Source: Selaginella moellendorffii (lineage: Eukaryota > Plantae > Lycopodiophyta). From it: a stretch of 64,000 nt of DNA. The notes under the pieces are model-generated. The model was not told the DNA's origin. It made no database searches and worked only from the letters and a program-made list of their open reading frames with translations. This document shows, piece by piece, positions 1 to 64,000 of this stretch. The stretch lies in contig NW_003314321.1 in the NCBI RefSeq assembly GCF_000143415.4, positions 248,001-312,000 of the forward strand. Direction: 5' to 3'. Numbering within the stretch: position 1 is the stretch's first letter; every line of letters begins with the position of its first letter. Both the position numbers and the translations under genes were made by a program.

Positions 1-589
1 GGAAGAAAGATTGTGAGAGTTAAAATTACCAACACTAGAACCCATAGACATTTGTGGGTGTATTTCCCTTTTTTCGAATGAGAGTGTGAATGAAGATCTA
101 TAAATTCTAGACAGTATGCTACAACAAACCCCTCAAGAATGTATTCTACAAAGAACCAAGTCTTTCTTTTATATGCAATAAGCTTACATCAATGATTATT
201 TTTTTTCCTTTCAAACGGTTATATGGCTTCATATAGAATCTTATTTCAAATTTAATAATTTTTTAATTCTGACAAACCTAACAACATTTACTAGTCAGAA
301 AGCATAGAGTACAAATTTAAAGAAGTGACAAGAATACTCTTTTTGCAAACATTTTATTTTATGTTCTAACAAATGTCTCTATCATTGCATGTAGTAAATA
401 TTTAAATTATTAGAACAAAAAGTGTTCTTTAGAACATTTTTATCTATATAATATATAGAGAGTTATTAAATTATTAGGTTCGCCATAACCTTAAAATTTT
501 AAAATTTATAATGTTGGTACTAAATTACAATTGAAAATTGAGCTCAACTCGTGAGCTCAACTCTTCAACTCGTGAGCTCAAGTATGGTC

Positions 590-1025
590 CGCGCCCATTT
601 CCACACTGAATCTACCAATCCTTCTATTGTGTAAACTAGCTATTCCATGTGAGGCAACTAGTCATCCACCTGTACCGCAGTCTCACGGTGCATACTTTCG
701 TCTATGGATACTCCACACAAGAGGAAGGACGTATGTATGGATGCCCAATGCGTACGATTTCAAATTTAGGGGTAAGAATATATCTTGTTCAAGGGTATAT
801 TATATTTTTAAGTAGTCATTAATCAATGGGAATCAAACCCTTGCCATTTGCTTCGATACCAACTGTAGCGCACCTTATCGCTCTCCCCTTAAGCTAACTG
901 GAAAAAGGGCAATTGCTTGATGAGAGAGCCTTTAGTGGCTATTTTATCCCCATTTATCCCCCAAGGTTCCAAGTATCCACAGTGACAGTATATCCAAATC
1001 TCATTCCATAATCACATATGCTACA
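590..1025 (-). mobile_element. Truncated family-B LTR element: 162-bp LTR (864-1025), tRNA-Met PBS and leader
   Basis: The minus strand reads TGTAGCATATGTGAT...GTGCGCTACA followed by TGGTATCGAAG (PBS, 851-861). Segment 590-860 is the reverse complement of 15285-15550. Confidence 0.85.
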
Positions 1026-1768
1026 TTTCCATTGAGTAAAAAACCTTTTAAATAAACCACGTACCATGAGATGGGGAAATTAGACTAAACTAAATCATCC
1101 ATTATACTCCCTAAGTGGACGATGATAGGAGTTGTAATATTGTTGTTGTCCCACTTGTATGCACATTAAGTGTTCAATAGACTTTGCTTGGACAAATGGA
1201 AGAATGTTCGTCAAATATTAATCCCATGACTTAGCATTAGCAACTCGTGGTAATTGTGAAGGTAAACCTAGCTCCATTGGGAATATTGGATCATGACCAT
1301 ATATGAGTTTATATGGTGAAGCACCAACAAAACTTTGCACCCCTGTGACATATGCATACCACAGAGACGGCAAATAACCATTCTAATCCGAATGTTGAAA
1401 ATTCACATACTTCGCAATCATTCCTTTGAATGTCTAAATGAGCCATTCCACTAAACTATTTAAAGTGTGGCATATCCCCAACCGAGACGTCAAAATATGA
1501 AATACCTCAACCATAAATGTGGGACCATTATCCAAAAAATTTACTCTAGATAAGAATGCTAGAAAACCACTCAATTGAGGAGGAAGTATCCAATAACAGT
1601 TGTATAAGCATTAGTAAAAGCACCAACTTCCACTTAACGAGTTAAATAGTCAAAAACAATAATAATATATTCATTGCTAACAATTGATCATGGAAAAGGT
1701 CCTATAAGATCAAACACCACTAACTCAAACAAATGAAAAACTACAATTGACTCCAACCATCCTTTCAT
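1026..1768 (-). pseudogene. Degenerate Ty3/gypsy integrase, 3' part of the old family-A copy
   Basis: Colinear with 30360-30890 of the younger copy, with many stops. It continues at 19822. Confidence 0.85.
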
Positions 1769-2347
1769 TATAGCATATGTGATCATGGAATGAAATTTAA
1801 ATATACTATCACCGTGAATCCTTGGAACCTTGGGGGATAAATGAGGATAAAATACCCACTAAAGGCTCTCTCACAAACAAGTATCCTTTTTTCCAGTTGA
1901 CTTAAAAGCTCTATTTCATTAAAGTGGGAATTGTCATTATCCCACTTGTAAAATAAGGTTTCCAAACTTTTATATAGTATATAAATATAACAAAATTTAA
2001 CTGCATTGAGGCACATGCCATTTTATTTTAAACAAGGAAATGTCTACTCAATCACTTCTCCTCCCCCTGCCACTGCTTCACCTCTCTCTTCTCCTTGTCA
2101 TTGTCGTCCAATTTCTTTCCATCCTTTTAATATTGGCTCAGTTGCTCCGAGTCTAGGTGGAGCCCAAGTCCCCATTCAATCTTTACTTTCCCCTTATTAA
2201 TAAAACAACTTCGTAGACTTCCAATAACATGCTGTAACACTTCTAGTATAATGCAAATCCTCTCAAAGAATTGTCTTTTAATATTAATACAATGGCATGG
2301 AACCCCATGCCATAATAAGTTACATTTTTAAATAAATACATCCCATC

Positions 2348-3210
2348 TCAGACTATTATTTTTTGCCTCCAACGCCTATACAATAATCTTGGAATTTCAT
2401 CACTCTCCACACTATCAGGATTTAAACCCAATAGTAATGCCATCTCTTCTCTAATACGTCCACGCTCATGTTCAGTGGTTGAAGAACCCATCCGGTTGAG
2501 CAGATTATGGAGATGCGGATAGTGCTTGGCTAGACAATATACATGCCATAAATGATGACTGGTGTTTGTCCGATCAAATGGCTTCTGATATACCGTTCCA
2601 TCTGCCATTTGGTTGATTTCTGTAGCCACCTCCTGGACTGGCCGGTTCTCTATCACCATTGCTCCAAGCCGTTTTGCAAGGTCCCCCAGAACATACGGTT
2701 TCTTCTCCCTAGTTTCCATATTGCAAGAGATGGGGTGCATTGCATATGTGTGCGTGTTCGCTGCAATTTTAATCGGCGAGTCATCGATGATGAGGATTTC
2801 ACTTGACCTAGCAGTCCGGTTCATCACTACAGCCTCTGGCTTGACGAAGATGGGCTTGCTACCCCTCACATGGACCATAGTCAAACAATCCTCCTGCGTT
2901 AGGAGAAAGTCAAATGGTAATATTACTTACGTCTGATCGTGCATCATCTGTAGCAACGTTAATGCATTGTGGCACATCATGGATGTCCAAACTCCCAATT
3001 GCAAATTGAACACGGCCCTCTGTTTTAAGTGTCGCATGGTCATTATTAGATCCCGCAGTTTCTCCCGTGTGATTAATGTGAATCTGTCTCTTTTGACCAA
3101 CTTGCGACCGCAGGCTTTGGAGGGTGCAGTGACATTCGAGGACGAGCCACGCTCATGGGAGAAAAGGATACCGTTCAGATCAAAAACGATACAGTACCTT
3201 CGCTGTGACT
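2348..3210 (-). CDS. FCP1/NIF-like HAD phosphatase domain exon (one internal TAA)
   Basis: Motifs IVFDLNGIL, LGVWTS, FLLTQEDC, FVK and LIIDDSPIK..N occur in NIF order. ORFs 2927..3232 and 2348..2884 share a frame. Confidence 0.75.
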
Positions 3211-6200
3211 CTGAAATGAAATGCGTCAGCATAAAAAATGGTACAAGTCAATTTTACCATCTACAATATTAGCGAATGGTGCTCCCGATGGTCGTTCAGA
3301 GGGTTTTGGTCGAGGAAACGTGAAGGGCGGAAATACTCTCCTCTGCAATGTGGGGTCAATCGCATCCGATGGCGTGTGGGCACATGCCATTTCAGCTGTA
3401 GACTCTGGTACAACTGGCTCAACAGTGGCATGGGGTGGTTCCAATGGCGTGTGATCACACGCCATTTCAGTTGGTGCCTCCATTGGCAAAGTGGACATGA
3501 CCGAACAGGCAGCAGGGGCGGTGTAGGGAGGTTCCAACGGCGCGTAGTCAGACAATTGGGCACACGTTGAGTCCGTTGGAAATGAGGATACGACCGGCTC
3601 GGTGGCTGGGGCGGCCTCATGCGGGTCCAATGGCGCCTGGTCACCGTCAGTTGGATACGTGGACAAGATTGACTCAGTGGTATGGGCAGCATCAAGTGGA
3701 GCGTGGTCAGCTTGCTTGGCGTTGATATGGATAGTAGCCTCCACCAGCTCTGATGACTCTTGCAGGAAAGTAGAGTCCATTGGCGGATCCATATGCATGT
3801 CCAAATATCTCCCTTCGATTGAGATGGTATCCTCCCGTGCTACTAAAAACAAACTCATTAGCACATTGAATCGACTATACTGTATTTACCATCAACTGCT
3901 ATTGAGGAACTAGGACCGATATCACTTGGGCGCACTGCTGATTCTGAAGGATTGGACATACGTTTCGACCCTTGCTTGGCACTATCCTTCCTCGACACTA
4001 AAGGCTAGAGTTTGTAAATTCAACTGAATAATCTCTACTTACCATTTGCTCTGCGACCTACATAGACAATGTTAGAAATGGTAAAAGGTTAGGAATGGAT
4101 GTACTATTATTTACCTGATGGTTTGTCTTGTATAACCTTCCTCCGCTACTCTTTGGCCACCTCAGGCTGGCCATCGTCGTCATCATCATCGTCGTTGTTA
4201 TTGTGATCGTCACCATTGTGAGGACCATCCAAGTCCTCTTCGTCCTCCTCTTCTTTGTCCTCCTCTTCGTCCTTCTGCTCTTCCTGCTCATTATCTTTCT
4301 CTAGCTCCTCATCCCCCTCCTGCATTTCTTCCATAGGCTGCTCAGGCTGGATGGCTTGTTCTTCCAGGACCATCTTGGGAAAATCATCTGGCCGAGTCTC
4401 CATCTCAAAATACAACACATCCATAGCCTGTTTTAGTGTGTGACCTAGGACCGTATCCTCACCCGACTGTCTTAACATGGTTTCTGCACGTTCTTGCACC
4501 CTTCGAAGACGACGAGATGAGAAAAACGTGGCCCTGACTTGAAAAGCATCCCTCATCCATTGTACCTCTCCATTGAGATTGGGGAAGGGGAGTCCGCCAT
4601 AGGAATCTGAGTCAGAAGGTGGTGACTGGCTGCTTTCACTCAGCCCTTGATCTACAATGAATGGCATGAGCACACACGCCATAACCGCGAGGCATTACCT
4701 ATCATCTTTTCGTTGCCCTTCTTCCTTTTCGAATCAAACGCCTCTGATCCCGACGACTGTCCAACGTGCTTTCGCTTTTTATGACCACTGTCAGTTTGAG
4801 CTTGGCTGGTGCTTGCCTGTTTTGCCTTTCAAGAAGTGTCTCCTGCAAGGAATGGCATGAGACCACACGCCATTGCAAATATAATTTGTACCTCCTTTTT
4901 TCCTATTGCTTGTCTGTTTGTCCTTCTTCGACGCGCCACTAGTGCGCTTTTCAGTCCTCGTGTCTGAATATTCACAACAATCTATAATTAAAATGGCGTG
5001 AGGCCTCACGTGACCTTACCTTGTGCAAGTTGTGAGCTCGGCCCAACATGGGTATTTTCAACAGTAGCTGTTAACGCCGTTTCAGCATCTGGGGGTGGCC
5101 ACGCTCCTGCATACAGAGCTTGTGAGATAACATTTAAACTTAAAGTGTGTACTCACCAGGTTCACAGAGAAGATACTGTTTTTCTTTGGCAACTGTAATT
5201 ATATGCTCCATTGAAGTCACCTCTTCAATGAAGTTTGTCACCGCAACACACGGGACACCCTTGAGTAGTGCGGCTCGAAAGAATAGTCCGCCGCAGTTGT
5301 ACTCGACAACGCATTTGCCCTTGGAGTCGGAAGCAGGTGACCCACCCGCTATTGTGTTGAAGACCCAGTTGAGCATTTCCCATGCTGCACCTGGAGCTTT
5401 CTTTGGATTCGAAAGCTCCATAGCCGTCTTCAGTTCCTCAGGCACGGGTAAATTGACCTCCCTCAGATCAATTCGATCGGCCTTGTCGAACGAAGCTAGG
5501 AAGTCACTCCAGTCCCACTCTGCTGCAGGACCAATAACAAGGGCGAGTGTGATGATGCGGACATTCGTCGGTATCTTCTTCTTAGCCATTATCCCATGGA
5601 TCTCCCGCATCTCCTTGCCTTTCAACCGAGCCTTCATCTCGTTCAAGGCCTTCCAGAATTTGTGATAGGATTCGGAGTTGTAGATCATATAGTGGACTGA
5701 AGATTCCACCTCCGCAAGTCCCACCATTAAGTCAATGATGGAGCTGACTTCGTCTGCATGAGTGATCTCCTCGTTTGTGAAGTCCACCACACAAAAGATG
5801 TTCTTGACCTGCTCATCTCCGCGGGAAACGATGCTCCTCCACCTTTGATCCTCATCCAAATTCACGTATACCCAGTAAGGTTCTCGATAGGCCTTTGCTG
5901 CGGGGTCGAGCTGTTTCTGAAGCCGGCGGTCGACATCCCTCTTAATGAAATTTGGATACTGATCCAACTTCTCAGCTTTACTTTTCGTGGCATCCCGCAG
6001 CAGATCGATGAACTTGGGGGCCCCCTTCACGTACTCGTCGATGTCTTCATTTGACAACTCCAGCGCTTCCATCATCTCTTGCGTGGTGTCGATGCTCACC
6101 CTCTCCACGGCCACTTGCTCGAAGATCCAATCCTTCAATAGCGCACGAGCTCTCAAAGTCGTGCACAAGTCCTCGTATGTCACAATATGGCCGGGAGTCA

Positions 6201-6659
6201 TTTTGGTCTTGTTGAAGACTACCTCACCACGTAGAAGAGCATTAGCCACTATCAGAAGGTCGTCGTCGTCTAGAGACCACGAGAAACGCAAGGCGTTGAG
6301 CTTCAAATCATTGGGCTTCCGGCCGTCCTCCACACCCATTGAGTTTAGCAACTCCCCGTCATGGTACCTCCTCAGCACATCTACCCATTTGTCAAAAACA
6401 ACTTTTGTCGCGAGTAGAATGTTATGGATGCTGAGTGTGTCATTGACCCCCAGTGTTTTCGAGAGAAGACTCGAGAATTCCTGCAATGGAAATGGCGTGA
6501 GGCCACATGCTATGCCACATGCAACGAGGCTTACCTGCCAGGCGCTAGTTGCTAGTGCACGTCCTTGTCCTGGTTTTTGTGGCTTCTTCAGTTGAACCCA
6601 GAGCTTCCGTGTTCGTGCCAATGTCTCGTGCAGACCCGATTTGTAGCACGTTTCTTGCT

Positions 6660-7050
6660 TGACATTCTGTGCGTGGGAGATGTATATGATAGATCGGAGG
6701 GGCGAGTTGCCTTTTATCAGGCGGACAACTCTTGTCTTGAAAACTTTCTTCACCTCCTCGCCCACCATAATATCCACAACTATCTCTTGCATCGCCAAGC
6801 TAGAATGCTGCCCGGAGACGGCATAGAACCGGATGTTCTGATCGTCCAACACCTTCCTATTGATCAAGTCTGGAAACCTCGTCTCGCCCTTCATTGTTCG
6901 GTAGTAGGGGATCACGTCTGCGATGTCGAGTGTTACTGGACTTGCCAGCATCTTCTGCTTCAGTTTCTCCACCCACTCATCAGATACTAGCCTGTGGTTG
7001 TATTTGCTTTGGATGTCGATACGGCTCACGTCGATTGTATATACTTTGTT
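6660..7050 (-). other. ParB/Sulfiredoxin-like N-terminal domain within the cargo protein
   Basis: IDVSRI..NHRLVSDEWVEKLKQKM...FYAVSGQHSSLAM...VVRLI..ISHAQN matches the ParB/Srx pattern, with GQHS in place of GxxR. Confidence 0.6.
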
Positions 7051-8430
7051 GGAATAGTAACAAGTACTATTATCTGCGATGATTTTTGCTGCCTCTTCTT
7101 GCTCTTTCTGCTCTTTGCGGCTCTTCTTTTTGGTGGGTGTAGTGTTCGAACCCGAGGCAATGGCATCACCGAGTAGCTTCTTTTTTGGAGCAGGAGAGTC
7201 GGATGTCGACTTGAGCTTGACCACCCTTTTCTGCTTCGGGGTAGTTTCCAGATCGACCCCCTTCCCCTTCGCTTTGCGAACTGGAGGCACTCTCAACGGC
7301 TCAATGTTGGAATATAGTTTTTGAACATCGCCGTAGGTGAGGTCCGTGGATTCCATGTGATCTTCATAGACCCGCAGCGTCTTTGAAATTGTGGGCCTCC
7401 TGGACAACCTCTCCCTAGCTCCCTCTAGGAATTCCTCATAGCCGCTGCCCCCCTCTGGGAAGCCACTAGGATGTGCAAGGTGGATCTTGAAGGCAGACGC
7501 TGTCTCTACCACAAGTGCCAGTCCATATTCTTGCATGGAACTGCATGGAGTGTCTGTCACTTGGATGAGGATCCCCATGCATTCTTTTCTCCCACCATCT
7601 GTGTTGTACAGCCTTAGATCCTCGCCTTCCATCCCAAAAGTCCAACTGGTGAGCTCCTCCCCCTTCTCTGCATCCACATTGACAATGGCTGGAAGAAGAA
7701 CGCAATTCCTCGCCTGTTCAGAAATGCACAACAATTAGAGCTAACAGATGAAAAGCTAGCAGCTGGAAATAACGTTAGGCCACACGCCATTCACCACTGC
7801 ATCAGATGTCTTGAGGCTGCATCCTAAGATGGCGTGAGGCTACACGCCATCTGTAACCGGACTGCACTCGAGAGCCCAATCAGTGCATGCCAATGTTGCT
7901 ACTGAATGGCATGTGGCCTCATGCCATTTTCTACTTGGCTTAAAAGACTTACCATTTGAAGCCGAATGGAGGCGTGACAATCGAGGCCGGACTCGCTGGC
8001 GAATGTGCACTGTGTGTGCAGCGGATTGTAGCAGCAAGGCTACTCTGCCACTTACAGTTGGAGAGTGGCGCTGAAATCTCCCGGGACGCCAAGTGGGCTG
8101 CGTGTGGGTGGCGGAGTGGGCGGCGGAGTTGGCGGCGAAGTTACAAATTGGGTGTGTCTTGAAGTGGACGCCGATGCACACGAGCGCGATGCGAGCGCGA
8201 GTGTGATGCAAGCACGAGTGGACGCCGATGCACACGAGAAACCTGTAGAGAAGGTAGATGAGCGCGAATGTGAGCGTGATCGCGAGTGGGAGCGCGATGC
8301 GAGCGCGAGTACGAAGCAAAATGCAAAACCTAACCTCACACACGCGAAATGTCACGACGGTTGGTAATCCCGCCACGTCATCATTCCTCGGACTTGGGCG
8401 CCACCATTAATTTCTGGATCGCCGCGCGCA

Positions 8431-8558
8431 TGCATGCACGTGAAATCCAAAAGAAATCCGCAACGTCATCATTCCTCGGACTGCATGCACGTGAAATCCA
8501 AAAGAAATCCGCAACGTCATCATTCCTCGGACTGCATGCACGCGAAATCCAAAAGAAA
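8431..8558. repeat. 51-bp tandem repeat, about 2.5 copies
   Basis: Unit TGCATGCACGTGAAATCCAAAAGAAATCCGCAACGTCATCATTCCTCGGAC. Confidence 0.9.
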
Positions 8559-9231
8559 GATCATGATTGGGATATCATTTAATACCCTCGCTATATTTAT
8601 ACCATGCATGATTGGATATTCCAAAGCATCTTGTATTTCCAAAAATGCCAGATGTTCAGCTAAATAAAGAATGGTATACAAAAAATCCCAAAAAATGCAC
8701 CAAAAATGCTCGGCGTCATCTGGCGTTATCTCTTGAATGGCGTGGGGCCGCATGCCATTTTCAGGGGCACATAGGAGTATATTCCTAGAATATTCTGACA
8801 CACGCGAGATTTTTTTGAGTTTTCTAGAGATCCAACCGTTAGATCGCAACTAGATTTTACAGAATGGTATACAATGTCTTTCTTGATGACCCTGCAAAGA
8901 AGCATCTCGATCGGACACCACATGAGACCACACGAGCCTTACAATGTTTCAGGGGCATTTGCCATAGATCCGACCGTTATTTTGCTCCAAGATTTTACAG
9001 TTTGGTGTGCATTGACCTTTCCATCGACACTGCAAAGGGACATCACAATCAGATGTGGGATCACAAGAAACTAACTTCACTAACTCTGGTTTCACCAAGA
9101 TCTACGTAAGGAGTTATGAAATGAAAGGACCCTCTCTATTGAAATGTGTTTATGGTCCTAGGGGCATTGTGACATATCAAAGGATTTTGCATCAAGTTTT
9201 GTATTTGCATGTTTATCAAGCTATTGAATTG

Positions 9232-9257
9232 CTAAACCCTAAACCCTAAACCCTAAA
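9232..9257. repeat. Interstitial plant telomeric repeat / telo-box array (CCCTAAA)x3
   Basis: ctaaaccctaaaccctaaaccctaaa between the two divergent TE genes. Confidence 0.85.
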
Positions 9258-10552
9258 CATGTGGCAAATGCTGCGTGAAGAAAGATGCCCTTTCTGGGCA
9301 AATGCTGTAAGAGGCAGATGCCGAGCAAATGTATCTCAGGCTAGCGAAGGGGACAAACGAAAGCTAGCTATAAACATGACGGGATGCAAATAGATTACTA
9401 GGCTGGTCCTGCGAAAATCAAAAACCATAATTGAAAACATTGAAAATGCAAAAAGAAAGGTTTATAATATTTTTGAATTTTAAGCAACCAAAGGAATGTA
9501 AATAGGGCATGTGTTTGTAAGTTTAAAAATGCCTCAACCACTTAAATTCCCAAGTAAATAAAGCTATTTCTATTTTTGGTACAGATAAACTTTATAGCGT
9601 GTGGGCTCATGCAATTTTGAACCCAAAAATGCACCAAAAAATGCTCGACTAGCATTATTCTTTGAATGGCGTGTGGCCTTATATTGCCATAAATGGACGT
9701 ACACACACAGCATAATTATTCCTTTACACGGCGAATAATCTTGGTGCGGATCGCTGATATGGCATGGCAAAGTTCAAATCACTGACATGGCACAGCTGGA
9801 TCGAGGCAAGGACATGATGTGACAAAGTTCAACCTCCGACAACAAAGTCTAGAAGCTACTCAGTTTGAAATTTGTCAGAGGAATCATAAGATCTGGTTTG
9901 TCAGAGGATTTGATGTGACGTTCAAGCGTGTGTTATTTTTGAATTCTCGAACTCATTCCTAGGTCTATCATTTTTGTGTGCCGTGTTCTTGGTTCCGCTG
10001 AGCGCAGTGAGCGTTGCTTGTGTAAGCGGCGTTGTGAGCTGTGGTTTATGCGTCTACGAGTGGTTGCGGCATTGCGAGCGCCATTGCGAGCGGCAGTTTA
10101 TGCGAGTGGCAGTTTGTGCGAGCGGAGCTACGAGCAGTTGCGGTGTTGCGAGCGGCGCTACAAGTAGTTGCGGTGTTGCGAGTGGCACTGTCTTTGGTGT
10201 GGCTACCGCTTCCTCTTAATATTCGGCACTTGTGCTTCCTGGTATGTTCACCATGGAATGGCTTAGGACCACATTTAGAAATGGCATGAGGACACATGCC
10301 ATCTTGGGCCCTTGCAATTTCATGGCTAGCGTATTGTCATGTATGTTTTTACTTGCCTGCAGCTGTGTGTATATCAAGATGGCATGAGGCCTCATGCCAA
10401 TTTTGTGAATGCGAAATTTCACGTGGGTGTCAATAGCATGTTTGAATAATGGCATGTGGCCTCATGCTATTGAGGTTGTTTGGTATGTTATGATTTAGGC
10501 CATTCTCCAATCATTTTTTGCATGGTCTTAACTTCTTTTCTGCACTTTCAGA

Positions 10553-13500
10553 ATGGCCTTCAGGGTTGGGGAAAAGGTTTACATTTTGAATGGTGGGAAG
10601 AGAGTTGCAAAAAGGACCCTTGTGTCTATGGATCGGAACTTTGTTATACACTGTCAAAGGCTTGGGGAAGGCAATGCTGCTGTATCAGTAGAGACTGTCT
10701 TCGATGGGAATGTGGTCGCTATTGAACGAGGAGAGATGGTCGTCGGGGTAAATGTTGTTGTTGCCTTGAAAAATCTTCAGAAGAAAGCAGATGTTGGGGA
10801 CAGCGCAAGTGCGACGCATGTTCCCTCCGTGGATCTTAAGAACCGTGCTACATGGATTCAGGCAAAGGTGTTTCTAAACAACCCCGAGGGGGAGGTGGTA
10901 GCTGAGGGCTTAGCCACAGTTGTCGATCCAAGAGATGCGGTTGCTAATCAAGAATTGGGCTGGGATGATATTGGAGTTGCGATTTTAGAGGTTGTTGACA
11001 CAGAAGAAAACAGTTTGACTATTGGAAGCATTGTGCGGTGGAAATTGAGGCACTTAGTGTTTGAGAATGTGAAGGATTCACAATCAAACACCACTACAAC
11101 TGATGACAGAACATCTCTTCATGGGAAAAGAAAGTACACCTTCCTAAAGCGCAGCCAAAGGGATCTGAGCAACGAACCGAAAAGGCAGAAAATGGCGATG
11201 GAGGTTCGAATGGTCTTGACAGTTGCTTGTTGCAAGAGGAGGTGCTGTCAACATGCTGATTGGGATGCTATTGAAGAGGAGAGAGCAAGATACAAGACAT
11301 TGTCCTGGAAGGCAGCTCGCAATTTTGTGTATGAGGCATTACGGTCATCTGTTGATGCTTCAGAACATCAGGTGGGGCGCATGGTCTTCCAGAGGGGTTT
11401 GGTCTGCATGAAGGCATGGAGAATCATTTATGGAGTCCCTCGAACCACATTCTACAGAATCAAAACTGAGTTCGAGGAACAAAGGGTTCAACAGGTAGTC
11501 CATAGGAACGACGGTACGCACAAAACCAGGGGTCATGTTGTATATGGAGAGGCAATCTTCAAGAGGTTTGTCGAGACATGTAGCGAGCAGCAACCACATA
11601 AAACCCGCCTCTTGGAAGATGGAACACGAGACACCCAACGAGTTCTCCCTTCCATGTATACCAAGGGGGCCATATTGGAAGATGTGAATCGGGAACTCCA
11701 GAGTAATGGCTACAGGAAGCTAAGCCAATCTAAATTTAGTAGATTGTGGAGCAACAGGTTCAGGGATGTGAGTATAGGAAAGTACTCCAGCTTTTCAAAG
11801 TGTGACGAGTGCACTGCTATCAAAATGGCTTTGTCGAAGAATTCTTGCAGCGCTCAAAAGTGAGAGACGTTGGTTAGAAGGCGGCTCGACCACAACATCG
11901 AGCAGAGAAGCTGCAGGACTGCATATTATCATAACAGGATTCTCTCCATGGAGAGACCTAACTCTTACTTCTGCATCATCCACGACAAAATGGACCAGAA
12001 AAAGACGTGCTTACCTCGACTCAATCCTGCCCCCAAGGCAATCTCTTCATCCATGCAGCTGCCTGTGTCTCTGTTTGGCATAATCGCTCATGGGCATGGT
12101 GCCCAGAACTATGGGAACTTCTTTGTACCTCTATGGGGTGGCGGGGGTGCAAACATGATGATTGCGTCCCTAGCAAAACACTTAAGGTCTCTGCAAAGTG
12201 CGCAGACTGAGCTGAACGGCCAACCCTTGCATAAGGCCCTTGTCGATCGAACCCCATACAGGGTTCAGCTGGAGGAGGAGCAAAGGCTTGCAGTATCGCG
12301 TGGGGCCCCATGCCATCCCAGTGAATATGTTGGCCGTCAGATTGTAGGGTTATCACGTGAGGCCTCATGCCATTCCGACGAGGCTGGTCGCCCGGTGAAT
12401 GCACAGCCTCATCCAAACGAAGCAGAATCTCAAGGAAGTTCTTGCGGCTGATGTGGCCTTCCACCCCATCTTCTGCTCCAAACAGACAATGCTGGCAGTG
12501 AAAACAAAAACATGTACGTCTTCGCGTACTTGGCGATGCTTGTTGCCAAAGGCATATTTGAAACGGTTACACTTGGCTTTCTCATGGTTGGGCACACTCA
12601 TGAAGACGTCGATGCCATGTTCAGTCACCTGGCAGAGTCCCTCTAGTGATCCAATGTCCTCACCCTCCCACAACTCTACGATGAATTCCAAAATTGCATC
12701 AAAGGTACTGTTGAAGCTGGACTTGTGACAGAGGTTCCAGACTTTAAGGGGTTTGTAAGAGGCTACATCAGGGACGGATCCGAAACGCTGATTGGCCACT
12801 CCAAGCCTCTTCAGTTTCATTTCAGCATGCGTGACGGTGCTCCAGTGATGAGGTACAAGATGAGAGAATGGGACACAGTGTGGCTGCCAGTGGACGGCAT
12901 TGAACTCTTCAAAAGAGATCCCATAACTGGGGAACCTATGATTCCTCAGGGTTCCCCACGGCCGATGCACCCGGATGGACTCAAAGACCAGGAAAGTATA
13001 GTGGCCGGGATTAGACAGCATATTGCCTTCTGGAAGAGGGGGTTGGTGTTTGGTGGAGAATCCTATTTTCAGAGGTGCAAGCCTTTGCTCGAATACTGGG
13101 AGAAGATTATATCTGCTATCCAAAATGGGCCGGTTGTATATGAAGAATTGGAAGAGTCCTTTTGGCTAGAACCCAGAGCACCAGATAGTAGCGGAACAAT
13201 GTCCTCTGGAAATGCAGTGACAGATAACGATGTTGAGGATCACTATTGTGGGCCGAGGAACAAGAAGCCGGATTCAGCATTCAATCCAGTACAGGTCTGC
13301 AAAGGAATGGTCATGCTTGTCAGACCTAGTAATAAAAAACAAATGATATGGGTGGGGCACTGCATCACTGATGCAGAGGAGGACGCAGAAACTAACTCCT
13401 TCAATGTAACTGTGGAGTGGTTCAAGCCAAGTTCCGGATATACGAAGGATTGCCTAGAAAAGAGATGGGTGCTGAATCCAAGGGATCCCAGCATGAGCAT

Positions 13501-13693
13501 ATCGGTGGATAATGTTGTGCATGGTTGGATGTGGAAGCAGAGTGCCACCATCACCTTGCCAGACCATGCAAGAGATGCAGCAAGAGCATTCATAACCCGG
13601 GTTCAAGGTGAGATTCATTAATATTCCTTTACTAAGTTTCTAATGTATTTTATTTCAAGGTGAACAATCCGAATCTGAATCAGAGGAGGCGTG
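10553..13693 (+). pseudogene. Sola-like DDD transposase of about 1,020 codons with 4 in-frame stops
   Basis: ORFs 10553, 11870 and 12725 share one frame. Motifs: CCKRRCC, VCMKAWRIIYG, KCDEC, IIHDKMDQ, LLQTDNAGSENKN, FLMVGHTHEDVDAMFS. Stops at 11861, 12449, 12644 and 12647. A probable short last exon (EQSESESEEA*) ends at about 13693. Confidence 0.85.
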
Positions 13694-15581
13694 ATGGCAT
13701 GTGGCCTTACGCCATTCCTAGGTGAGATGATACAAATAACAAGTATAAATTCTTAGTTGTTCTAGCAAATCTTACTTAAAGTTCAAGGTGAACAAGCCGA
13801 ATATGAATTCATCAGATTGTTATAACAAATTGCGAGGTGATGGCATGAGGCGATACGCCATTTGAGAGTGGTAGCCATTCCTATATGAGGTGAGTGAAAT
13901 ATTTATTAGAAATACCTCATTCAATTATGCACTTCTAAGTCTTGGTCCACTCAGTACTGTTTGCATGTTTCTATTTTAATTCTTTCTCTAAAATGTTATT
14001 TAGCATGTGGCTTCATGCCATTGCTCTCCACAATCATGCATTGAATTTTTCTATCCTTGCATAATACTTCTCCATATATATAGCATGTGTGCACATGTGA
14101 TATGGTTCATTAGGCCTGATATAGTGTGTGAGGTAAAACAAAGATGATGTGACATATGCATTTACCAATCACACGTGCATAAATCTAATAATATGGCGTG
14201 TGGCCCATATTAATGGCACATAAACCCATATTGTGGGCTTACGTGCTTTATGACCATCATTCCCTTGCAGCGTGTGTGTTGGTTTCCTTTTATAACACAA
14301 CGAACTCCATATTTTTGGGTGAAGAGCGTTCTCATGGCAAGCACAAAATCTGTAAGTGAGGCAGAAAAGGAGACGGAGAAGGAGATAGGTGAAGATGTAG
14401 AATATATAAGTCTTCCAAACTCCCCGTACTATACTCCAGGTGATCATTTTTTTGAACAAACGGCAACATTAACAACTATTGAGAACGCCCCAATAACGTC
14501 AGAGACAACAATCCAAAGCAAAACAACTGACCCGGAGAAGGATGATAGTACCGCTGAGAGTACCAAAAAGGAGGTGTCCACTAGCGCTTAGGCTTATAAT
14601 GGCGTGTGCCCTCATGCCATTTACTTGATCACCAAATACTTTTTTTCCTTTGCACTAGTATATCTTAATACCGGTTTGAGAAATAGAATGGCATATGCCC
14701 TCAGGCCTTTTACTAAATCACCTTTGAAAGAAATGCAAGCCTCTATGTCGTAAAAAAAAGGTACTAGAGAAATTCCTTAATAATATGAATGTTATTTAGT
14801 TTCATGAAAATACACTAAGGGTCAAATGAGTTAAATGACTTCTCCAGACTAGCAATGCCTCTTGCTACACCTTCACAATTAGATTCGTTAGAAAAAGATA
14901 ACATTGAATAATATCTAAATGTTCTCACCATTAAGTTATATGTCTGGCTAATAGGAATGACGTTCATCTTGGAAAGCTCACCACACGCTCAATGAACAAA
15001 CAAATAGTGTGTGCGCGCATGCCATCGCTCTTCTTTAGCTTCAGATTCGGCTTGTTCACCTTGACAATGAGATTTATTATACAACCAGATGGACTCAGTC
15101 TGGACACAAAGTCACCGCGCTAGTCACCATGCCCCAGATATGTCTAGCCTCTGGACAAAAAACATATAATTTCACGTCATTTTCAAATACTTGAAAATTT
15201 GTACCTAGTCCCATTTTACTGAATAAATCCCACTTTAACGAAATAGAGCTTTTAAAGAGAGAGAAATAGAGTGTGCTACATGTGGTATCAAAACAAATGA
15301 CATGGGTTCAATTCCCATTGATTAATGGCTACTTAAAAATATAATATACCCTTGAGTAAAGTATATTCTTATCCCTCAATTTGAAATCATACGTATTGGG
15401 CATCCATGCGTATATCCTTCTACTTGATGGAGCATCTACGAACAAAGATATCCATCATGGGACTACTGTATGGGTGCATGACTAGTTGTCTCATATGGAA
15501 TAACTAGTCTACATAATAGAAAGATTGATATATTTAGTGTGGAAATGGAAGTGTTAGTTCCCTTTGGCTTAGTAAGGGTTG

Positions 15582-18210
15582 TGTGAGACACAAAATCCCT
15601 AGGCCCCAAAGTGGAGCCAAAAGGGTGCCACGTGGTAGTGGCCAAAGTGAAAGCCAAACAACAGTAACACGTTTACACTAAAAGTTCCGACTTGAAAGGT
15701 TGACACGTGGTAGTGGCCGAAGTGAAAGCCAAACAAGCGTAACACGTTTAGACTAAAAGTTCCGACTTGGAGGGTGGAGAGCGAAAGTGAAACTCCCAAC
15801 AATGTGCTTGAGGAATGAGCACGAAGTGAGCAATAAGCGAGGCTCTAAAAAAGGGACCCAAAAGGACCAACACATGACACGTGGAAGTGTCCAAGATGGA
15901 GTCCGAGGTGGACCGAGACGGAGTTCGAGATGGAGTCCGAGATGGAGTTTGAGATGGACCCTAGATGGAATCTGAGATGGAGTCCGAGAAGGACCCAAAA
16001 TGATTTGCTAAGCAAGATTGGCAAGTTAGGGGAACAAATCCCCTAGTCGAAGGTGCTAACTTCAAAAGGGGTGGCCCATGGGGCCGAGCATGGAGGAGTC
16101 CATGCACGATCACAGATTTGTCAAGTAAAAGGACTTGGCAGTGTGGAGGAATTAGGTTCCTAAGCTATGATCTATAGTGCGCTTTAAGTACATATTAGTG
16201 CACCGGCGTGGGGAGTCACACCAGGCATCCTGTGCGATGCCATCCGTAGATGCATATACGGAAGTTGGGTTCGAGTCCCGACCCTCTAGTACTTGGGTTC
16301 GAGTCCCGACCCTCTAGTACTTGGGTTCGAGTCCCAAATCACTAGGGCATGGTGATGGTTTGGAATATGAGGACACTCATTTTTCGGTGGTTATGGACTC
16401 TTAGTGAGGAGACTGGTTTGGGCACACCGCCAAGCGAGGGATGCCTCGAAGTCGTGATGCACGGTTAGATAGTTTAGTGTGGCTCAGCATATCTAACTTG
16501 AACACTTTGGTGCGAGTAGCACCAAAGACGTGGTGAATGAGATGGGGACACCTAATCTCAGTTGCTATTAACCCTTAGCTGTAAGGGCTGGCTTGGGTGC
16601 ACCGCCAAGTGTAGGGGATGCCCCTAGGGTTATAGTCAACAACTTGAAGGTCTAGAAGACCAAGTACTTTTTGACAACTCTGTTAATATGCTAAAGTGAG
16701 ATCATTAGGTGATCTTATGGCTAAAACAAGGACAAAGTCATTGTGAGGTTAAGGGATAAAGTTCCTAGTTCAAAGTGTTGATTTAAACTATTGATGATGG
16801 TGTGGCTTGTTCAAGGTGACCAAGTGCAAAGAACACCTGAGGGAAATGATCTGTGACAGTGCGATGGCATAGTGAGTCCGAAGAAAGTAGTCTTTATAAA
16901 AGACCCATGGTAGGGTCACAAAGTTGGGCCAAGGATAAAGCCCACAACAGAAAATGCTAAAAAGACGTACTAGGGGTGGACACCTTTTGGATTTGGCAAA
17001 GTAGAGTCTTTGCTATGGAACCAAAAAGATACTTTGAGAATAGAGGTAGCGATTCGATGTTGCTAGGTGCAACAATCAAGGATAGGAGCAAAAGACTAGT
17101 GGCTAAGAAAAGAGCCATGGGAATAATGGGAAAAAATTCGAAAAACAAATTTAAGCCAAGAACACTAATGTGTTAGGTACTAACAAATTGTGGGAAATGC
17201 AATGTGTTTCCAAGGATGGATTTCCAATTGCTCCGATTGGGCAAAAGTGGAGGCTCTAAGGGAGGGAGCGGTAAAGTAGCCAAATGATAGGGTCATGGAT
17301 AGCTCTAGCACAAATTATGATAACTGGAACTTAGTGCCCAAAGTGGCACGAAATAGAAGAGAGGATGATGGTGCCCTTAAGTAGAGAACTTCCTAGGATG
17401 GGGAAGTGGAGTTGCACAATACATGCAAAGCAAAGTGTCGGAGACACTTAGGAAATTGGCTTTGAAAAGTCAAAAGTAAAAGTTCCAAACTGCAAAGGTT
17501 ATATCGATGGAAACTAAGACTACTCGAGATGGAATAATGGGATTGATAGAAACAGTGTCTCTAACAGGTTTAGCGAGAACTAAATCAATAAAAGGAAAGA
17601 ACCACCATAAATGGTGCAATCAGTCTTTAAGTTGAAGAGACTATCCTCCTTAAAGGATGGGTAAGGCATGGTGAGCCTTTGGTGTCAAACCATTAACGAA
17701 TATTGGTGAGGTGCTAAGAATGGAAAGGGTAATACATGTTGATGTTACTTTATAAAATAGTTCATCATTTGATAAGGACATCAAACTTCATCTATGGGTG
17801 GTGTTGTTGTGAGACATAAAATCCCTAGGCCCCAAAGTGGAGCCAAAAGGGTGCCACGTGGTAGTGGCCTAAGCGAAAGCCAAACAAGCATAACACATTT
17901 GGACTAAAAGTTTCAACTTGAAAGGTTGAGCGCGAGAGTGGAACTTCCAACAATGTGCTCAAGGAATGAGCACGAAGCGAGCAATAAGCAAGGCTCTAAA
18001 AAAAGGACCCAAAAGGACCAACACATGACACATGGAAGTGTCCGAGATGGACCTGAGATGGAGTCCGAGATGGAGTCCGAGGTGGACCGAGACGGAGTCC
18101 GAGATGGAGTCCGAGATGGACCGAGATGGAGTTCGAGATGGAGTTCGAGATGGACCCAAGATGGAATCTAAGATGGAGTCCAAGAAGGACTCGAGATGGA
18201 GTCTGAGGTC
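15582..18210 (+). repeat. About 400-bp direct repeat pair (15582-15998 and 17808-18210) inside family B
   Basis: Both copies start TGTGAGAC..AAATCCCTAGGCCCCAAAGTGGAGCC and end in GAGATGGAGTCC arrays. Confidence 0.85.
16265..16335 (+). repeat. 28-bp tandem repeat (x2.5), each unit with a Pol III B-box-like GGTTCGAGTCC
   Basis: Unit TTGGGTTCGAGTCCCGACCCTCTAGTAC. Confidence 0.85.
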
Positions 18211-18370
18211 AAGACCGAGACCGAGACTAGGACCGAGACCAAGACCGAGACCGGGACTGAGACCAAGACCAGGACTGAGACCGGGACTGAGACCGAGACC
18301 GAGACCGAGACCGAGACTGAGACCGAGACCAAGATTAGGACCGGGACCGAGACCGAGGCCAAGGCCGAGA

Positions 18371-18416
<46 letters not shown>

Positions 18417-18506
18417 ACCCGAGCCCGAGTCCGAGTCCGAGTCCGAGTTCGAGTTCGAGTTCAAGTCCGAGTCCAAGTCTGAGTCCGAGTCCGAGTTCGA
18501 GTCTGA
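18040..18506. repeat. Compound 12-mer/hexamer satellite (GAGATGGAGTCC, GAGACC, GAGCCC, GAGTCC)
   Basis: Directly visible. It explains the low-complexity ORFs in several frames. Confidence 0.95.
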
Positions 18507-19821
18507 GAGGGTGAAAGCCCAAAGTGTTTGTCTCCCAGACCCTGGGGGATTTAGTGAGCTCCAAAAGTATAATAAGGGGGAGGACTACAGTGGAGCCAAT
18601 TTGGCCAGGAAAGGCCAGTTTGGCCCAAGAATGCTATACCCAGTGTTGGGTGATGAGCTGCCCACTGGGAAGTCCAAGACTAAAGTGAACACGGACTGAC
18701 AAGTGGGGTAGCTTGGTGAAGTGTTCAAGAGCCGGCTCTAGTTCCCCCAGGAGATCGACTAGCCGATGCTCCCAGTCCAAGTGTGGGTGGCATTACCTAC
18801 TTGAATACCTGGTGTGGCTTAATGGAACTTCACTCTAAGCCCATGGCTAGAGCACCCAAAGGCAGAAGGTGGGGAGAGTACCCATGAGGCTTGCGTAAGG
18901 CCACGGTGTTCCGAAATGTTGTCCTAAAGGCCCAAACTGTGCAAAGGAAGAGGAGTAGTCCTCTGGTGTAGTGACCAAGGATACAGTCGGGTGGTGCAGA
19001 AGTCCCAGAGAACCGTGGGACTTAGTGCTCGGGCCTATGGGCCTCGATGTAGTGGCAATGTTGGCGAACATGGACAAAAAGGGACTTGGTGGGGACTGGA
19101 AAAGGGATATTGGGGATGGCTAATCCCTATGTCTATGGGCATCCTAGGGATGCTAAGGAGTGGATCTGGGATAATCACTCGTGAATGGATGGCCCAGTCT
19201 TTGAGAGACGGGACTGTGATGTAGGTGGTGTTAAACCACTAGTGTGACCAAGGTGAAGGGGCATGGCCTTAGCATAACAGGCTGATATGTCGATGATACG
19301 TTGGGGTGTCGGTCATGGGATCGAACACGTGAAGCATTTGGACCAAGTGCAAAGGTTGAGTGGCAGGGATGCCATTCTTGGGGCTAGTAAGCCTAAGTCC
19401 GAAATAGAACTTATGGAGGTTGTGAGTGAGACTCTTCCAAGTGGTCGGAGGTGTGGTTAAGTGACTAAAGTAGAATGGAAAATTTAGTCACTTACAGGTT
19501 ATTAGTGAATAGTCAATGAGGACATTAACATCTCTGAAAGGGGACGGGGTTAGTATAACGCATTTGATCATGGAATGAAATTTGGATATAGTGTCATTAT
19601 AGATCCTTAGAACTTTGGGGGATAAATGGGGATAAAATAGCCATTAAAAACTCTTTCATCAAGCAATCGCTTATTTTATAATTGGTTTAAGGGAAGAGAG
19701 ATATAGTGTCATTATGGGTCCTTAGAACTTTGGGGGGATAAAAAAGCCATTAAAAACTCTCTCATCAAGCAATTACCCATTTTCCAATTGGCTTAAGGGA
19801 AGAGAGATATAGTGCACTACA

Positions 19822-22800
19822 TCTATGGCATGAGAGGGAGTACTATGAGCTTAGCACCAAACACAGATATGCACATACTAGATAATATTATGTTGCATAG
19901 AAAGAGCCAATAAAAAGAGCTGTGCAACTTCTCAGTCACACGACAATGTCCCATATGCCCGCATAGAACAGGAGAATCATAATAGGCATGGAAAAACCGT
20001 GGAATAAAAACAGAAGGCACTACTAGCCATAAATGATTATTAAAATCTGTCCCCATAAAATAAAGAAGGTTGTCTTCAAAGCAATATTGAGAACGTAAAT
20101 GCCAGAATGGTAAGTCATTAGCAAGTGATGTAGGATGCTCAAACCCATTTCGAAACCATCGAATCCATAGCTAAATCTTTTGAGCTTCGTGAACTTCATC
20201 AAGAGGAGGTAAATCTTTCTTTGCACCTTGTGGACACTAAGTATCAAGTATAATAACTGCCAACGGCATAGAATCCTCGTTTAGAAAATCCATAGATGCT
20301 GGAAGAACAGGCTCATGAGAAACATGAGAAGAGAGTGTAGAAGGAAGAGGACCTTAAGAAAGGGCATTAACATCAGCCATAAAACTCCTCAAGTGATGAA
20401 TAACATCAAAATCAAATGTCTGAAGCTTCAAAACCTATTGAGTAGTACGACTAATTAAGTTCTTTCACTTCAATAATGAAGTAACGGCAGTACCTTTTAG
20501 TAACGTCTAAGATTCATGTAGATATGCATGAAGTTTTTCAAAACCTTAGACTACTGCTAAACACTCTTCTATTGTGGAGTAGTTCATCTCTGCTGGTTGT
20601 AATGTATAGCTTATATACACAATGGGATGGCACTAACTAAGCACACTCGAGCTCTCTTGCATCAACATGCCTCCAAGACCAATATTAGAAGCATCCACGT
20701 GCAAAATGAAAGGTCAAGTATAGCCAAAATATGCCAAAATCAAAGGAGCCGTCAATAGCTCTTTCAGATCCATGAATGCTTGCTCACAATCTAGAGACCA
20801 AATGAAAGATGACATTGATGACTTCAGCATCACTTGCAATAGTGTAGTGTGATTAGAAAGATGATTCACAAAACAACCAAGATACTGCACCTTTACTAAG
20901 AAGCGTTGAACATCATTCACACACTTCGAAGTAGAAAACTTTAAAACAGCCACAAGTTTGTCAAGATCAATTTGCAAGCCTTCATAAGAAATATGGTACT
21001 TAAGATAAGTTGTATCCTTGGACCCAAACACACACTTCTACCACTTCAACTTTAAACCAACATCCCATAATTGATCCAACATTTTACAAACATCACAGAT
21101 GTGTTCCTTCCACATCCCTTCTGAGTGATTGAAGACATCACTAATAAAGTCAACAATTACCTTTGGCATATTGCAAAAAACCTCGTCTATCATCTGCTGG
21201 AAAGTTGTTAGAGCATTGTTCAAACCAAATAGCATTACCAAGAACTCATATAAATCAAATAATGTACAAAAAGTAGTCTTAGGAATATCTTTTTCAGCCA
21301 TCGGTACTTGTTAGTACCCAGAAGCAAGATTTAACTTGGTGAACCAACAACTTTTTCCCAAATGATCCAAGAGATCAGCAGTGTGAAGAAGAGGGTACAC
21401 ATCCGAAATCATCACTTCATTTAATAAAAGATAGTTGATGCATAAACAAATACCCTTATTAGGCTTCATCACAAGATGAGGTTCACATGCTCAAGGACTC
21501 TGCAACTTTTGAATAACAACGTATCTGGTTGGAATCAGATGACGTGTGGCAATCTTGGCCCTAGACAATAGGTTAAATTCAAAAAGATCAGCATACTCTT
21601 TCATGAGTCGGTCAACTACTGCAACACAAAGACTGTTGGAGGGATCGGAAAAGGGAAGAGCGAAATAAGATAAAAACATAGGAGGAAGTAATGGGGAGAT
21701 AAAATAATGGAAACAAAGGTGGAAGCAAAAGGCTGAAGAAGTACAGAAGTGAGAGGAATGGATGAAATAGGAAGTATAAGACAACCAATCTATACCAAGG
21801 ATGAGGTCAAAAGCTTGACTTAACACTACCCGCAATGACTACAACCCAAGCTTGAGATCGCCCACACGCACAACTAGGTTTGCTTTATCCCATGTATGAA
21901 GTATACATGTGTACAGCCGTTGCCATAAAGAATAAAAACTGGCTCCACCGCATGACACAAGTGTAAACAGCAATGTGTGGCAACAGGTCGACCAATAGAA
22001 AATAAACTCAAATATATTTCAACCAACATAGAGAGAATAATAAGAGACCTTTTGTTATAAAAATGAGTTTGGAAAATAAACACTGGATAAACTAGTGCCA
22101 AGTGAACCCATTGATGATACTCTCGAAAGAAAGATGAAGGGGTCACTGACTTATTCGCACAAGGTCCCTCTATTACTCACGCGACTTTTTGTTTCCTGAA
22201 TGCATCTCGATGTCTAGACTTGTAATAGCACCAACAGGATGTTGTTGACACCAAGGTCTCCACTTAGGAAATGGAAGTTGCCAATTTGGAAAATGCAAAT
22301 AACACCGATAAGTGTAACTAACTTCATCATATGCCTAATAATAAACATCACAGCCACAACCACGTCCTCACCCTTGTCTTTGGACTCGAGCAATAGTAGC
22401 ATCAACTTCCATTAGAACATGACTATCACCCACAGGAAGTGGAATTAAAGGACGTGCAAGGAGAAATGAAAAAATCGACGTCTCATAATGTTGTGCCAAG
22501 TGAAAAGCATTGTCAAAGGTGGCTAAAGCAAATGTATGAAAAAGTCCAACAAAATCTTGACAAAGTGCTAGTCACAACATTTATATCTTGATCTGCTCTA
22601 ACATATTTGGCTCTACATGAAGCAAGAGGCTTCGAAAACAAATGCCAAATTGCATCATTAGCTCAAATGGCCCTTGACAAAGACAGTGCAATTGTTGAAA
22701 GGCATCATCACAATCGTCGGCATGTTCGAATGTGCGTTTGAAGACGTTCGGGAGAACACTCTAATCCTCATGAGTGGCTGCGCTCAAACCATTGTACCAT

Positions 22801-23437
22801 TGCAGCGTCATCTTTTGGAGACACGTGGGAAACTCATGCAAACATCGAATATCATCCCAAGAATGATATGTGGCAATCACTGTGAAGTGATGAAACTAAT
22901 GACACATATCATTCGCAGGATTCCCACGAAAGAACTCTAACTGAATGTGAGGATTGGCACCAAGAGTAGAAGGAGCTATACCACGTGTCATGAATGCCAC
23001 CATCAACTGAGCTTAGTTGTTCAATTGCAATCATATAGCATCAAACAATTGTACTAACTATTATTCCAAAGTCAAAAGAGGAAGAGATTATTGCTTTACT
23101 ATGAAGATGAATGAGATGGAAAGAGCAAAAGAAGAGAAATGAATAAAAGCTAAAAGGAAAAAAAGATCTAGACAATGCAAAAAGCTAACTTTAATCAAAA
23201 TCTTGAAAGGAAAAAACAAAAAAAAGGAAATGGAAAAAACTAGATTTAAACCAAAATCCCAAATCCAAGCACTCTCATGGACAGTGTATGGAATATAAAA
23301 AGATATCAATTAGCCCAAAAACCCTAGCTTATATACAATGAGTGAATGGTCCGAATTAAAACTAATTCAACAAATACTAAAATTCTATTATGTTAATATT
23401 AATATACCGCATTGTAACTGTACACTTGGACCTCACA
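19822..23437 (-). mobile_element. Old degenerate Ty3/gypsy family-A copy (gag-PR-RT-RH-INT remnants, LTR remnant about 23285-23437)
   Basis: Fragmented ORFs are near-identical in translation to 30890-34728 (e.g. EDIPKTxF, FGLNNAL). The LTR remnant ends ACTTGGACCTCACA. Confidence 0.92.
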
Positions 23438-23621
23438 AAGTATATTTTAAATATATTCACTATCATTTTAGTCCCTTTATAGGTCTGTTTAAGCGAACTA
23501 AAAATTAAACTTAGATAATAATAATAATTTTTTAATGGCATGGCTTTTCTATGATCGTATCTTTAATAAACATATAATTAACCTTATATTTTTTACTAAT
23601 AAACTTTAGGGTTTAAAGAGA

Positions 23622-24933
23622 ATGGTAAGTGATGTGAGGCAGCACATATCTTCGCTGCAAAGGGAGGACGCCCTCTTGGAGCGCCTCATCTACAGGAGCA
23701 AGAGCCAGCATCGCGGCACACTCCACTTCCGAAAGCTCCACCAGGTATATCATCCACAGCCATGGTGTTTGTATATTTCACTCTTCATTCTTCCAGGCAC
23801 GAAGGAGCCTCAAATTGCTTCGCGTTGCTGCCTCCGACACCTTCCTCTCGGCACTCGATTTCCATCTCGAGCCTGCTGCGAAACGCAGGTAGCGATCTGG
23901 AATCCCTTCTTTGATCTATTTTACTTGTTCTTTACAAGCAGAAGGAACAAAAATGTAGCTTCCGAGCCGAAAGAAGCTGTTTTAAACATTCTCTGGGGAG
24001 TCTCGAGGATCCTACACGAGGTACTTCTTTGGCAAGAAACTTAAGAATCTCTGAAAATGGGTTCTTCATCTTCAGCTAAATGCGCCCATCCTCGGTGCGA
24101 GCAAGTAAGTTCCGTGACTCTCACTGCCGCAATGCTTTTTCTTTCAACGCCATCTTTTCTTCACCAGGCAAATGGCCGGATTGCTAGAGCAGGGACGTTT
24201 CATGTCTTACACACTGACGGTTTTGTCGATCCTGGCAAGAATTCGAGTTCTCTCCTTCCAGGTAGAACTTCCTCATGTCACAAGCAAAATCAAAACTCCT
24301 GCTCATCTTCTTTGTAGCTTTTGCTCGATTGCGTTTCGCTTTACAACCTCTTAGCAGCCGAGCTTCGTACTGGCAACTCTCTCGTGACTTTCAACAAGCT
24401 CCAAGTACGTAGCATATGATCTAGACTCGGATTGAATTGATAACGCGTTCTCCATTTTCTAGCGAGAGCTCCCGGCCTCCCTGGAGTGCAAATGGGATGC
24501 CGAAAGAGCCCAATACAATCTAGTGGAAGCGAAAGCCAACACTGAAGCTAATTGGTTTGTAGAAGATCGCCCAAGCAAGGAAGTGCGTGGTGAGTTCTCC
24601 ATCTTCTACTAGAATGCTTTCATTCTTTCGCTCATTCTAAAAGGTCTGCGTCAAGCTGCGAGGATTTCTTCTTCTTCTGAAGTTCTAGCCAGCGGAGCTG
24701 ACGTTGCGACGAATCCACAAGCTCCCTCTCAAGCCGCAGCCGAGTTTCTAAAGTTCTTGGACACACCAGACGCAAGCGCGATCAAGTCGAAAAAGGTGGC
24801 ATACGTTTCAGTGGCAAAAGTGACCGATCCATCACCGACGGAGCAAGCGAGCAGCTCTACGCCCACAAACCGTTCGACCGATACACTCTTCAATCTCTTG
24901 CTTTCCGGAAGAAGCACCGATAGCATCTTTTGA
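23622..24933 (+). CDS. NEPRO/RMP1-like (DUF4477) nucleolar protein, multi-exon
   Basis: LQREDALLERLIYRSKSQHRGTLHFRKLHQV and LLEQGRFMSYTLTVLSILARIRVL motifs. GT-AG introns. Telo-box just upstream. Confidence 0.65.
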
Positions 24934-25017
24934 GAAGGAGAAACAAAATTCTGAGAGGTACAAATGATAGATTTTAGATTTACTTGCCACAAAATTTTGC
25001 TCACGGAGTCTTTGTTG

Positions 25018-26277
25018 TTACACAAGTAAGACTGCATTGATGCAGCCATCGTTTTCCGGATTGTTTGTCACTTGAGCAAACTTCCCTGAGAGGCAAGATG
25101 AGTAAAGTTAGCAAAACGTTTTCAATCGTATCGCCAAAATCTTACCCCATACAACTTTTCCAGCAGGAGTTACGAGTCCGAGCTCGCTAACATTTACCTG
25201 GAAAACATTTCGAATGATATAAAAAAGCTTAGGAAACAAAACCCATCAACTTACCTCGATGATCGTTCCCCTAGTTATCACACCCAGGGACGTGTACATG
25301 GGGCCGTTCGGGTTTTTCTTCACACCAAGGATTTCAAGCTGGAATGTACACTTGAGCTCCGGATGTGAAACGTGTGCCTTGGTGAACCTCAACCCCATGG
25401 GTCTGATAAACCTCTCGTACTTTGGTGGTTTCCTCGTGAAACCGGCTCCAACAAATGTGGCTTTAGTAACCATTCGCTTCCACTGTTTAGCTGGAGCACC
25501 AAGACGCGAAGAAAACAATGAGAAACCATCCGGTAAAAAGTGAAAGACAAAGAAAACAGTACTCTTTCTTTTGCCAGATCGCATAACTCGGAACATTTCG
25601 TCTTCCGCAATGGGTCGGACCTGGAACAAGACATGTATGATGAGATCGAAGGCATGGTTGCGATTACCTTTGGAAGCGGAACTTGCCATTTTCCTGCTTT
25701 TTCCTTACGCTTTTGCTTGATACTGTTGCTCAGAACCTTTAAGGCAAACAAAGAATGAGTTTTGGGGAAAAAAAGAGAAATGTCCTGCTCACCTTAGCAC
25801 GAGTAGTCGCCTCACGATCGAGCAAGTACGCAGGAATGGCACCTTCCTGGACATCATCCTCAACCTTGTGCCTGTTTGCTTTCTCGGAGTGCATAGCAAG
25901 CCTGCAAAGAAAAAGAGAGAAAGAATTAACAAAGAAGCTGCGAGAAAAGAAAGAGCATACGTTTTCTTCAACAACGCCTTCTCCTTGTATCGCTTGTTCG
26001 CGAACATCTTGCCCTTGAGACCGATCGCCTGAAATCAGAGAGGTAAGGATCAACCAGCAAAGAAAAAAAAATGTAGAGGGCGCCCACCTTCTGCGCGTAG
26101 GCCGCACGCTTGTGGACCTCCCGAGCATCCTTCTTGCGTTTCCTTTCGAAGTAATCCAGGCGGTACCCATGCCGCTTGCGGTGCAAATCGATGTAATCTC
26201 CCTGAGGCTGATGGCGCAAATGAAAATCTATCAGCTGGGCTGCTGCAAGAAGCAAATCGAGCAAGAGCGCTTACCAT
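25018..26277 (-). CDS. NSA2: Ribosome biogenesis protein NSA2, multi-exon
   Basis: M|[41 protein letters not shown]-terminal [15 protein letters not shown]. Exon 1 is the ATG only. Confidence 0.95.
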
Positions 26278-26449
26278 CGCGACCGCCTCGCTTGCTGCGC
26301 AAAACCCTAATTCCTAGAAGTGACTCGATCGTGAAAGCCCTAAACCCAAGACCTATTTTCAGGGTTAAAGAGAAGCGCGGCGCGCCTCCGCCTTGCCATC
26401 GATCGATTCGCTGGCTTGGCCCCGTGAGTGAGAAGAAGAATCACTAGAG
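26278..26449. promoter_or_regulatory. Compact bidirectional promoter shared by NSA2 and RPP0, with telo-boxes
   Basis: 172 bp between the divergent ATGs. AAACCCTAA at about 26302 and CCCTAAACCC at about 26338. Confidence 0.7.
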
Positions 26450-27663
26450 ATGGGTTTCAAGGGGACGAAGCAGGAGAAGAAGGAGATCTATGACAGGAAA
26501 ATGGTCGATCTGCTGGAGAACTACACCAAGGCGCTGATTTGCGCGGCCGACAATGTGGGCTCGACTCAGCTGCAGCAAATCCGCAGGGGACTGAGGCCGG
26601 AATCGGTGGTACTCATGGGTAAGAACACTCTGATGAAGCGAACGATCAGGACTTACGCGGAGAGGAGCGGCAACACGGCTGTTCTTAGTCTCATGCCTCT
26701 CTTGGTGGTAAGCAAAAAATCGTTTTTTCTCTGTAAAGTTTACTTTCCTTGCTCGAGAGCTCATGGATCTTGGCAGGGAAACGTTGGACTGATCTTTACC
26801 AAGGGCGATCTCAAAGAAGTTCGTGAGGAAGTCGCCAAGTACAAGGTATGATCTTTGTTTTCGTCTTTGAATCGGCTTGAATATATTTGCTCCAGGTCGG
26901 AGCGCCAGCTCGTGTCGGGCTTGTAGCACCGATTGACGTGACTATTCCTCCTGGAAGCACTGGTCTTGATCCATCGCAGACATCTTTCTTCCAGGTTCGT
27001 CCATAGGACTATCTCGTTCTGTGTTACTTGTGATTCATATCTTAAACCATCAAACTTTCAGGTTCTCAACATTCCCACCAAGATCAACAAGGGAACTGTC
27101 GAGATCGTCTCGTCCGTGGAGCTCATCAAAAAGGGGGAGAAAGTTGGCTCCTCGGAGGCAGCTCTGCTTGCAAAGCTGGGCATCAGGCCATTCTCTTACG
27201 GACTTGTTGTCCAGATGGTCTACGACGATGGCTCCGTCTTTGATCCCGCAGTGCTGGATCTGACCGAGGATGACCTCGTTGGTCGATTTGCCGCTGGTGT
27301 CTCGGCCGTGGCAGCATTGTCATTGGCTATCGGCTATCCAACTCTGGCAGCAGCAACGCACTGCTTCCTCAACTCTTACAAGAACGTTCTTGCTGTTGCT
27401 CTGGCGACTGATTACTCGTATCCACACGCCGAGACTGTCAAGGAGTATCTCAAGGTTTGATCTTTTCCTTGTCATCAGCAGGTCTCTAACATTCTCTCTT
27501 CCAACTTTTCCAGGATCCCAGTAAGTTTGCTGTCGCTGCTGCTCCTGCTGCTAGTGAAACTCCGGCTGATGCTGCTGCTGGCGGTGGCAAGGTTGAGGAA
27601 GAAAAGAAAGTGGAGCCGGAAGAAGAATCTGATGATGATATGGGCCTCAGTCTCTTCGACTAA
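26450..27663 (+). CDS. RPP0: 60S acidic ribosomal protein P0 (uL10), multi-exon
   Basis: [40 protein letters not shown]-terminal [13 protein letters not shown]. Confidence 0.97.
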
Positions 27664-27978
27664 TTCTCCTGTCGAATCTGTCGTTGTTTTCCTTTTGTCT
27701 TTTTTTTGTTGGAGAGAAACAGCGATCCGTGTTTCTAAGTGATGATGGGGGCTTTCCGGGTTGAAAATTTTGTGGTGACTGTGATTGGAGAGGACTGAGC
27801 GAAAGAACAAAGACTTTAGCCACTGAAAGGTGTGTATAACCATAGCTTAATGGAATCAAACTAAATTTTTACTTTGCCATGTATAAAAAGTATTTTGTTA
27901 GACGTGATAATTATATTAAAATTTCAATTTACACTAAACCTACACCTAAGGTTTAGGGTTTAGCTAGGGCTAGCGAGA

Positions 27979-29554
27979 ATGGCGATGCGAGGAATGCTGA
28001 GGGCGTGGAAGGGCGCGGCTTCTCGGAGGTACGTCCCCAGCTCCGCATTGCCATTCGCGACTGGCGCCTCACCTGCATTCTTCGATCGGCAGCCTCGAGT
28101 TGAATCGCTTCCGCGCAGCAGCGGCACCTTCTTGCGCTCGAGGATGTAGCACAGTCGCGGATGAGAAGCAGCAGAGGGAGGATGAGAAGAGCAAGAAGAA
28201 AGAGGAGGAGGAGAAGCAGCTAGTCAAGCTGTGCAAGAGTATCGCAGACAAGCCTGAGGAGAGCACTCAAACCATCAAGGATTGGGTCGCGCAAGGGAAT
28301 CGGTTGAAGTACAAGAACTACTTGCAAATCGCCAAGACCTTGGCCGATCATCCCAACCTCCACAGAGAGGCTGTGAAGGTATCTTGATATTCTACTACAT
28401 TTTCATCGGTGCTTAGATTTATTTCGTTCGTGTAGCTCTTGAAAACCAGCCGCAATGAGAAGATCGTGGAGAGCAGGACCACTAGTCTCATACTGGAACT
28501 CGGTTTGGTTCTCCGGGAGTTTGGAGTGGCTCCAGCCGAACGCTTCTACTCAAGGCTCCCGGTGAAGTCCAAGTCGGAGGAGCTCACCGTCGCTTTCGTG
28601 ACGAGCTTAGCCAAGAGATACCCCAAGCACGCACTGAGATGGGTGCAAGGCTTGAATCCCACCACCGCGGAGCTTCACAACGCCATCATCCTTGTCTACT
28701 GGAAGCTCAAGATGCACGACAAGATGCTGGCCGCCTACACGACTCTCAGAAACGACCCCAAGCTCTTGCCAAAGCTGGAAACTTACCTCCTCATGCTCAA
28801 GTACAAGGAGAGAGTCGGGGGATTGGAGGGTCTCGAGGAAGAAATCCGGGCATTCGTGGAGAAGATCAGGATCAGGAAGGCCAACGTTTACAAGCTGGAT
28901 CACCTCATGGAAGTCTATGCGTTCTTGGGCGATGCCGATAAGGTGGAAAAGATCTACAAGTTTGTCAAGGCACCAAAACCTCCACAGGTTCCCCTCCGCG
29001 ATAGTTTCCGGGTGGCAGTGAGAGCTTTCGGGCGTCTGGGAATGGTGAAACGAGCGGAAGAAGTTGTGGAGGACTCTAAGGACCATGCCAAGGAGAGCTT
29101 CCGGCTGGTGAATCTGATCGAGGTCTACTCCAAGGCGGGAATGATGGACAAGGCCGAGGAGCTGCTGGAGAAGATCGACAAGTCCAAACGGACTTTCGCT
29201 CCATACGACGCTCTCGTCCGAGGATATCTTGCCAAGAATGACAGCAAAAAAGCTCTGGAGAGATTCAAGGAAGGGTGTGCTGTGCGATCAGTGGTTCCAA
29301 GCTATGAGACAGTGGCGGCATTGCTGCCGGTGTTGGAGGAGCTCAAGTTTTGGAAGAGTGCCGAGGGGCTGATGCAAAACTATCTCCACCATGCTGCAGG
29401 GGACGTGCGTCTCTACAACAGTTTTCTCAAGGTTTACGGTGCTTCTCAGCGCAAGGCAGACTCGAGCATATTGTCCAGGTTTAAGATTGAGGCAGACAGT
29501 GAAACTCTGGAACTTTTGAGCCGGGTGAAAATCATGACAGGTGACGGAAAATAA
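27979..29554 (+). CDS. P-type pentatricopeptide repeat protein, probably organelle-targeted
   Basis: About 35-aa helical repeats (HNAIILVY, LMEVYAFLGD, LIEVYSKAGMMDKAEELL, YDALVRGY). Two 5' introns. Arg-rich N-terminus. Confidence 0.8.
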
Positions 29555-30146
29555 GTTTCTTTCACACTGTAAACTTGGAGAGAAAAACAATGTATATCTC
29601 TGAAGAGCACACTATTAAAAACAGTCTTGTTCTTCTGACAAATGGCTAACAATGGTTTTACTTTTTATATATATTTACTTCATAATCATTACTAAATCTA
29701 AATATTCTTGCAGTAGACATTTTGAAGGATGTCAGGGATCAAATAGTTCAGGTAGTAATGAAGTTCATCCTAATAAATAAAACTGATGGAAGTAGAAGTC
29801 TATTTAGATTAGATTTTGGTCGAGGAACTGTAATCTTGAAAAATGTATTAATAAATTGCTACGTGTCAATGCTTGGTTTACTTAATAGTAGTTTTATTAT
29901 TGCAATTGATCAAATAAAGTTTGTAATTATAAGCATGTTTTGTGAGTGCATGGAATATGGAAAGGGAATACAGAAATGTGCATATCAATTAGCCCAAAAA
30001 CCCTATCTTATATACAGGAGCGAATGGTTCGGATTGAAACCAATCCGACGGCTACCAAAATCCATTACGCTAATATTAATATACGGCATCGTAACTGTAC
30101 ACTTGGCCCTCACATCATCCCCTCCTCTCGGAATAATGGAAGGCCG

Positions 30147-33100
30147 TCAGGGTTCTCTTGTAGATGGGCTGGGATCTGGAGGAACGTCAGGAGGAGGCAT
30201 CAGCGAGTCTGTAGACAGTATTAACTGCTCCTGATCCCTTTGTATGAAGTATTTTAACTGCTGCACATGCACAATCTCCGGAGGATCGGCCTGCTGAACG
30301 TCATGCCGAACCTCATAAACTTGTGGTCCAACTTGCCGCAACACCCGATACGATCCTTTCCACTGCACAAGGAGCCCCTTAAATAAACCACGTACCGTAA
30401 GATGGGGAAAACGTCCCACTTGTACCAACAGAACTCTGCACCCCTGTGACATAGGCATACCAAAGAGACGGCAAATAACCATCCCAATCCGAATGCTAAA
30501 AGTTCACATACTTCGAAATCATCCCTTTGAATGTCCGAACGAGCTGTTCCACCAGACCGTCTGATTGTGGAAGATAAGCACTCGTAAAAGTGTGGCGTAT
30601 CCCCAACCGAGATGTCAAAACATGAAATACCTCAGCCATAAATGCAGGACCATTATCCGAAAGAATCCGCTCTAGACAAAAATGCTGGAACACCACTCGA
30701 TTGAGGAGGAAGTATCCAACAGCAATTGCAGAGGCATTAGCAAGAGCACCAACTTCCACCCAATGAGTCAAGTAGTCAGAAGCAATAATAACATACTCAT
30801 TGCCAACAGTCGATCGTGGAAAAGGTCCTATAAGATCAAACGCCACCAACTCAAATGGACGGGAAACTGCAATTGACTCCAACCGTCCTTCCGCAGCACA
30901 AGGGGGAGTATTACGAGCTTGGCACCAAACGCAGCTACGCACATACCGGATAATATCACGTCGCATCTCCGGCCAATAGAAAGACCTGCGCAGCTTCTCG
31001 GTGACACGACGGTGTCCTATATGCCCACCTAGAACAGGAGAATCATGGTAGGCATGGAGAAACCGCGGAATAAACACCGAAGGTACCACCAGTTGTAAAT
31101 GATCATCAGGATCCGTCCCCATAAAATAAAGAAGGCCATCTTCAAGGCGATATTGAGAATGTAAATGCCGGAAAGGCAAGTCATCAGCAAGTGATGCAGG
31201 ATTCTCAAACCCATCTCGAAGCCTTCGAATCCACGGCTCAATCTTTTGAGCTTCGCAAACCTCCTCAAGAGAAGGCAGATCTTGCTCTGCACCCTGTGGA
31301 CACTGAACGTCAAGGACAGCAACCGCCAACGGCACAGAATCCTCATCTAGAAAATCCACAGATGCTGAAATAATAGGTTCGTCAGAATGATGAGAAATGA
31401 GTGGAGAAGGAAGAGGAGTTCGAGAAAGGGCATCAGCATCAGCCATAGAACTCCCTGGGCGATGAACAACATCGAAATCATATATCTGAAGCTTCAAAGC
31501 CCATCGAGCTGTACGACCAACCAAGTTCTTCCGCTTCAATAATGAAGTAACAGCAGCATGGTCACCTTCAAGTAACGTTCGAGAACCATGTAGATATGCA
31601 TGAAGTTTCTCGAAACCCCAGACTGCTGCTAAACACTCCTTCTCCGTCGTGGAGTAGTTCATCTCCGCTGGTTGTAATGTACGGCTTATGTATGCAATGG
31701 GATGGCGCTGACTAGGCACACTTGAGCTCTCTTGCATCAACACACCTCCAAGACCAATGTCAGAAGCATCCACGCGCAAAATAAAAGGTCAAGTGTAGTC
31801 AGGATATGCCAAAACCGGAGGAGTTATCAATAGCTCTTTGAGATCCACGAACGCCCGCTCACAATCCGGAGACCAGATGAAAGATGACGTTGATGACTTC
31901 AGCAACGCTCGCAATGGTGTAGTGCGATCGGAAAGATGATCCACAAAACGACCAAGATACTGCACCTTACCCAAAAAGCGCTGCACATCATTCACACACT
32001 TCGGAGTAGGGAAATTTAGAACAGCCACAAGTTTGTCAGGATCAACTTGCAAACCCTCACGAGAAATACGGTACCTAAGATAAGTTGTGTCCTTGGACCC
32101 AAACACGCACTTCGACCGCTTCAGCTTTAAACCAACGTCGCGTAGCCGATCCAACACTTTACAAACATCACGAACGTGCTCCTCCCACGTCCCCTCCGAG
32201 TGGATCAAGACATCATCAATGAAGTCAGCAGTCACCTCCGGCATATTGCAAAGAACCTCGTCCATCATCTGCTGGAAAGTTGCTAGAGCATTGTTCAAAC
32301 CAAACGGCATCACCAAGAACTCGTACAAACCAAATGGTGTACGAAAAGCAGTCTTAGGAATATCTTCTTCGGCCATCGGTACTTGCCAATACCCAGAAGC
32401 AAGATCTATCTTGGTGAACCAACGACTTTGCCCCAGACGATCCAAGAGATCAGCAGTGTGAGGAAGAGGATACACATCTGGGATCGTCACTTCGTTTAAC
32501 GGGCGATAGTCAATGCAGAAACAAATACTCCCATCAAACTTCGTCACAAGATGAGGTTCACATGCCCAAGGACTCCGCGACTTCCGAATAACACCCTTTT
32601 CCAGCATTTCCTTGACGTTTGCTCGTAAAATTTTGATCTCCTTAGGTGACCGACGACGAACAGGAACCTTGATTGGACGAGCATCCCCGGTGGGAATTGG
32701 ATGACGTGTGGCAATCTTGGCCCCAGACGATAGGTCAAATTCAAAGAGATCATAATACTCCTTCATGAGCTGGTCAACTGCTGCAACACAAAGATCGTCG
32801 AAGGGATCGGAAAAGGGAAAAGCAGAACAAGATGGAAACACAGAAGGAAAGAGTGGGGAAACAAAAGTAATGGAAGTAGAGGTAGAAGTAGAGGGACGAA
32901 GAGGTATGGAAGTGAGAGGAATGGATAAAACATAAGGAAGTATGAGACAAGGGGGAGAAGCCTCAAAGTCACACTTGGCATGATTGCGCTGCAACCAATC
33001 CATACCAAGAATGAGGTCAAAAGCTTGACTCGGCACCACCCGCAACGACTGCAATTCAAGCTCGAGATCGCCCACATGCACAACCAGGTCCACCTCATCC

Positions 33101-33395
33101 CATGCATATGCATGTGTACGGCCGTTGCCATAAAGAATGAAAACTTGTTCTGCCGCATGACGCAAGTGTAGACGACAACATGTGGCAACAGGTCGAGCAA
33201 TAGAAGATAAACTCGAACCTGTATCAACCAACACAGAGAGAATAATAGGAGACTTCTTGTTATAAAAACGAGCTTGGAAAGTAAACACCGGATGAACTGG
33301 TGCCGAGTGAACCCCTTGATGATACTCCCGAAAGAAAGATGGAGGGGTCACTGATTTATTCGCGCAAAGTCCCTCCGTTACTTGCGCGACTCCTC
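30147..33395 (-). pseudogene. pol: Pol (protease, RT, RNase H, integrase) with nonsense mutations and 3' deletions
   Basis: LVDTGS, FIDDVL, DASDIG, HHCC and the integrase core (DLIGP, SDNG). In-frame TGA at 31789 and TAG at 30496. Confidence 0.93.
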
Positions 33396-34310
33396 ATTTC
33401 CCGAATGCATCTCGGTGTCCAGACCTTCCACTGCAGCAGCACCCAGGGGACGTTGCTGACGCCAAGGTCTCCACCCAGGAAATGGAGGTCGCCAATCCGG
33501 AAAACGACGGCAACGCCGATAAGTATGACCAACTTCATCACATGCCCAGCAGCGAACATCACGGCCACGACCACGTCCTCGCGCTTGTCCTTGGACTCGA
33601 GCAGCAGCAGCATCAACCTCCATTGGAACAGGACCATCACCCATAGGAAGTGGAGCGGAAGGACGTGCAACGAGAAGTGGAAGAGGCGACGTCTCATAAC
33701 GTTGTGCCAAGCGAAGAGCATCGTCAAGGGTGGCAGGAGCAAGTGCATGCACAAGTCCGACAAGATCTTGACGAAGTGCTAGCCACAACATTCCTAGCTT
33801 GATCCGCTCCAACATATTTGGCTCCGCACGAAGCAAAAGACTTCGGAAACGAACACCAAATTGCATCACCGACTCCGATGGCCCTTGGCAAAGACGATGC
33901 AATTGTTGGAAAGCATCATCACAATCATCGGCATGTCCGAAGGCACGTTTGAAGACGTCTGGGAGAACACTCCAATCCTCACGAGTAGCTGCGCTCAAAC
34001 CATTGTACCACTGCAACGCCGTCCCTTGGAGACACGTGGAAAACTCACGCAACCGTCGAGCATCATCCCAAGAATGATATGTGGCAATCACCGTAAAGTG
34101 ATCGAACCAATGGTACACATCATCCCCAGGATTCCCGCGAAAAAACTCCGGCCGAACGCGAGGATTGGCACCAAGAGCAGGAGGAGTTGTACCACGTGCC
34201 GTGAACGCCGCCATCAACTGAGTTTGGTTGTTCAATTGCAAACGCATAGCATCAAGCAATTGAACCAACTGCTGCTCTAGAGTCAAAGGAGGAGATTGCG
34301 GATCGGCCAT
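33378..34310 (-). CDS. gag: Gag with CCHC zinc knuckle
   Basis: CWACDEVGHTYRRC, QGPSESV, GPVPMEVD. Confidence 0.93.
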   Translation of the reverse strand: MADPQSPPLTLEQQLVQLLDAMRLQLNNQTQLMAAFTARGTTPPALGANPRVRPEFFRGNPGDDVYHWFDHFTVIATYHSWDDARRLREFSTCLQGTALQWYNGLSAATREDWSVLPDVFKRAFGHADDCDDAFQQLHRLCQGPSESVMQFGVRFRSLLLRAEPNMLERIKLGMLWLALRQDLVGLVHALAPATLDDALRLAQRYETSPLPLLVARPSAPLPMGDGPVPMEVDAAAARVQGQARGRGRGRDVRCWACDEVGHTYRRCRRFPDWRPPFPGWRPWRQQRPLGAAAVEGLDTEMHSGNEESRK

Positions 34311-35251
34311 GAAGATGAACGAAAAAGAAAGAGCAAAAGAAGAGAAATGACAAAAAAGCTGGAAAGAAATGGTAGATCATGGTAGATCTAGACAATGCAA
34401 AAAGCTAGATCGAAACCAAAATACTGAAAGGAAAGAACAAAAGAAAGGAAATGGAAAAAGCTAGATCTAGACGATGCAAAAGCTAAATCTAAACCGAAAT
34501 CCCAAATCCAAGCACTCCCCAGGGACAATCAAAAGTGCCCCTCAACTCCACCAATGTGAGTGCATGGAATATGGAAAGGGAATACAGAAATGTGCATATC
34601 AATTAGCCCAAAAACCCTAGCTTATATACGGGAGCAAGTGGTCCGGATTGAAACCAATCCGACGGCTACCAAAATCCACTACGCTAATATTAGTATACGG
34701 CATCGTAGCTGTACACTTGGCCTTCACAGTTTTTAATTTATAAACACATGATTAATCTTATTGCATAAGAATAAAAATGAATAATACTAGAAAAGGTTTA
34801 AGAAAGTTTACAAATTATAAACATGTTTATAAATTATAATACAAGATTAATCTAAATGAATAACAAGGGTTAGATAGTAGAAAATCCTAGAATATCCAAG
34901 CAATTCTAAATATATCCATCCTAGTCCCCTTACAGGTTTGCTTAAATAAACAAAAAATTAGATTTCAATATCTAATGAATATATTATTAAAAATACAGCT
35001 TTCAAGTTCATGCAAAATGTTGTTAAAATTATAGCAAGTATATTAGTATAATTTAGAGCATTATGTTGTCTTCTATCCAATTTTAATAATTTTTTAAAAT
35101 AATTAGTCCACCTAGTTTTATTAAATAGAAATAAAAAAGTTTTGTTTGAGATGAATCTTTATAAAATCCTAAAAACGTTTTGTTTTATTTTTATGAAAAA
35201 TAAAATGACAAATAAATGTCTTATTTAATCAGTAAGTTCTAATTATATAAT

Positions 35252-36441
35252 TTAATCTTCTCGTTTCACATTTTTCCCTTCGATATACTTATTATAGATG
35301 TCTCCAATATAATCTTTTGATAATCGAGCTTTATACTGTGCTGGGTTTTGTTTGTCTAAAAGCTCTTGGATAGGAGCAATTATTGCTTGAGCACAAGGAT
35401 TGAAGAAGGATGCCATTGACATCCTATATAAGTTACGATTCACAATAGCTCTGTGAATAACACTCTTGAATATTCCATTTGTTATAATCTGCCCAAAACA
35501 TCACAGTTTAAAATAAAATATACATATTAATTTATATTTTACTCACCTCAACTTGATCACCAACATTAACAATTAATGCATTTGAGTTACATCTCACATT
35601 ATACCATTTACCTTCCTTTTGGATTTGTAATCCACCAACTTGGTCCTGCCATAAAATTGTAATACCACCACTATCTGAATGTGGATTAAGTCCAAGTGCA
35701 CGTTCTGGATCTGGACAAGGAGGATAGTAATTCAGTCGAACGATCATCTCCTCATTGCCGTATATTTCTTGCAACTTATTCTCATGTAAACCCAATGCTT
35801 TTGACATGACTATAAGTAATTTTTTTCCCAATATTTGCATATTCTTCACATAATTCTTAGTCACCTCCCTGCAAATAGTTTGATAAGTATTAAATATAAT
35901 AATAATGGTCACATACCCATAATGGATTGGAATATTTGGGTATGGATGATTATTTAAATTGTCACATTTGAACCAATGTTGAAGATGATCATGCCAATCT
36001 AAGTAAGATTCCTTACTAGGAGTAAGACTTGTGCAAAACCTCATTGGGTTAAACACATCTTCAGAAAAATATTTCATTTTTTCTGTAGTTGATAAGTTGA
36101 AGAATGTATGTGTGTTTTTTACCATATCTTCAATTACATCTTCTGGCACTCCGTGATTAATCAGCTATAAAATGAACACATTAATAAACATATAATTTAA
36201 AACTTATAAAGATCATAATTACCTCAAAAAATCCCCATTCCTCACAAGCAAATTTAATATCTTCCATTGCAGTCTTGCTTTGTAAATCAACACGTGGAAG
36301 ATCAATTCCTTCAAAAACCTCTTGTGGATTATGTCGCTTTTCGAATGGCTTTATATATGCACTAGGGAGAGATAAAACATTATGATCAACTAAGTCTTTT
36401 ACACCTTTGAATGGAGAAGTTGGATCATAAGCAGGTGCCAT
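35252..36441 (-). CDS. 2-oxoglutarate/Fe(II) dioxygenase (DOXC class), 4 exons
   Basis: ACEEWGFF, RLNYYPPCPDP, HSD...H triad, RMS motif. Confidence 0.9.
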
Positions 36442-37068
36442 AACCCTCAAACCTCAAACTCTATATCAAACTTCTATCTTCTATCTTCCAATTGCTCTTG
36501 CTCTTATGTATATGTGTGAAAGACCTAGCCCCACTTTATATACAAAAGTCACTGCACTTTCTATGAAATTTCATGTGCAAGTTATTTCTTCAGTGTTGTA
36601 CTCTTGTTTTCAAAATCCCTATAAAAAAATCTATTCAAGATATGTCATCTATGAAACTTCAAATTCAAGTTATTTCTTCAACAATGTATGCTTGTGGAAT
36701 CAATAAAAAAACAAATATAGAATCTCTCATTTTCAAAGACAATCTTCGATAAAACACAAATATGTTTTTTCAAATGTTGCTGCCTGAAAACACAAATTGA
36801 CAATCTTCACTCCAGTCCAATTCAAAGTCAACATAGCAAACATTATTAAATTCTAACTTCAGGTTCTACCTCCATCCTACATGTAGTTTCTTTGTAAGCT
36901 GGATGGAAGCATCACAACTTAGCCGTGTCAAGGATAGGTAGCTGGACCAAACTGAAATTTTTTCACATCAGAAAATCACATTCATTTTCTAGGAATACCT
37001 AACTAGAAAAATCTTGTTGTGTCTTCCAATTCCAAAGTAATCACGAAAGAATACGAGCCACCAGGAAG

Positions 37069-37636
37069 ATGCGAAGAAGCCCCAAACGAATCTTCTCGTG
37101 ATAGCCGAAATTAGGGTTTATATATGGTGTGCGAGGAAGGCGTAAGTACCAGCCATGGCTGCCCGGACTCCATGGTACGTGTGGCTGGTGCTGGTCTGTG
37201 CGCCTGTATCATCCGCCGGCGCTTTGATTCACTGAAAACTTTTCTCTTGATCATGCGATCTAGGTGACCAACCTGATGAAGCGCGCTGCAGCATGGAGAT
37301 TGCAAGTCTTGCGTGCTTGCAATCTGTGCTCTTGCAGTACCCTTGCATTTCGGCCTATGGGTATAGAATTGTTTTGTTTCGATCGATATCCAGGTATGTG
37401 TCACTGGATCACACATCCCTTCAGCATAGCCTCCTCTTTCTTTCGATGCCTCCGCTCATCATCGCTGTTCTATCCTGGCTACGCTGGTGTTCTTGGGTTT
37501 TGCTGGGGTTTTGATCATCGCATTTGCTAGCAAGCCCGATGGTGACAAAGGCATCACTTTCCTGGGGGATTTGATGGCTTTACCGTCGGCTCTTGCGTTT
37601 GTAGGCTACATGTTTGCTGGGAACAATCTAAGAAGT
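37069..37636 (+). pseudogene. EamA/DMT-type membrane transporter fragment
   Basis: Hydrophobic segments SLDHTSLQHSLLFLSMPPLIIAV and GFAGVLIIA..FLGDLMAL..AFVGY. Appears frameshifted and truncated. Confidence 0.5.
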
Positions 37637-37822
37637 AAAGCTCTAGACTTATCTTTCTCTTTTTCTTTGCAAACTTGGATGATATTTGCAAGTGTTGGAT
37701 TTTATTCAACGAAAAAGGTGATTGATTCTTCTAGTTGGAGGAGAATGGTCACAGTCTATTTAACCACATATTGTCTTCGGAACTCTATGCGTATTACATT
37801 CTTAGAAAGATGGAAAAAGAAG

Positions 37823-37895
37823 TGCGGTGAGCACAAATTGAACACACGGCCTTCAGATCTTCAGTCTGATGCTCTCCCAACTGAGCTATCCCCGC
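37823..37895 (-). tRNA. trnF-GAA: tRNA-Phe(GAA), probable pseudogene
   Basis: GCGGGGATAGCTCAGTTGGGAGAGCATCAGACTGAAGATCTGAAGGCCGTGTGTTCAATTTGTGCTCACCGCA. The T-arm/B-box is mutated relative to plant tRNA-Phe. A T5 terminator follows. Confidence 0.9.
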
Positions 37896-37940
37896 TTGAT
37901 ATCCTGTGTTAGAATTTTTACAGAGATGGCAGCGAGGTGA

Positions 37941-38200
37941 TCAAATCGTTTTGTTTGCCAACGCCACAAACGCGGATCCAAAGTTTTGCTCCAGTACTGA
38001 CTCGATCTCCACGGCGGCGTGCTTGAGACTCCCGCGGCTGTTGCAAGGACACAGCAAGCAAAGCCACTCCACCATGGTAGCACGATTCGGCATGACCCTC
38101 ACCAGCTCTTGCGCGTATCCGGCCATGGCCAACAAGTCCAGGTTTAGAAGAGAAGTTCCTCTCTTTGTGCAGGAGACAAGGTAGATGGCTGGTGCATCTA
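37941..38200 (-). pseudogene. Remnant of a PLS-class PPR protein (last repeat and E domain)
   Basis: LDLLAMAGY..ELVRVMP..EWLCLLCPCNSRG...SAFVALAN resembles the E-motif consensus. Confidence 0.55.
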
Positions 38201-40140
38201 TGCGCTGGGCCGCAACACTCAGCAGCAATCGAGAAACTTCTCCTGCCAGGCATTCCAAAGAAAGCCAGCAACCATGGTACGATTGGTACATAAACTTCTT
38301 TTTCCAACACCAGGACAATAGTCAAAGCTCTAACTAAGTGCTCGTATATATTGCAAGTGTGAGGTGTTTTATGTGTAACTATGATAAATTCACAACTCTC
38401 TTTTGTGTTTTTAAGCATCAAGAGATTAAATGATTTTCCAGAGCTGGTGATCAAGATGGCCAAATCCTTCATCACATTTCTAACTCAAGGCAACCAAGTT
38501 AAATATTGAATAACAACGATCTCTCATTATTTTGAAATGGACTAAAAGTGGTGGTATGGTGGTTCTAGATGGATTGTGACATTGTTAAATATCTTAAGAA
38601 TAAAACATTTATAACCTAAACTAAACTTTTATAGTATAAAAAAAAAACTGTTATGTAATATAAAGCACATATAAAAAAACTCATAAATTTAAACACGATT
38701 AAATAATAAAACTTATATATAAACTACATTATATCTTTTTATCTTGAGAAGGTAGAGGATCAATAAAAAAATCCATAAAGATAAATTTCTAAAACCCTCA
38801 AGCAAAAAGAAAGGATTGGAGAAGACTTATATTGAGGCATCTTAATCTGTTAACAAGTATGAACAAATTGTTCAACATACTTATGCATATAAAGCTACTA
38901 AAATAATATATCTTACCATATACATACAGATCTGTATATTGATGAAGGAGCCCATTCCAAATTAAAATCATTATATAAAGTTGAAGAAGCATTGAAAGAA
39001 ATTCATTGTTTAGCTTTTTGAACAAATGGATTAGTGGCCTAATCTGTAACTTAAATTAGTGATCAAGAGGAATAGAAAGTTTTGTTGTAAAGGAGTTTAT
39101 TTGAAAGTGAGAGGAATTAAAGAGTTTCTATGCGAAAATATGAAATAATTGCATTGAGCTATCCATGACAATAGGAATTCAGTTATATTATAGCCAATAT
39201 TTCCAAGTTTAAAGTTTTACATGAACTTTAGATTTTATTATTTTGTATTTTATAAATGAGTACTTTAGAGTTTTTTAATTGTACATAACAATATTACAAT
39301 AATCTTGAACAGTAATATATGTAATGTAAGAAATAAATAATTTGGTGATAATCCTTATTAGATGACTATAAATATTTTTCCTGAATATAATTTAATTTTA
39401 CAGTTGGACAGTAACATAATAATATATTTTTACCATTTTGTGGCTTTAGAAATGACAAGTTAAACATTATTGAATCTTGTAAAAAAAGCTGTTAAAGTTG
39501 TATCACAATTGAAAAATAAATTTAGGAAAATAAAATTATTTGTATAATATTCATTATATTACACCACAAAAAGATATGATATTCAATTTCAGAAATTATA
39601 CTAGAAATTTTGCATGAACTTAAATCTGTATCTATACTAATATATTTATATGTATTAATTAGAAATTATAATCCAGATTTAGTTTTACCAGTTGGACAAT
39701 TAGGGTATCCTTAAATTGTATTGTATAGAACTCTAAACTACAACCACTTTTTTCTTTTTAGTATTATTTATTATATCGGAAGTTTATAATTATAATTAAT
39801 AAACTAGAAGAACAACCGGGGAGTTCTCCATGGCGAGCTTCTGTTTACCAACGTAGCCGTCTTAGAGGCCCAGAGTGGAGGCTACGTTGGTATGCTGGTG
39901 GGATTCTCGCAGGCCAGGCTTGTGGAGAGCAGCGGCACAAGGAGTGGTCTCATTTGGAGAGCATGCTCAAGGTTTTGCTAACCAAAGGGCGACAAAGATG
40001 GCGGTGGTTTACTACAAATGATCCCTATATGTTATACAAGGTGCTGCTTCTCACTTGACTTAACCTTGTTCTTTTACACTAGATCGAGGCACGTCAAGAT
40101 CACCGTCAAAGACTTCGAGCGCTGTTATTCCTACTTGCCT

Positions 40141-42357
40141 TCACGGAGCCCAGGGAGGCGATGGCGGAGGAGGAGCCGGGTACTGCGGTGGAATCGCCGA
40201 GAAGATGTTCGAAGCGTCCACCCCCGACGATGAATCGCCTCCCGACAGTGCCACCAGCGCGAACGCGAGGCCAGCGTTCCCGGCCAGCGTTGGCTCCGTG
40301 AAGTTGTAGTTACTTCTCACGTCGTGGAAGCGATCCTTGGTGTCTGGCCCTCCAACCATGGCGCCGACGATGGTGTTTGGGTTGGCCTTTTTGCTGTCTC
40401 GAAATCTCCAGCCTTCCTGGCACCCGTACTTTCGCTTGTTCTTGGGGATGGATGCCGCTCGGTGGTGTACTTGCTTGGGATACTTGTTGCCGTATCCCAC
40501 GACGTAGCTCATCTTTCGCGGGTTCTTGCCCAGAATGTAGTCCACCTGTGGAGAAAGGCAAAGGCGTGTGAGAGATATGAAGCATAAGAGAGGAAGCGGC
40601 GAACCTGGGATTTCGCAAAGTTGCGCATTGTGTCTGCTGTGTAGAACTGAGAGCCACAATACCATCCAGGAACGTCTCCAGCGATCATGTAGTCACTGAA
40701 CAACACAGCGAGAAACGCAGCATTGGCCGTGTACTGAAGAGGAGCGGGATTTCCACGATTCAGAATGATCAACCCGCCTGGAACAGAGCAAGCCAGTATT
40801 ATATATGCATATATCAAAACACAAGAAGCAAAAACCATTACCTGGTGTTCTAGGAAACCTCTTGTACAGTGGGAGGTAAGAGCACATCACAAGATTGGTG
40901 TGGTTGTGGAAATTCTTCAGCACTTCTTCGTAAGGATATCCAGGGCTTTGTAGAATTCTCAGTCTCGTCAAGAGCACCTGTAACACACCTGTAAGTTACT
41001 ACGAGAGCAAAGAGCGTTGGTCGACATTACCTGTGCACCAAAAAGCTTGTTATCCCAATCGAAAACACCGTAGTATGGACCTCCTCCATAGGCTCCGGCG
41101 TTCCTTCCAATACCATATGTTGTGACTAGCTGTAGGTAGGACGAGTTTCCTGTAGCATAGTATAACCAAGCTCCACCCCATAGAAACTCGTCAAAGTATC
41201 CGGACGAGTTGTAAAACTGGGCTGCATCAGATCCACCAGCACTGTAGCGACCTCTTTTTTCCCTCGCCATCTTGAAGAGTGCCCTTGCACCATTGACTAG
41301 CCTTTGGGAGTACGGTGCATTGTCCTTGAAAACTATGGAAGCGGCCGCAAGTGCCGCGGCCATTTCACCAGCCAAGTCTGATCCCGTGCCGAGCTGGGAA
41401 ACCGGGCGAGGATAATCCATGTCCTCTGGTCGCTCCCAGCAAGAGTGATCGTTTGGAGTGGCAGTAGCTGTGGCATCGCCTCCGGTTGTGCCAGTACCAA
41501 CCTTTATAAAAGAAAGTGTTTGGAGAACTTCATCAGGACACAATCACCATAGAAACATGCGAGAATTTCAACGTACCTGTGCGTAGATGTAGTCGATGTG
41601 AGTGGTGGTTTCATTGTAAATCTGGAGCCCCGTCGAGTTGAAAGTCTTGAGAATGTAGTCCATTCCCCATTTTATAAGCTCCGTGACATGCGCAAGCTCG
41701 CCGGCCGCCTCGTACTTGGCACGGTACTCAATCACACTCCAGCTGAGAAGAGTCATGGTGTAGGCCTGCGGGAACAAGAACTTGATGTTGTCACCAGCGT
41801 CGTAGTAGCCCCCGATCAAGTTCCCGTGGATCCCAGGATCCACTCCATCTTGCATGCCAGAATTGCCTCTAAAAGATACGTTGTTGTGCTTCGGGAGCTT
41901 CCCAGCTGCAAAGAAACGAAAAAAGAAAGGCCAACTTAGCGAAAGAGTTCTAAGAGAAATGAAATGCTACCACCTAGGAGCTATGAGCGAGCTTACACTT
42001 TTGGGCATTGAAGAACATGAGAGTCTTATGGAGCGCCACCGTGTAGTTATCCGGAGGAGGAGCGTGGCGGCGATGCTTGGGCGCCGTCTTGACGATCAGC
42101 ACCGTGAACCCAATGATAAGCCCAACCGCGACCAATGCCGTGACAATCCCCGTGAAGAGCTTCCTACTGCAAACAATGCAGCCTAGATCCACGACCTGCT
42201 TCTTCTTCTTCTCTCCAGCTCCAAGCAGCCAGCTCTGCTGCGTCTCCTCGAGCTTCTGGAGCGCCGCTCGATCCAATTCCATGCTCCGGCTCTGGTCATC
42301 GTCGTGGCCCTCCAACTGGAAGACCTCCAGAGGCCCGCCCCACATGTTGTGATACAT
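40141..42357 (-). CDS. KOR1: Membrane-bound endo-1,4-beta-glucanase GH9A (KORRIGAN-like)
   Basis: [20 protein letters not shown] plus a TM segment, [31 protein letters not shown], Pro-rich C-terminus. Confidence 0.95.
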
Positions 42358-42997
42358 CCTGGCACTCCGCGAGGGCTCGGATCGCAAATCTTGCCTCTAG
42401 CTCGCCTGCATTCACTGCCAGAGCTCTAGAATCACCCCGGGAGGACGATATTTCGGGAGGAACACAACCATACCTCCACACAAGGCGCCGCTTGGATCAA
42501 TCGAGAGCTGGAAGCGCATCAAACATCGCCTGGCAGCCGCATTTGCGAATCGATCGATCGAGGAAACCCTGGCGCTCCTCCCTTCTAGCCAAAGGGAAAG
42601 ATGGAATAAAACCGTAGTTCTTACTCTATGAAACCCGCCGGAAAGATGGTTTACCGGTGTCGGTGAGTCTCTTCCGGTGAAAGACCACTGTCGGGTAGCA
42701 AGCCACGCCCAACCAGACACCGCCACGTGGACCGCCATCGCTCCCTAGTGGTTGGATCGGTAGGTCGTCCTGTGGACGAAAGGGAGCGGTCAGTGAAAGG
42801 TCCTTTTGTGGAGAGAGAGTGACAGCTCGCCCAGAGGTTTTAATTATCATTACTATCAGTTAACCACCAACTTAAACGGGTATCTTTAATACACGAAAGA
42901 AATATTCCGAGGGAATTTTCTCTCTTTTTCGTTTCCTGTAAGAAAAAAAAACCAGTCTGTTGATACAACCAGAAACTCAATTCGCTCCTCTCAATCC

Positions 42998-43018
42998 TGT
43001 GTGTGTGTGTGTGTGTGT
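42998..43018. repeat. (GT)n microsatellite
   Basis: Directly visible. Confidence 0.9.
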
Positions 43019-43061
43019 CTTGTAGATAGGCGAAAGCTCGGATGGAAACTCTAAAACTCCA

Positions 43062-43991
43062 TCAGTCGTAGAGGCCCTCTTGTTCCCACACATCCACCAG
43101 GAAATCGATCATGTCCTGGAAGATCACACCAAAATCACCAGTGAGATCGTGATTCATGTCCAACAACACTTTGACAAGCTACCAGACTTCTAGCCAAGAC
43201 TTTAATAGAAAAACTTACGGGTAGAGGTATAGGCTGAGGGAATGGACGATTCGTCGCTAGCAAATCCTGCGGACGATGGTTTGACAAAAGATCGTCGTAA
43301 GTCGGGCGCCAGCTGCAAGAAAGACAACCAAAAACCAAAAAAAAAGAGACCGAATGATCTCAGCAAAGCTCACGAACAGCACAGCTCTGGCTTACCTCGC
43401 TGCCGCTTCGCGAGGGTCTTGCGATCGGTTTCTTTGACGATCTCCAATCCAGAGTCTTCGCTGCTCAGTCCATAAAGTTAAAGCTGTTCCCTGAGGCAAA
43501 GTTAGACCCTTCGAGAGAAAGAAAAGAGTAACTTTGGCGAAAGAAACAAGAACCCACCGTTATTAATGTAGCCACCATTGTTGGCGGCGTTGATGCTATC
43601 CAAGCTGTGATTGACACCACTGATCGACGACGTGCTCCTCTGCGAAGATCTGGAGTTTGTCAGATTGTTATCCATATCATTCGAGCTGGATGACCACCAA
43701 TCCTTCTGCGGCGGACCATGCCCGTGAGACCCCCGCTTGGCCGCCTTGTGCTTCCTCGATTTCTCCACACTTCTTACAGGCGGGGATTTTTTGAAGACGC
43801 CAACACAGCCACTGCTCTGTTGCAAAATCCAGCAAAAGTTTGCAAAAGAACAAAACCATCACTAGTATATCTCGATCGAGAAAAGAAAGACGAATCAAAA
43901 GAATGGTTGTTCCTACGCACCCCATACACGCCGTGCAGTTTGCAATCCACGAGGATGCAAGCTTGAGAAAGTCTGCCAAATGGGACAGCAT
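43062..43991 (-). CDS. DUF4050-family protein, multi-exon
   Basis: WWSSSSNDMDN, YINNG, PFPQPIPL, MIDFLVDVWEQEGLYD*. Confidence 0.8.
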
Positions 43992-44492
43992 TCACTGCAT
44001 TCTTTGTAGAAAAAATCGTTTTTTGGGACTTCTAGCCGGCAATACCTGGACAATCCGAGGGAATGTAAGAGCTATCAGCTCAGAAAACGAATAAAATCCA
44101 TACCTCGTACTTATCCTGCTCGCTTCTAGCTTGCGCAATGTCGTTTTCTTGCCTTCCCTGTCATTGATGTAATCGCCACAGTAGCGAATGCGCGGCAGCT
44201 CAGGGAAAAATGCGCACAGATCAGGTGCGCAGCGATCCAGCGCCGAGAGAGATCCGGCGACGCATTCTCAAGAACCCTAACGCCTCTAATCCCAAACCCT
44301 AGCGCCCACCCTAACATAGCACACAATGATTTTGCAGTGAATCACGCTACGTGGCCCAACCGCGGGCCACCAGCTGTGCCACTCGATCGCTGCCCGCGAA
44401 GAACATTTCAACAAGGAACTTGACGAAAACTTAGATTTTTCACGATGAATCGCGAAAAAGTCCATACCAGAGTCTTGGACTTTGAGCAGCGA

Positions 44493-46079
44493 TCAAGCCG
44501 GGAGCTTCGATGGCGATGGTGACTTTGTCGAGAAATTCGTGAGCTCGTGAAGAAGAACTCCAGCAGCAACGCTCACGTTTAAACTGTCCACGGTTCCTGG
44601 CCTTAGAACGCAATCCACCTCCGAGTTGAGCTTCATCATCTCGTAGCGAACCGCGGCTTTCAGTGCTAGTTCGCTGCCACTGCTCGCTTCCACTTGCGCA
44701 GCCGCCTCTTCCTCGATTCTCGAAGCTTTCCTGGGCCTCCGAAAAGGAAGAGCGCCTGGGATCCGGATCATGTGTGTGCACGCCGCCTTCACGAAGGGCC
44801 TGATCCCAACTCCTTCGTTTCCCAGCACCAGAATTGTCGGGACGTTCTTTGGAAGATCGCCCAAGACTTCGCTCTCGGGGCTGTTGGAAGTTCCAATCAC
44901 TCTCCACCCGTTGTCAGCCGAGTCCCTCAAGAACATCATCATGTTCTTGCAGGAAAGCAGATCGATCATCTCCAAGGCCCCGGCGCTGGCTTTACTCACT
45001 ACTCCACTCAGCGGTGCCGAGTTTTTGGAGCACACCACCACCCCGCAAACCCCGAAGAAGTGTGACGACCTCAGGATGGCGCCGAAGTTCTGAGGATCTT
45101 TCACCTCGTCGAGAGCAACCCAGACCGGAGCTCTCGCCAGCATAGCGTCGGGACGATCCAGAGCCGAGATATCAACCATCTCCAAAGGTGACGCATCCAA
45201 AACCATCCCTTGGTGAGGCCTGTTGTCGACGAGAACGTTGAGTGCGTGCTTGGATGTCGTCTCTACCCGGAGCTCCAAGCGCTTGGCGGCCTTCATGATC
45301 CAGAGCACATCGGCCAGAGCTTTCCTCTTCCCAGGATGTTTCTCGTCGAGACCATTCTGGACGTAGAGCACGTATAGATCTCTTCTCCTCGCCTGGAGTG
45401 CCGCTCTCACGGGACCAATCCCATACAGTGCCTCGCCTTTGAGTGCTGGAACTTCCGATGGTTTCTCGTCGATCTCTCTTGGATCATAGTATCTCCTCAT
45501 ATCGTTCCCTCTCATGTCGTTTCTTCCATATCCTCGCTTGAGTCTTCTCATTCCAGTCGGCAAAAATCTTTTCCGTTCTCGCTCATCCTCTGCTTCTTCG
45601 AATTCGTCATCCGGATCACTGCTAGCCACATTGCTTTCTTCCTCCTGAATCGAAAACGAGTCCTTTTTCCTGGCAGGAACGCTCAGCCCCCTATCCTCAA
45701 ACTTAGCTGGGCTGTGTCTTCTGTCATGCTCTTCCGCCGCCTCCTCGGAATTCTTTGATAGCCTCGCGGCAATCCTGGCGCTGCGCTTGGAATGCGTCGG
45801 CAAATCCTCCGCTTCGGCCAGAGTACTACTATCTACACTCCCAATTGAATCTTTGGCGCCGAAATACGCATCCGCAGAGTCGTGCCACTCCGTCACCGCG
45901 CTTCCCTTTGCCCTCCTAGGTGCCGAGGCCGAGAACTGACCTCGAAAAACCACTAACAAATGCCCTGATCTGCTGCTGCCGTTGCTGCTCACGCACTTCC
46001 TTGCTCCATTGCAGCTGTTGATGCCGAGGAAGGACGAGGCAATGCGGCCGCCGATTCGCAGCGAGGGCGCCATAGCCAT
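44493..46079 (-). CDS. SpoU/TrmH-family rRNA 2'-O-methyltransferase (RlmB/MRM1-like), organellar
   Basis: LYGIGPV, HQG, LDEVKDPQNFGAILRS, SKASAGALE, GNEGVG, SLNVSVAAG. Intronless. Start taken at MAMAPS. Confidence 0.92.
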   Translation of the reverse strand: MAMAPSLRIGGRIASSFLGINSCNGARKCVSSNGSSRSGHLLVVFRGQFSASAPRRAKGSAVTEWHDSADAYFGAKDSIGSVDSSTLAEAEDLPTHSKRSARIAARLSKNSEEAAEEHDRRHSPAKFEDRGLSVPARKKDSFSIQEEESNVASSDPDDEFEEAEDERERKRFLPTGMRRLKRGYGRNDMRGNDMRRYYDPREIDEKPSEVPALKGEALYGIGPVRAALQARRRDLYVLYVQNGLDEKHPGKRKALADVLWIMKAAKRLELRVETTSKHALNVLVDNRPHQGMVLDASPLEMVDISALDRPDAMLARAPVWVALDEVKDPQNFGAILRSSHFFGVCGVVVCSKNSAPLSGVVSKASAGALEMIDLLSCKNMMMFLRDSADNGWRVIGTSNSPESEVLGDLPKNVPTILVLGNEGVGIRPFVKAACTHMIRIPGALPFRRPRKASRIEEEAAAQVEASSGSELALKAAVRYEMMKLNSEVDCVLRPGTVDSLNVSVAAGVLLHELTNFSTKSPSPSKLPA

Positions 46080-46206
46080 CACCGCATAAACCCTAATGAA
46101 AACCCCAGATAGATTCCCTTTTTTACAAATAAAGCATATTCTCGGGTTTGTTAACTTAGATCGACGGCCCAGATTGGCCGAGCGTTGCTTCATTGTTTAC
46201 GTCGTT

Positions 46207-47594
46207 CTACTTGAGAGCAGTCTTCCTGCGAACCTCGTAAGCGTAGCTTAGAACGACGACGATGGCTGAAACCGCGAGGCCAAACGCACTGTGAGCCAGT
46301 ACTGTCGCAGTGCTCGCGTGAGAATCCACAGCTAGCGATGCCTTTGCGTTTCCAAACGCTGGAGAGGTGTGCTTGCATCCCAGCTCCGAGAGTTTCTTGT
46401 GAGACTCGGCGTAATCTTTGAAGAATGCGTCCTCGTCCTGGATCACAGTATCGTTATAGTGAGTGAGTCTCAGAAAACTTCCAAAAGCTTTTGTTTTTTT
46501 TTGACGATACCTTTGCATACAAGTCCACATATGGACGGAAGGACGGATCCTCGAGCAAACACTTGTCTGTTGGCAGCTGCAAGAGGCCCTCTGATTCTCC
46601 TCTCAAGAGCTCCCTAGTGTTTGTTCGGACTATACGTAAGACACCAAAAAAAGAGAGTAAGGAGCTGAGACTTACTTGAAGTACGAATTGTCGAACTTCA
46701 ATGGCTGTGGTGTCCATGGTCCCTCAAAGCCGGATCTCTCCTTGTGACCTCTTCCCTGAAAAAAAAGAAAAAAACAAAAAACAAACTTTTATTGTTCTAT
46801 AAAACAGGAGAGACTTACTATTGTGTGACCTCCCGAGAGGGCGACGATATCTTTGTCAGAAAGACCCATTCTAAAGAACACGTCACGGATATGTTTTGCC
46901 CCTGAAAAAAAAAAAAACAGCCATCCCGAGCTTGTAAACTCATAGCTACATAGAATGAATGATACAAACCTAGATGAGCATCGGGAAGTCGTCCTTCTGG
47001 TGTAGTAGCGACGGAATCCTATGGACAAGTTTCATGTTTTCTACTGATCAAAAAGAGCTCAAACAGAAACAAAACCTTTCGGCCAGGCACAAAATCGATC
47101 GTAGGTCCTCCAGTTACCTCTACAGCCACAACTCCAGCTAGCTGATAAGCGAGAAAAAAATTAAAATTGACCATTACCACAAAAAGAAAAGAGAAAATCC
47201 ATGCACCTGGTAGAGATCCGCGTAAGTGATAGTCGGGTGTTTCTCCTTGATAGGCTCTGCGAAACAATGTTTCTATAGCATATAATCTCCAAAAAGTAGC
47301 ACTCACCACAGAAATCAATGGCAATTTTGAGCCCATTGTTGGCAGCGTGAGTGTACTCCCGCTCGCTCCGGATCGAGCCATTCGGTCCTCCAGTCTTGGA
47401 CACGGCATCGTAAGTGCCAGCATCGTGCCATCTGAGAGAGCTAGAAATCAAGAGGAGCTGGAATCAAGAGTGGAAACTTACGCCAATCGCAGCATCAGAG
47501 GCGCGCAATTCTTCTCGGCGATGAAAGCTCGGAGATCGCGCCTGGCGGATTCGATCGCCTTGAGGTACGCATTGTCGACGACGGGCACCGGCAT
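46207..47594 (-). CDS. APX3: Peroxisomal-type L-ascorbate peroxidase with C-terminal TM anchor
   Basis: [50 protein letters not shown] followed by a basic tail. Confidence 0.92.
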
Positions 47595-48535
47595 TTCGTC
47601 CTCCACACAAAACCTAAAAATCTCCCTTCACAGAAGAATGGATGACTATTAGCCGTTGATGGGCATGGTCCAATGAAAGCGGGCCACGTGTTTATAAAGA
47701 TGGTGGACTCTTCCCTGGAAAAGCAAAGACGACGAGGCGAGCTCGCTATTTTATTCCCTGGCGATGGATTGATACATTGGAAGAAATTTTCTTTTGCTTG
47801 CTAAGGATGAGATCATCGATGCGGTGGAGTCGATAGCGATGGATTTACTCGTCACTCCGTGAGGATCCACTAGCGCCTGACGCAGGCTTGGCGTGTCTTC
47901 TTCTTCTTCTTCGGCGCTGCGAGCGAGGGAATAGGGTTTTAAGGGATTTGGGGCAGGAAGAAAGATCTCTCGTCGTGACTTCCTGATCTAAGATCTTACT
48001 CTGCGTCGTCGCCTCCTCCTGCGCATCAGCGATGGCGGCGCCGCCCTGGCAGCCGCGCGGCTTCGTGTTCTTGTCGATCGCACCATCGTTTCCTTCCTCC
48101 AATGTCTCTTCTTTCTCAACCAAAGAGCTCCTCTTTAATGTGATCACGGTAAAGCGTCGCGCCTTTATTTTTGCCAAGTCAGCAGCTGCCGTTTGAATGT
48201 CAGCCGTTGGATGTTACCACGTGGCAGTCGTGCCTACTGGTCAGAAAAGACCACTTTGAATTCATCTCAGCCGTTGAGATGCCCCGAAGCCACCGTTGGA
48301 TCCAAGCTTATCATCAAAGTGTCAAAGTAAATAGGCTTCTCGCGAGGAGCTAGGGGCGAGCTCTCTTTGTGCCCGATCGCAGTCGTCTAGGGTCGAGCGC
48401 ACGCGGTCCACGCTCGATATCAGGTAAAATCCTGCGATCTCTGCTGCATTTGTGGTTCTAGGTTGCGATCGTCGATCGATTCTCTTGTAAAAATCTTTCA
48501 ATCACGAGCTTGGTAAATCCTGTGTTCCGGCAGGC

Positions 48536-50167
48536 ATGGCGTTACTCAAGGCGCAATCCTTAAGCTCGCTAGGTCTTTCGCGATCTGATGCTACTAGGTT
48601 CTCGGCCGGTGGCTCCTCTACACAGAGATTATGTGTGATGCCGCTCAAGAACACCCGTGATCCACAGGGTTTGAGGTATTCTCATTTGTGTGTGTGTGTG
48701 TGTGTGCGCGCGCGCTAAGTAACACTGTGCTTTCACTAGAGTGCAATGTATGGTGCTAGATACGCCCTCCAAGGTGGAGAAGCTTACGCTTCTTCACGAG
48801 CTCTATAGCAAGCACCAGCAAAGTCCATGGTATGACAATCTCAGGCGCCCTGTCACGGATCTCCAGCCACTCATCGACAGTGGCGTCCGAGGAGTAACGA
48901 GCAATCCCACGGTGAGTGTGGTCGAGAACAACGTTTTTTCTTTCTCAAATCTTCTCTTCTTCCTTGTGATAGATTTTCCAGAAAGCCATCTCCTCCTCCG
49001 ACGCTTATGATCCACAGTTCAGGTTCGTAGCAACTTTGACTTAGTGGTTGCTTTTCTACTCTTGTTTTTTTCAGGCAGCTGGTAAAGGGTGGTAGCAAAG
49101 TGGAGGATGCTTATTGGCAAATGGTCATCAAAGACATCCAGGATGCTTGCGACCTTTTCCTTGGTGTTTTTAGCTCGAGCAAAGGCGAAGATGGATACGT
49201 CTCTGTGGAAGTGTCACCTTTACTCGCGCATGAGACAGACGAGACGCTCAACGCCGCAAAATGGCTGCACAAGGAAGTCAATCGTCCCAATGTCTACGTG
49301 AAGATTCCTGCGACGGCTGAGTGTGTTCCTTCAATCAGAAGCGCCATCTCCCTCGGCATCAGTGTTAACGTCACCGTAAGCTTCTTAATTCTCTACTTAA
49401 TTTTTTTGATTTCCTCTTTTTTTCTTTTTTTTGCGTAACAGCTTATATTCTCACTCCCAAGATATGAAGCTGTGATCGATGCATATCTCGATGGCCTCGA
49501 AGCTAGAGAAGGAGATCTCTCGGGCGTCTCGAGTGTGGCTTCCTTCTTTGTAAGCCGGGTCGACACTCTCGTTGATAAAAGGCTGAATGAGATTGGCACC
49601 GACGAGGCGCTCCAGCTGCGTGGCAAGGTGACGAAACAAAGTTTTTCCTTTTCCTGACTTCCTCTCTTTGCGTTCTTCATGCAGGCAGCCGTTGCGCAGG
49701 CAGCTCTGGCTTTCCAACTTTACGAGAAGAAATTCTCGGGGCCTCGCTGGGAAGCACTGAAAAAGCGTGGAGCCAGGAAGCAGAGACTCTTGTGGGCTTC
49801 AACGAGCGTGAAAAACCCGGCATACTCCGACACTCTTTACATCGACACTTTGATCGGCCCTGACACGGTAAAGCGACTAGATCTTTCTCTTTTGTCACTG
49901 ATAGAAAAATCCATGCCTTGACACGCGCAGGTGAACACGATGCCTGGAAATGCACTGGAGGCGTTTGTGGATCACGGGACGCTGGCCAGAACTTTAGACT
50001 CGGACGTGGATGGAGCCCAAAAGATTTACGACAAGATCGAAGCGCTGGGGATCCGGTGGGACGACGTTGGCTCGCTCCTCGAGATCGAAGGGGTGGATTC
50101 CTTCAAGAAAAGTTTCGAGGATTTGCTGGTGAGCTTGAAGCTCAAGGCGGAGCTCCTTGTCAAGTGA
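48536..50167 (+). CDS. Plastid transaldolase (type 2), multi-exon
   Basis: [50 protein letters not shown]. Transit-peptide-like exon 1. Confidence 0.95.
48687..48714. repeat. (GT)n(GC)n intronic microsatellite
   Basis: Directly visible alternating purine-pyrimidine tract. Confidence 0.85.
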
Positions 50168-51649
50168 ACATAGTGAGAATATTTGCGCCCACGCGCAAAG
50201 TTTTTAAAAGTTGGAGAAAGAAAATACGGCCAACGTGAGTTGCACGTAAATGCTGCCCAGCTCTGTTCCAAGAAAAAATGAGCTACGTGACAAGCTGCGG
50301 ATATTCTCCGTGATGTCGACACCAGGCAGCGGGATCTTTTAAGGTGGCGGCGGCGGCGAAATTAGGGTTTGGTGTCTGCTGTCGATGATTTTTTTTGGTG
50401 AGGATTTTTCAACTTGACATGATAGTCACGATACCTTTTCTTTTGGATAGATTAGGGTGGTAGGGTTTGTCTTTGATATGATCCTACGTTGAAAAGATAC
50501 AAATAAATAGAATGGTCCCAGGCCGATTCTTCGCCATACACTTAAAATCTAAAAACAACAATGGCATGCATGAATCATAGATTATATAGAGATTCTGATA
50601 CTGGTGGAGATTCCGGTCCATTTTAACACCAAACGGTTTTGTTGTGAGTTATAAAATTCCCGCCGCTCACAACATTGAGATGGCCGCGCGGGCGAATTTC
50701 AAAACAACCAAAAAAACTTAAAAAGTAAAAATGCCGCCCAGCCGCGAGACTCGAGACCGCGACGGAGACATTCCCGCCAAAAAGCGCTGCGCAGATATTC
50801 TCCACGGCCGGCTGCAGCCGTCGGATTGCGATCGGACGGCCTGGCTCGCTGCTGAGGTGGACGGTGACGCGGCGGGCTAGGGCTGACTGGGCGGGAAATA
50901 ACGGCTAATTTGCTTTACTGCGGCTTTGCCCTAAATCAGTGGCTATGGCGGCGTAATTGCAGGGAGGGATGGGCGGAGCGCGCGCGGAATGTGGAAGAGA
51001 TCGCGGCCGCCGCCGGGTGTTCTCCGCGAGATTCTTGTTCGCGCTCGCTTATCATCGCCATCGCCGGGAATGTAAGTACCTAGATCGCGAGAACTCAGGC
51101 TTGAGAGATCTTTTATTTCTTGCATTGCCTGCAAATTTTTAGCTTCTTCTCTTTCCCTTGAGTTTCGGGCCGGAATCAGCTGCCTTTCCCCAGTATTTCC
51201 CCCCGCCCCATGTCATTGCCCCCGTAGCTTCGCTTTCGCAAGCAAAGACTGGCTTTTTCTACAGTGCTGGGGTTCTCTTCTCTTTTTTTTTTCTTTGGTC
51301 TCTTCTTTGTCTGGCCGGGCCGACTTGAGATTCCTTGGTTGTTTTAACTTTTAAAGAGTGTGTTGTGCGCGACTGGCACATCTTTCCGCGTTGTTCCTAT
51401 TATCCTCTCCTCCCCTTCGTCTCTCTTGCTTGTGGAAGCGGCAAAACGAAAGATCTACGCCATTTGCTCATTGGGTGTCTGTGTGCTTGGGTGTCTGTGC
51501 GCTTGCTCTGTTCATCTCCTCTTTGGCGGCTCTGAAAGATGTTTTTCCATTGCTTCTTCAGAGTTGTGGAGCTTCCCTTCCAGGCATTGAGGTAACGGCT
51601 CCAGTCAAAAACAGATCCCGGGGACTTGGGTCGTCGTTTCTCCCAGTGA

Positions 51650-53240
51650 ATGGGAGATTTTTTTCCGGTGTCGCCGAATAAGATGGGTTTGGAGGCCAGA
51701 GCAGTGGTGATTCCGGGTGGTAGCAGCGGCGGCAGTAGCAGTAGCAGTAGCAATAGCAATAGCAGCGGTGCTTCTCCGACTTCTCAGCACCAGTGGGGGG
51801 AGAGTAATTGTTTTGGGGGATGTTCTACTCCTCCGGGCCTGTCGTCGGACTACTCGTTTGCCGAGACCGAGAGCAGCGAGGATGACGACTTCGTGGCGGG
51901 GCTGGCTGAGCAAATGGCTCATTCCATGCTCGATGATAGTGACGAAACTAGTGAGGTAGATAACGTAGATAGAGTTGGTTTGTGGGGCGAAAGTAGCTGG
52001 AATCCGGTGCCGCACCAGCCGATGGGATCTCCAACGGAGTTCCGAAAGGTATGTGTTGTGTTCTTGCTTTTTCGTTTCTTGTGTGCTGGAAGGAGTTTTT
52101 GATGTTTCTTTTTTTGGTTTTGATGTCTCAGTGGTCTGCCGGGTGCTGGAGTTCTGGATACGCCATCAACAGTAGCTCCAGCTCCAAGGTTTCATCTCAA
52201 GTCTCCTCGCCGCCTTCAACTCCTGGAGGAGCTGCTGTTGATGACGGGTGGGATTCGGCTATAGGGGCCGACATGAGCAGCAACAGGTTTCAGCAAGTCG
52301 AGGAGTTTGTTTCTCCTCGTGGAAGTCATTTGCCCGAGGTGCAGTGGAGGCATGGCGCTGCCGGGAATGGGAATGACTCCTCCTTGTGCGTCCTTGCCAA
52401 GCCTTATGCCGCTGCTGTGCAGAGGGGGTGGACGCAGAAAGAAGAAGATCGAAGTCCTCTCACTCAGGTACCTATTTCCTTTTTCTTTCTTTTTTTCTTT
52501 AGGCCGCTAGCCAGTTTTTCTTTTTCTTCCTTTTTTTTTTCAGCTTTCTCATTGAATACGTTTTTTCTCCTTTTCTTTTTCATTTCCAGTGTCGAGGCTC
52601 CAAGCAGGCCGCACCAACCTGGAATCGGCATAACAGGGCCCAGCCGCAAGCTCCGCCTGCGGCCCCTCGCTCTACATATCGGTGTGGAGTAACTCCACGT
52701 CCGGTGGGGCATTGGCCGACACTGCCCCCAGCAAATGGTTCTGTCATGCGTGCCGTGTTTCTGGGAGGAACAGCAGACAGGTCCTCCACCGGAACTGGAG
52801 TCTTCCTTCCTCGTAGCAGCAATGACTACGCCAAACGCAAATCATGTAAGCAATTCACTTTTCTTCCAACCCTCAATCAAGCTAACTCTTTCCTTCAGCC
52901 TGCTCGAGCGTACTTCTGCCGTCGCGGATTGTCCAAGTACTGAATCTAAATATCGATGACATGCGATGTTATCCGTCAGTGCAGCCTGGGACCTCTCCTC
53001 CTGGTGCGTTTCCTGATCATGGCCTAGCATTATCATGACTCCCTGGCTTACAATCTTCTCTTTGTTTTTGTAGGAAGCGGTCCTACACTTCCCACTGGAG
53101 GTGTTGATGCTGCCAACTTAAGCTACCCCGCGGACGAAGAGTGGCCGCCATCGAGCAGCCAATGGAAAACTTACACCGCGTCGTGCTCCCATCTCCACCA
53201 GGCCTCGGAGTCGACGCTTCCCACCGAGTGGAGCTACTAA
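51650..53240 (+). CDS. Plant uncharacterised protein of the so-called TIP41-like family
   Basis: DDDFVAGLAEQMAHSML, GSVMRAVFLGG..STGTGVFLPR, VLLPSRIVQVLNL, LPTEWSY*. Confidence 0.75.
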
Positions 53241-54151
53241 CTTCCATTCTATAGAGAAGACTGGTAAGAGGAGTTCTTTAACAGATCAAACGAGGACGAT
53301 GAAGCGAGAAAGAATAAGCAACGATTGCTCTAGAGGTAACTGCTGTACAGTCAAGTCTCATGACCAAGTTGACCCGGCCAGCGTAGTATCATCATAAAAA
53401 AAAAAATCTAAGCAAGCGGTTGGATAGAGCTTGCTTACCGGGAAGATATTTGCAGTGATTTTTCCTTTGGGATTTGAATAAAAGAAAGGAGTGGGTTTTA
53501 GAAAGCATTCCCCGAGACAACTTCATCTTTGCTTTTCTTTCTTTCGTCTTTCTTTGCATCGCCCAAGAAAGTTGGAACAGTGGGAAGGACTCTCGCACAG
53601 CCAAGGAATCGGTCGAGTCAGCAGCGAGCGTTGTCTCTTTATCCTGCCAAATCGATCGACGTTGTCACTTTATCCTGACAAATCCATCGACGAAGTCTCG
53701 GAGCTAAACTAAACCAGTAGTGAATGAATGCTCTCTTCTCTAGTATATATCTTGAGCCAAAAAAACACGAAGAAAGATCTTGCCTGCTTTGCTTGCTTGT
53801 TTTCAAATGGTGATTGATGATGCAGCTGGCTGGCTCTCTTCTGATCTTATCTAGTCACAGCCATCTTTATCCACCTAGAAAGCATTAAAAAAAATTGGAG
53901 AATCACCACCACCACCAAGGAGTTGGATGATCAACGTAAGCAAAAAAGAGAGCGAGAGAGAGAACCCGAAAAACAAGGGAAGGCCATAAAAAAAAGAGTG
54001 AGAAAGAGAGAACCTCGTGCTGCTGCAGGATCTTGTCCGGAAGTCAGATATGGATGGCATTGTCTCGACGAGTGACGAGTGAGAGCATCTTCTTCGGTCG
54101 AGTAAACCAGCCGTCTAGCAGCAGCAGCAGCAGTGCACCAGTTCTTCTCCG

Positions 54152-55504
54152 TCACGGCTGGATGTCCAGCCTTGGCTCGAAACAAAATCCCAGGAGATGG
54201 AAGTTCCTCTTCTTCGGGAAGAGTGGATCCCTGGGCAGCCACCGCCAGCTCCCGCGGCTCACGTCGAAAACCAGCGCCTTTGGACTGAGGTGGCTCGTCA
54301 CGCACACCAAGTCGCCCACCCCGGAGCAAACCAGCGGCGTCCTCGGCTTGAGCGCATCCAGAAACTCGCGGCACATCTCCACCGGGGCCCTGTTCACCTC
54401 CGTCCACGTCCCGAGCCCGGCACCGTGCGAGAGCTCCCAAACTTTCAATCCCTCCTCGACCATCGCCGCCATCGCCGTCGCTGGTTTGAGCTCCGGCTTC
54501 GCTGTGGCGGAGCTCCTCCCCTTCACTCGTCCGATCATCAAGAGCCGGCTCTTTTTGTACGCCACCAGCGATGGCGAGGCGAGGCCGGACGGCATCTCCG
54601 CCTTCACCTCGGACCAAGTTCGAGTTTTGGAGTCGAAGCTCACCACTCCGTACGGGAGCTCGGTGATGGAGTAGAAGCTCCCGCTGTCGAGCCACACCCC
54701 GGGGTCGCTCCCGAACTTGGCCTCGGGCAGCGGGCACGCCGCCATCTCCCACGAGCCCGACCGCGAGTCGTAGACCTCGGTGTAGAGCTTGTAGACGTGC
54801 GGGCACAGCATCTGGCCGACGTCGCCACCATCTTCGCCCGAGACCATGATCTGGTAGAGCTTGCTGCTGGGATCGGTGACAATGCTGAGCTTGTGGATGA
54901 GCCGGACGCGCCGCATGGGTGGCATCTCGCGCAGAACTTTGGTGAAGGGGTTGCAGACGAAGAGCGTGGAGCACTCGGCCACCTGGTTGGCGTAGCACAG
55001 CAGGCCTCCAGAGGCCGAGACGACGGTCACCGGCGGGATGTCGATGGGCAGGATGATCCTCGGGACCGGAACGAAGTGCCAGCCATCGAGGGAGAAGTTG
55101 TAGACGCACGAGACGCGGCCCTGGGTGCACAGGAGGAAGCTGGAGCGGCTGGCGGAGATCTCCGACTGGAGCGAGAAGAAGGCCTCGGAATGGACGAACG
55201 AGTTCCAGCGCTTGCACACCGAGCGTAGCCGGAACATACTGGGCAGTGGGAGCCGCGCCAGGATCCTGTCCACACAGTCCTCCGGGAGCTTGCTCCAGAG
55301 CTTGGGATCCATGGGCGAAGATGGATCCTGGAACCCAGTAGCTCCATAGCTGGGATCTCCCCCTGGTCGTAGTGACGGTGGCGATGGTGGCGGTAATGCT
55401 GGCGTTGTCTCTTTGCGCTCTGCTTCTTCGTAGTCGTCGTCCTCGTCGCAGAGAGGGAGAATTCGATTGTTGGAGGACGCTCGCTGAAATGATGGGATCT
55501 TCAT
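54152..55504 (-). CDS. F-box protein with C-terminal beta-propeller (UFO/LCR/HWS-like superfamily)
   Basis: WSKLPEDCVDRILARLP..FRLRSVCKRWNS, ASGGLLC, VCNPFTK, EVYDS, FCFEPRLD. The start may lie in an upstream exon. Confidence 0.9.
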   Translation of the reverse strand: MKIPSFQRASSNNRILPLCDEDDDYEEAERKETTPALPPPSPPSLRPGGDPSYGATGFQDPSSPMDPKLWSKLPEDCVDRILARLPLPSMFRLRSVCKRWNSFVHSEAFFSLQSEISASRSSFLLCTQGRVSCVYNFSLDGWHFVPVPRIILPIDIPPVTVVSASGGLLCYANQVAECSTLFVCNPFTKVLREMPPMRRVRLIHKLSIVTDPSSKLYQIMVSGEDGGDVGQMLCPHVYKLYTEVYDSRSGSWEMAACPLPEAKFGSDPGVWLDSGSFYSITELPYGVVSFDSKTRTWSEVKAEMPSGLASPSLVAYKKSRLLMIGRVKGRSSATAKPELKPATAMAAMVEEGLKVWELSHGAGLGTWTEVNRAPVEMCREFLDALKPRTPLVCSGVGDLVCVTSHLSPKALVFDVSRGSWRWLPRDPLFPKKRNFHLLGFCFEPRLDIQP

Positions 55505-58374
55505 CTTCTTGGCTTGGCACCAATCTGGAGATCTTTGAAACAAACCAACAAGAGAGAGAAAGAGAGACTCAATCAATTCGGGACTGATAAGAAATATAGA
55601 ATACCTAGAGAGAGCGCAGCAAAACGAGACCATCCAGGCAGGAAGATCAAAAGAAGAAAGAAGAGGAAAGAAAGCTTGCTTCTCTCACTCACACACGCAC
55701 ACACACATTAATCTTCACGGAGACGAAACCACAGGCGAAATCTCAAGAGCCCCGACCCCGATCCACGGAGAAATCCGACGCCGCGAGCTAGGTTCCCAGC
55801 TGCCAATGCCATGACAAGACGAAGAAGTCGCTGCGCACGGCAATCGATCTGACACTAAAACCCCCATTCCCAGAGAGATTCCAAGCATGGACGCAGTCGA
55901 CAGGCAGGGATTGGCGCTCACCAGGGCACGGAGGACAAATCGCCGACGCAGCCGCGAGCGCCTCTCCCCCAAAACTGCGGCCTCCGCTCCTCCGCCAATG
56001 TTCTTCGCCCTCAAGCTTGCATGATACAGGGGGTGTGGTAAAATCTACATCTACCACGGAGTAAATCTCTGATCTATGGAGATTCCTCCTTATTGTTTTG
56101 CGGCACGTGTCCAGGGCCCAAAGTTACCGCTGGTAAAAAGCTTGCGACGTGGCTGCTCTTGCTTGGATATGTAGTTTTCCTGTTGGGAAAATTTCGTGCC
56201 GGACGCGGCGAGGCGCGGTCGACGCCGCAGTAAAAGAAAAATTCACATTTATCCACAAGCCACCGGCGACAGCCGGTAGATGTTCGTAGATTATTCAATA
56301 GGTCAGAGTTCCAAAGGTTTTGAGTTCTCGAGAAGAAGCAAACTTTTCGAGTTGAGCTCCTCAAGCAGCGTAGTAGGTTTATGAGTGGGATCATTTTGTT
56401 CTTTGTAGAAATTTTAATTGTGTCAGAACTATTATGTATTCTATTTTGCAATTAAACAGTTGAAATTGTAAAATAACTTAAATGTTGCTAAATAATTTAT
56501 GGCAATGAATATGTGATTGCACGTATATTTACACATGTGAATTTTTTCTTTTTTGTTTTGATGCAAAAATATTATGCACATATTCATTTTTTTATTACTA
56601 TATATGTAATTTAAATGTGATTGTGTGTATATTATTTTTGTAATAGGGTATGCCATGGGAGTATGACACCTCAAACTATCATGTAAAACTAATACAACAT
56701 CATCCCAGATAACATGACAACCACAAATATAGTAAAGGTTTTACACAATCAAGTACGTAATGTAAGTTTTATGCGAGCAAGTATGCAATGCTAATTTATA
56801 TTATATTATTCCACAACTCTTCTTTTCCTATTACAATGTCATATAAAGATGAAATTCATGAACAATTTGTGGAGCAATAGGATGAGAAACACCATCATCA
56901 AAATCGAGGTATTGAATAGGAATTTTTTATTTTGTCATAATATCACACATGAGTGTTTAGTTAGTGATTTTTTGGTCACAATTGCCAATTTTTATTCTTT
57001 CAACAAGCATGTAAATGTTAATTTCCATATAGATTAGCCATAAGTATATATGCAACTTTGTTCCTTTATCAATTTTCACTAAAATGTCATACAAAATCTA
57101 CCTAGCTTGCATATTTTTCCATTTTTTAAACACACTTAAAATAGTAGTCCATGTTACACAACTTGGTTCTAGAGGCATAAATTCCAACAATATCATTGAC
57201 TCATCCAAATGGTTTATTTGTTCCAAGATATTAATCACTCATGGTAGTGTTCACACCCAAGACAAATCTCACATTTCATTTCCATTGTAAACAAACATTC
57301 CTTTCCTTATTTCACAAGCCTTGCATGGTTGCAAGTGTTGATGATCATGAGAAATGTAAAGCTATTAAGATGAAGGCCAAAATCTCATATGTTGCAAAAG
57401 TTTTAAAACATGGAGCCAATGTCTCTTTGGCATCCAAGCTACAAAATCTTTTGATGGCATTGAGTAGAATACTTGTTAAGCCAAGACTAAGCTTCCAACT
57501 TTGCAATAGAAGTTAACCAAGCCCGTCACTGACTTAGTTGCTCTCTAGTCTAGAACCACAAGTCTCTATATAAACTATTTACCCCAATTATCATGCCTTA
57601 AAGCTTAGAGTCTTTATTATTGTTTTTGTTGCTTTGAGATGTCTAAAAGTGCAAAGCCATGCCCAAGGTTTTATTCAAAGCTTCTTTTTGGCATTTTGAA
57701 TAATTATGACCATTTAATTAAGTATGATCCTTGAACCTTTAACCCTGCCGGAGAAAAAATTTGATGGTGATTCAATGCATATTTAGGTTGTCAGGGCTAT
57801 TATTGACATACATGGATAAAGGGTTTTCATTCAAGCAATTTGCTTTTTTAATTTTTAGGCTGCTTAAGGAAGTTGTCGGCCTGGCCACTACTGGCAGCAG
57901 ACTTTTTAGATGACACTAATTTATATTAAAGCTTAACATTTTCTCTGCCAAAAAGCCATTTCAAATGGCTTTTTGGGGGCCGAAATAAAACATTGGCCAT
58001 GCCTTGCTATAATGCCACTAATTTCATGAAACCTCTATTTATTTCCTTGCTCTCTTCTCTAATAACAAAATTTGAGCACATTTTGAGAGCAATTATATAT
58101 TTTTGAGAATTTGGCATAGAACCTTTGGATTGCATGGCTTAAATCTCATACTACTTATTCTTAAGTGGATTTCTTGTATTCTTTATCATACATTGATGTT
58201 TCTAGAATTGTAATGGTTTATTGCATAAAGTGTTTTTCATTACCCTTACTAAGAAAATAACACTAACATATAGCAATGGTGAGCTTTATCCAAAATGTGC
58301 TAAAACCTCTAGCTTGCCTATTGGAAAATATCATGCCTATAAACCATAAGTCTAAATCTTACTGATATATCAAA

Positions 58375-58735
58375 ATAAATTGCTATGTGTTGTATGTAGT
58401 AATGCTTGGTTTGCTTAATAGTAGTGTTATTCTTATTCATTAATTCAATTGATCAAATAAAATTTATAATTGTAAGTATATTTGTAATTTATAAATACAA
58501 GATTAATCTTATTGCATATCAACCACTAAATGATAGAATAAAAAAGAATATACTAGAAAAGGGCTTAAGAAAGTTTATAAATTATAAATAAGTATATAAA
58601 TTATAAAGACAAATTTAATATAAATGAATAACAACCATTAAATGGTAGAATATCCTAGAATATCCAAACATATTCTAGATATATTCACTACCATCCCAGT
58701 CTCCCTACAAGTTTTCTTAAGCAAACCAAAATTAA
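58375..58735. repeat. About 350-bp AT-rich dispersed repeat (MITE-like) with inverted ends TTGGTTTGCTTAA / TTAAGCAAACCAA
   Basis: Homologous to 29850-29940 joined to 34729-34960, and to 23440-23510. Confidence 0.7.
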
Positions 58736-60599
58736 TATGTAGTTAAAATTTATATAGTAAAAAAAATTGCATATGTAGCATTGACTTGGACTTTGCTATG
58801 CATACATGGCAAAAATTAATGCATGCCTATATATAAAAATAAATTATGTTCAAAATATTATTTTATGAGTCACTGATATATGTTATAACAACTTAAGCAT
58901 ATATGTATTTTTTTTTAATATATTTTAGAGGCTACCATAATTGTTTGCCAAGCTACCCATGCAGATATACCTCCCCTCTTAGTAGGTGTAGCTCCACCCA
59001 AAAGGTGCCATCACAAAATACTTGTCATAGATATTTTAGTAAAAATAAATAATAAACCATTTTCTTTTATAATTAATTTTAATATAAAAATTATTAAATT
59101 GAAAAAATAGAATATATTATTTATATGCTTAATTGTTACTCTATTTAATATTTTAGTAATTGCAAGTGTGTCTTGCTTATTCTGCTTATTTGATAATGTA
59201 AAGTTACTATAGCTAATATTCTATAATTCATTATTCAATGTCAATTTGTGATATAATATGATATTTTATCATTTTTTACTTATAAAATATTCTTTTGAAC
59301 CATCTATTATGGTTTTAGGATAGAAGCTTTTCCAGATAATTAATTAGTTATTTTTCAGTTATTTTAGAATTTCACACAAAGTTTTATTATTTTTAAGAAA
59401 TTAATACTAACATTTAAATTTATAAATACAAATAAAAAAATGATATTGCTTTGGTTTTTAAAATTATAGTAAATTTAATATCAAGTTTTAATTCATAGTT
59501 AAACTATAGCAATCAGATGCATATTTTATTTACTTATGTGCAACTTTTTTTATTTTGTTTTCAATTGCACACAAAATATTATACACATGGTTGCTAATTA
59601 TAGCAATCAAAACATGTACCATGCCACAATGTGTGCAACCATGTCATCTAATCTTTTTTTATTGATTCTATCCAAATATGCAAAGTATGGGTGAACAAGC
59701 TTTATTTGGCAATTGTCTGTGCCTCTGTGTATGGGTGTCTTGAAGTAAAAGGGGTGTTTTGTGAGTTACACATATGTTTTTAAGCAATTCAATACATATT
59801 TATTTTAAATTTATATATATTGTATAATATTCTTTTTGCCCTTTTTGAGTATACCTCCCCCCAAAATTGTCTAAATTACTCTAAAATATTTATATACTTA
59901 ATTTGTTTCTTTTTAATTAGAAATACTTGTGCAAGTGTGACAATTATAATGTTGTTCATGCATGTAGATCTAGGATTTTAGCACATGAAGTCTAATTATC
60001 AGTGATGATGTCAATAATGACATTTTGCAATACCACCAAATTAGGATACACCACTGTTGCAACTAAATTAAGACGCAACATTGACAATGTCAAATGAAGA
60101 CACATTAGAACTAAATCTTGATACATCTCTTTCATTGTCACTTCCAACTTTGTTTCCACCACCAGTATAACACCCTAAAATTCGGCAATCCTAAATAGGT
60201 GTTCACAATAGGGAATCTAACAAATAACCTAAAGCCAAAAGAGTTGCATGTAAACTCCTAAATTTGAACTTTCCATAAGATTATCCAATTTAATAGTACT
60301 TAAACCCAAGGGTGCTTAACCCTAAGTATTTTAAGACTATTAACCAATTGGAAAAAACTCTTGTTCATGGCACTTTTCTTCTATATTTGAACCATTATAG
60401 ATTGCATTTCGAGTCATTATCTTTAGTTGCTTACATTACAGATTTGTGTTGAACAATTGCTTCCAAAAAATTGTTATGAGAACAAAGGAAAAAGCAATTA
60501 ATAAAATTTTGAGCTACTCAAATAGATATTTAGTAAATCTCCCTCTGCCATTTATAATAAATAAACCTTGTGTGCATGATATTCAAGTATGTCAACTTG

Positions 60600-61300
60600 G
60601 ACATATATAACTTATTCGAACATAATGGCCTTTCGACAAACAATAATATGTTTCTAGTCTCTTTTTACAAGCTAGGAAAAATGAATATTGATTATCACAC
60701 CCAAGATGGTGAACAATTAAGATCTTATTTAGAGGAGAAAACCCCTTAAATTCAATAACAAATTTATTAATCATCTTGAGACTTGATAGCTTATGAGGAC
60801 AATATTTCAACTTATTGATAGTAATCATCAATATAGGGTTTGGATGAAGTGTATTGACAAGTGTTCTTACAATGATTCTACCTTTATGCAAGGGGACTTT
60901 TGGATATCAATATATTTATCTTTGCTTACTAAAAAATCAATAGGTAAGTTTGCTAAAATTTCACATTCAACTTCACTTTAACTTATTTTATCATGTTTTA
61001 ATGCAGACTTGGTCAAATTGTTGTCTAAAAATAGAACTTTGTTTATGATATTGAGAGATTTTTTTTTGGCAAACTTGGGTGAGGAAAACATCCAACAATA
61101 TTACAATGATGATCTCACAACACTTCTTTGGCACTGATAAACTCAGAATAATGGTACAATATTGTTTAGCAAGCTAATCAATTGTACGTTTGTAATGTGG
61201 TGCAACAACAATGAGGAATGTAGAGCTTATACTAAATTTCTATGGTTGCTTGAGAAGTAAGACTTAGTGACACCCAAGCACAACTTGCAATTAGCTTGAA
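60600..61300 (+). pseudogene. Highly decayed LINE-like reverse transcriptase
   Basis: Fragments resembling L..IGFG, KSIxQG..S and YNDD (YADD-like) occur in the expected order, with many stops. Confidence 0.4.
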
Positions 61301-63099
61301 GGTCTTGATACATACTATTAAATCCTTAGCTAAAATGGTTGCCCAATATATGTATTTTAAATTTTGCTCCTTGTGTTTTGATGGTTGTTTACTAGCTTGT
61401 AGATGGATATAAATCTTAGAATTTATAAGAAACAAGTGTCAAAGATTTACACTAAAGATTTGTTGACTTGGAAAGCAAGTGCATTGTAGTTTGCATTTAG
61501 CAAGCATTGGTTGTGACGTAGGCAAGTAAGCATATTAGCCTAACCACACAATGTCACCTTTGACAAAGCATTGTAGGCTATTGCAAGCTTGGATTTCAAA
61601 CTCATATTATCCAAGCTAATAGTAGCCAAAAAATCTTCAATAACAACCAATATTGTTTAAAGAGATTTAAAACTCATGAGAACAAAAAAACAAGACAAAG
61701 ATAGAGATTCTTAACTTGACCACCATATCTAAGATTATTACTCTCACTTAGGCTGTGGTACTCCCCAAGCAATACCTAACATGATAAAGAGGCAACACCA
61801 TACTCCATATGTCGTGAATGTTACTATAGGTATCAAAAGTTATTTGTTAATGAGTCCTTTTAGATATTCTCCCTTCTTGCCATGATAGCAAGAGGTTGGT
61901 ATTGTTAGTTCTTTTTTCATTTCTTCTTGTTTAAGTGTTAATAAACTAGGCTTAGCATTTGTATTTAGCCAAATGAATATAAGGTAGAAACTCCTATATA
62001 TTTTTTGTTGAGAAAACTTAGCTTGGCTCTTAGTTCTTTTTTGCTATGTCTTGCACTTTCTTAACAAGAATCCTCTAGTATTAAGATTAATCACTCAATA
62101 TTGTCAAATGATAATTTACTATGTTTGCTAAACACCTTCGCTATGATGCCCTTTATGGAGGGTTCTAAATATATAGTAGGGATAGTAGGTAGGTTGGGCA
62201 TGGTTGACCAACTTGAGGTATAGTTTAGTTTCTGCTTGTGTGCTTGTCCTTGTTTTGCGTCTGATTTAGGTCTAAGCCTAAGTTCTATATTATGCTAATT
62301 GATGGAATATTCATATCCTCGCGTTAGACCACCGATATGCTAAAATTGCATCAAACTCTATTTGGCTCCGTTTTACATGTTAGTCTTGACATTGGGATGC
62401 TAGATGCTTTAAGAACAAATTGTTACTCTCTAGGAACTATCATATAAACTCTATAACTAATGGTTGCATTAATTTATATCATTAAAGCTTTAATATAGTC
62501 AAAGATTTCATAAATGTTTTTGGTAAGGAAACCAATATCACTCTATTGTCCTATCCCTTTGCTCTTTAGGCCATATGCTCAAAAATTATTTTGTGCTCCA
62601 CTTCCTTTGCTCCTAAACTCTATGCTTAGGAGTTTGGTTTCGTCTTTTCATTTAGTGGCCACTTAAACTCTACTCTACTGCCCTTGGACACGTGGCATGT
62701 GGTGATGGAAGGTTAAGGTTTTTCTCTATAGTTATTCTATAATAAACCACCATAGAATAAAGAGTGAAAACCATATATACTACATTTAGTATCAGAAAAT
62801 TAGTTTTAGCAAGTATTATCTAATGAGATTAGGCAACTGGTCTCATGTAGAGATGAAGATGATAATCTGAGTGGATACATATTTGGGTGCTATAACTTTA
62901 CATTTATTCATTAGGTATAAATTTTAATTATTTTTTTATGAGCTTGCTTTTGGGCTCATAGGATGGAATAAGATATATCATCTTTATGAGTTTGCGCTTG
63001 GGCTTGTGAGTAGAAAAGGGAGTGTAGTTTTATTCATGGATTTTTCACTTTTATATTTAAACCCTAATAGATCATTTTTAAAATTATTCTCTTTGGTTG

Positions 63100-64000
63100 T
63101 TAATATTTGCCTCATGTTGTGAAAGAATAGTTTAAATCAAATTGTAATTTCCCATTTGTTTAAGTTGGCAGTATTTGATCTAATTAGGCCTTTTTTATTG
63201 TCAACTACTAGTAATGAATATGTCATTATTGCTTTTGAGTACTTGACTCATTAAGTGGAAGTTGGTGTTTTTGCTAATATATCTAACTATTATTGGATAC
63301 TTCCTCCATAATCCAATGATATTATAGCATTCTTGTCTAGAGTGAATTTGCAAAAATAATAGTCTTACATTTATAGCTGAGGTGTTTTATATATTGATGT
63401 TTTAGTTAGAGATATATCACACTTTCACGAGTGTTTATTATCCACAGTGGTGGAATGACTTATTCAAACTTTTAAGGGGATATCATAAACTAAATAAACT
63501 TTAAGCATTTGAATTATAATAGTTTGTTGCCATATCCTAGTATGCATATATTATATGGGTATAGAGTTTTATTGGTGTTTCACCATATACACTCTTATAT
63601 GGTCATAATTTTATATTGCTAAATTTACTTTTACAATTGCCACGAGCTATTGCAGGATTAATATTTAATATTCTTTCACTAGTTTGAGTGGAGTCTACTA
63701 AACACATAGCCTGTATATATGTGGGATAACAACAACTCTCATCATTATCCACTTACTAAGTACAAAGTGGATAACTCAGTGTTCATTCATTTTCTTAATC
63801 TTATGATATATAATTTATCTAAGTGACTCTTTACCTAATGAAAGGGACCATGTCAAATGTTTTAGCGAGTTGAACTATAAATTTATAAGGTTCATTACAA
63901 CAATAAGCCAATCTTCTAGAAATTATATATGTACAATGACTAAAGGGTATCATCCCAACCCATCAAGAAAAGAACTCTAATTGACTTCCATCTTTCCAAG
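63100..64000 (+). pseudogene. Highly decayed family-A gypsy integrase
   Basis: gcagtatttgatctaattaggcc...aatgaatatgtcattattgct...gaagttggtg aligns with FDLIGP..NEYVIIA..VEVG of the 30.8-kb integrase. Confidence 0.75.

Follow-up and report, generated by a model that had tools for sequence, protein, structure and literature searches.

Dispersed 22-bp palindromes as candidate sites for a predicted ParB-like accessory protein in a Selaginella DNA transposon

A multi-copy transposon with two divergent genes

The window is a 64,000-nucleotide stretch of the Selaginella moellendorffii genome (contig NW_003314321.1, positions 248,001 to 312,000), and near its left end lies a large DNA transposon that we call element X (Table 1). 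Its terminal inverted repeats agree at 25 of 28 positions, and the sequences on either side of it match a paralogous empty site (48/60 and 45/60) in which they are joined over a single TTAA. The same junction is found in two more paralogs, giving three empty sites in total. Repeats at 595-892 and 15252-15548 were considered as long terminal inverted repeats of the element and rejected, as they belong to an older host element that element X interrupts. A telomere-type repeat lies inside the element, in the part made up of the stretch separating the two start codons and the first accessory intron. The window also holds PPR, F-box/Kelch, 2OG-Fe(II) and Ty3-type LTR sequences, that is, land-plant DNA.

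Public contigs with the same organism label cover the body of the element at even depth, and one contig from a skim run begins exactly at position 1906. Long skim contigs that span the body are ~99% identical. Taken together, the even coverage, the start at 1906 and this high identity show that element X belongs to a multi-copy family, which is probably young. In one run (X1), 92,229 contigs align to 400-16000, most of them 95-100% alike, a figure that reflects contig depth and not copy number. The copy in the window differs from the family majority at ~1% of bases. Against the majority of run X16 there are 36 differences, 31 of which are A>G or T>C restorations, meaning that it is this copy that has been deaminated. 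Its CpG observed/expected ratio is 0.69, compared to 0.80 outside the element. Given the deamination and the low CpG content, any protection of this copy from methylation must be incomplete.

Table 1. Coordinates of element X, its genes and domains, and its palindromes, numbered from the first base of the window
Feature	Position	Strand	Basis or context
DNA transposon (element X), 13,346 bp, multi-copy family	1906..15251		TTAA both sides, 25/28 terminal inverted repeats, empty sites
Left TTAA target-site duplication	1902..1905
Right TTAA target-site duplication	15252..15255
Left terminal inverted repeat, 28 bp	1906..1933	+	without palindrome half-site
Right terminal inverted repeat	15224..15251	-
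Accessory gene, predicted 11 exons and 10 GT-AG introns, 1638 aa	2348..7955	-	gene model; divergent from transposase
FCP1/NIF-like HAD phosphatase domain, DLNG for DxD	2750..3196	-	PF03031
Acidic (D/E-rich) tract of accessory protein	4170..4345	-	translation
Predicted N6/N4-methyltransferase-like fold, degenerate catalytic motif VDFT	5158..5886	-	homologue P0002 and alignment
Predicted ParB/Srx-fold domain, SGQHS where ParB has GERR	6685..7056	-	predicted model and fold search
Putative transposase gene, DUF7869 core 12458-12868, predicted intron 13608-13659	10553..13696	+	PF25273 E=5e-41
Palindromes 2000 (weak), 2292	2000..2313		downstream of accessory gene
Palindromes 3369, 3444	3369..3465		tandemly repeated low-complexity coding stretch
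Palindromes 4661, 4852, 4993	4661..5014		one per intron, three predicted 47-56 nt introns
Palindrome 6492	6492..6513		54-nt intron after ParB-like exon
Palindromes 7769, 7829, 7906	7769..7927		predicted first intron of accessory gene
Palindromes 8737, 9594, 9666 (half-degenerate), 10281, 10379, 10449	8737..10470		between two start codons
Palindromes 12295, 12352	12295..12373		in-frame transposase stretch just before best DUF7869 match
Palindromes 13694, 13840, 14000, 14080, 14599, 14688, 15004	13694..15025		transposase stop to right end
Palindrome half-site	14193		within the 13694..15025 group

The element carries two genes on opposite strands. We read the DUF7869 protein as the probable transposase from its position between the terminal inverted repeats and its acidic motifs; its gene has four in-frame stops in this copy (codons 437, 633, 698 and 699). 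Sola3 elements duplicate a TTAA target and end in GAG...CTC. The TTAA duplication of element X is reminiscent of Sola3, and its ends read AAG...CTT; in a profile library without Sola entries, its match was to DUF7869. The Sola3 end definition does not appear in the available text of PMC5199201, PMC4455052, PMC5751038 or PMC10294476.

The accessory gene contains three premature stops in this copy, at 4831, 4148 and 2929. The family majority differs at the 4148 and 2928/2929 stops, and 4831 is absent from the list of differences. A candidate intron at 2894-2930 was discarded, the stop there being better read as specific to this copy. Spliced homologues have a gap where the intron at 6481-6534 is predicted, and its donor is also the point at which the reading frames of several homologues are interrupted. 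Contigs of run X20, which are RNA by guess only, read through the predicted introns unspliced, and we counted them as uninformative.

For the accessory protein, a full HMMER search of 1.84 billion representatives returned 10 matches, 8 of them credible, at 22-32% identity; the named homologues come from Selaginella and the liverwort Calypogeia. A repeat-rich bacterial protein (P0004) and a repeat ORF (P0006) were dropped as spurious homologues. Word-indexed protein searches gave no matches, and PDB sequence searches, phage tblastn, PHROGs, NCBIfam and PADLOC gave no meaningful ones. Scanning metagenomes with the homologue P0016 hit one locus, a bacterial glycosyltransferase region, which we judged to be a chance match. 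The accessory protein is not described in the available portions of the Marchantia DN4MT preprint or of PMC4738411.

A 22-bp palindrome is dispersed throughout the element

Element X carries a palindrome with the consensus ATGGCRTGWG-NN-CWCAYGCCAT, which occurs in 26 copies within the transposon and in none over the remaining 50.6 kb of the window. A consensus scan that allowed up to 6 mismatches found 26 sites, all between 2000 and 15004. A symmetric position weight matrix with a threshold of 6 bits likewise found 26 sites in 1906-15251 and none elsewhere in the window, where the highest score was 5.6 bits. Real sites scoring at least 15 bits number 24, compared to a mean of 0.015 in 200 Markov-1 simulations of the element, which averaged 0.49 matches at 6 bits or more. 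In a leave-one-out analysis, the 23 seed sites scored between 18.3 and 36.4 bits.

These results bear out most of what the first-pass annotation had seen in the letters: a palindrome restricted to the transposon (26 in, 0 out, once the element is delimited as 1906-15251) and missing from the other ~50 kb. Its list of 26 positions needed some revision. Each position does hold the word or half of it, but 14193 is a half-site only (2.1 bits), 9666 has one perfect half and a poor second half (10 bits in total), and a good site at 9594 had been overlooked. The copy at 3444, described as perfect, is indeed a perfect palindrome.

The shape of the motif also agrees with the earlier description of a nearly fixed 22-bp length, conserved arms and a variable center. 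Core positions 1-8, 10, 13 and 15-22 carry high information content, 9/14 and the central 11/12 carry less, and from three bases beyond the core outward it is approximately zero; the core edge is sharp at 22 bp, with a weak additional preference for A/T on either side. Flanks had been called mostly unrelated, and 15-nt flanks in fact share a mean of 9.4 of 30 bases, compared to 9.0 for random non-coding pairs, which is chance level. Target duplications of 5-8 nt surround none of the 26 sites, which speaks against MITEs or other micro-insertions; duplications of 3-4 nt flank 1 of the 26. Thus, neither of the observations that would have spoken against a binding site, a similar density of matrix hits outside the element or a target duplication around each copy, was made within the window. 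A search for the pattern in viral contigs gave 0 matches.

The positions of the palindromes within the element are not random with respect to coding sequence. Only 4 of the 26 lie wholly in CDS, compared to an expectation of 58% (p=9e-6), and all four occupy low-complexity stretches. The 22 outside CDS comprise 7 in predicted introns of the accessory gene, 6 between the two start codons and 9 downstream of the two genes. Four of the nine short introns (45-57 nt) of the accessory gene hold one palindrome each and the other five hold none, and two intronic sites sit 9 nt ahead of the acceptor. Overall, the sites are not spaced more evenly than chance would give (CV 1.07, P=0.80). The largest gap between sites measures 1846 bp, and 98% of placements that keep the coding/non-coding split contain a larger one (P=0.017).

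This distribution bears on two alternatives to binding by the accessory protein. The first is that the palindromes are transposase-binding sites that aid transpososome assembly or compaction. CACTA elements carry subterminal repeats, and the idea would be the same here. The outermost palindromes of element X lie 94 and 226 bp from the ends, site density is high toward the right end, and a stretch of the transposase resembles a helix-turn-helix (HTH_psq, E=0.15, which misses the cut-off). However, the terminal inverted repeats contain no half-site, and most palindromes lie far inside the element, even in central introns of the accessory gene. We therefore regard a transposase site as unlikely. 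The second alternative, that the palindromes recruit a hijacked plant transcription or chromatin factor, is suggested by the six sites between the start codons and the three in the first accessory intron, the same region as the telomere-type repeat. It would leave unexplained why no copy occurs in the other 50.6 kb, which holds host genes and further repeats. In addition, a 22-bp word with ~20 constrained positions would be long for a plant factor, and we consider this possibility very unlikely.

Variation among the copies favors a double-stranded DNA site

A hairpin is another possible reading of a palindrome in introns. The two arms, however, vary independently (R6/Y17, Fisher p=1.0), and 16 of 23 sites have bases at 9/14 that are not complementary. 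When we folded the four short introns that bear a site, the word formed a hairpin in two (z -2.5 and -1.6), whereas the other two folded no better than shuffles (z 0.45 and -0.99). The independent arms, the mismatched 9/14 pair and the two introns that fold like shuffled sequence are evidence against a selected hairpin. A role in RNA or single-stranded DNA, as a splicing aid, a source of small RNA or an introner-like unit that creates introns, would draw on the two folding introns, on the seven intronic copies and on the two placed 9 nt before an acceptor. Against it stand the frequent mismatches without covariation between arms, the five siteless short introns, the sharing of the 6481-6534 intron position with distant homologues, the many intergenic palindromes and the lack of any Rfam match in window positions 1-20000. 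Such a role appears highly improbable.

The arms also show signs of constraint on particular bases. All 52 half-sites have T7, and C5 is nearly invariant. At the CpG position, the 52 half-sites read CA 29 times and CG 20 times, but TG just once, so decay at this position has not been symmetric. The invariance of T7 and the 29:1 ratio of CA to TG suggest base-specific constraint, part of which is accounted for by an ancestral CA arm. In the family, the cores at 2000, 2292, 3369, 3444, 4661, 4852 and 4993 have no majority difference in a table that omits differences near contig ends. In one diverged contig, whose loose end is at 4804, site 4852 has the same arms and a different center.

How the copies spread is partly visible. 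Site-bearing segments have been duplicated in direct and inverted orientation (13641-13716 to 13783-13862 and 15003-15079), and the pairs and triplets 3369/3444 and 13694/13840/15004 clearly arose by segmental duplication; the presence of several palindromes in locally duplicated segments thus points to a route of spread. These duplicates are also an argument for the palindromes being functionless relics left by gene conversion or internal duplication, or copies of a sequence prone to form hairpins, and neutral insertions would avoid CDS as well. Neutral relics would not be expected to keep their cores while their flanks fall to chance similarity, nor to show the 29:1 bias and the invariant T7, which makes this explanation quite unlikely.

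Taken together, the absence of target duplications, the mostly unrelated flanks, the avoidance of CDS and the lack of arm covariation are more in keeping with a double-stranded DNA site than with a hairpin or a micro-insertion. The first-pass annotation had proposed the binding site of a dimeric protein rather than a satellite. The independent variation of the arms, the invariant T7, the nearly invariant C5 and the depletion in CDS are consistent with that proposal, as far as sequence can speak to it.

The accessory protein combines three predicted domains with altered motifs

What protein might read such a site? The first-pass annotation did not name one, and element X encodes a candidate of its own. 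We built an AlphaFold (AF2) model of the accessory protein from 17 sequences. In its N-terminal domain, pLDDT is mostly 70-87 with dips to 56-64 (a single-sequence fold reached 33), and several searches point to a ParB/Srx fold. The best 7 matches in a VIA fold search all have this fold (Z 6.6-9.2), led by SerK (Z 9.2, rmsd 6.2, 93 aligned), Srx (8.3, 3.8, 86) and SbnI (8.0, 3.3, 79). BFVD returned phage Spo0J-like proteins at E=1.7e-5. Nine of the best 10 Foldseek matches in the PDB are ParB/Srx-fold proteins as well, none of them at E<=0.001 (best 0.011). We conclude that the accessory protein has a predicted ParB/Srx fold. Its [S/D]GQH[S/T] motif has G-Q-H invariant in 7 of 7 sequences, with a conserved upstream Arg and downstream Asn. 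In C. crescentus ParB, R103 and R104 are required for CTP binding (PMC8367383). As mapped by motif, the accessory protein lacks both arginines and has G-Q-H-S in their place, and CTP-gated sliding is doubtful. After the ParB domain the model contains a helical region, which aligns loosely with KorB (rmsd 12); our analysis of the accessory protein turned up no helix-turn-helix that would read DNA.

Two further domains resemble enzymes. The methyltransferase-like fold is suggested by the Selaginella homologue P0002, for which 8 of 10 Atlas structure matches align to PF01555 (TM by query 0.36-0.41) and 1 meets the bar for naming; three clusters among these matches also carry ParB_N. The window protein's own model, which has low confidence in this part, matched no methyltransferase, and Pfam searches gave no match for the region. 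N6/N4 methyltransferases use a (D/N/S)PP(Y/F/W) catalytic motif. The corresponding residues in 8 aligned sequences read VDFT, ADLR, CDSA or LDAT, with the Asp (D233) alone invariant, and the fold has likely lost its methylating activity. In the last exon, PF03031 matches at E=3.1e-5 and 24.1 bits with the premature stop read through as X, compared to a cut-off of 21.8. The HAD phosphatases of this FCP1/SCP (NIF) family have a DxDxT/V catalytic motif, which reads DLNGIL here, and no majority change is listed at the Asn codon. All three signatures of the protein are therefore altered: GQHS for GERR, VDFT for DPPY and DLNG for DxD.

A model for binding of the element by its own protein

With a little more confidence than doubt, we propose that the palindromes are bound by the predicted accessory protein, which would thereby coat the element that encodes it and probably alter the chromatin of that element. 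The palindromes would have spread by local duplication within the element, and selection would have kept them while the flanks decayed. The protein would read them, probably via the helical region after the ParB domain, and dock as a dimer along the whole element, a means of distinguishing members of the family from other genomic DNA. The bound protein may then use its FCP1-like and acidic parts to act on RNA polymerase or chromatin so that the element stays active, in a VANC-like manner. This effector step is weakly based, because both the methyltransferase and the phosphatase motifs are altered.

A more elaborate version, which we put forward tentatively and consider rather doubtful, would make the protein a nucleotide-gated clamp of the ParB/parS type. 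It would load at the dispersed 22-bp palindromes, spread, and deliver its FCP1-like and methyltransferase-fold domains to chromatin, with family-specific pairs of protein and site across plants, algae and fungi.

With element X come a well-defined candidate site of 22 bp, its 26 naturally occurring variants and a multi-copy family in which at least 2 of the stops in this copy are missing from the majority, which makes the self-binding proposal directly testable by gel shift. If the model is correct, the module extends to land plants, a bacterial-type partition fold reads eukaryotic chromatin, and the palindrome provides a long, family-specific word for targeting.

Comparison with known systems

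ParB-bearing accessory genes of transposons are already published for algae (Ectocarpus Sola1 and Bostrychia Plavaka). Two 2025 papers propose that such proteins bind their own elements and, in the text available, report no test. Our literature search found no long palindrome dispersed across a ParB-bearing land-plant transposon, no ParB-bearing case in land plants and no FCP1-like fusion; its coverage stopped short of subscription papers, Repbase and the Ectocarpus and Bostrychia supplements, which may describe such repeats.

A close parallel in organization is Sola1-1_Ec32 of Ectocarpus, a giant DNA transposon whose accessory gene, on the strand opposite the transposase, encodes ParB-like and N4/N6 DNA-methyltransferase domains (PMC12477816). 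Its authors propose that the accessory protein binds and modifies its own element. Element X resembles it in having, opposite the putative transposase, an accessory gene with predicted ParB-like and methyltransferase-like folds. Unlike element X, with its degenerate methyltransferase motif and 26 mapped, dispersed palindromes, Sola1-1_Ec32 is a brown-algal element of 21.5 kb with a protein of 1104 aa, and the accessible text mentions neither binding sites nor an FCP1-like domain (PMC12477816). In Bostrychia Plavaka elements, inverted repeats are proposed as the sites of a ParB-like accessory protein (PAG3/PAG2; bioRxiv 10.1101/2025.02.11.637652), a pairing of protein and repeats that element X resembles. 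As described in the portions available, those repeats form tandem arrays beside PAG3, whereas ours are dispersed over introns and both genes; the Plavaka ParB domain is fused to a 2OG oxygenase, its methyltransferase is in a separate gene, and its transposase belongs to another superfamily.

Among fungal proteins, the DUF3723 family (PF12520) provided the top language-model look-alikes of the liverwort homologue P0008 (0.93; 143-151 of 256 shared features). We treat this as a lead only, and Pfam gave no DUF3723 match for the window protein.

For the binding that we propose, the tested functional model is the VANC-type anti-silencing system of Arabidopsis, in which an accessory protein binds a motif and brings about loss of DNA methylation. 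VANC21, the accessory protein of VANDAL21, recognizes a motif that is specific to its family and concentrated in non-coding parts, namely introns, intergenic stretches and the termini (PMC5735166). By analogy, the palindromes of element X may be such a family-specific motif, being mostly non-coding (22 of 26 outside CDS) and absent from the rest of the window. From what is available of that report, the VANC motif differs in being 9 bp long, non-palindromic, in the same orientation, tandemly multiplied and part of a Mutator-like element.

The predicted protein also resembles bacterial ParB/parS and Noc/NBS, which likewise pair an N-terminal ParB/Srx-fold domain and a following helical region with multiple dispersed palindromes. 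In contrast to these systems, as far as the sources at hand describe them, the accessory protein has G-Q-H-S in place of G-E-R-R, has no ParA partner and would recognize 22-bp rather than 16-bp sites. Its gene is eukaryotic and intron-bearing, and it adds enzyme-like domains to the ParB-like one.

Sequence features within and around element X

The transposon X sits inside an older inverted-repeat element, with TTAA as the insertion point. Elsewhere in the window, the older element's interior (1027-1767) has similar stretches at 30424-30890 and 63120-63843, and further pieces of its inverted repeat lie at 19554-19821. Two further stretches of the window (15580-19500 and 30496-34310) hold a pair of LTR-like repeats, with tandem arrays of GTCCGA/GACCGA, and a Ty3-type gag-pol; the gag-pol is in three pieces, and its frames carry stops.

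Features of X and the element that it interrupts
Feature	Position	Strand	Details
Older element	595-1023, 1771-1905, 15252-15548		Inverted repeats of ~430 bp
Tandem repeat	8431-8558		51-bp unit x2.5, 98% alike; upstream of accessory gene
Plant-telomere-type repeat	9232-9258		CTAAACC x3.9; between the divergent accessory and transposase genes
ORF	14250-14591	plus	113 codons; right arm of X

Contigs from sequencing run X1 contain joints that skip, replace or repeat stretches bearing the palindromic sites (4624-4684, 4944-5007, 8681-9605 and 9651-9682). These joints hint that sites have been gained and lost among members of the X family, weakly so because the joint sides are short. In the right arm, a Pfam search of the extra ORF gave no credible match; its stop codon is followed by seven bases and then a palindrome.

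We take the CTAAACC repeat to be a possible telobox-like regulatory site. Among annotated Selaginella proteins, the accessory protein's homologue P0002 and P0012-P0014 lack the ParB domain and consist of the helical and methyltransferase-like part alone, possibly representing a truncated or domesticated relative.

Follow-up and report, generated by a model that had tools for sequence, protein, structure and literature searches.

What is the long coding region at 2348..7734 of this window of Selaginella moellendorffii DNA (the whole stretch analysed, 64,000 nucleotides), and what might its product do? An earlier note read it as one spliced cargo gene fusing ParB-like, methylase-like and FCP1-like phosphatase domains, a chromatin or transcription modulator captured by a transposon.

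The region lies within a transposon

A DNA transposon of 13,346 bp, to which no strand is assigned, occupies positions 1906..15251. Its 27-bp left terminal inverted repeat (1906..1932, plus strand) starts with AAGCT and agrees at 25 of 27 positions with the right end, with which it pairs (15225..15251, minus strand). TTAA lies immediately outside both ends (1902..1905 and 15252..15255, plus strand), forming a 4-bp target duplication; a paralogue of the host repeat that lacks the insertion has a single TTAA, at 889-892, where the element-bearing copy has two. Contigs of other copies begin at 1906 and stop at 15251, with different flanks (four contig sets, one sample). AACA, AATT and AATA were found behind other copies and ATCT before one (two being low-agreement consensus, 2 contigs). 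The 4-bp duplication fits the Sola superfamily. Sola3 and piggyBac have a strict TTAA target, which this family lacks, since the flanks of other copies differ.

Head-to-head with the cargo gene stands a transposase gene (10553..13621, plus strand), whose window copy has four in-frame stops. A DUF7869 domain was detected (Pfam PF25273, E 5e-41) on a read-through translation with the stops as X. DUF7869 transposases we take to be Sola-type; a literature search found no paper using the term. From this match and the presumed link, the element is likely to be Sola-like. An Rfam search of 7700-10500 gave no match.

Divergence among family copies is about 1%, and on this measure we regard the multi-copy family as young and recently spread. 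A contig junction between 1947 and 15208, at several-fold lower depth, suggests very short derivatives of the element. We identify the region at 2348..7734, on its sequence context, as the second (accessory) gene of a cut-and-paste transposon. The idea of a captured gene was right as to location inside a transposon; capture of a host chromatin gene is disfavoured, as the ParB-methylase portion resembles proteins of bacteria and an accessory gene already published for a transposon.

Structure of the cargo gene

The cargo gene was modelled on the minus strand as 11 exons and 10 introns in a single frame of 1,638 codons, with three stops. Nine of the introns are 45-57 nt long, and the eight between 5156 and 3211 are phase 1 throughout. 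In a splice scan that matched every GT to the highest-scoring AG at a distance of 40-79 nt, ignoring reading frame and using approximate weights, the nine short introns ranked 1-4 and 6-10 among 286 candidates.

All of the following features are on the minus strand. The coding part of exon 1 would start at a likely ATG (7953..7955; donor score 5.7, in frame with exon 2), and the putative intron 1 (7952-7714, 239 nt) has a strong donor and contains three of the palindromes described below. Exon 2 (6535..7713) encodes an N-terminal beta-rich region, a Lys-rich linker and the ParB N-terminal domain (~7062-6634). Intron 2 (6481..6534, 54 nt, phase 0, rank 2 in the scan) is stop-free and holds one palindrome. 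Exon 3 (5157..6480) encodes a helical domain aligned to the ParB DNA-binding domain (~6480-6145), then the methylase-like domain (~5892-5179). The frame model and splice scan together define exons 4 (5020..5106, 87 nt), 5 (4892..4963, 72 nt, Lys-rich), 8 (4043..4057, a 15-nt micro-exon) and 9 (3890..3997, 108 nt). Exon 6 (4699..4842, 144 nt) is Lys/Arg-rich, and exon 7 (4115..4651, 537 nt) encodes a short helical region and an Asp/Glu tract; in the window copy they carry a TGA stop at 4831-4829 and a TAG stop at 4148-4146, respectively. Pro/Thr-rich repeats of 75-93 nt, two of them with a palindrome, make up exon 10 (3258..3842, 585 nt). Exon 11 (2348..3210) encodes a NIF/FCP1-like HAD phosphatase domain (~3196-2750) and a C-terminal tail, with a TAA stop at 2929-2927 in the window copy.

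Stop-free read-through of intron 2 was ruled out by annotated homologues without its 18 residues, namely Selaginella moellendorffii XP_024528744.1 and Calypogeia fissa CAM6105388.1. At the intron 2 site, five of seven homologues on the ParB side terminate in W-K-V or a near variant of it. A 38-nt alternative to intron 4 (acceptor 4982) keeps the phase and scores below the 56-nt version.

The earlier proposal that the open reading frames join in one frame through short phase-1 GT-AG introns holds for the frame and for eight introns; intron 2 is phase 0, and no spliced read or contig of the gene was found in the RNA runs or contig sets, the one set guessed to be RNA-derived being unspliced. The supposedly contiguous frame 5140-7734 crosses the 54-nt phase-0 intron 6534-6481. 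Frame 4791-5009, taken as one piece, does contain exon 4963-4892, whereas exon 4842-4699 uses another frame. Exons 5106-5020, 4057-4043 and 3997-3890 were missing from the listed parts, and the likely ATG (7955-7953) lies beyond 2348..7734, behind the 239-nt intron. The model argues strongly that the gene would be spliced into one protein of ~1,640 residues.

Domains of the predicted protein

The ParB-like domain was confirmed by structure comparison of the predicted model (Z 10-11). Residues 218-360 match ParB, Noc, PadC and KorB (7bm8_A: Z 10.6, rmsd 2.5 over 98 residues), in a region with pLDDT mostly 60-89, and the alignments reach over the helical domain up to residue 523. Identity to bacterial ParB, Noc and KorB is 10-16%. 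They share with the cargo protein a ParB fold at the N-terminus with a helical domain behind it, and a symmetric candidate site; the cargo protein differs in its 22-bp site, its long eukaryotic extension, the absence of a ParA partner from the element, and a replaced GxxR arginine. The arginine of GxxRxxA is characteristic of CTPase ParB clamps. Its position is Ser or Thr (G-Q-H-S/T) in 13 of 13 aligned rows, with the upstream Arg kept in 12/12 and the downstream Asn in 13/13; CTP-driven clamping may therefore be lost. TIM-barrel-like matches of the C-terminal part of the window model (Z 5-7.5, low pLDDT) were rejected as artefacts.

The methylase-like fold, too, was recovered, as a beta-class N6A/N4C fold (Z 11-13) in the model of P0021, a homologue ~20% identical from which it is transferred to the window. 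Against beta-class amino-methylases the top 11 rows gave Z 10.0-13.1 (best Foldseek E 5e-5). Motif IV precedes motif I in P0021, the beta-class order, and fold and order are common to M.MboIIA, M.RsrI, CcrM, M.PvuII and bdelloid N4CMT. A profile built from homologues only recovers the window reading frame at E 3e-8 among 396 frames; the window's own model over this region has pLDDT mostly below 50 and gave no methylase match. The catalytic motif of beta-class enzymes is (D/N/S)PP(Y/F/W). The cargo protein differs from them in its degenerate motif: the Pro-Pro-aromatic part is absent, the window reading DFTN and three homologue groups DLRR, DSAN and DATT, and the cargo gene has no match to Pfam PF01555. 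Motif IV retains its Asp, and a glycine loop like that of motif I is kept (motif I, EYNCGG). With its catalytic motif lost, the methylase part is likely to be dead as an enzyme.

The FCP1-like phosphatase was identified by Pfam PF03031 at 24.1-25.7 bits, against a cut-off of 21.8. As in NIF/FCP1/SCP HAD phosphatases, the translation has Asp in motif I, Thr/Ser in motif II, Lys in motif III and DD in motif IV. The NIF/FCP1 motif is DxDx(T/V); motif I here is DLNGI, with the first Asp retained and the second replaced by Asn (DxN for DxD). No BRCT domain was seen in the cargo protein.

Of 14 homologue-search matches, we set aside P0005, P0006 and P0012 as chance matches driven by repeats. An alignment-based scan found no related loci in metagenomes or viral contigs; the one locus found with P0021, L001, was discarded as part of a glycosyltransferase-like bacterial gene. 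PHROGs and phage tblastn searches gave no match, and PDB sequence searches no credible one.

A 22-bp palindrome confined to the element

A 22-bp palindrome (consensus ATGGCRTGWG-NN-CWCAYGCCAT) occurs in 25 copies within 2000..15025. The sites, which have no strand, start at 2000, 2292, 3369, 3444, 4661, 4852, 4993, 6492, 7769, 7829, 7906, 8737, 9594, 10281, 10379, 10449, 12295, 12352, 13694, 13840, 14000, 14080, 14599, 14688 and 15004. With at most two mismatches there are 20 sites, against 0.07 expected; with at most three, all 25 lie inside the element and none in the window's other 50 kb. Coding sequence makes up 60% of the element yet holds just four palindromes (p 9e-6), the other 21 being non-coding, and within the cargo gene seven of nine are in introns (p 1e-5). 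Because the palindromes are confined to the element, the element itself is the likely target of the cargo protein, a point overlooked in the earlier note. The transposase is an alternative candidate for the palindrome binder.

Decay and expression of the window copy

According to the earlier note, stops fixed in all copies would mean separate genes. Contigs of other copies have sense codons at two of the three, CAG at 4148-4146 and CGA at 2929-2927; the comparison covered these two. Six indels separate the window from other copies, the sole exonic one being a 15-nt, in-frame insertion in exon 7 of some copies. In one comparison (run X2), 131 of 152 differences were T or A in the window against C or G in other copies, and 37 of 44 among the transitions listed were in CG or CHG context. 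Because the differences cluster in this way, the host appears to methylate the element. The window copy is, by its sequence, decayed at methylatable cytosines and would be unable to make the cargo protein.

Three RNA runs (9.2 million records each, ~12% of each run) gave no real cover of the cargo gene or transposase. Reads at 4234-4280 and 8019-8058 were rejected as expression, being partial matches from other transcripts.

Proposed role of the accessory protein

We tentatively favour a reading in which the accessory protein binds the palindromes as a ParB-type dimer and shields the element from silencing or promotes its transcription. The helical ParB domain would, with moderate support, bind the palindromes across the element, and the methylase fold would, with similar support, hold DNA without catalysis. 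A conceivable substrate for the phosphatase domain at the element is the RNA polymerase II CTD or some other nuclear phosphoprotein. The outcome may be anti-silencing that keeps the element active, a step of weak to moderate support. A bolder version is improbable: a ParB/parS-type system with parS-like sites in 47-56-nt introns that loads an active CTD phosphatase and a dead-methylase shield, the element rewriting its own CTD phosphorylation code to escape silencing, in a family widespread and partly domesticated in land plants.

The protein might instead be a repressor, a KorB/Noc-like ParB on palindromes at the head-to-head promoters whose SCP-like phosphatase damps polymerase II and limits copy number. 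Small CTD phosphatases act as repressors, Noc and the repressor KorB are among the fold matches, eight of the 25 palindromes lie at 7769-10449, either between the two genes or within their 5' parts, and the RNA runs showed no transcript. We nevertheless think this unlikely, as the palindromes span 13 kb and extend into 3' introns, as with VANC, the family has recently spread at ~1% divergence, and host methylation accounts for the silence.

ParB proteins can bridge DNA and spread along it, and the ends are only 27 bp on a 13-kb element; the protein could coat or loop the element via the palindromes and help the transposase pair its short ends, like TnpA of En/Spm. Against this rather improbable role, the palindromes are not clustered at the ends (two at the left and one at the right within 400 bp), the 1947-15208 junction suggests very short derivatives, if at several-fold lower depth, and the phosphatase is left without a role.

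It is equally doubtful that the region holds separate genes or a passenger, with the ParB-methylase part stopping behind exon 3 or exon 7, NIF encoded by a gene of its own, and the palindromes serving the transposase or neutral. Besides the missing spliced reads, an in-frame ATG at ~3232 would allow a NIF protein to start on its own, the annotated Selaginella protein stops after the methylase part, and the comparison with other copies covered two of the three stops, those at 4148-4146 and 2929-2927. No homologue with both methylase and NIF parts was found by homologue or word-index protein searches; the latter gave no match, no match and one already-known match, the second being a weak test of full-length forms, its words coming mostly from unaligned N-terminal tails. 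Against separation, eight consecutive top-ranked phase-1 introns over 1.9 kb leave no spacer for a terminator and promoter, and two stops are private to the window copy.

Active methylation of the element by the methylase domain, giving N6-methyladenine or N4-methylcytosine as in the Ectocarpus proposal, is very unlikely despite the beta-class fold, motif-IV Asp and glycine loop, given the loss of Pro-Pro-aromatic in the window and all three homologue groups and a motif I of EYNCGG.

Relation to known systems

Ectocarpus Sola1-1_Ec32 is a 21.5-kb element with 282-bp imperfect inverted ends and a 1,104-aa ParB + N4C/N6A methylase protein, which is predicted to be methylase-active and proposed to bind its own element (PMC12477816). 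On the available text, the two share large size, Sola type, a 4-bp target duplication, AA-starting ends and an accessory ParB-methylase gene opposite the transposase, a likeness of published domain content rather than protein alignment. The Selaginella element differs in its 27-bp ends, lost methylase motif, NIF domain and 25 palindromes; that text mentions neither phosphatase nor palindrome for Sola1-1_Ec32. A ParB-methylase Sola cargo is already published for Ectocarpus.

In Bostrychia, the available account of Plavaka PAG2/PAG3 describes a ParB-like gene, inverted repeats to which its product is proposed to bind, and a PF01555 methylase gene in the cassette (10.1101/2025.02.11.637652). These too combine a transposon-borne ParB-like gene, its candidate sites and a methylase, but belong to EnSpm/Plavaka, with ParB fused to a 2OG oxygenase and the methylase, which has a gene to itself, fused to SET; the PAG3 repeats form tandem arrays beside the gene, whereas the Selaginella palindromes are dispersed among introns.

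In Arabidopsis, the VANC21 protein of VANDAL21 recognises short motifs within the introns and non-coding sequence of the element that encodes it, and it lowers methylation (PMC5735166). As far as that source is available, both systems have an own motif enriched in introns and non-coding parts, and tandem peptide repeats in a variable region; VANDAL21 differs as a Mutator-like element with an unrelated protein, a 9-bp non-palindromic motif and demonstrated function. Neither the cargo reading frames nor the transposase gave a Pfam match to a domain of VANC or MULE type. By analogy, we propose that the Selaginella system may work like VANC21.

The idea of a self-targeting ParB anti-silencer can therefore be put to the test in a land plant: the 22-bp candidate site is clear, the family is young and has copies in which two or more of the stops are read through, and the effector domain is new. 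Should the idea hold, it would add a second, unrelated anti-silencing design, and possibly a tool to target plant chromatin.

A predicted single spliced cargo gene

The cargo gene was modelled from the sequence as 11 exons on the minus strand, running from an ATG at 7955 to a stop at 2348, with 10 GT-AG introns and 4,917 coding bases (1,638 codons). The five ORFs that the earlier note had joined into one gene are present, all on this strand, and the run of short phase-1 introns that it described is found as eight introns from 5156 to 3211, every one of them phase 1. Nine of the 10 introns are 45-57 nt long. The region 2300-8000 was also scanned independently of frame, each GT being paired with the best AG 40-79 nt downstream, using approximate splice weights. 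Of 286 candidates, those ranked 1-4 and 6-10 were the nine short introns of the model, exact at both ends. Their size fits that of host introns: five introns of a GH9 gene elsewhere in the window measure about 53-91 nt, two of them positioned by eye to within one base. Intron 2 (54 nt) contains no stop codon; it is supported by two annotated homologues, one from Selaginella moellendorffii and one from Calypogeia fissa, neither of which contains its 18 residues. The start ATG and intron 1 are inferred. The structure as modelled, in which splicing is a prediction, is very probably correct.

RNA-seq reads carrying the same species label were searched in three runs, 9.2 million records each (approximately 12% of each run). 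The reads placed numbered 518, 464 and 569, of which 516, 463 and 562 respectively were partial fits only, and the partial matches sit at an acidic low-complexity tract and at a 40-nt rRNA-like stretch. No splice joints were seen in these records, and the element seems to be silent in the three samples. The 40-nt stretch (8019-8058), upstream of the cargo start, is matched by very abundant RNA reads that then diverge from the window; it presumably resembles the 3′ part of large-subunit rRNA, and an Rfam search at this position gave no match.

Stops and decay in the window copy

The cargo model in the window copy has three internal stops, which could be read as the limits of separate genes, and the earlier note had made that reading depend on the stops being fixed in all copies. 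Other copies were compared using the contigs of one sample, assembled from four runs, with 40 of 171 difference rows listed. They carry an A>G change at 4148, giving CAG, and T>C and A>G changes at 2928-2929, giving CGA. Two of the three stops are therefore sense codons elsewhere; the third, at 4831-4829, falls outside the 40 rows. One contig ends at 4829, at this stop, and there is a hint, no more, that the site 4829-4831 is variable among copies. The cargo is a real and strongly predicted single gene, broken in the window copy; a series of separate genes is a less likely reading.

In run X2, 131 of 152 differences were T or A in the window against C or G in other copies. Inside the cargo gene, 44 of the 50 differences listed were transitions of this type, and among those listed 22 were in CG, 15 in CHG and 7 in CHH contexts; the cytosines available in the element number 980, 944 and 4,236 respectively. 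The transitions listed are mostly in CG and CHG, and indicate that this copy, which is about 1% from its family, is decaying through deamination of methylated cytosine. Six indels distinguish it from other copies, one exonic (15 nt, in frame), one intronic and four outside both reading frames. Contigs of other copies also contain joints at 1947-15208, 8766-9265, 9327-9567 and 13705-14647, which suggests that some variants have lost internal sequence and that a very short derivative retains hardly more than the two ends.

Predicted domains of the cargo protein

Among the 1.84 billion representatives searched, 14 matched (best E 1.3e-9). Eleven are colinear relatives with 22-33% identity; the other three were discarded as repeats. 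The best named relatives come from one lycophyte and one liverwort. An AlphaFold model of exons 2-3 (7713-6535 and 6480-5157) from 22 alignment rows (mean pLDDT 53.6) was of fair quality at residues 218-360 and 430-600 but poor over the rest of its length. It matched ParB, Noc, PadC, KorB and sulfiredoxin (best Foldseek E 1.3e-3), with Z 10.6 and rmsd 2.5 over 98 residues against 7bm8_A, consistent with the ParB-like domain proposed from the sequence. Several ParB alignments extended across a helical domain to residue 523, the position of the ParB DNA-binding domain, their high rmsd being due to domain orientation. In place of the ParB box arginine, 13 of 13 rows have Ser or Thr; the Arg before it, the G-Q-H and the Asn after it are conserved.

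The domain after the ParB part was not folded in the window's own model. The model of a homologue, P0021 (mean pLDDT 48.6), matched beta-class N6A/N4C methylases, with 12 Foldseek rows below E 0.001; the top 11 of 48,161 chains had Z 10.0-13.1, and the next dropped to 7.8. Pairwise, P0021 and the window have the motif-I stretch only in common (E 6e-5). A homologue-only profile, run on 396 ORFs, recovered that of the window with E 3e-8, the window row having been present when the alignment was made, and this ties to the window a methylase-like fold predicted on P0021. Motif IV retains its Asp but lacks Pro-Pro-aromatic in the window and in all three homologue groups. The methylase domain is therefore likely dead, and an active methylase is an unlikely alternative. 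Some Selaginella moellendorffii relatives (P0001 and P0015-P0017; LOC9650508, LOC9646204) have the helical and methylase-like part without the ParB N-domain or NIF, and are possibly a domesticated or truncated form.

The last exon (3210-2348), with X at its stop, scored above the Pfam NIF cut-off with DxN in place of DxD, which bears out the FCP1-like phosphatase domain of the earlier reading. Lys-rich, Asp/Glu-rich and Pro/Thr-repeat stretches lie between the methylase and NIF parts, where Lys-rich segments and an Asp/Glu tract had been reported.

The transposon and its surroundings

The element (1906-15251) has 27-bp inverted ends and TTAA on both flanks; TTAA occurs just once in the paralogue of this flanking repeat at 595-1023. 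The ends at 1906 and 15251 are shared by other copies, whose flanks differ and do not always carry TTAA. We regard the element as a recently active transposon. Its transposase gene (10553-13621, plus strand) is head-to-head with the cargo gene, matches DUF7869 (E 5e-41) and contains four stops. Transposase and element are presumably Sola-like, a label based on motifs and the 4-bp duplication. In the transposase, two N-terminal repeats and one C-terminal module are beta-rich and may resemble Tudor/SH3-like reader domains; there are also a likely insertion holding two palindromes (12295 and 12352) and possible further 3′ exons past a donor at 13608. Near the right end, a short ORF (85 codons; 14335-14591, plus strand), acidic and rich in Ser/Thr, adjoins duplicated and inverted segments (13655-13716 and 15003-15064), and three plant telomere-type units (CCCTAAA) lie at 9233-9257, between the two genes.

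The AT-rich host repeat family occupies 595-1023, 1771-1905 plus 15252-15548, and 19554-19821, one copy being interrupted by the element and that at 595-1023 representing the empty form. To the right of the element are two related LTR-like repeats (15582-16350 and 17808-18515) with 6-nt unit arrays and 28-nt tandem copies. A Ty3/Gypsy coding region (30496-34376, minus strand; gag, protease, RT, RNase H and integrase) consists of three ORFs interrupted by stops. Ordinary host genes lie in 25246-55684 (ribosomal S8e, ribosomal P0, PPR, 2OG-Fe(II) oxygenase, GH9 endoglucanase, SpoU methylase and F-box/KIB1-4).

Palindromes and a proposed role

A 22-bp palindrome was found, allowing two mismatches, at 20 sites (39 strand matches; 0.07 expected). 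With up to three mismatches, all 25 sites in the 64-kb window were inside the element; five additional sites, with four mismatches, were outside. Coding sequence makes up 60% of the element and holds four of the 25 (p 9e-6). Within the cargo gene seven of nine are intronic, introns being 12% of the gene (p 1e-5), and five of the 10 introns bear palindromes.

Most likely, the cargo protein is a dimeric palindrome binder that opposes silencing. It would bind the palindromes as a dimer via its ParB part, the dead methylase fold would hold DNA, and the acidic tract and phosphatase would be delivered to the element; the CG/CHG silencing seen as decay in the window copy would thereby be opposed. Binding to the palindromes, as candidate sites, is probable. 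The palindrome pattern was derived from these same sites, so its counts speak for confinement and position but not for function. Less probably, the protein represses its own element or assists transposition. An overall anti-silencing or activating effect is proposed tentatively.

Ectocarpus Sola1-1_Ec32 carries, opposite its transposase, a gene for a 1,104-aa protein with ParB and N4C/N6A methylase domains; the proposal there is that it binds its own element and modifies it (PMC12477816). Bostrychia Plavaka elements have a ParB-2OG gene adjoining inverted repeats (preprint, bioRxiv 10.1101/2025.02.11.637652). A review (PMC4738411) describes DIRS1 elements whose methylase domains are inactive, and algal methylases linked to ParB; PMC4455052 and PMC5751038 name the Sola subgroups. 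We found in print no land-plant case or phosphatase fusion of a ParB-methylase accessory gene, most subscription papers being outside the scope of the search. The cargo gene belongs with the ParB-methylase accessory genes, and differs from them in its likely dead methylase, its NIF domain and its intronic palindromes. In VANDAL21, the motifs bound by VANC21 lie in introns and non-coding parts (PMC5735166); the cargo most likely acts like VANC, yet is not a VANC.
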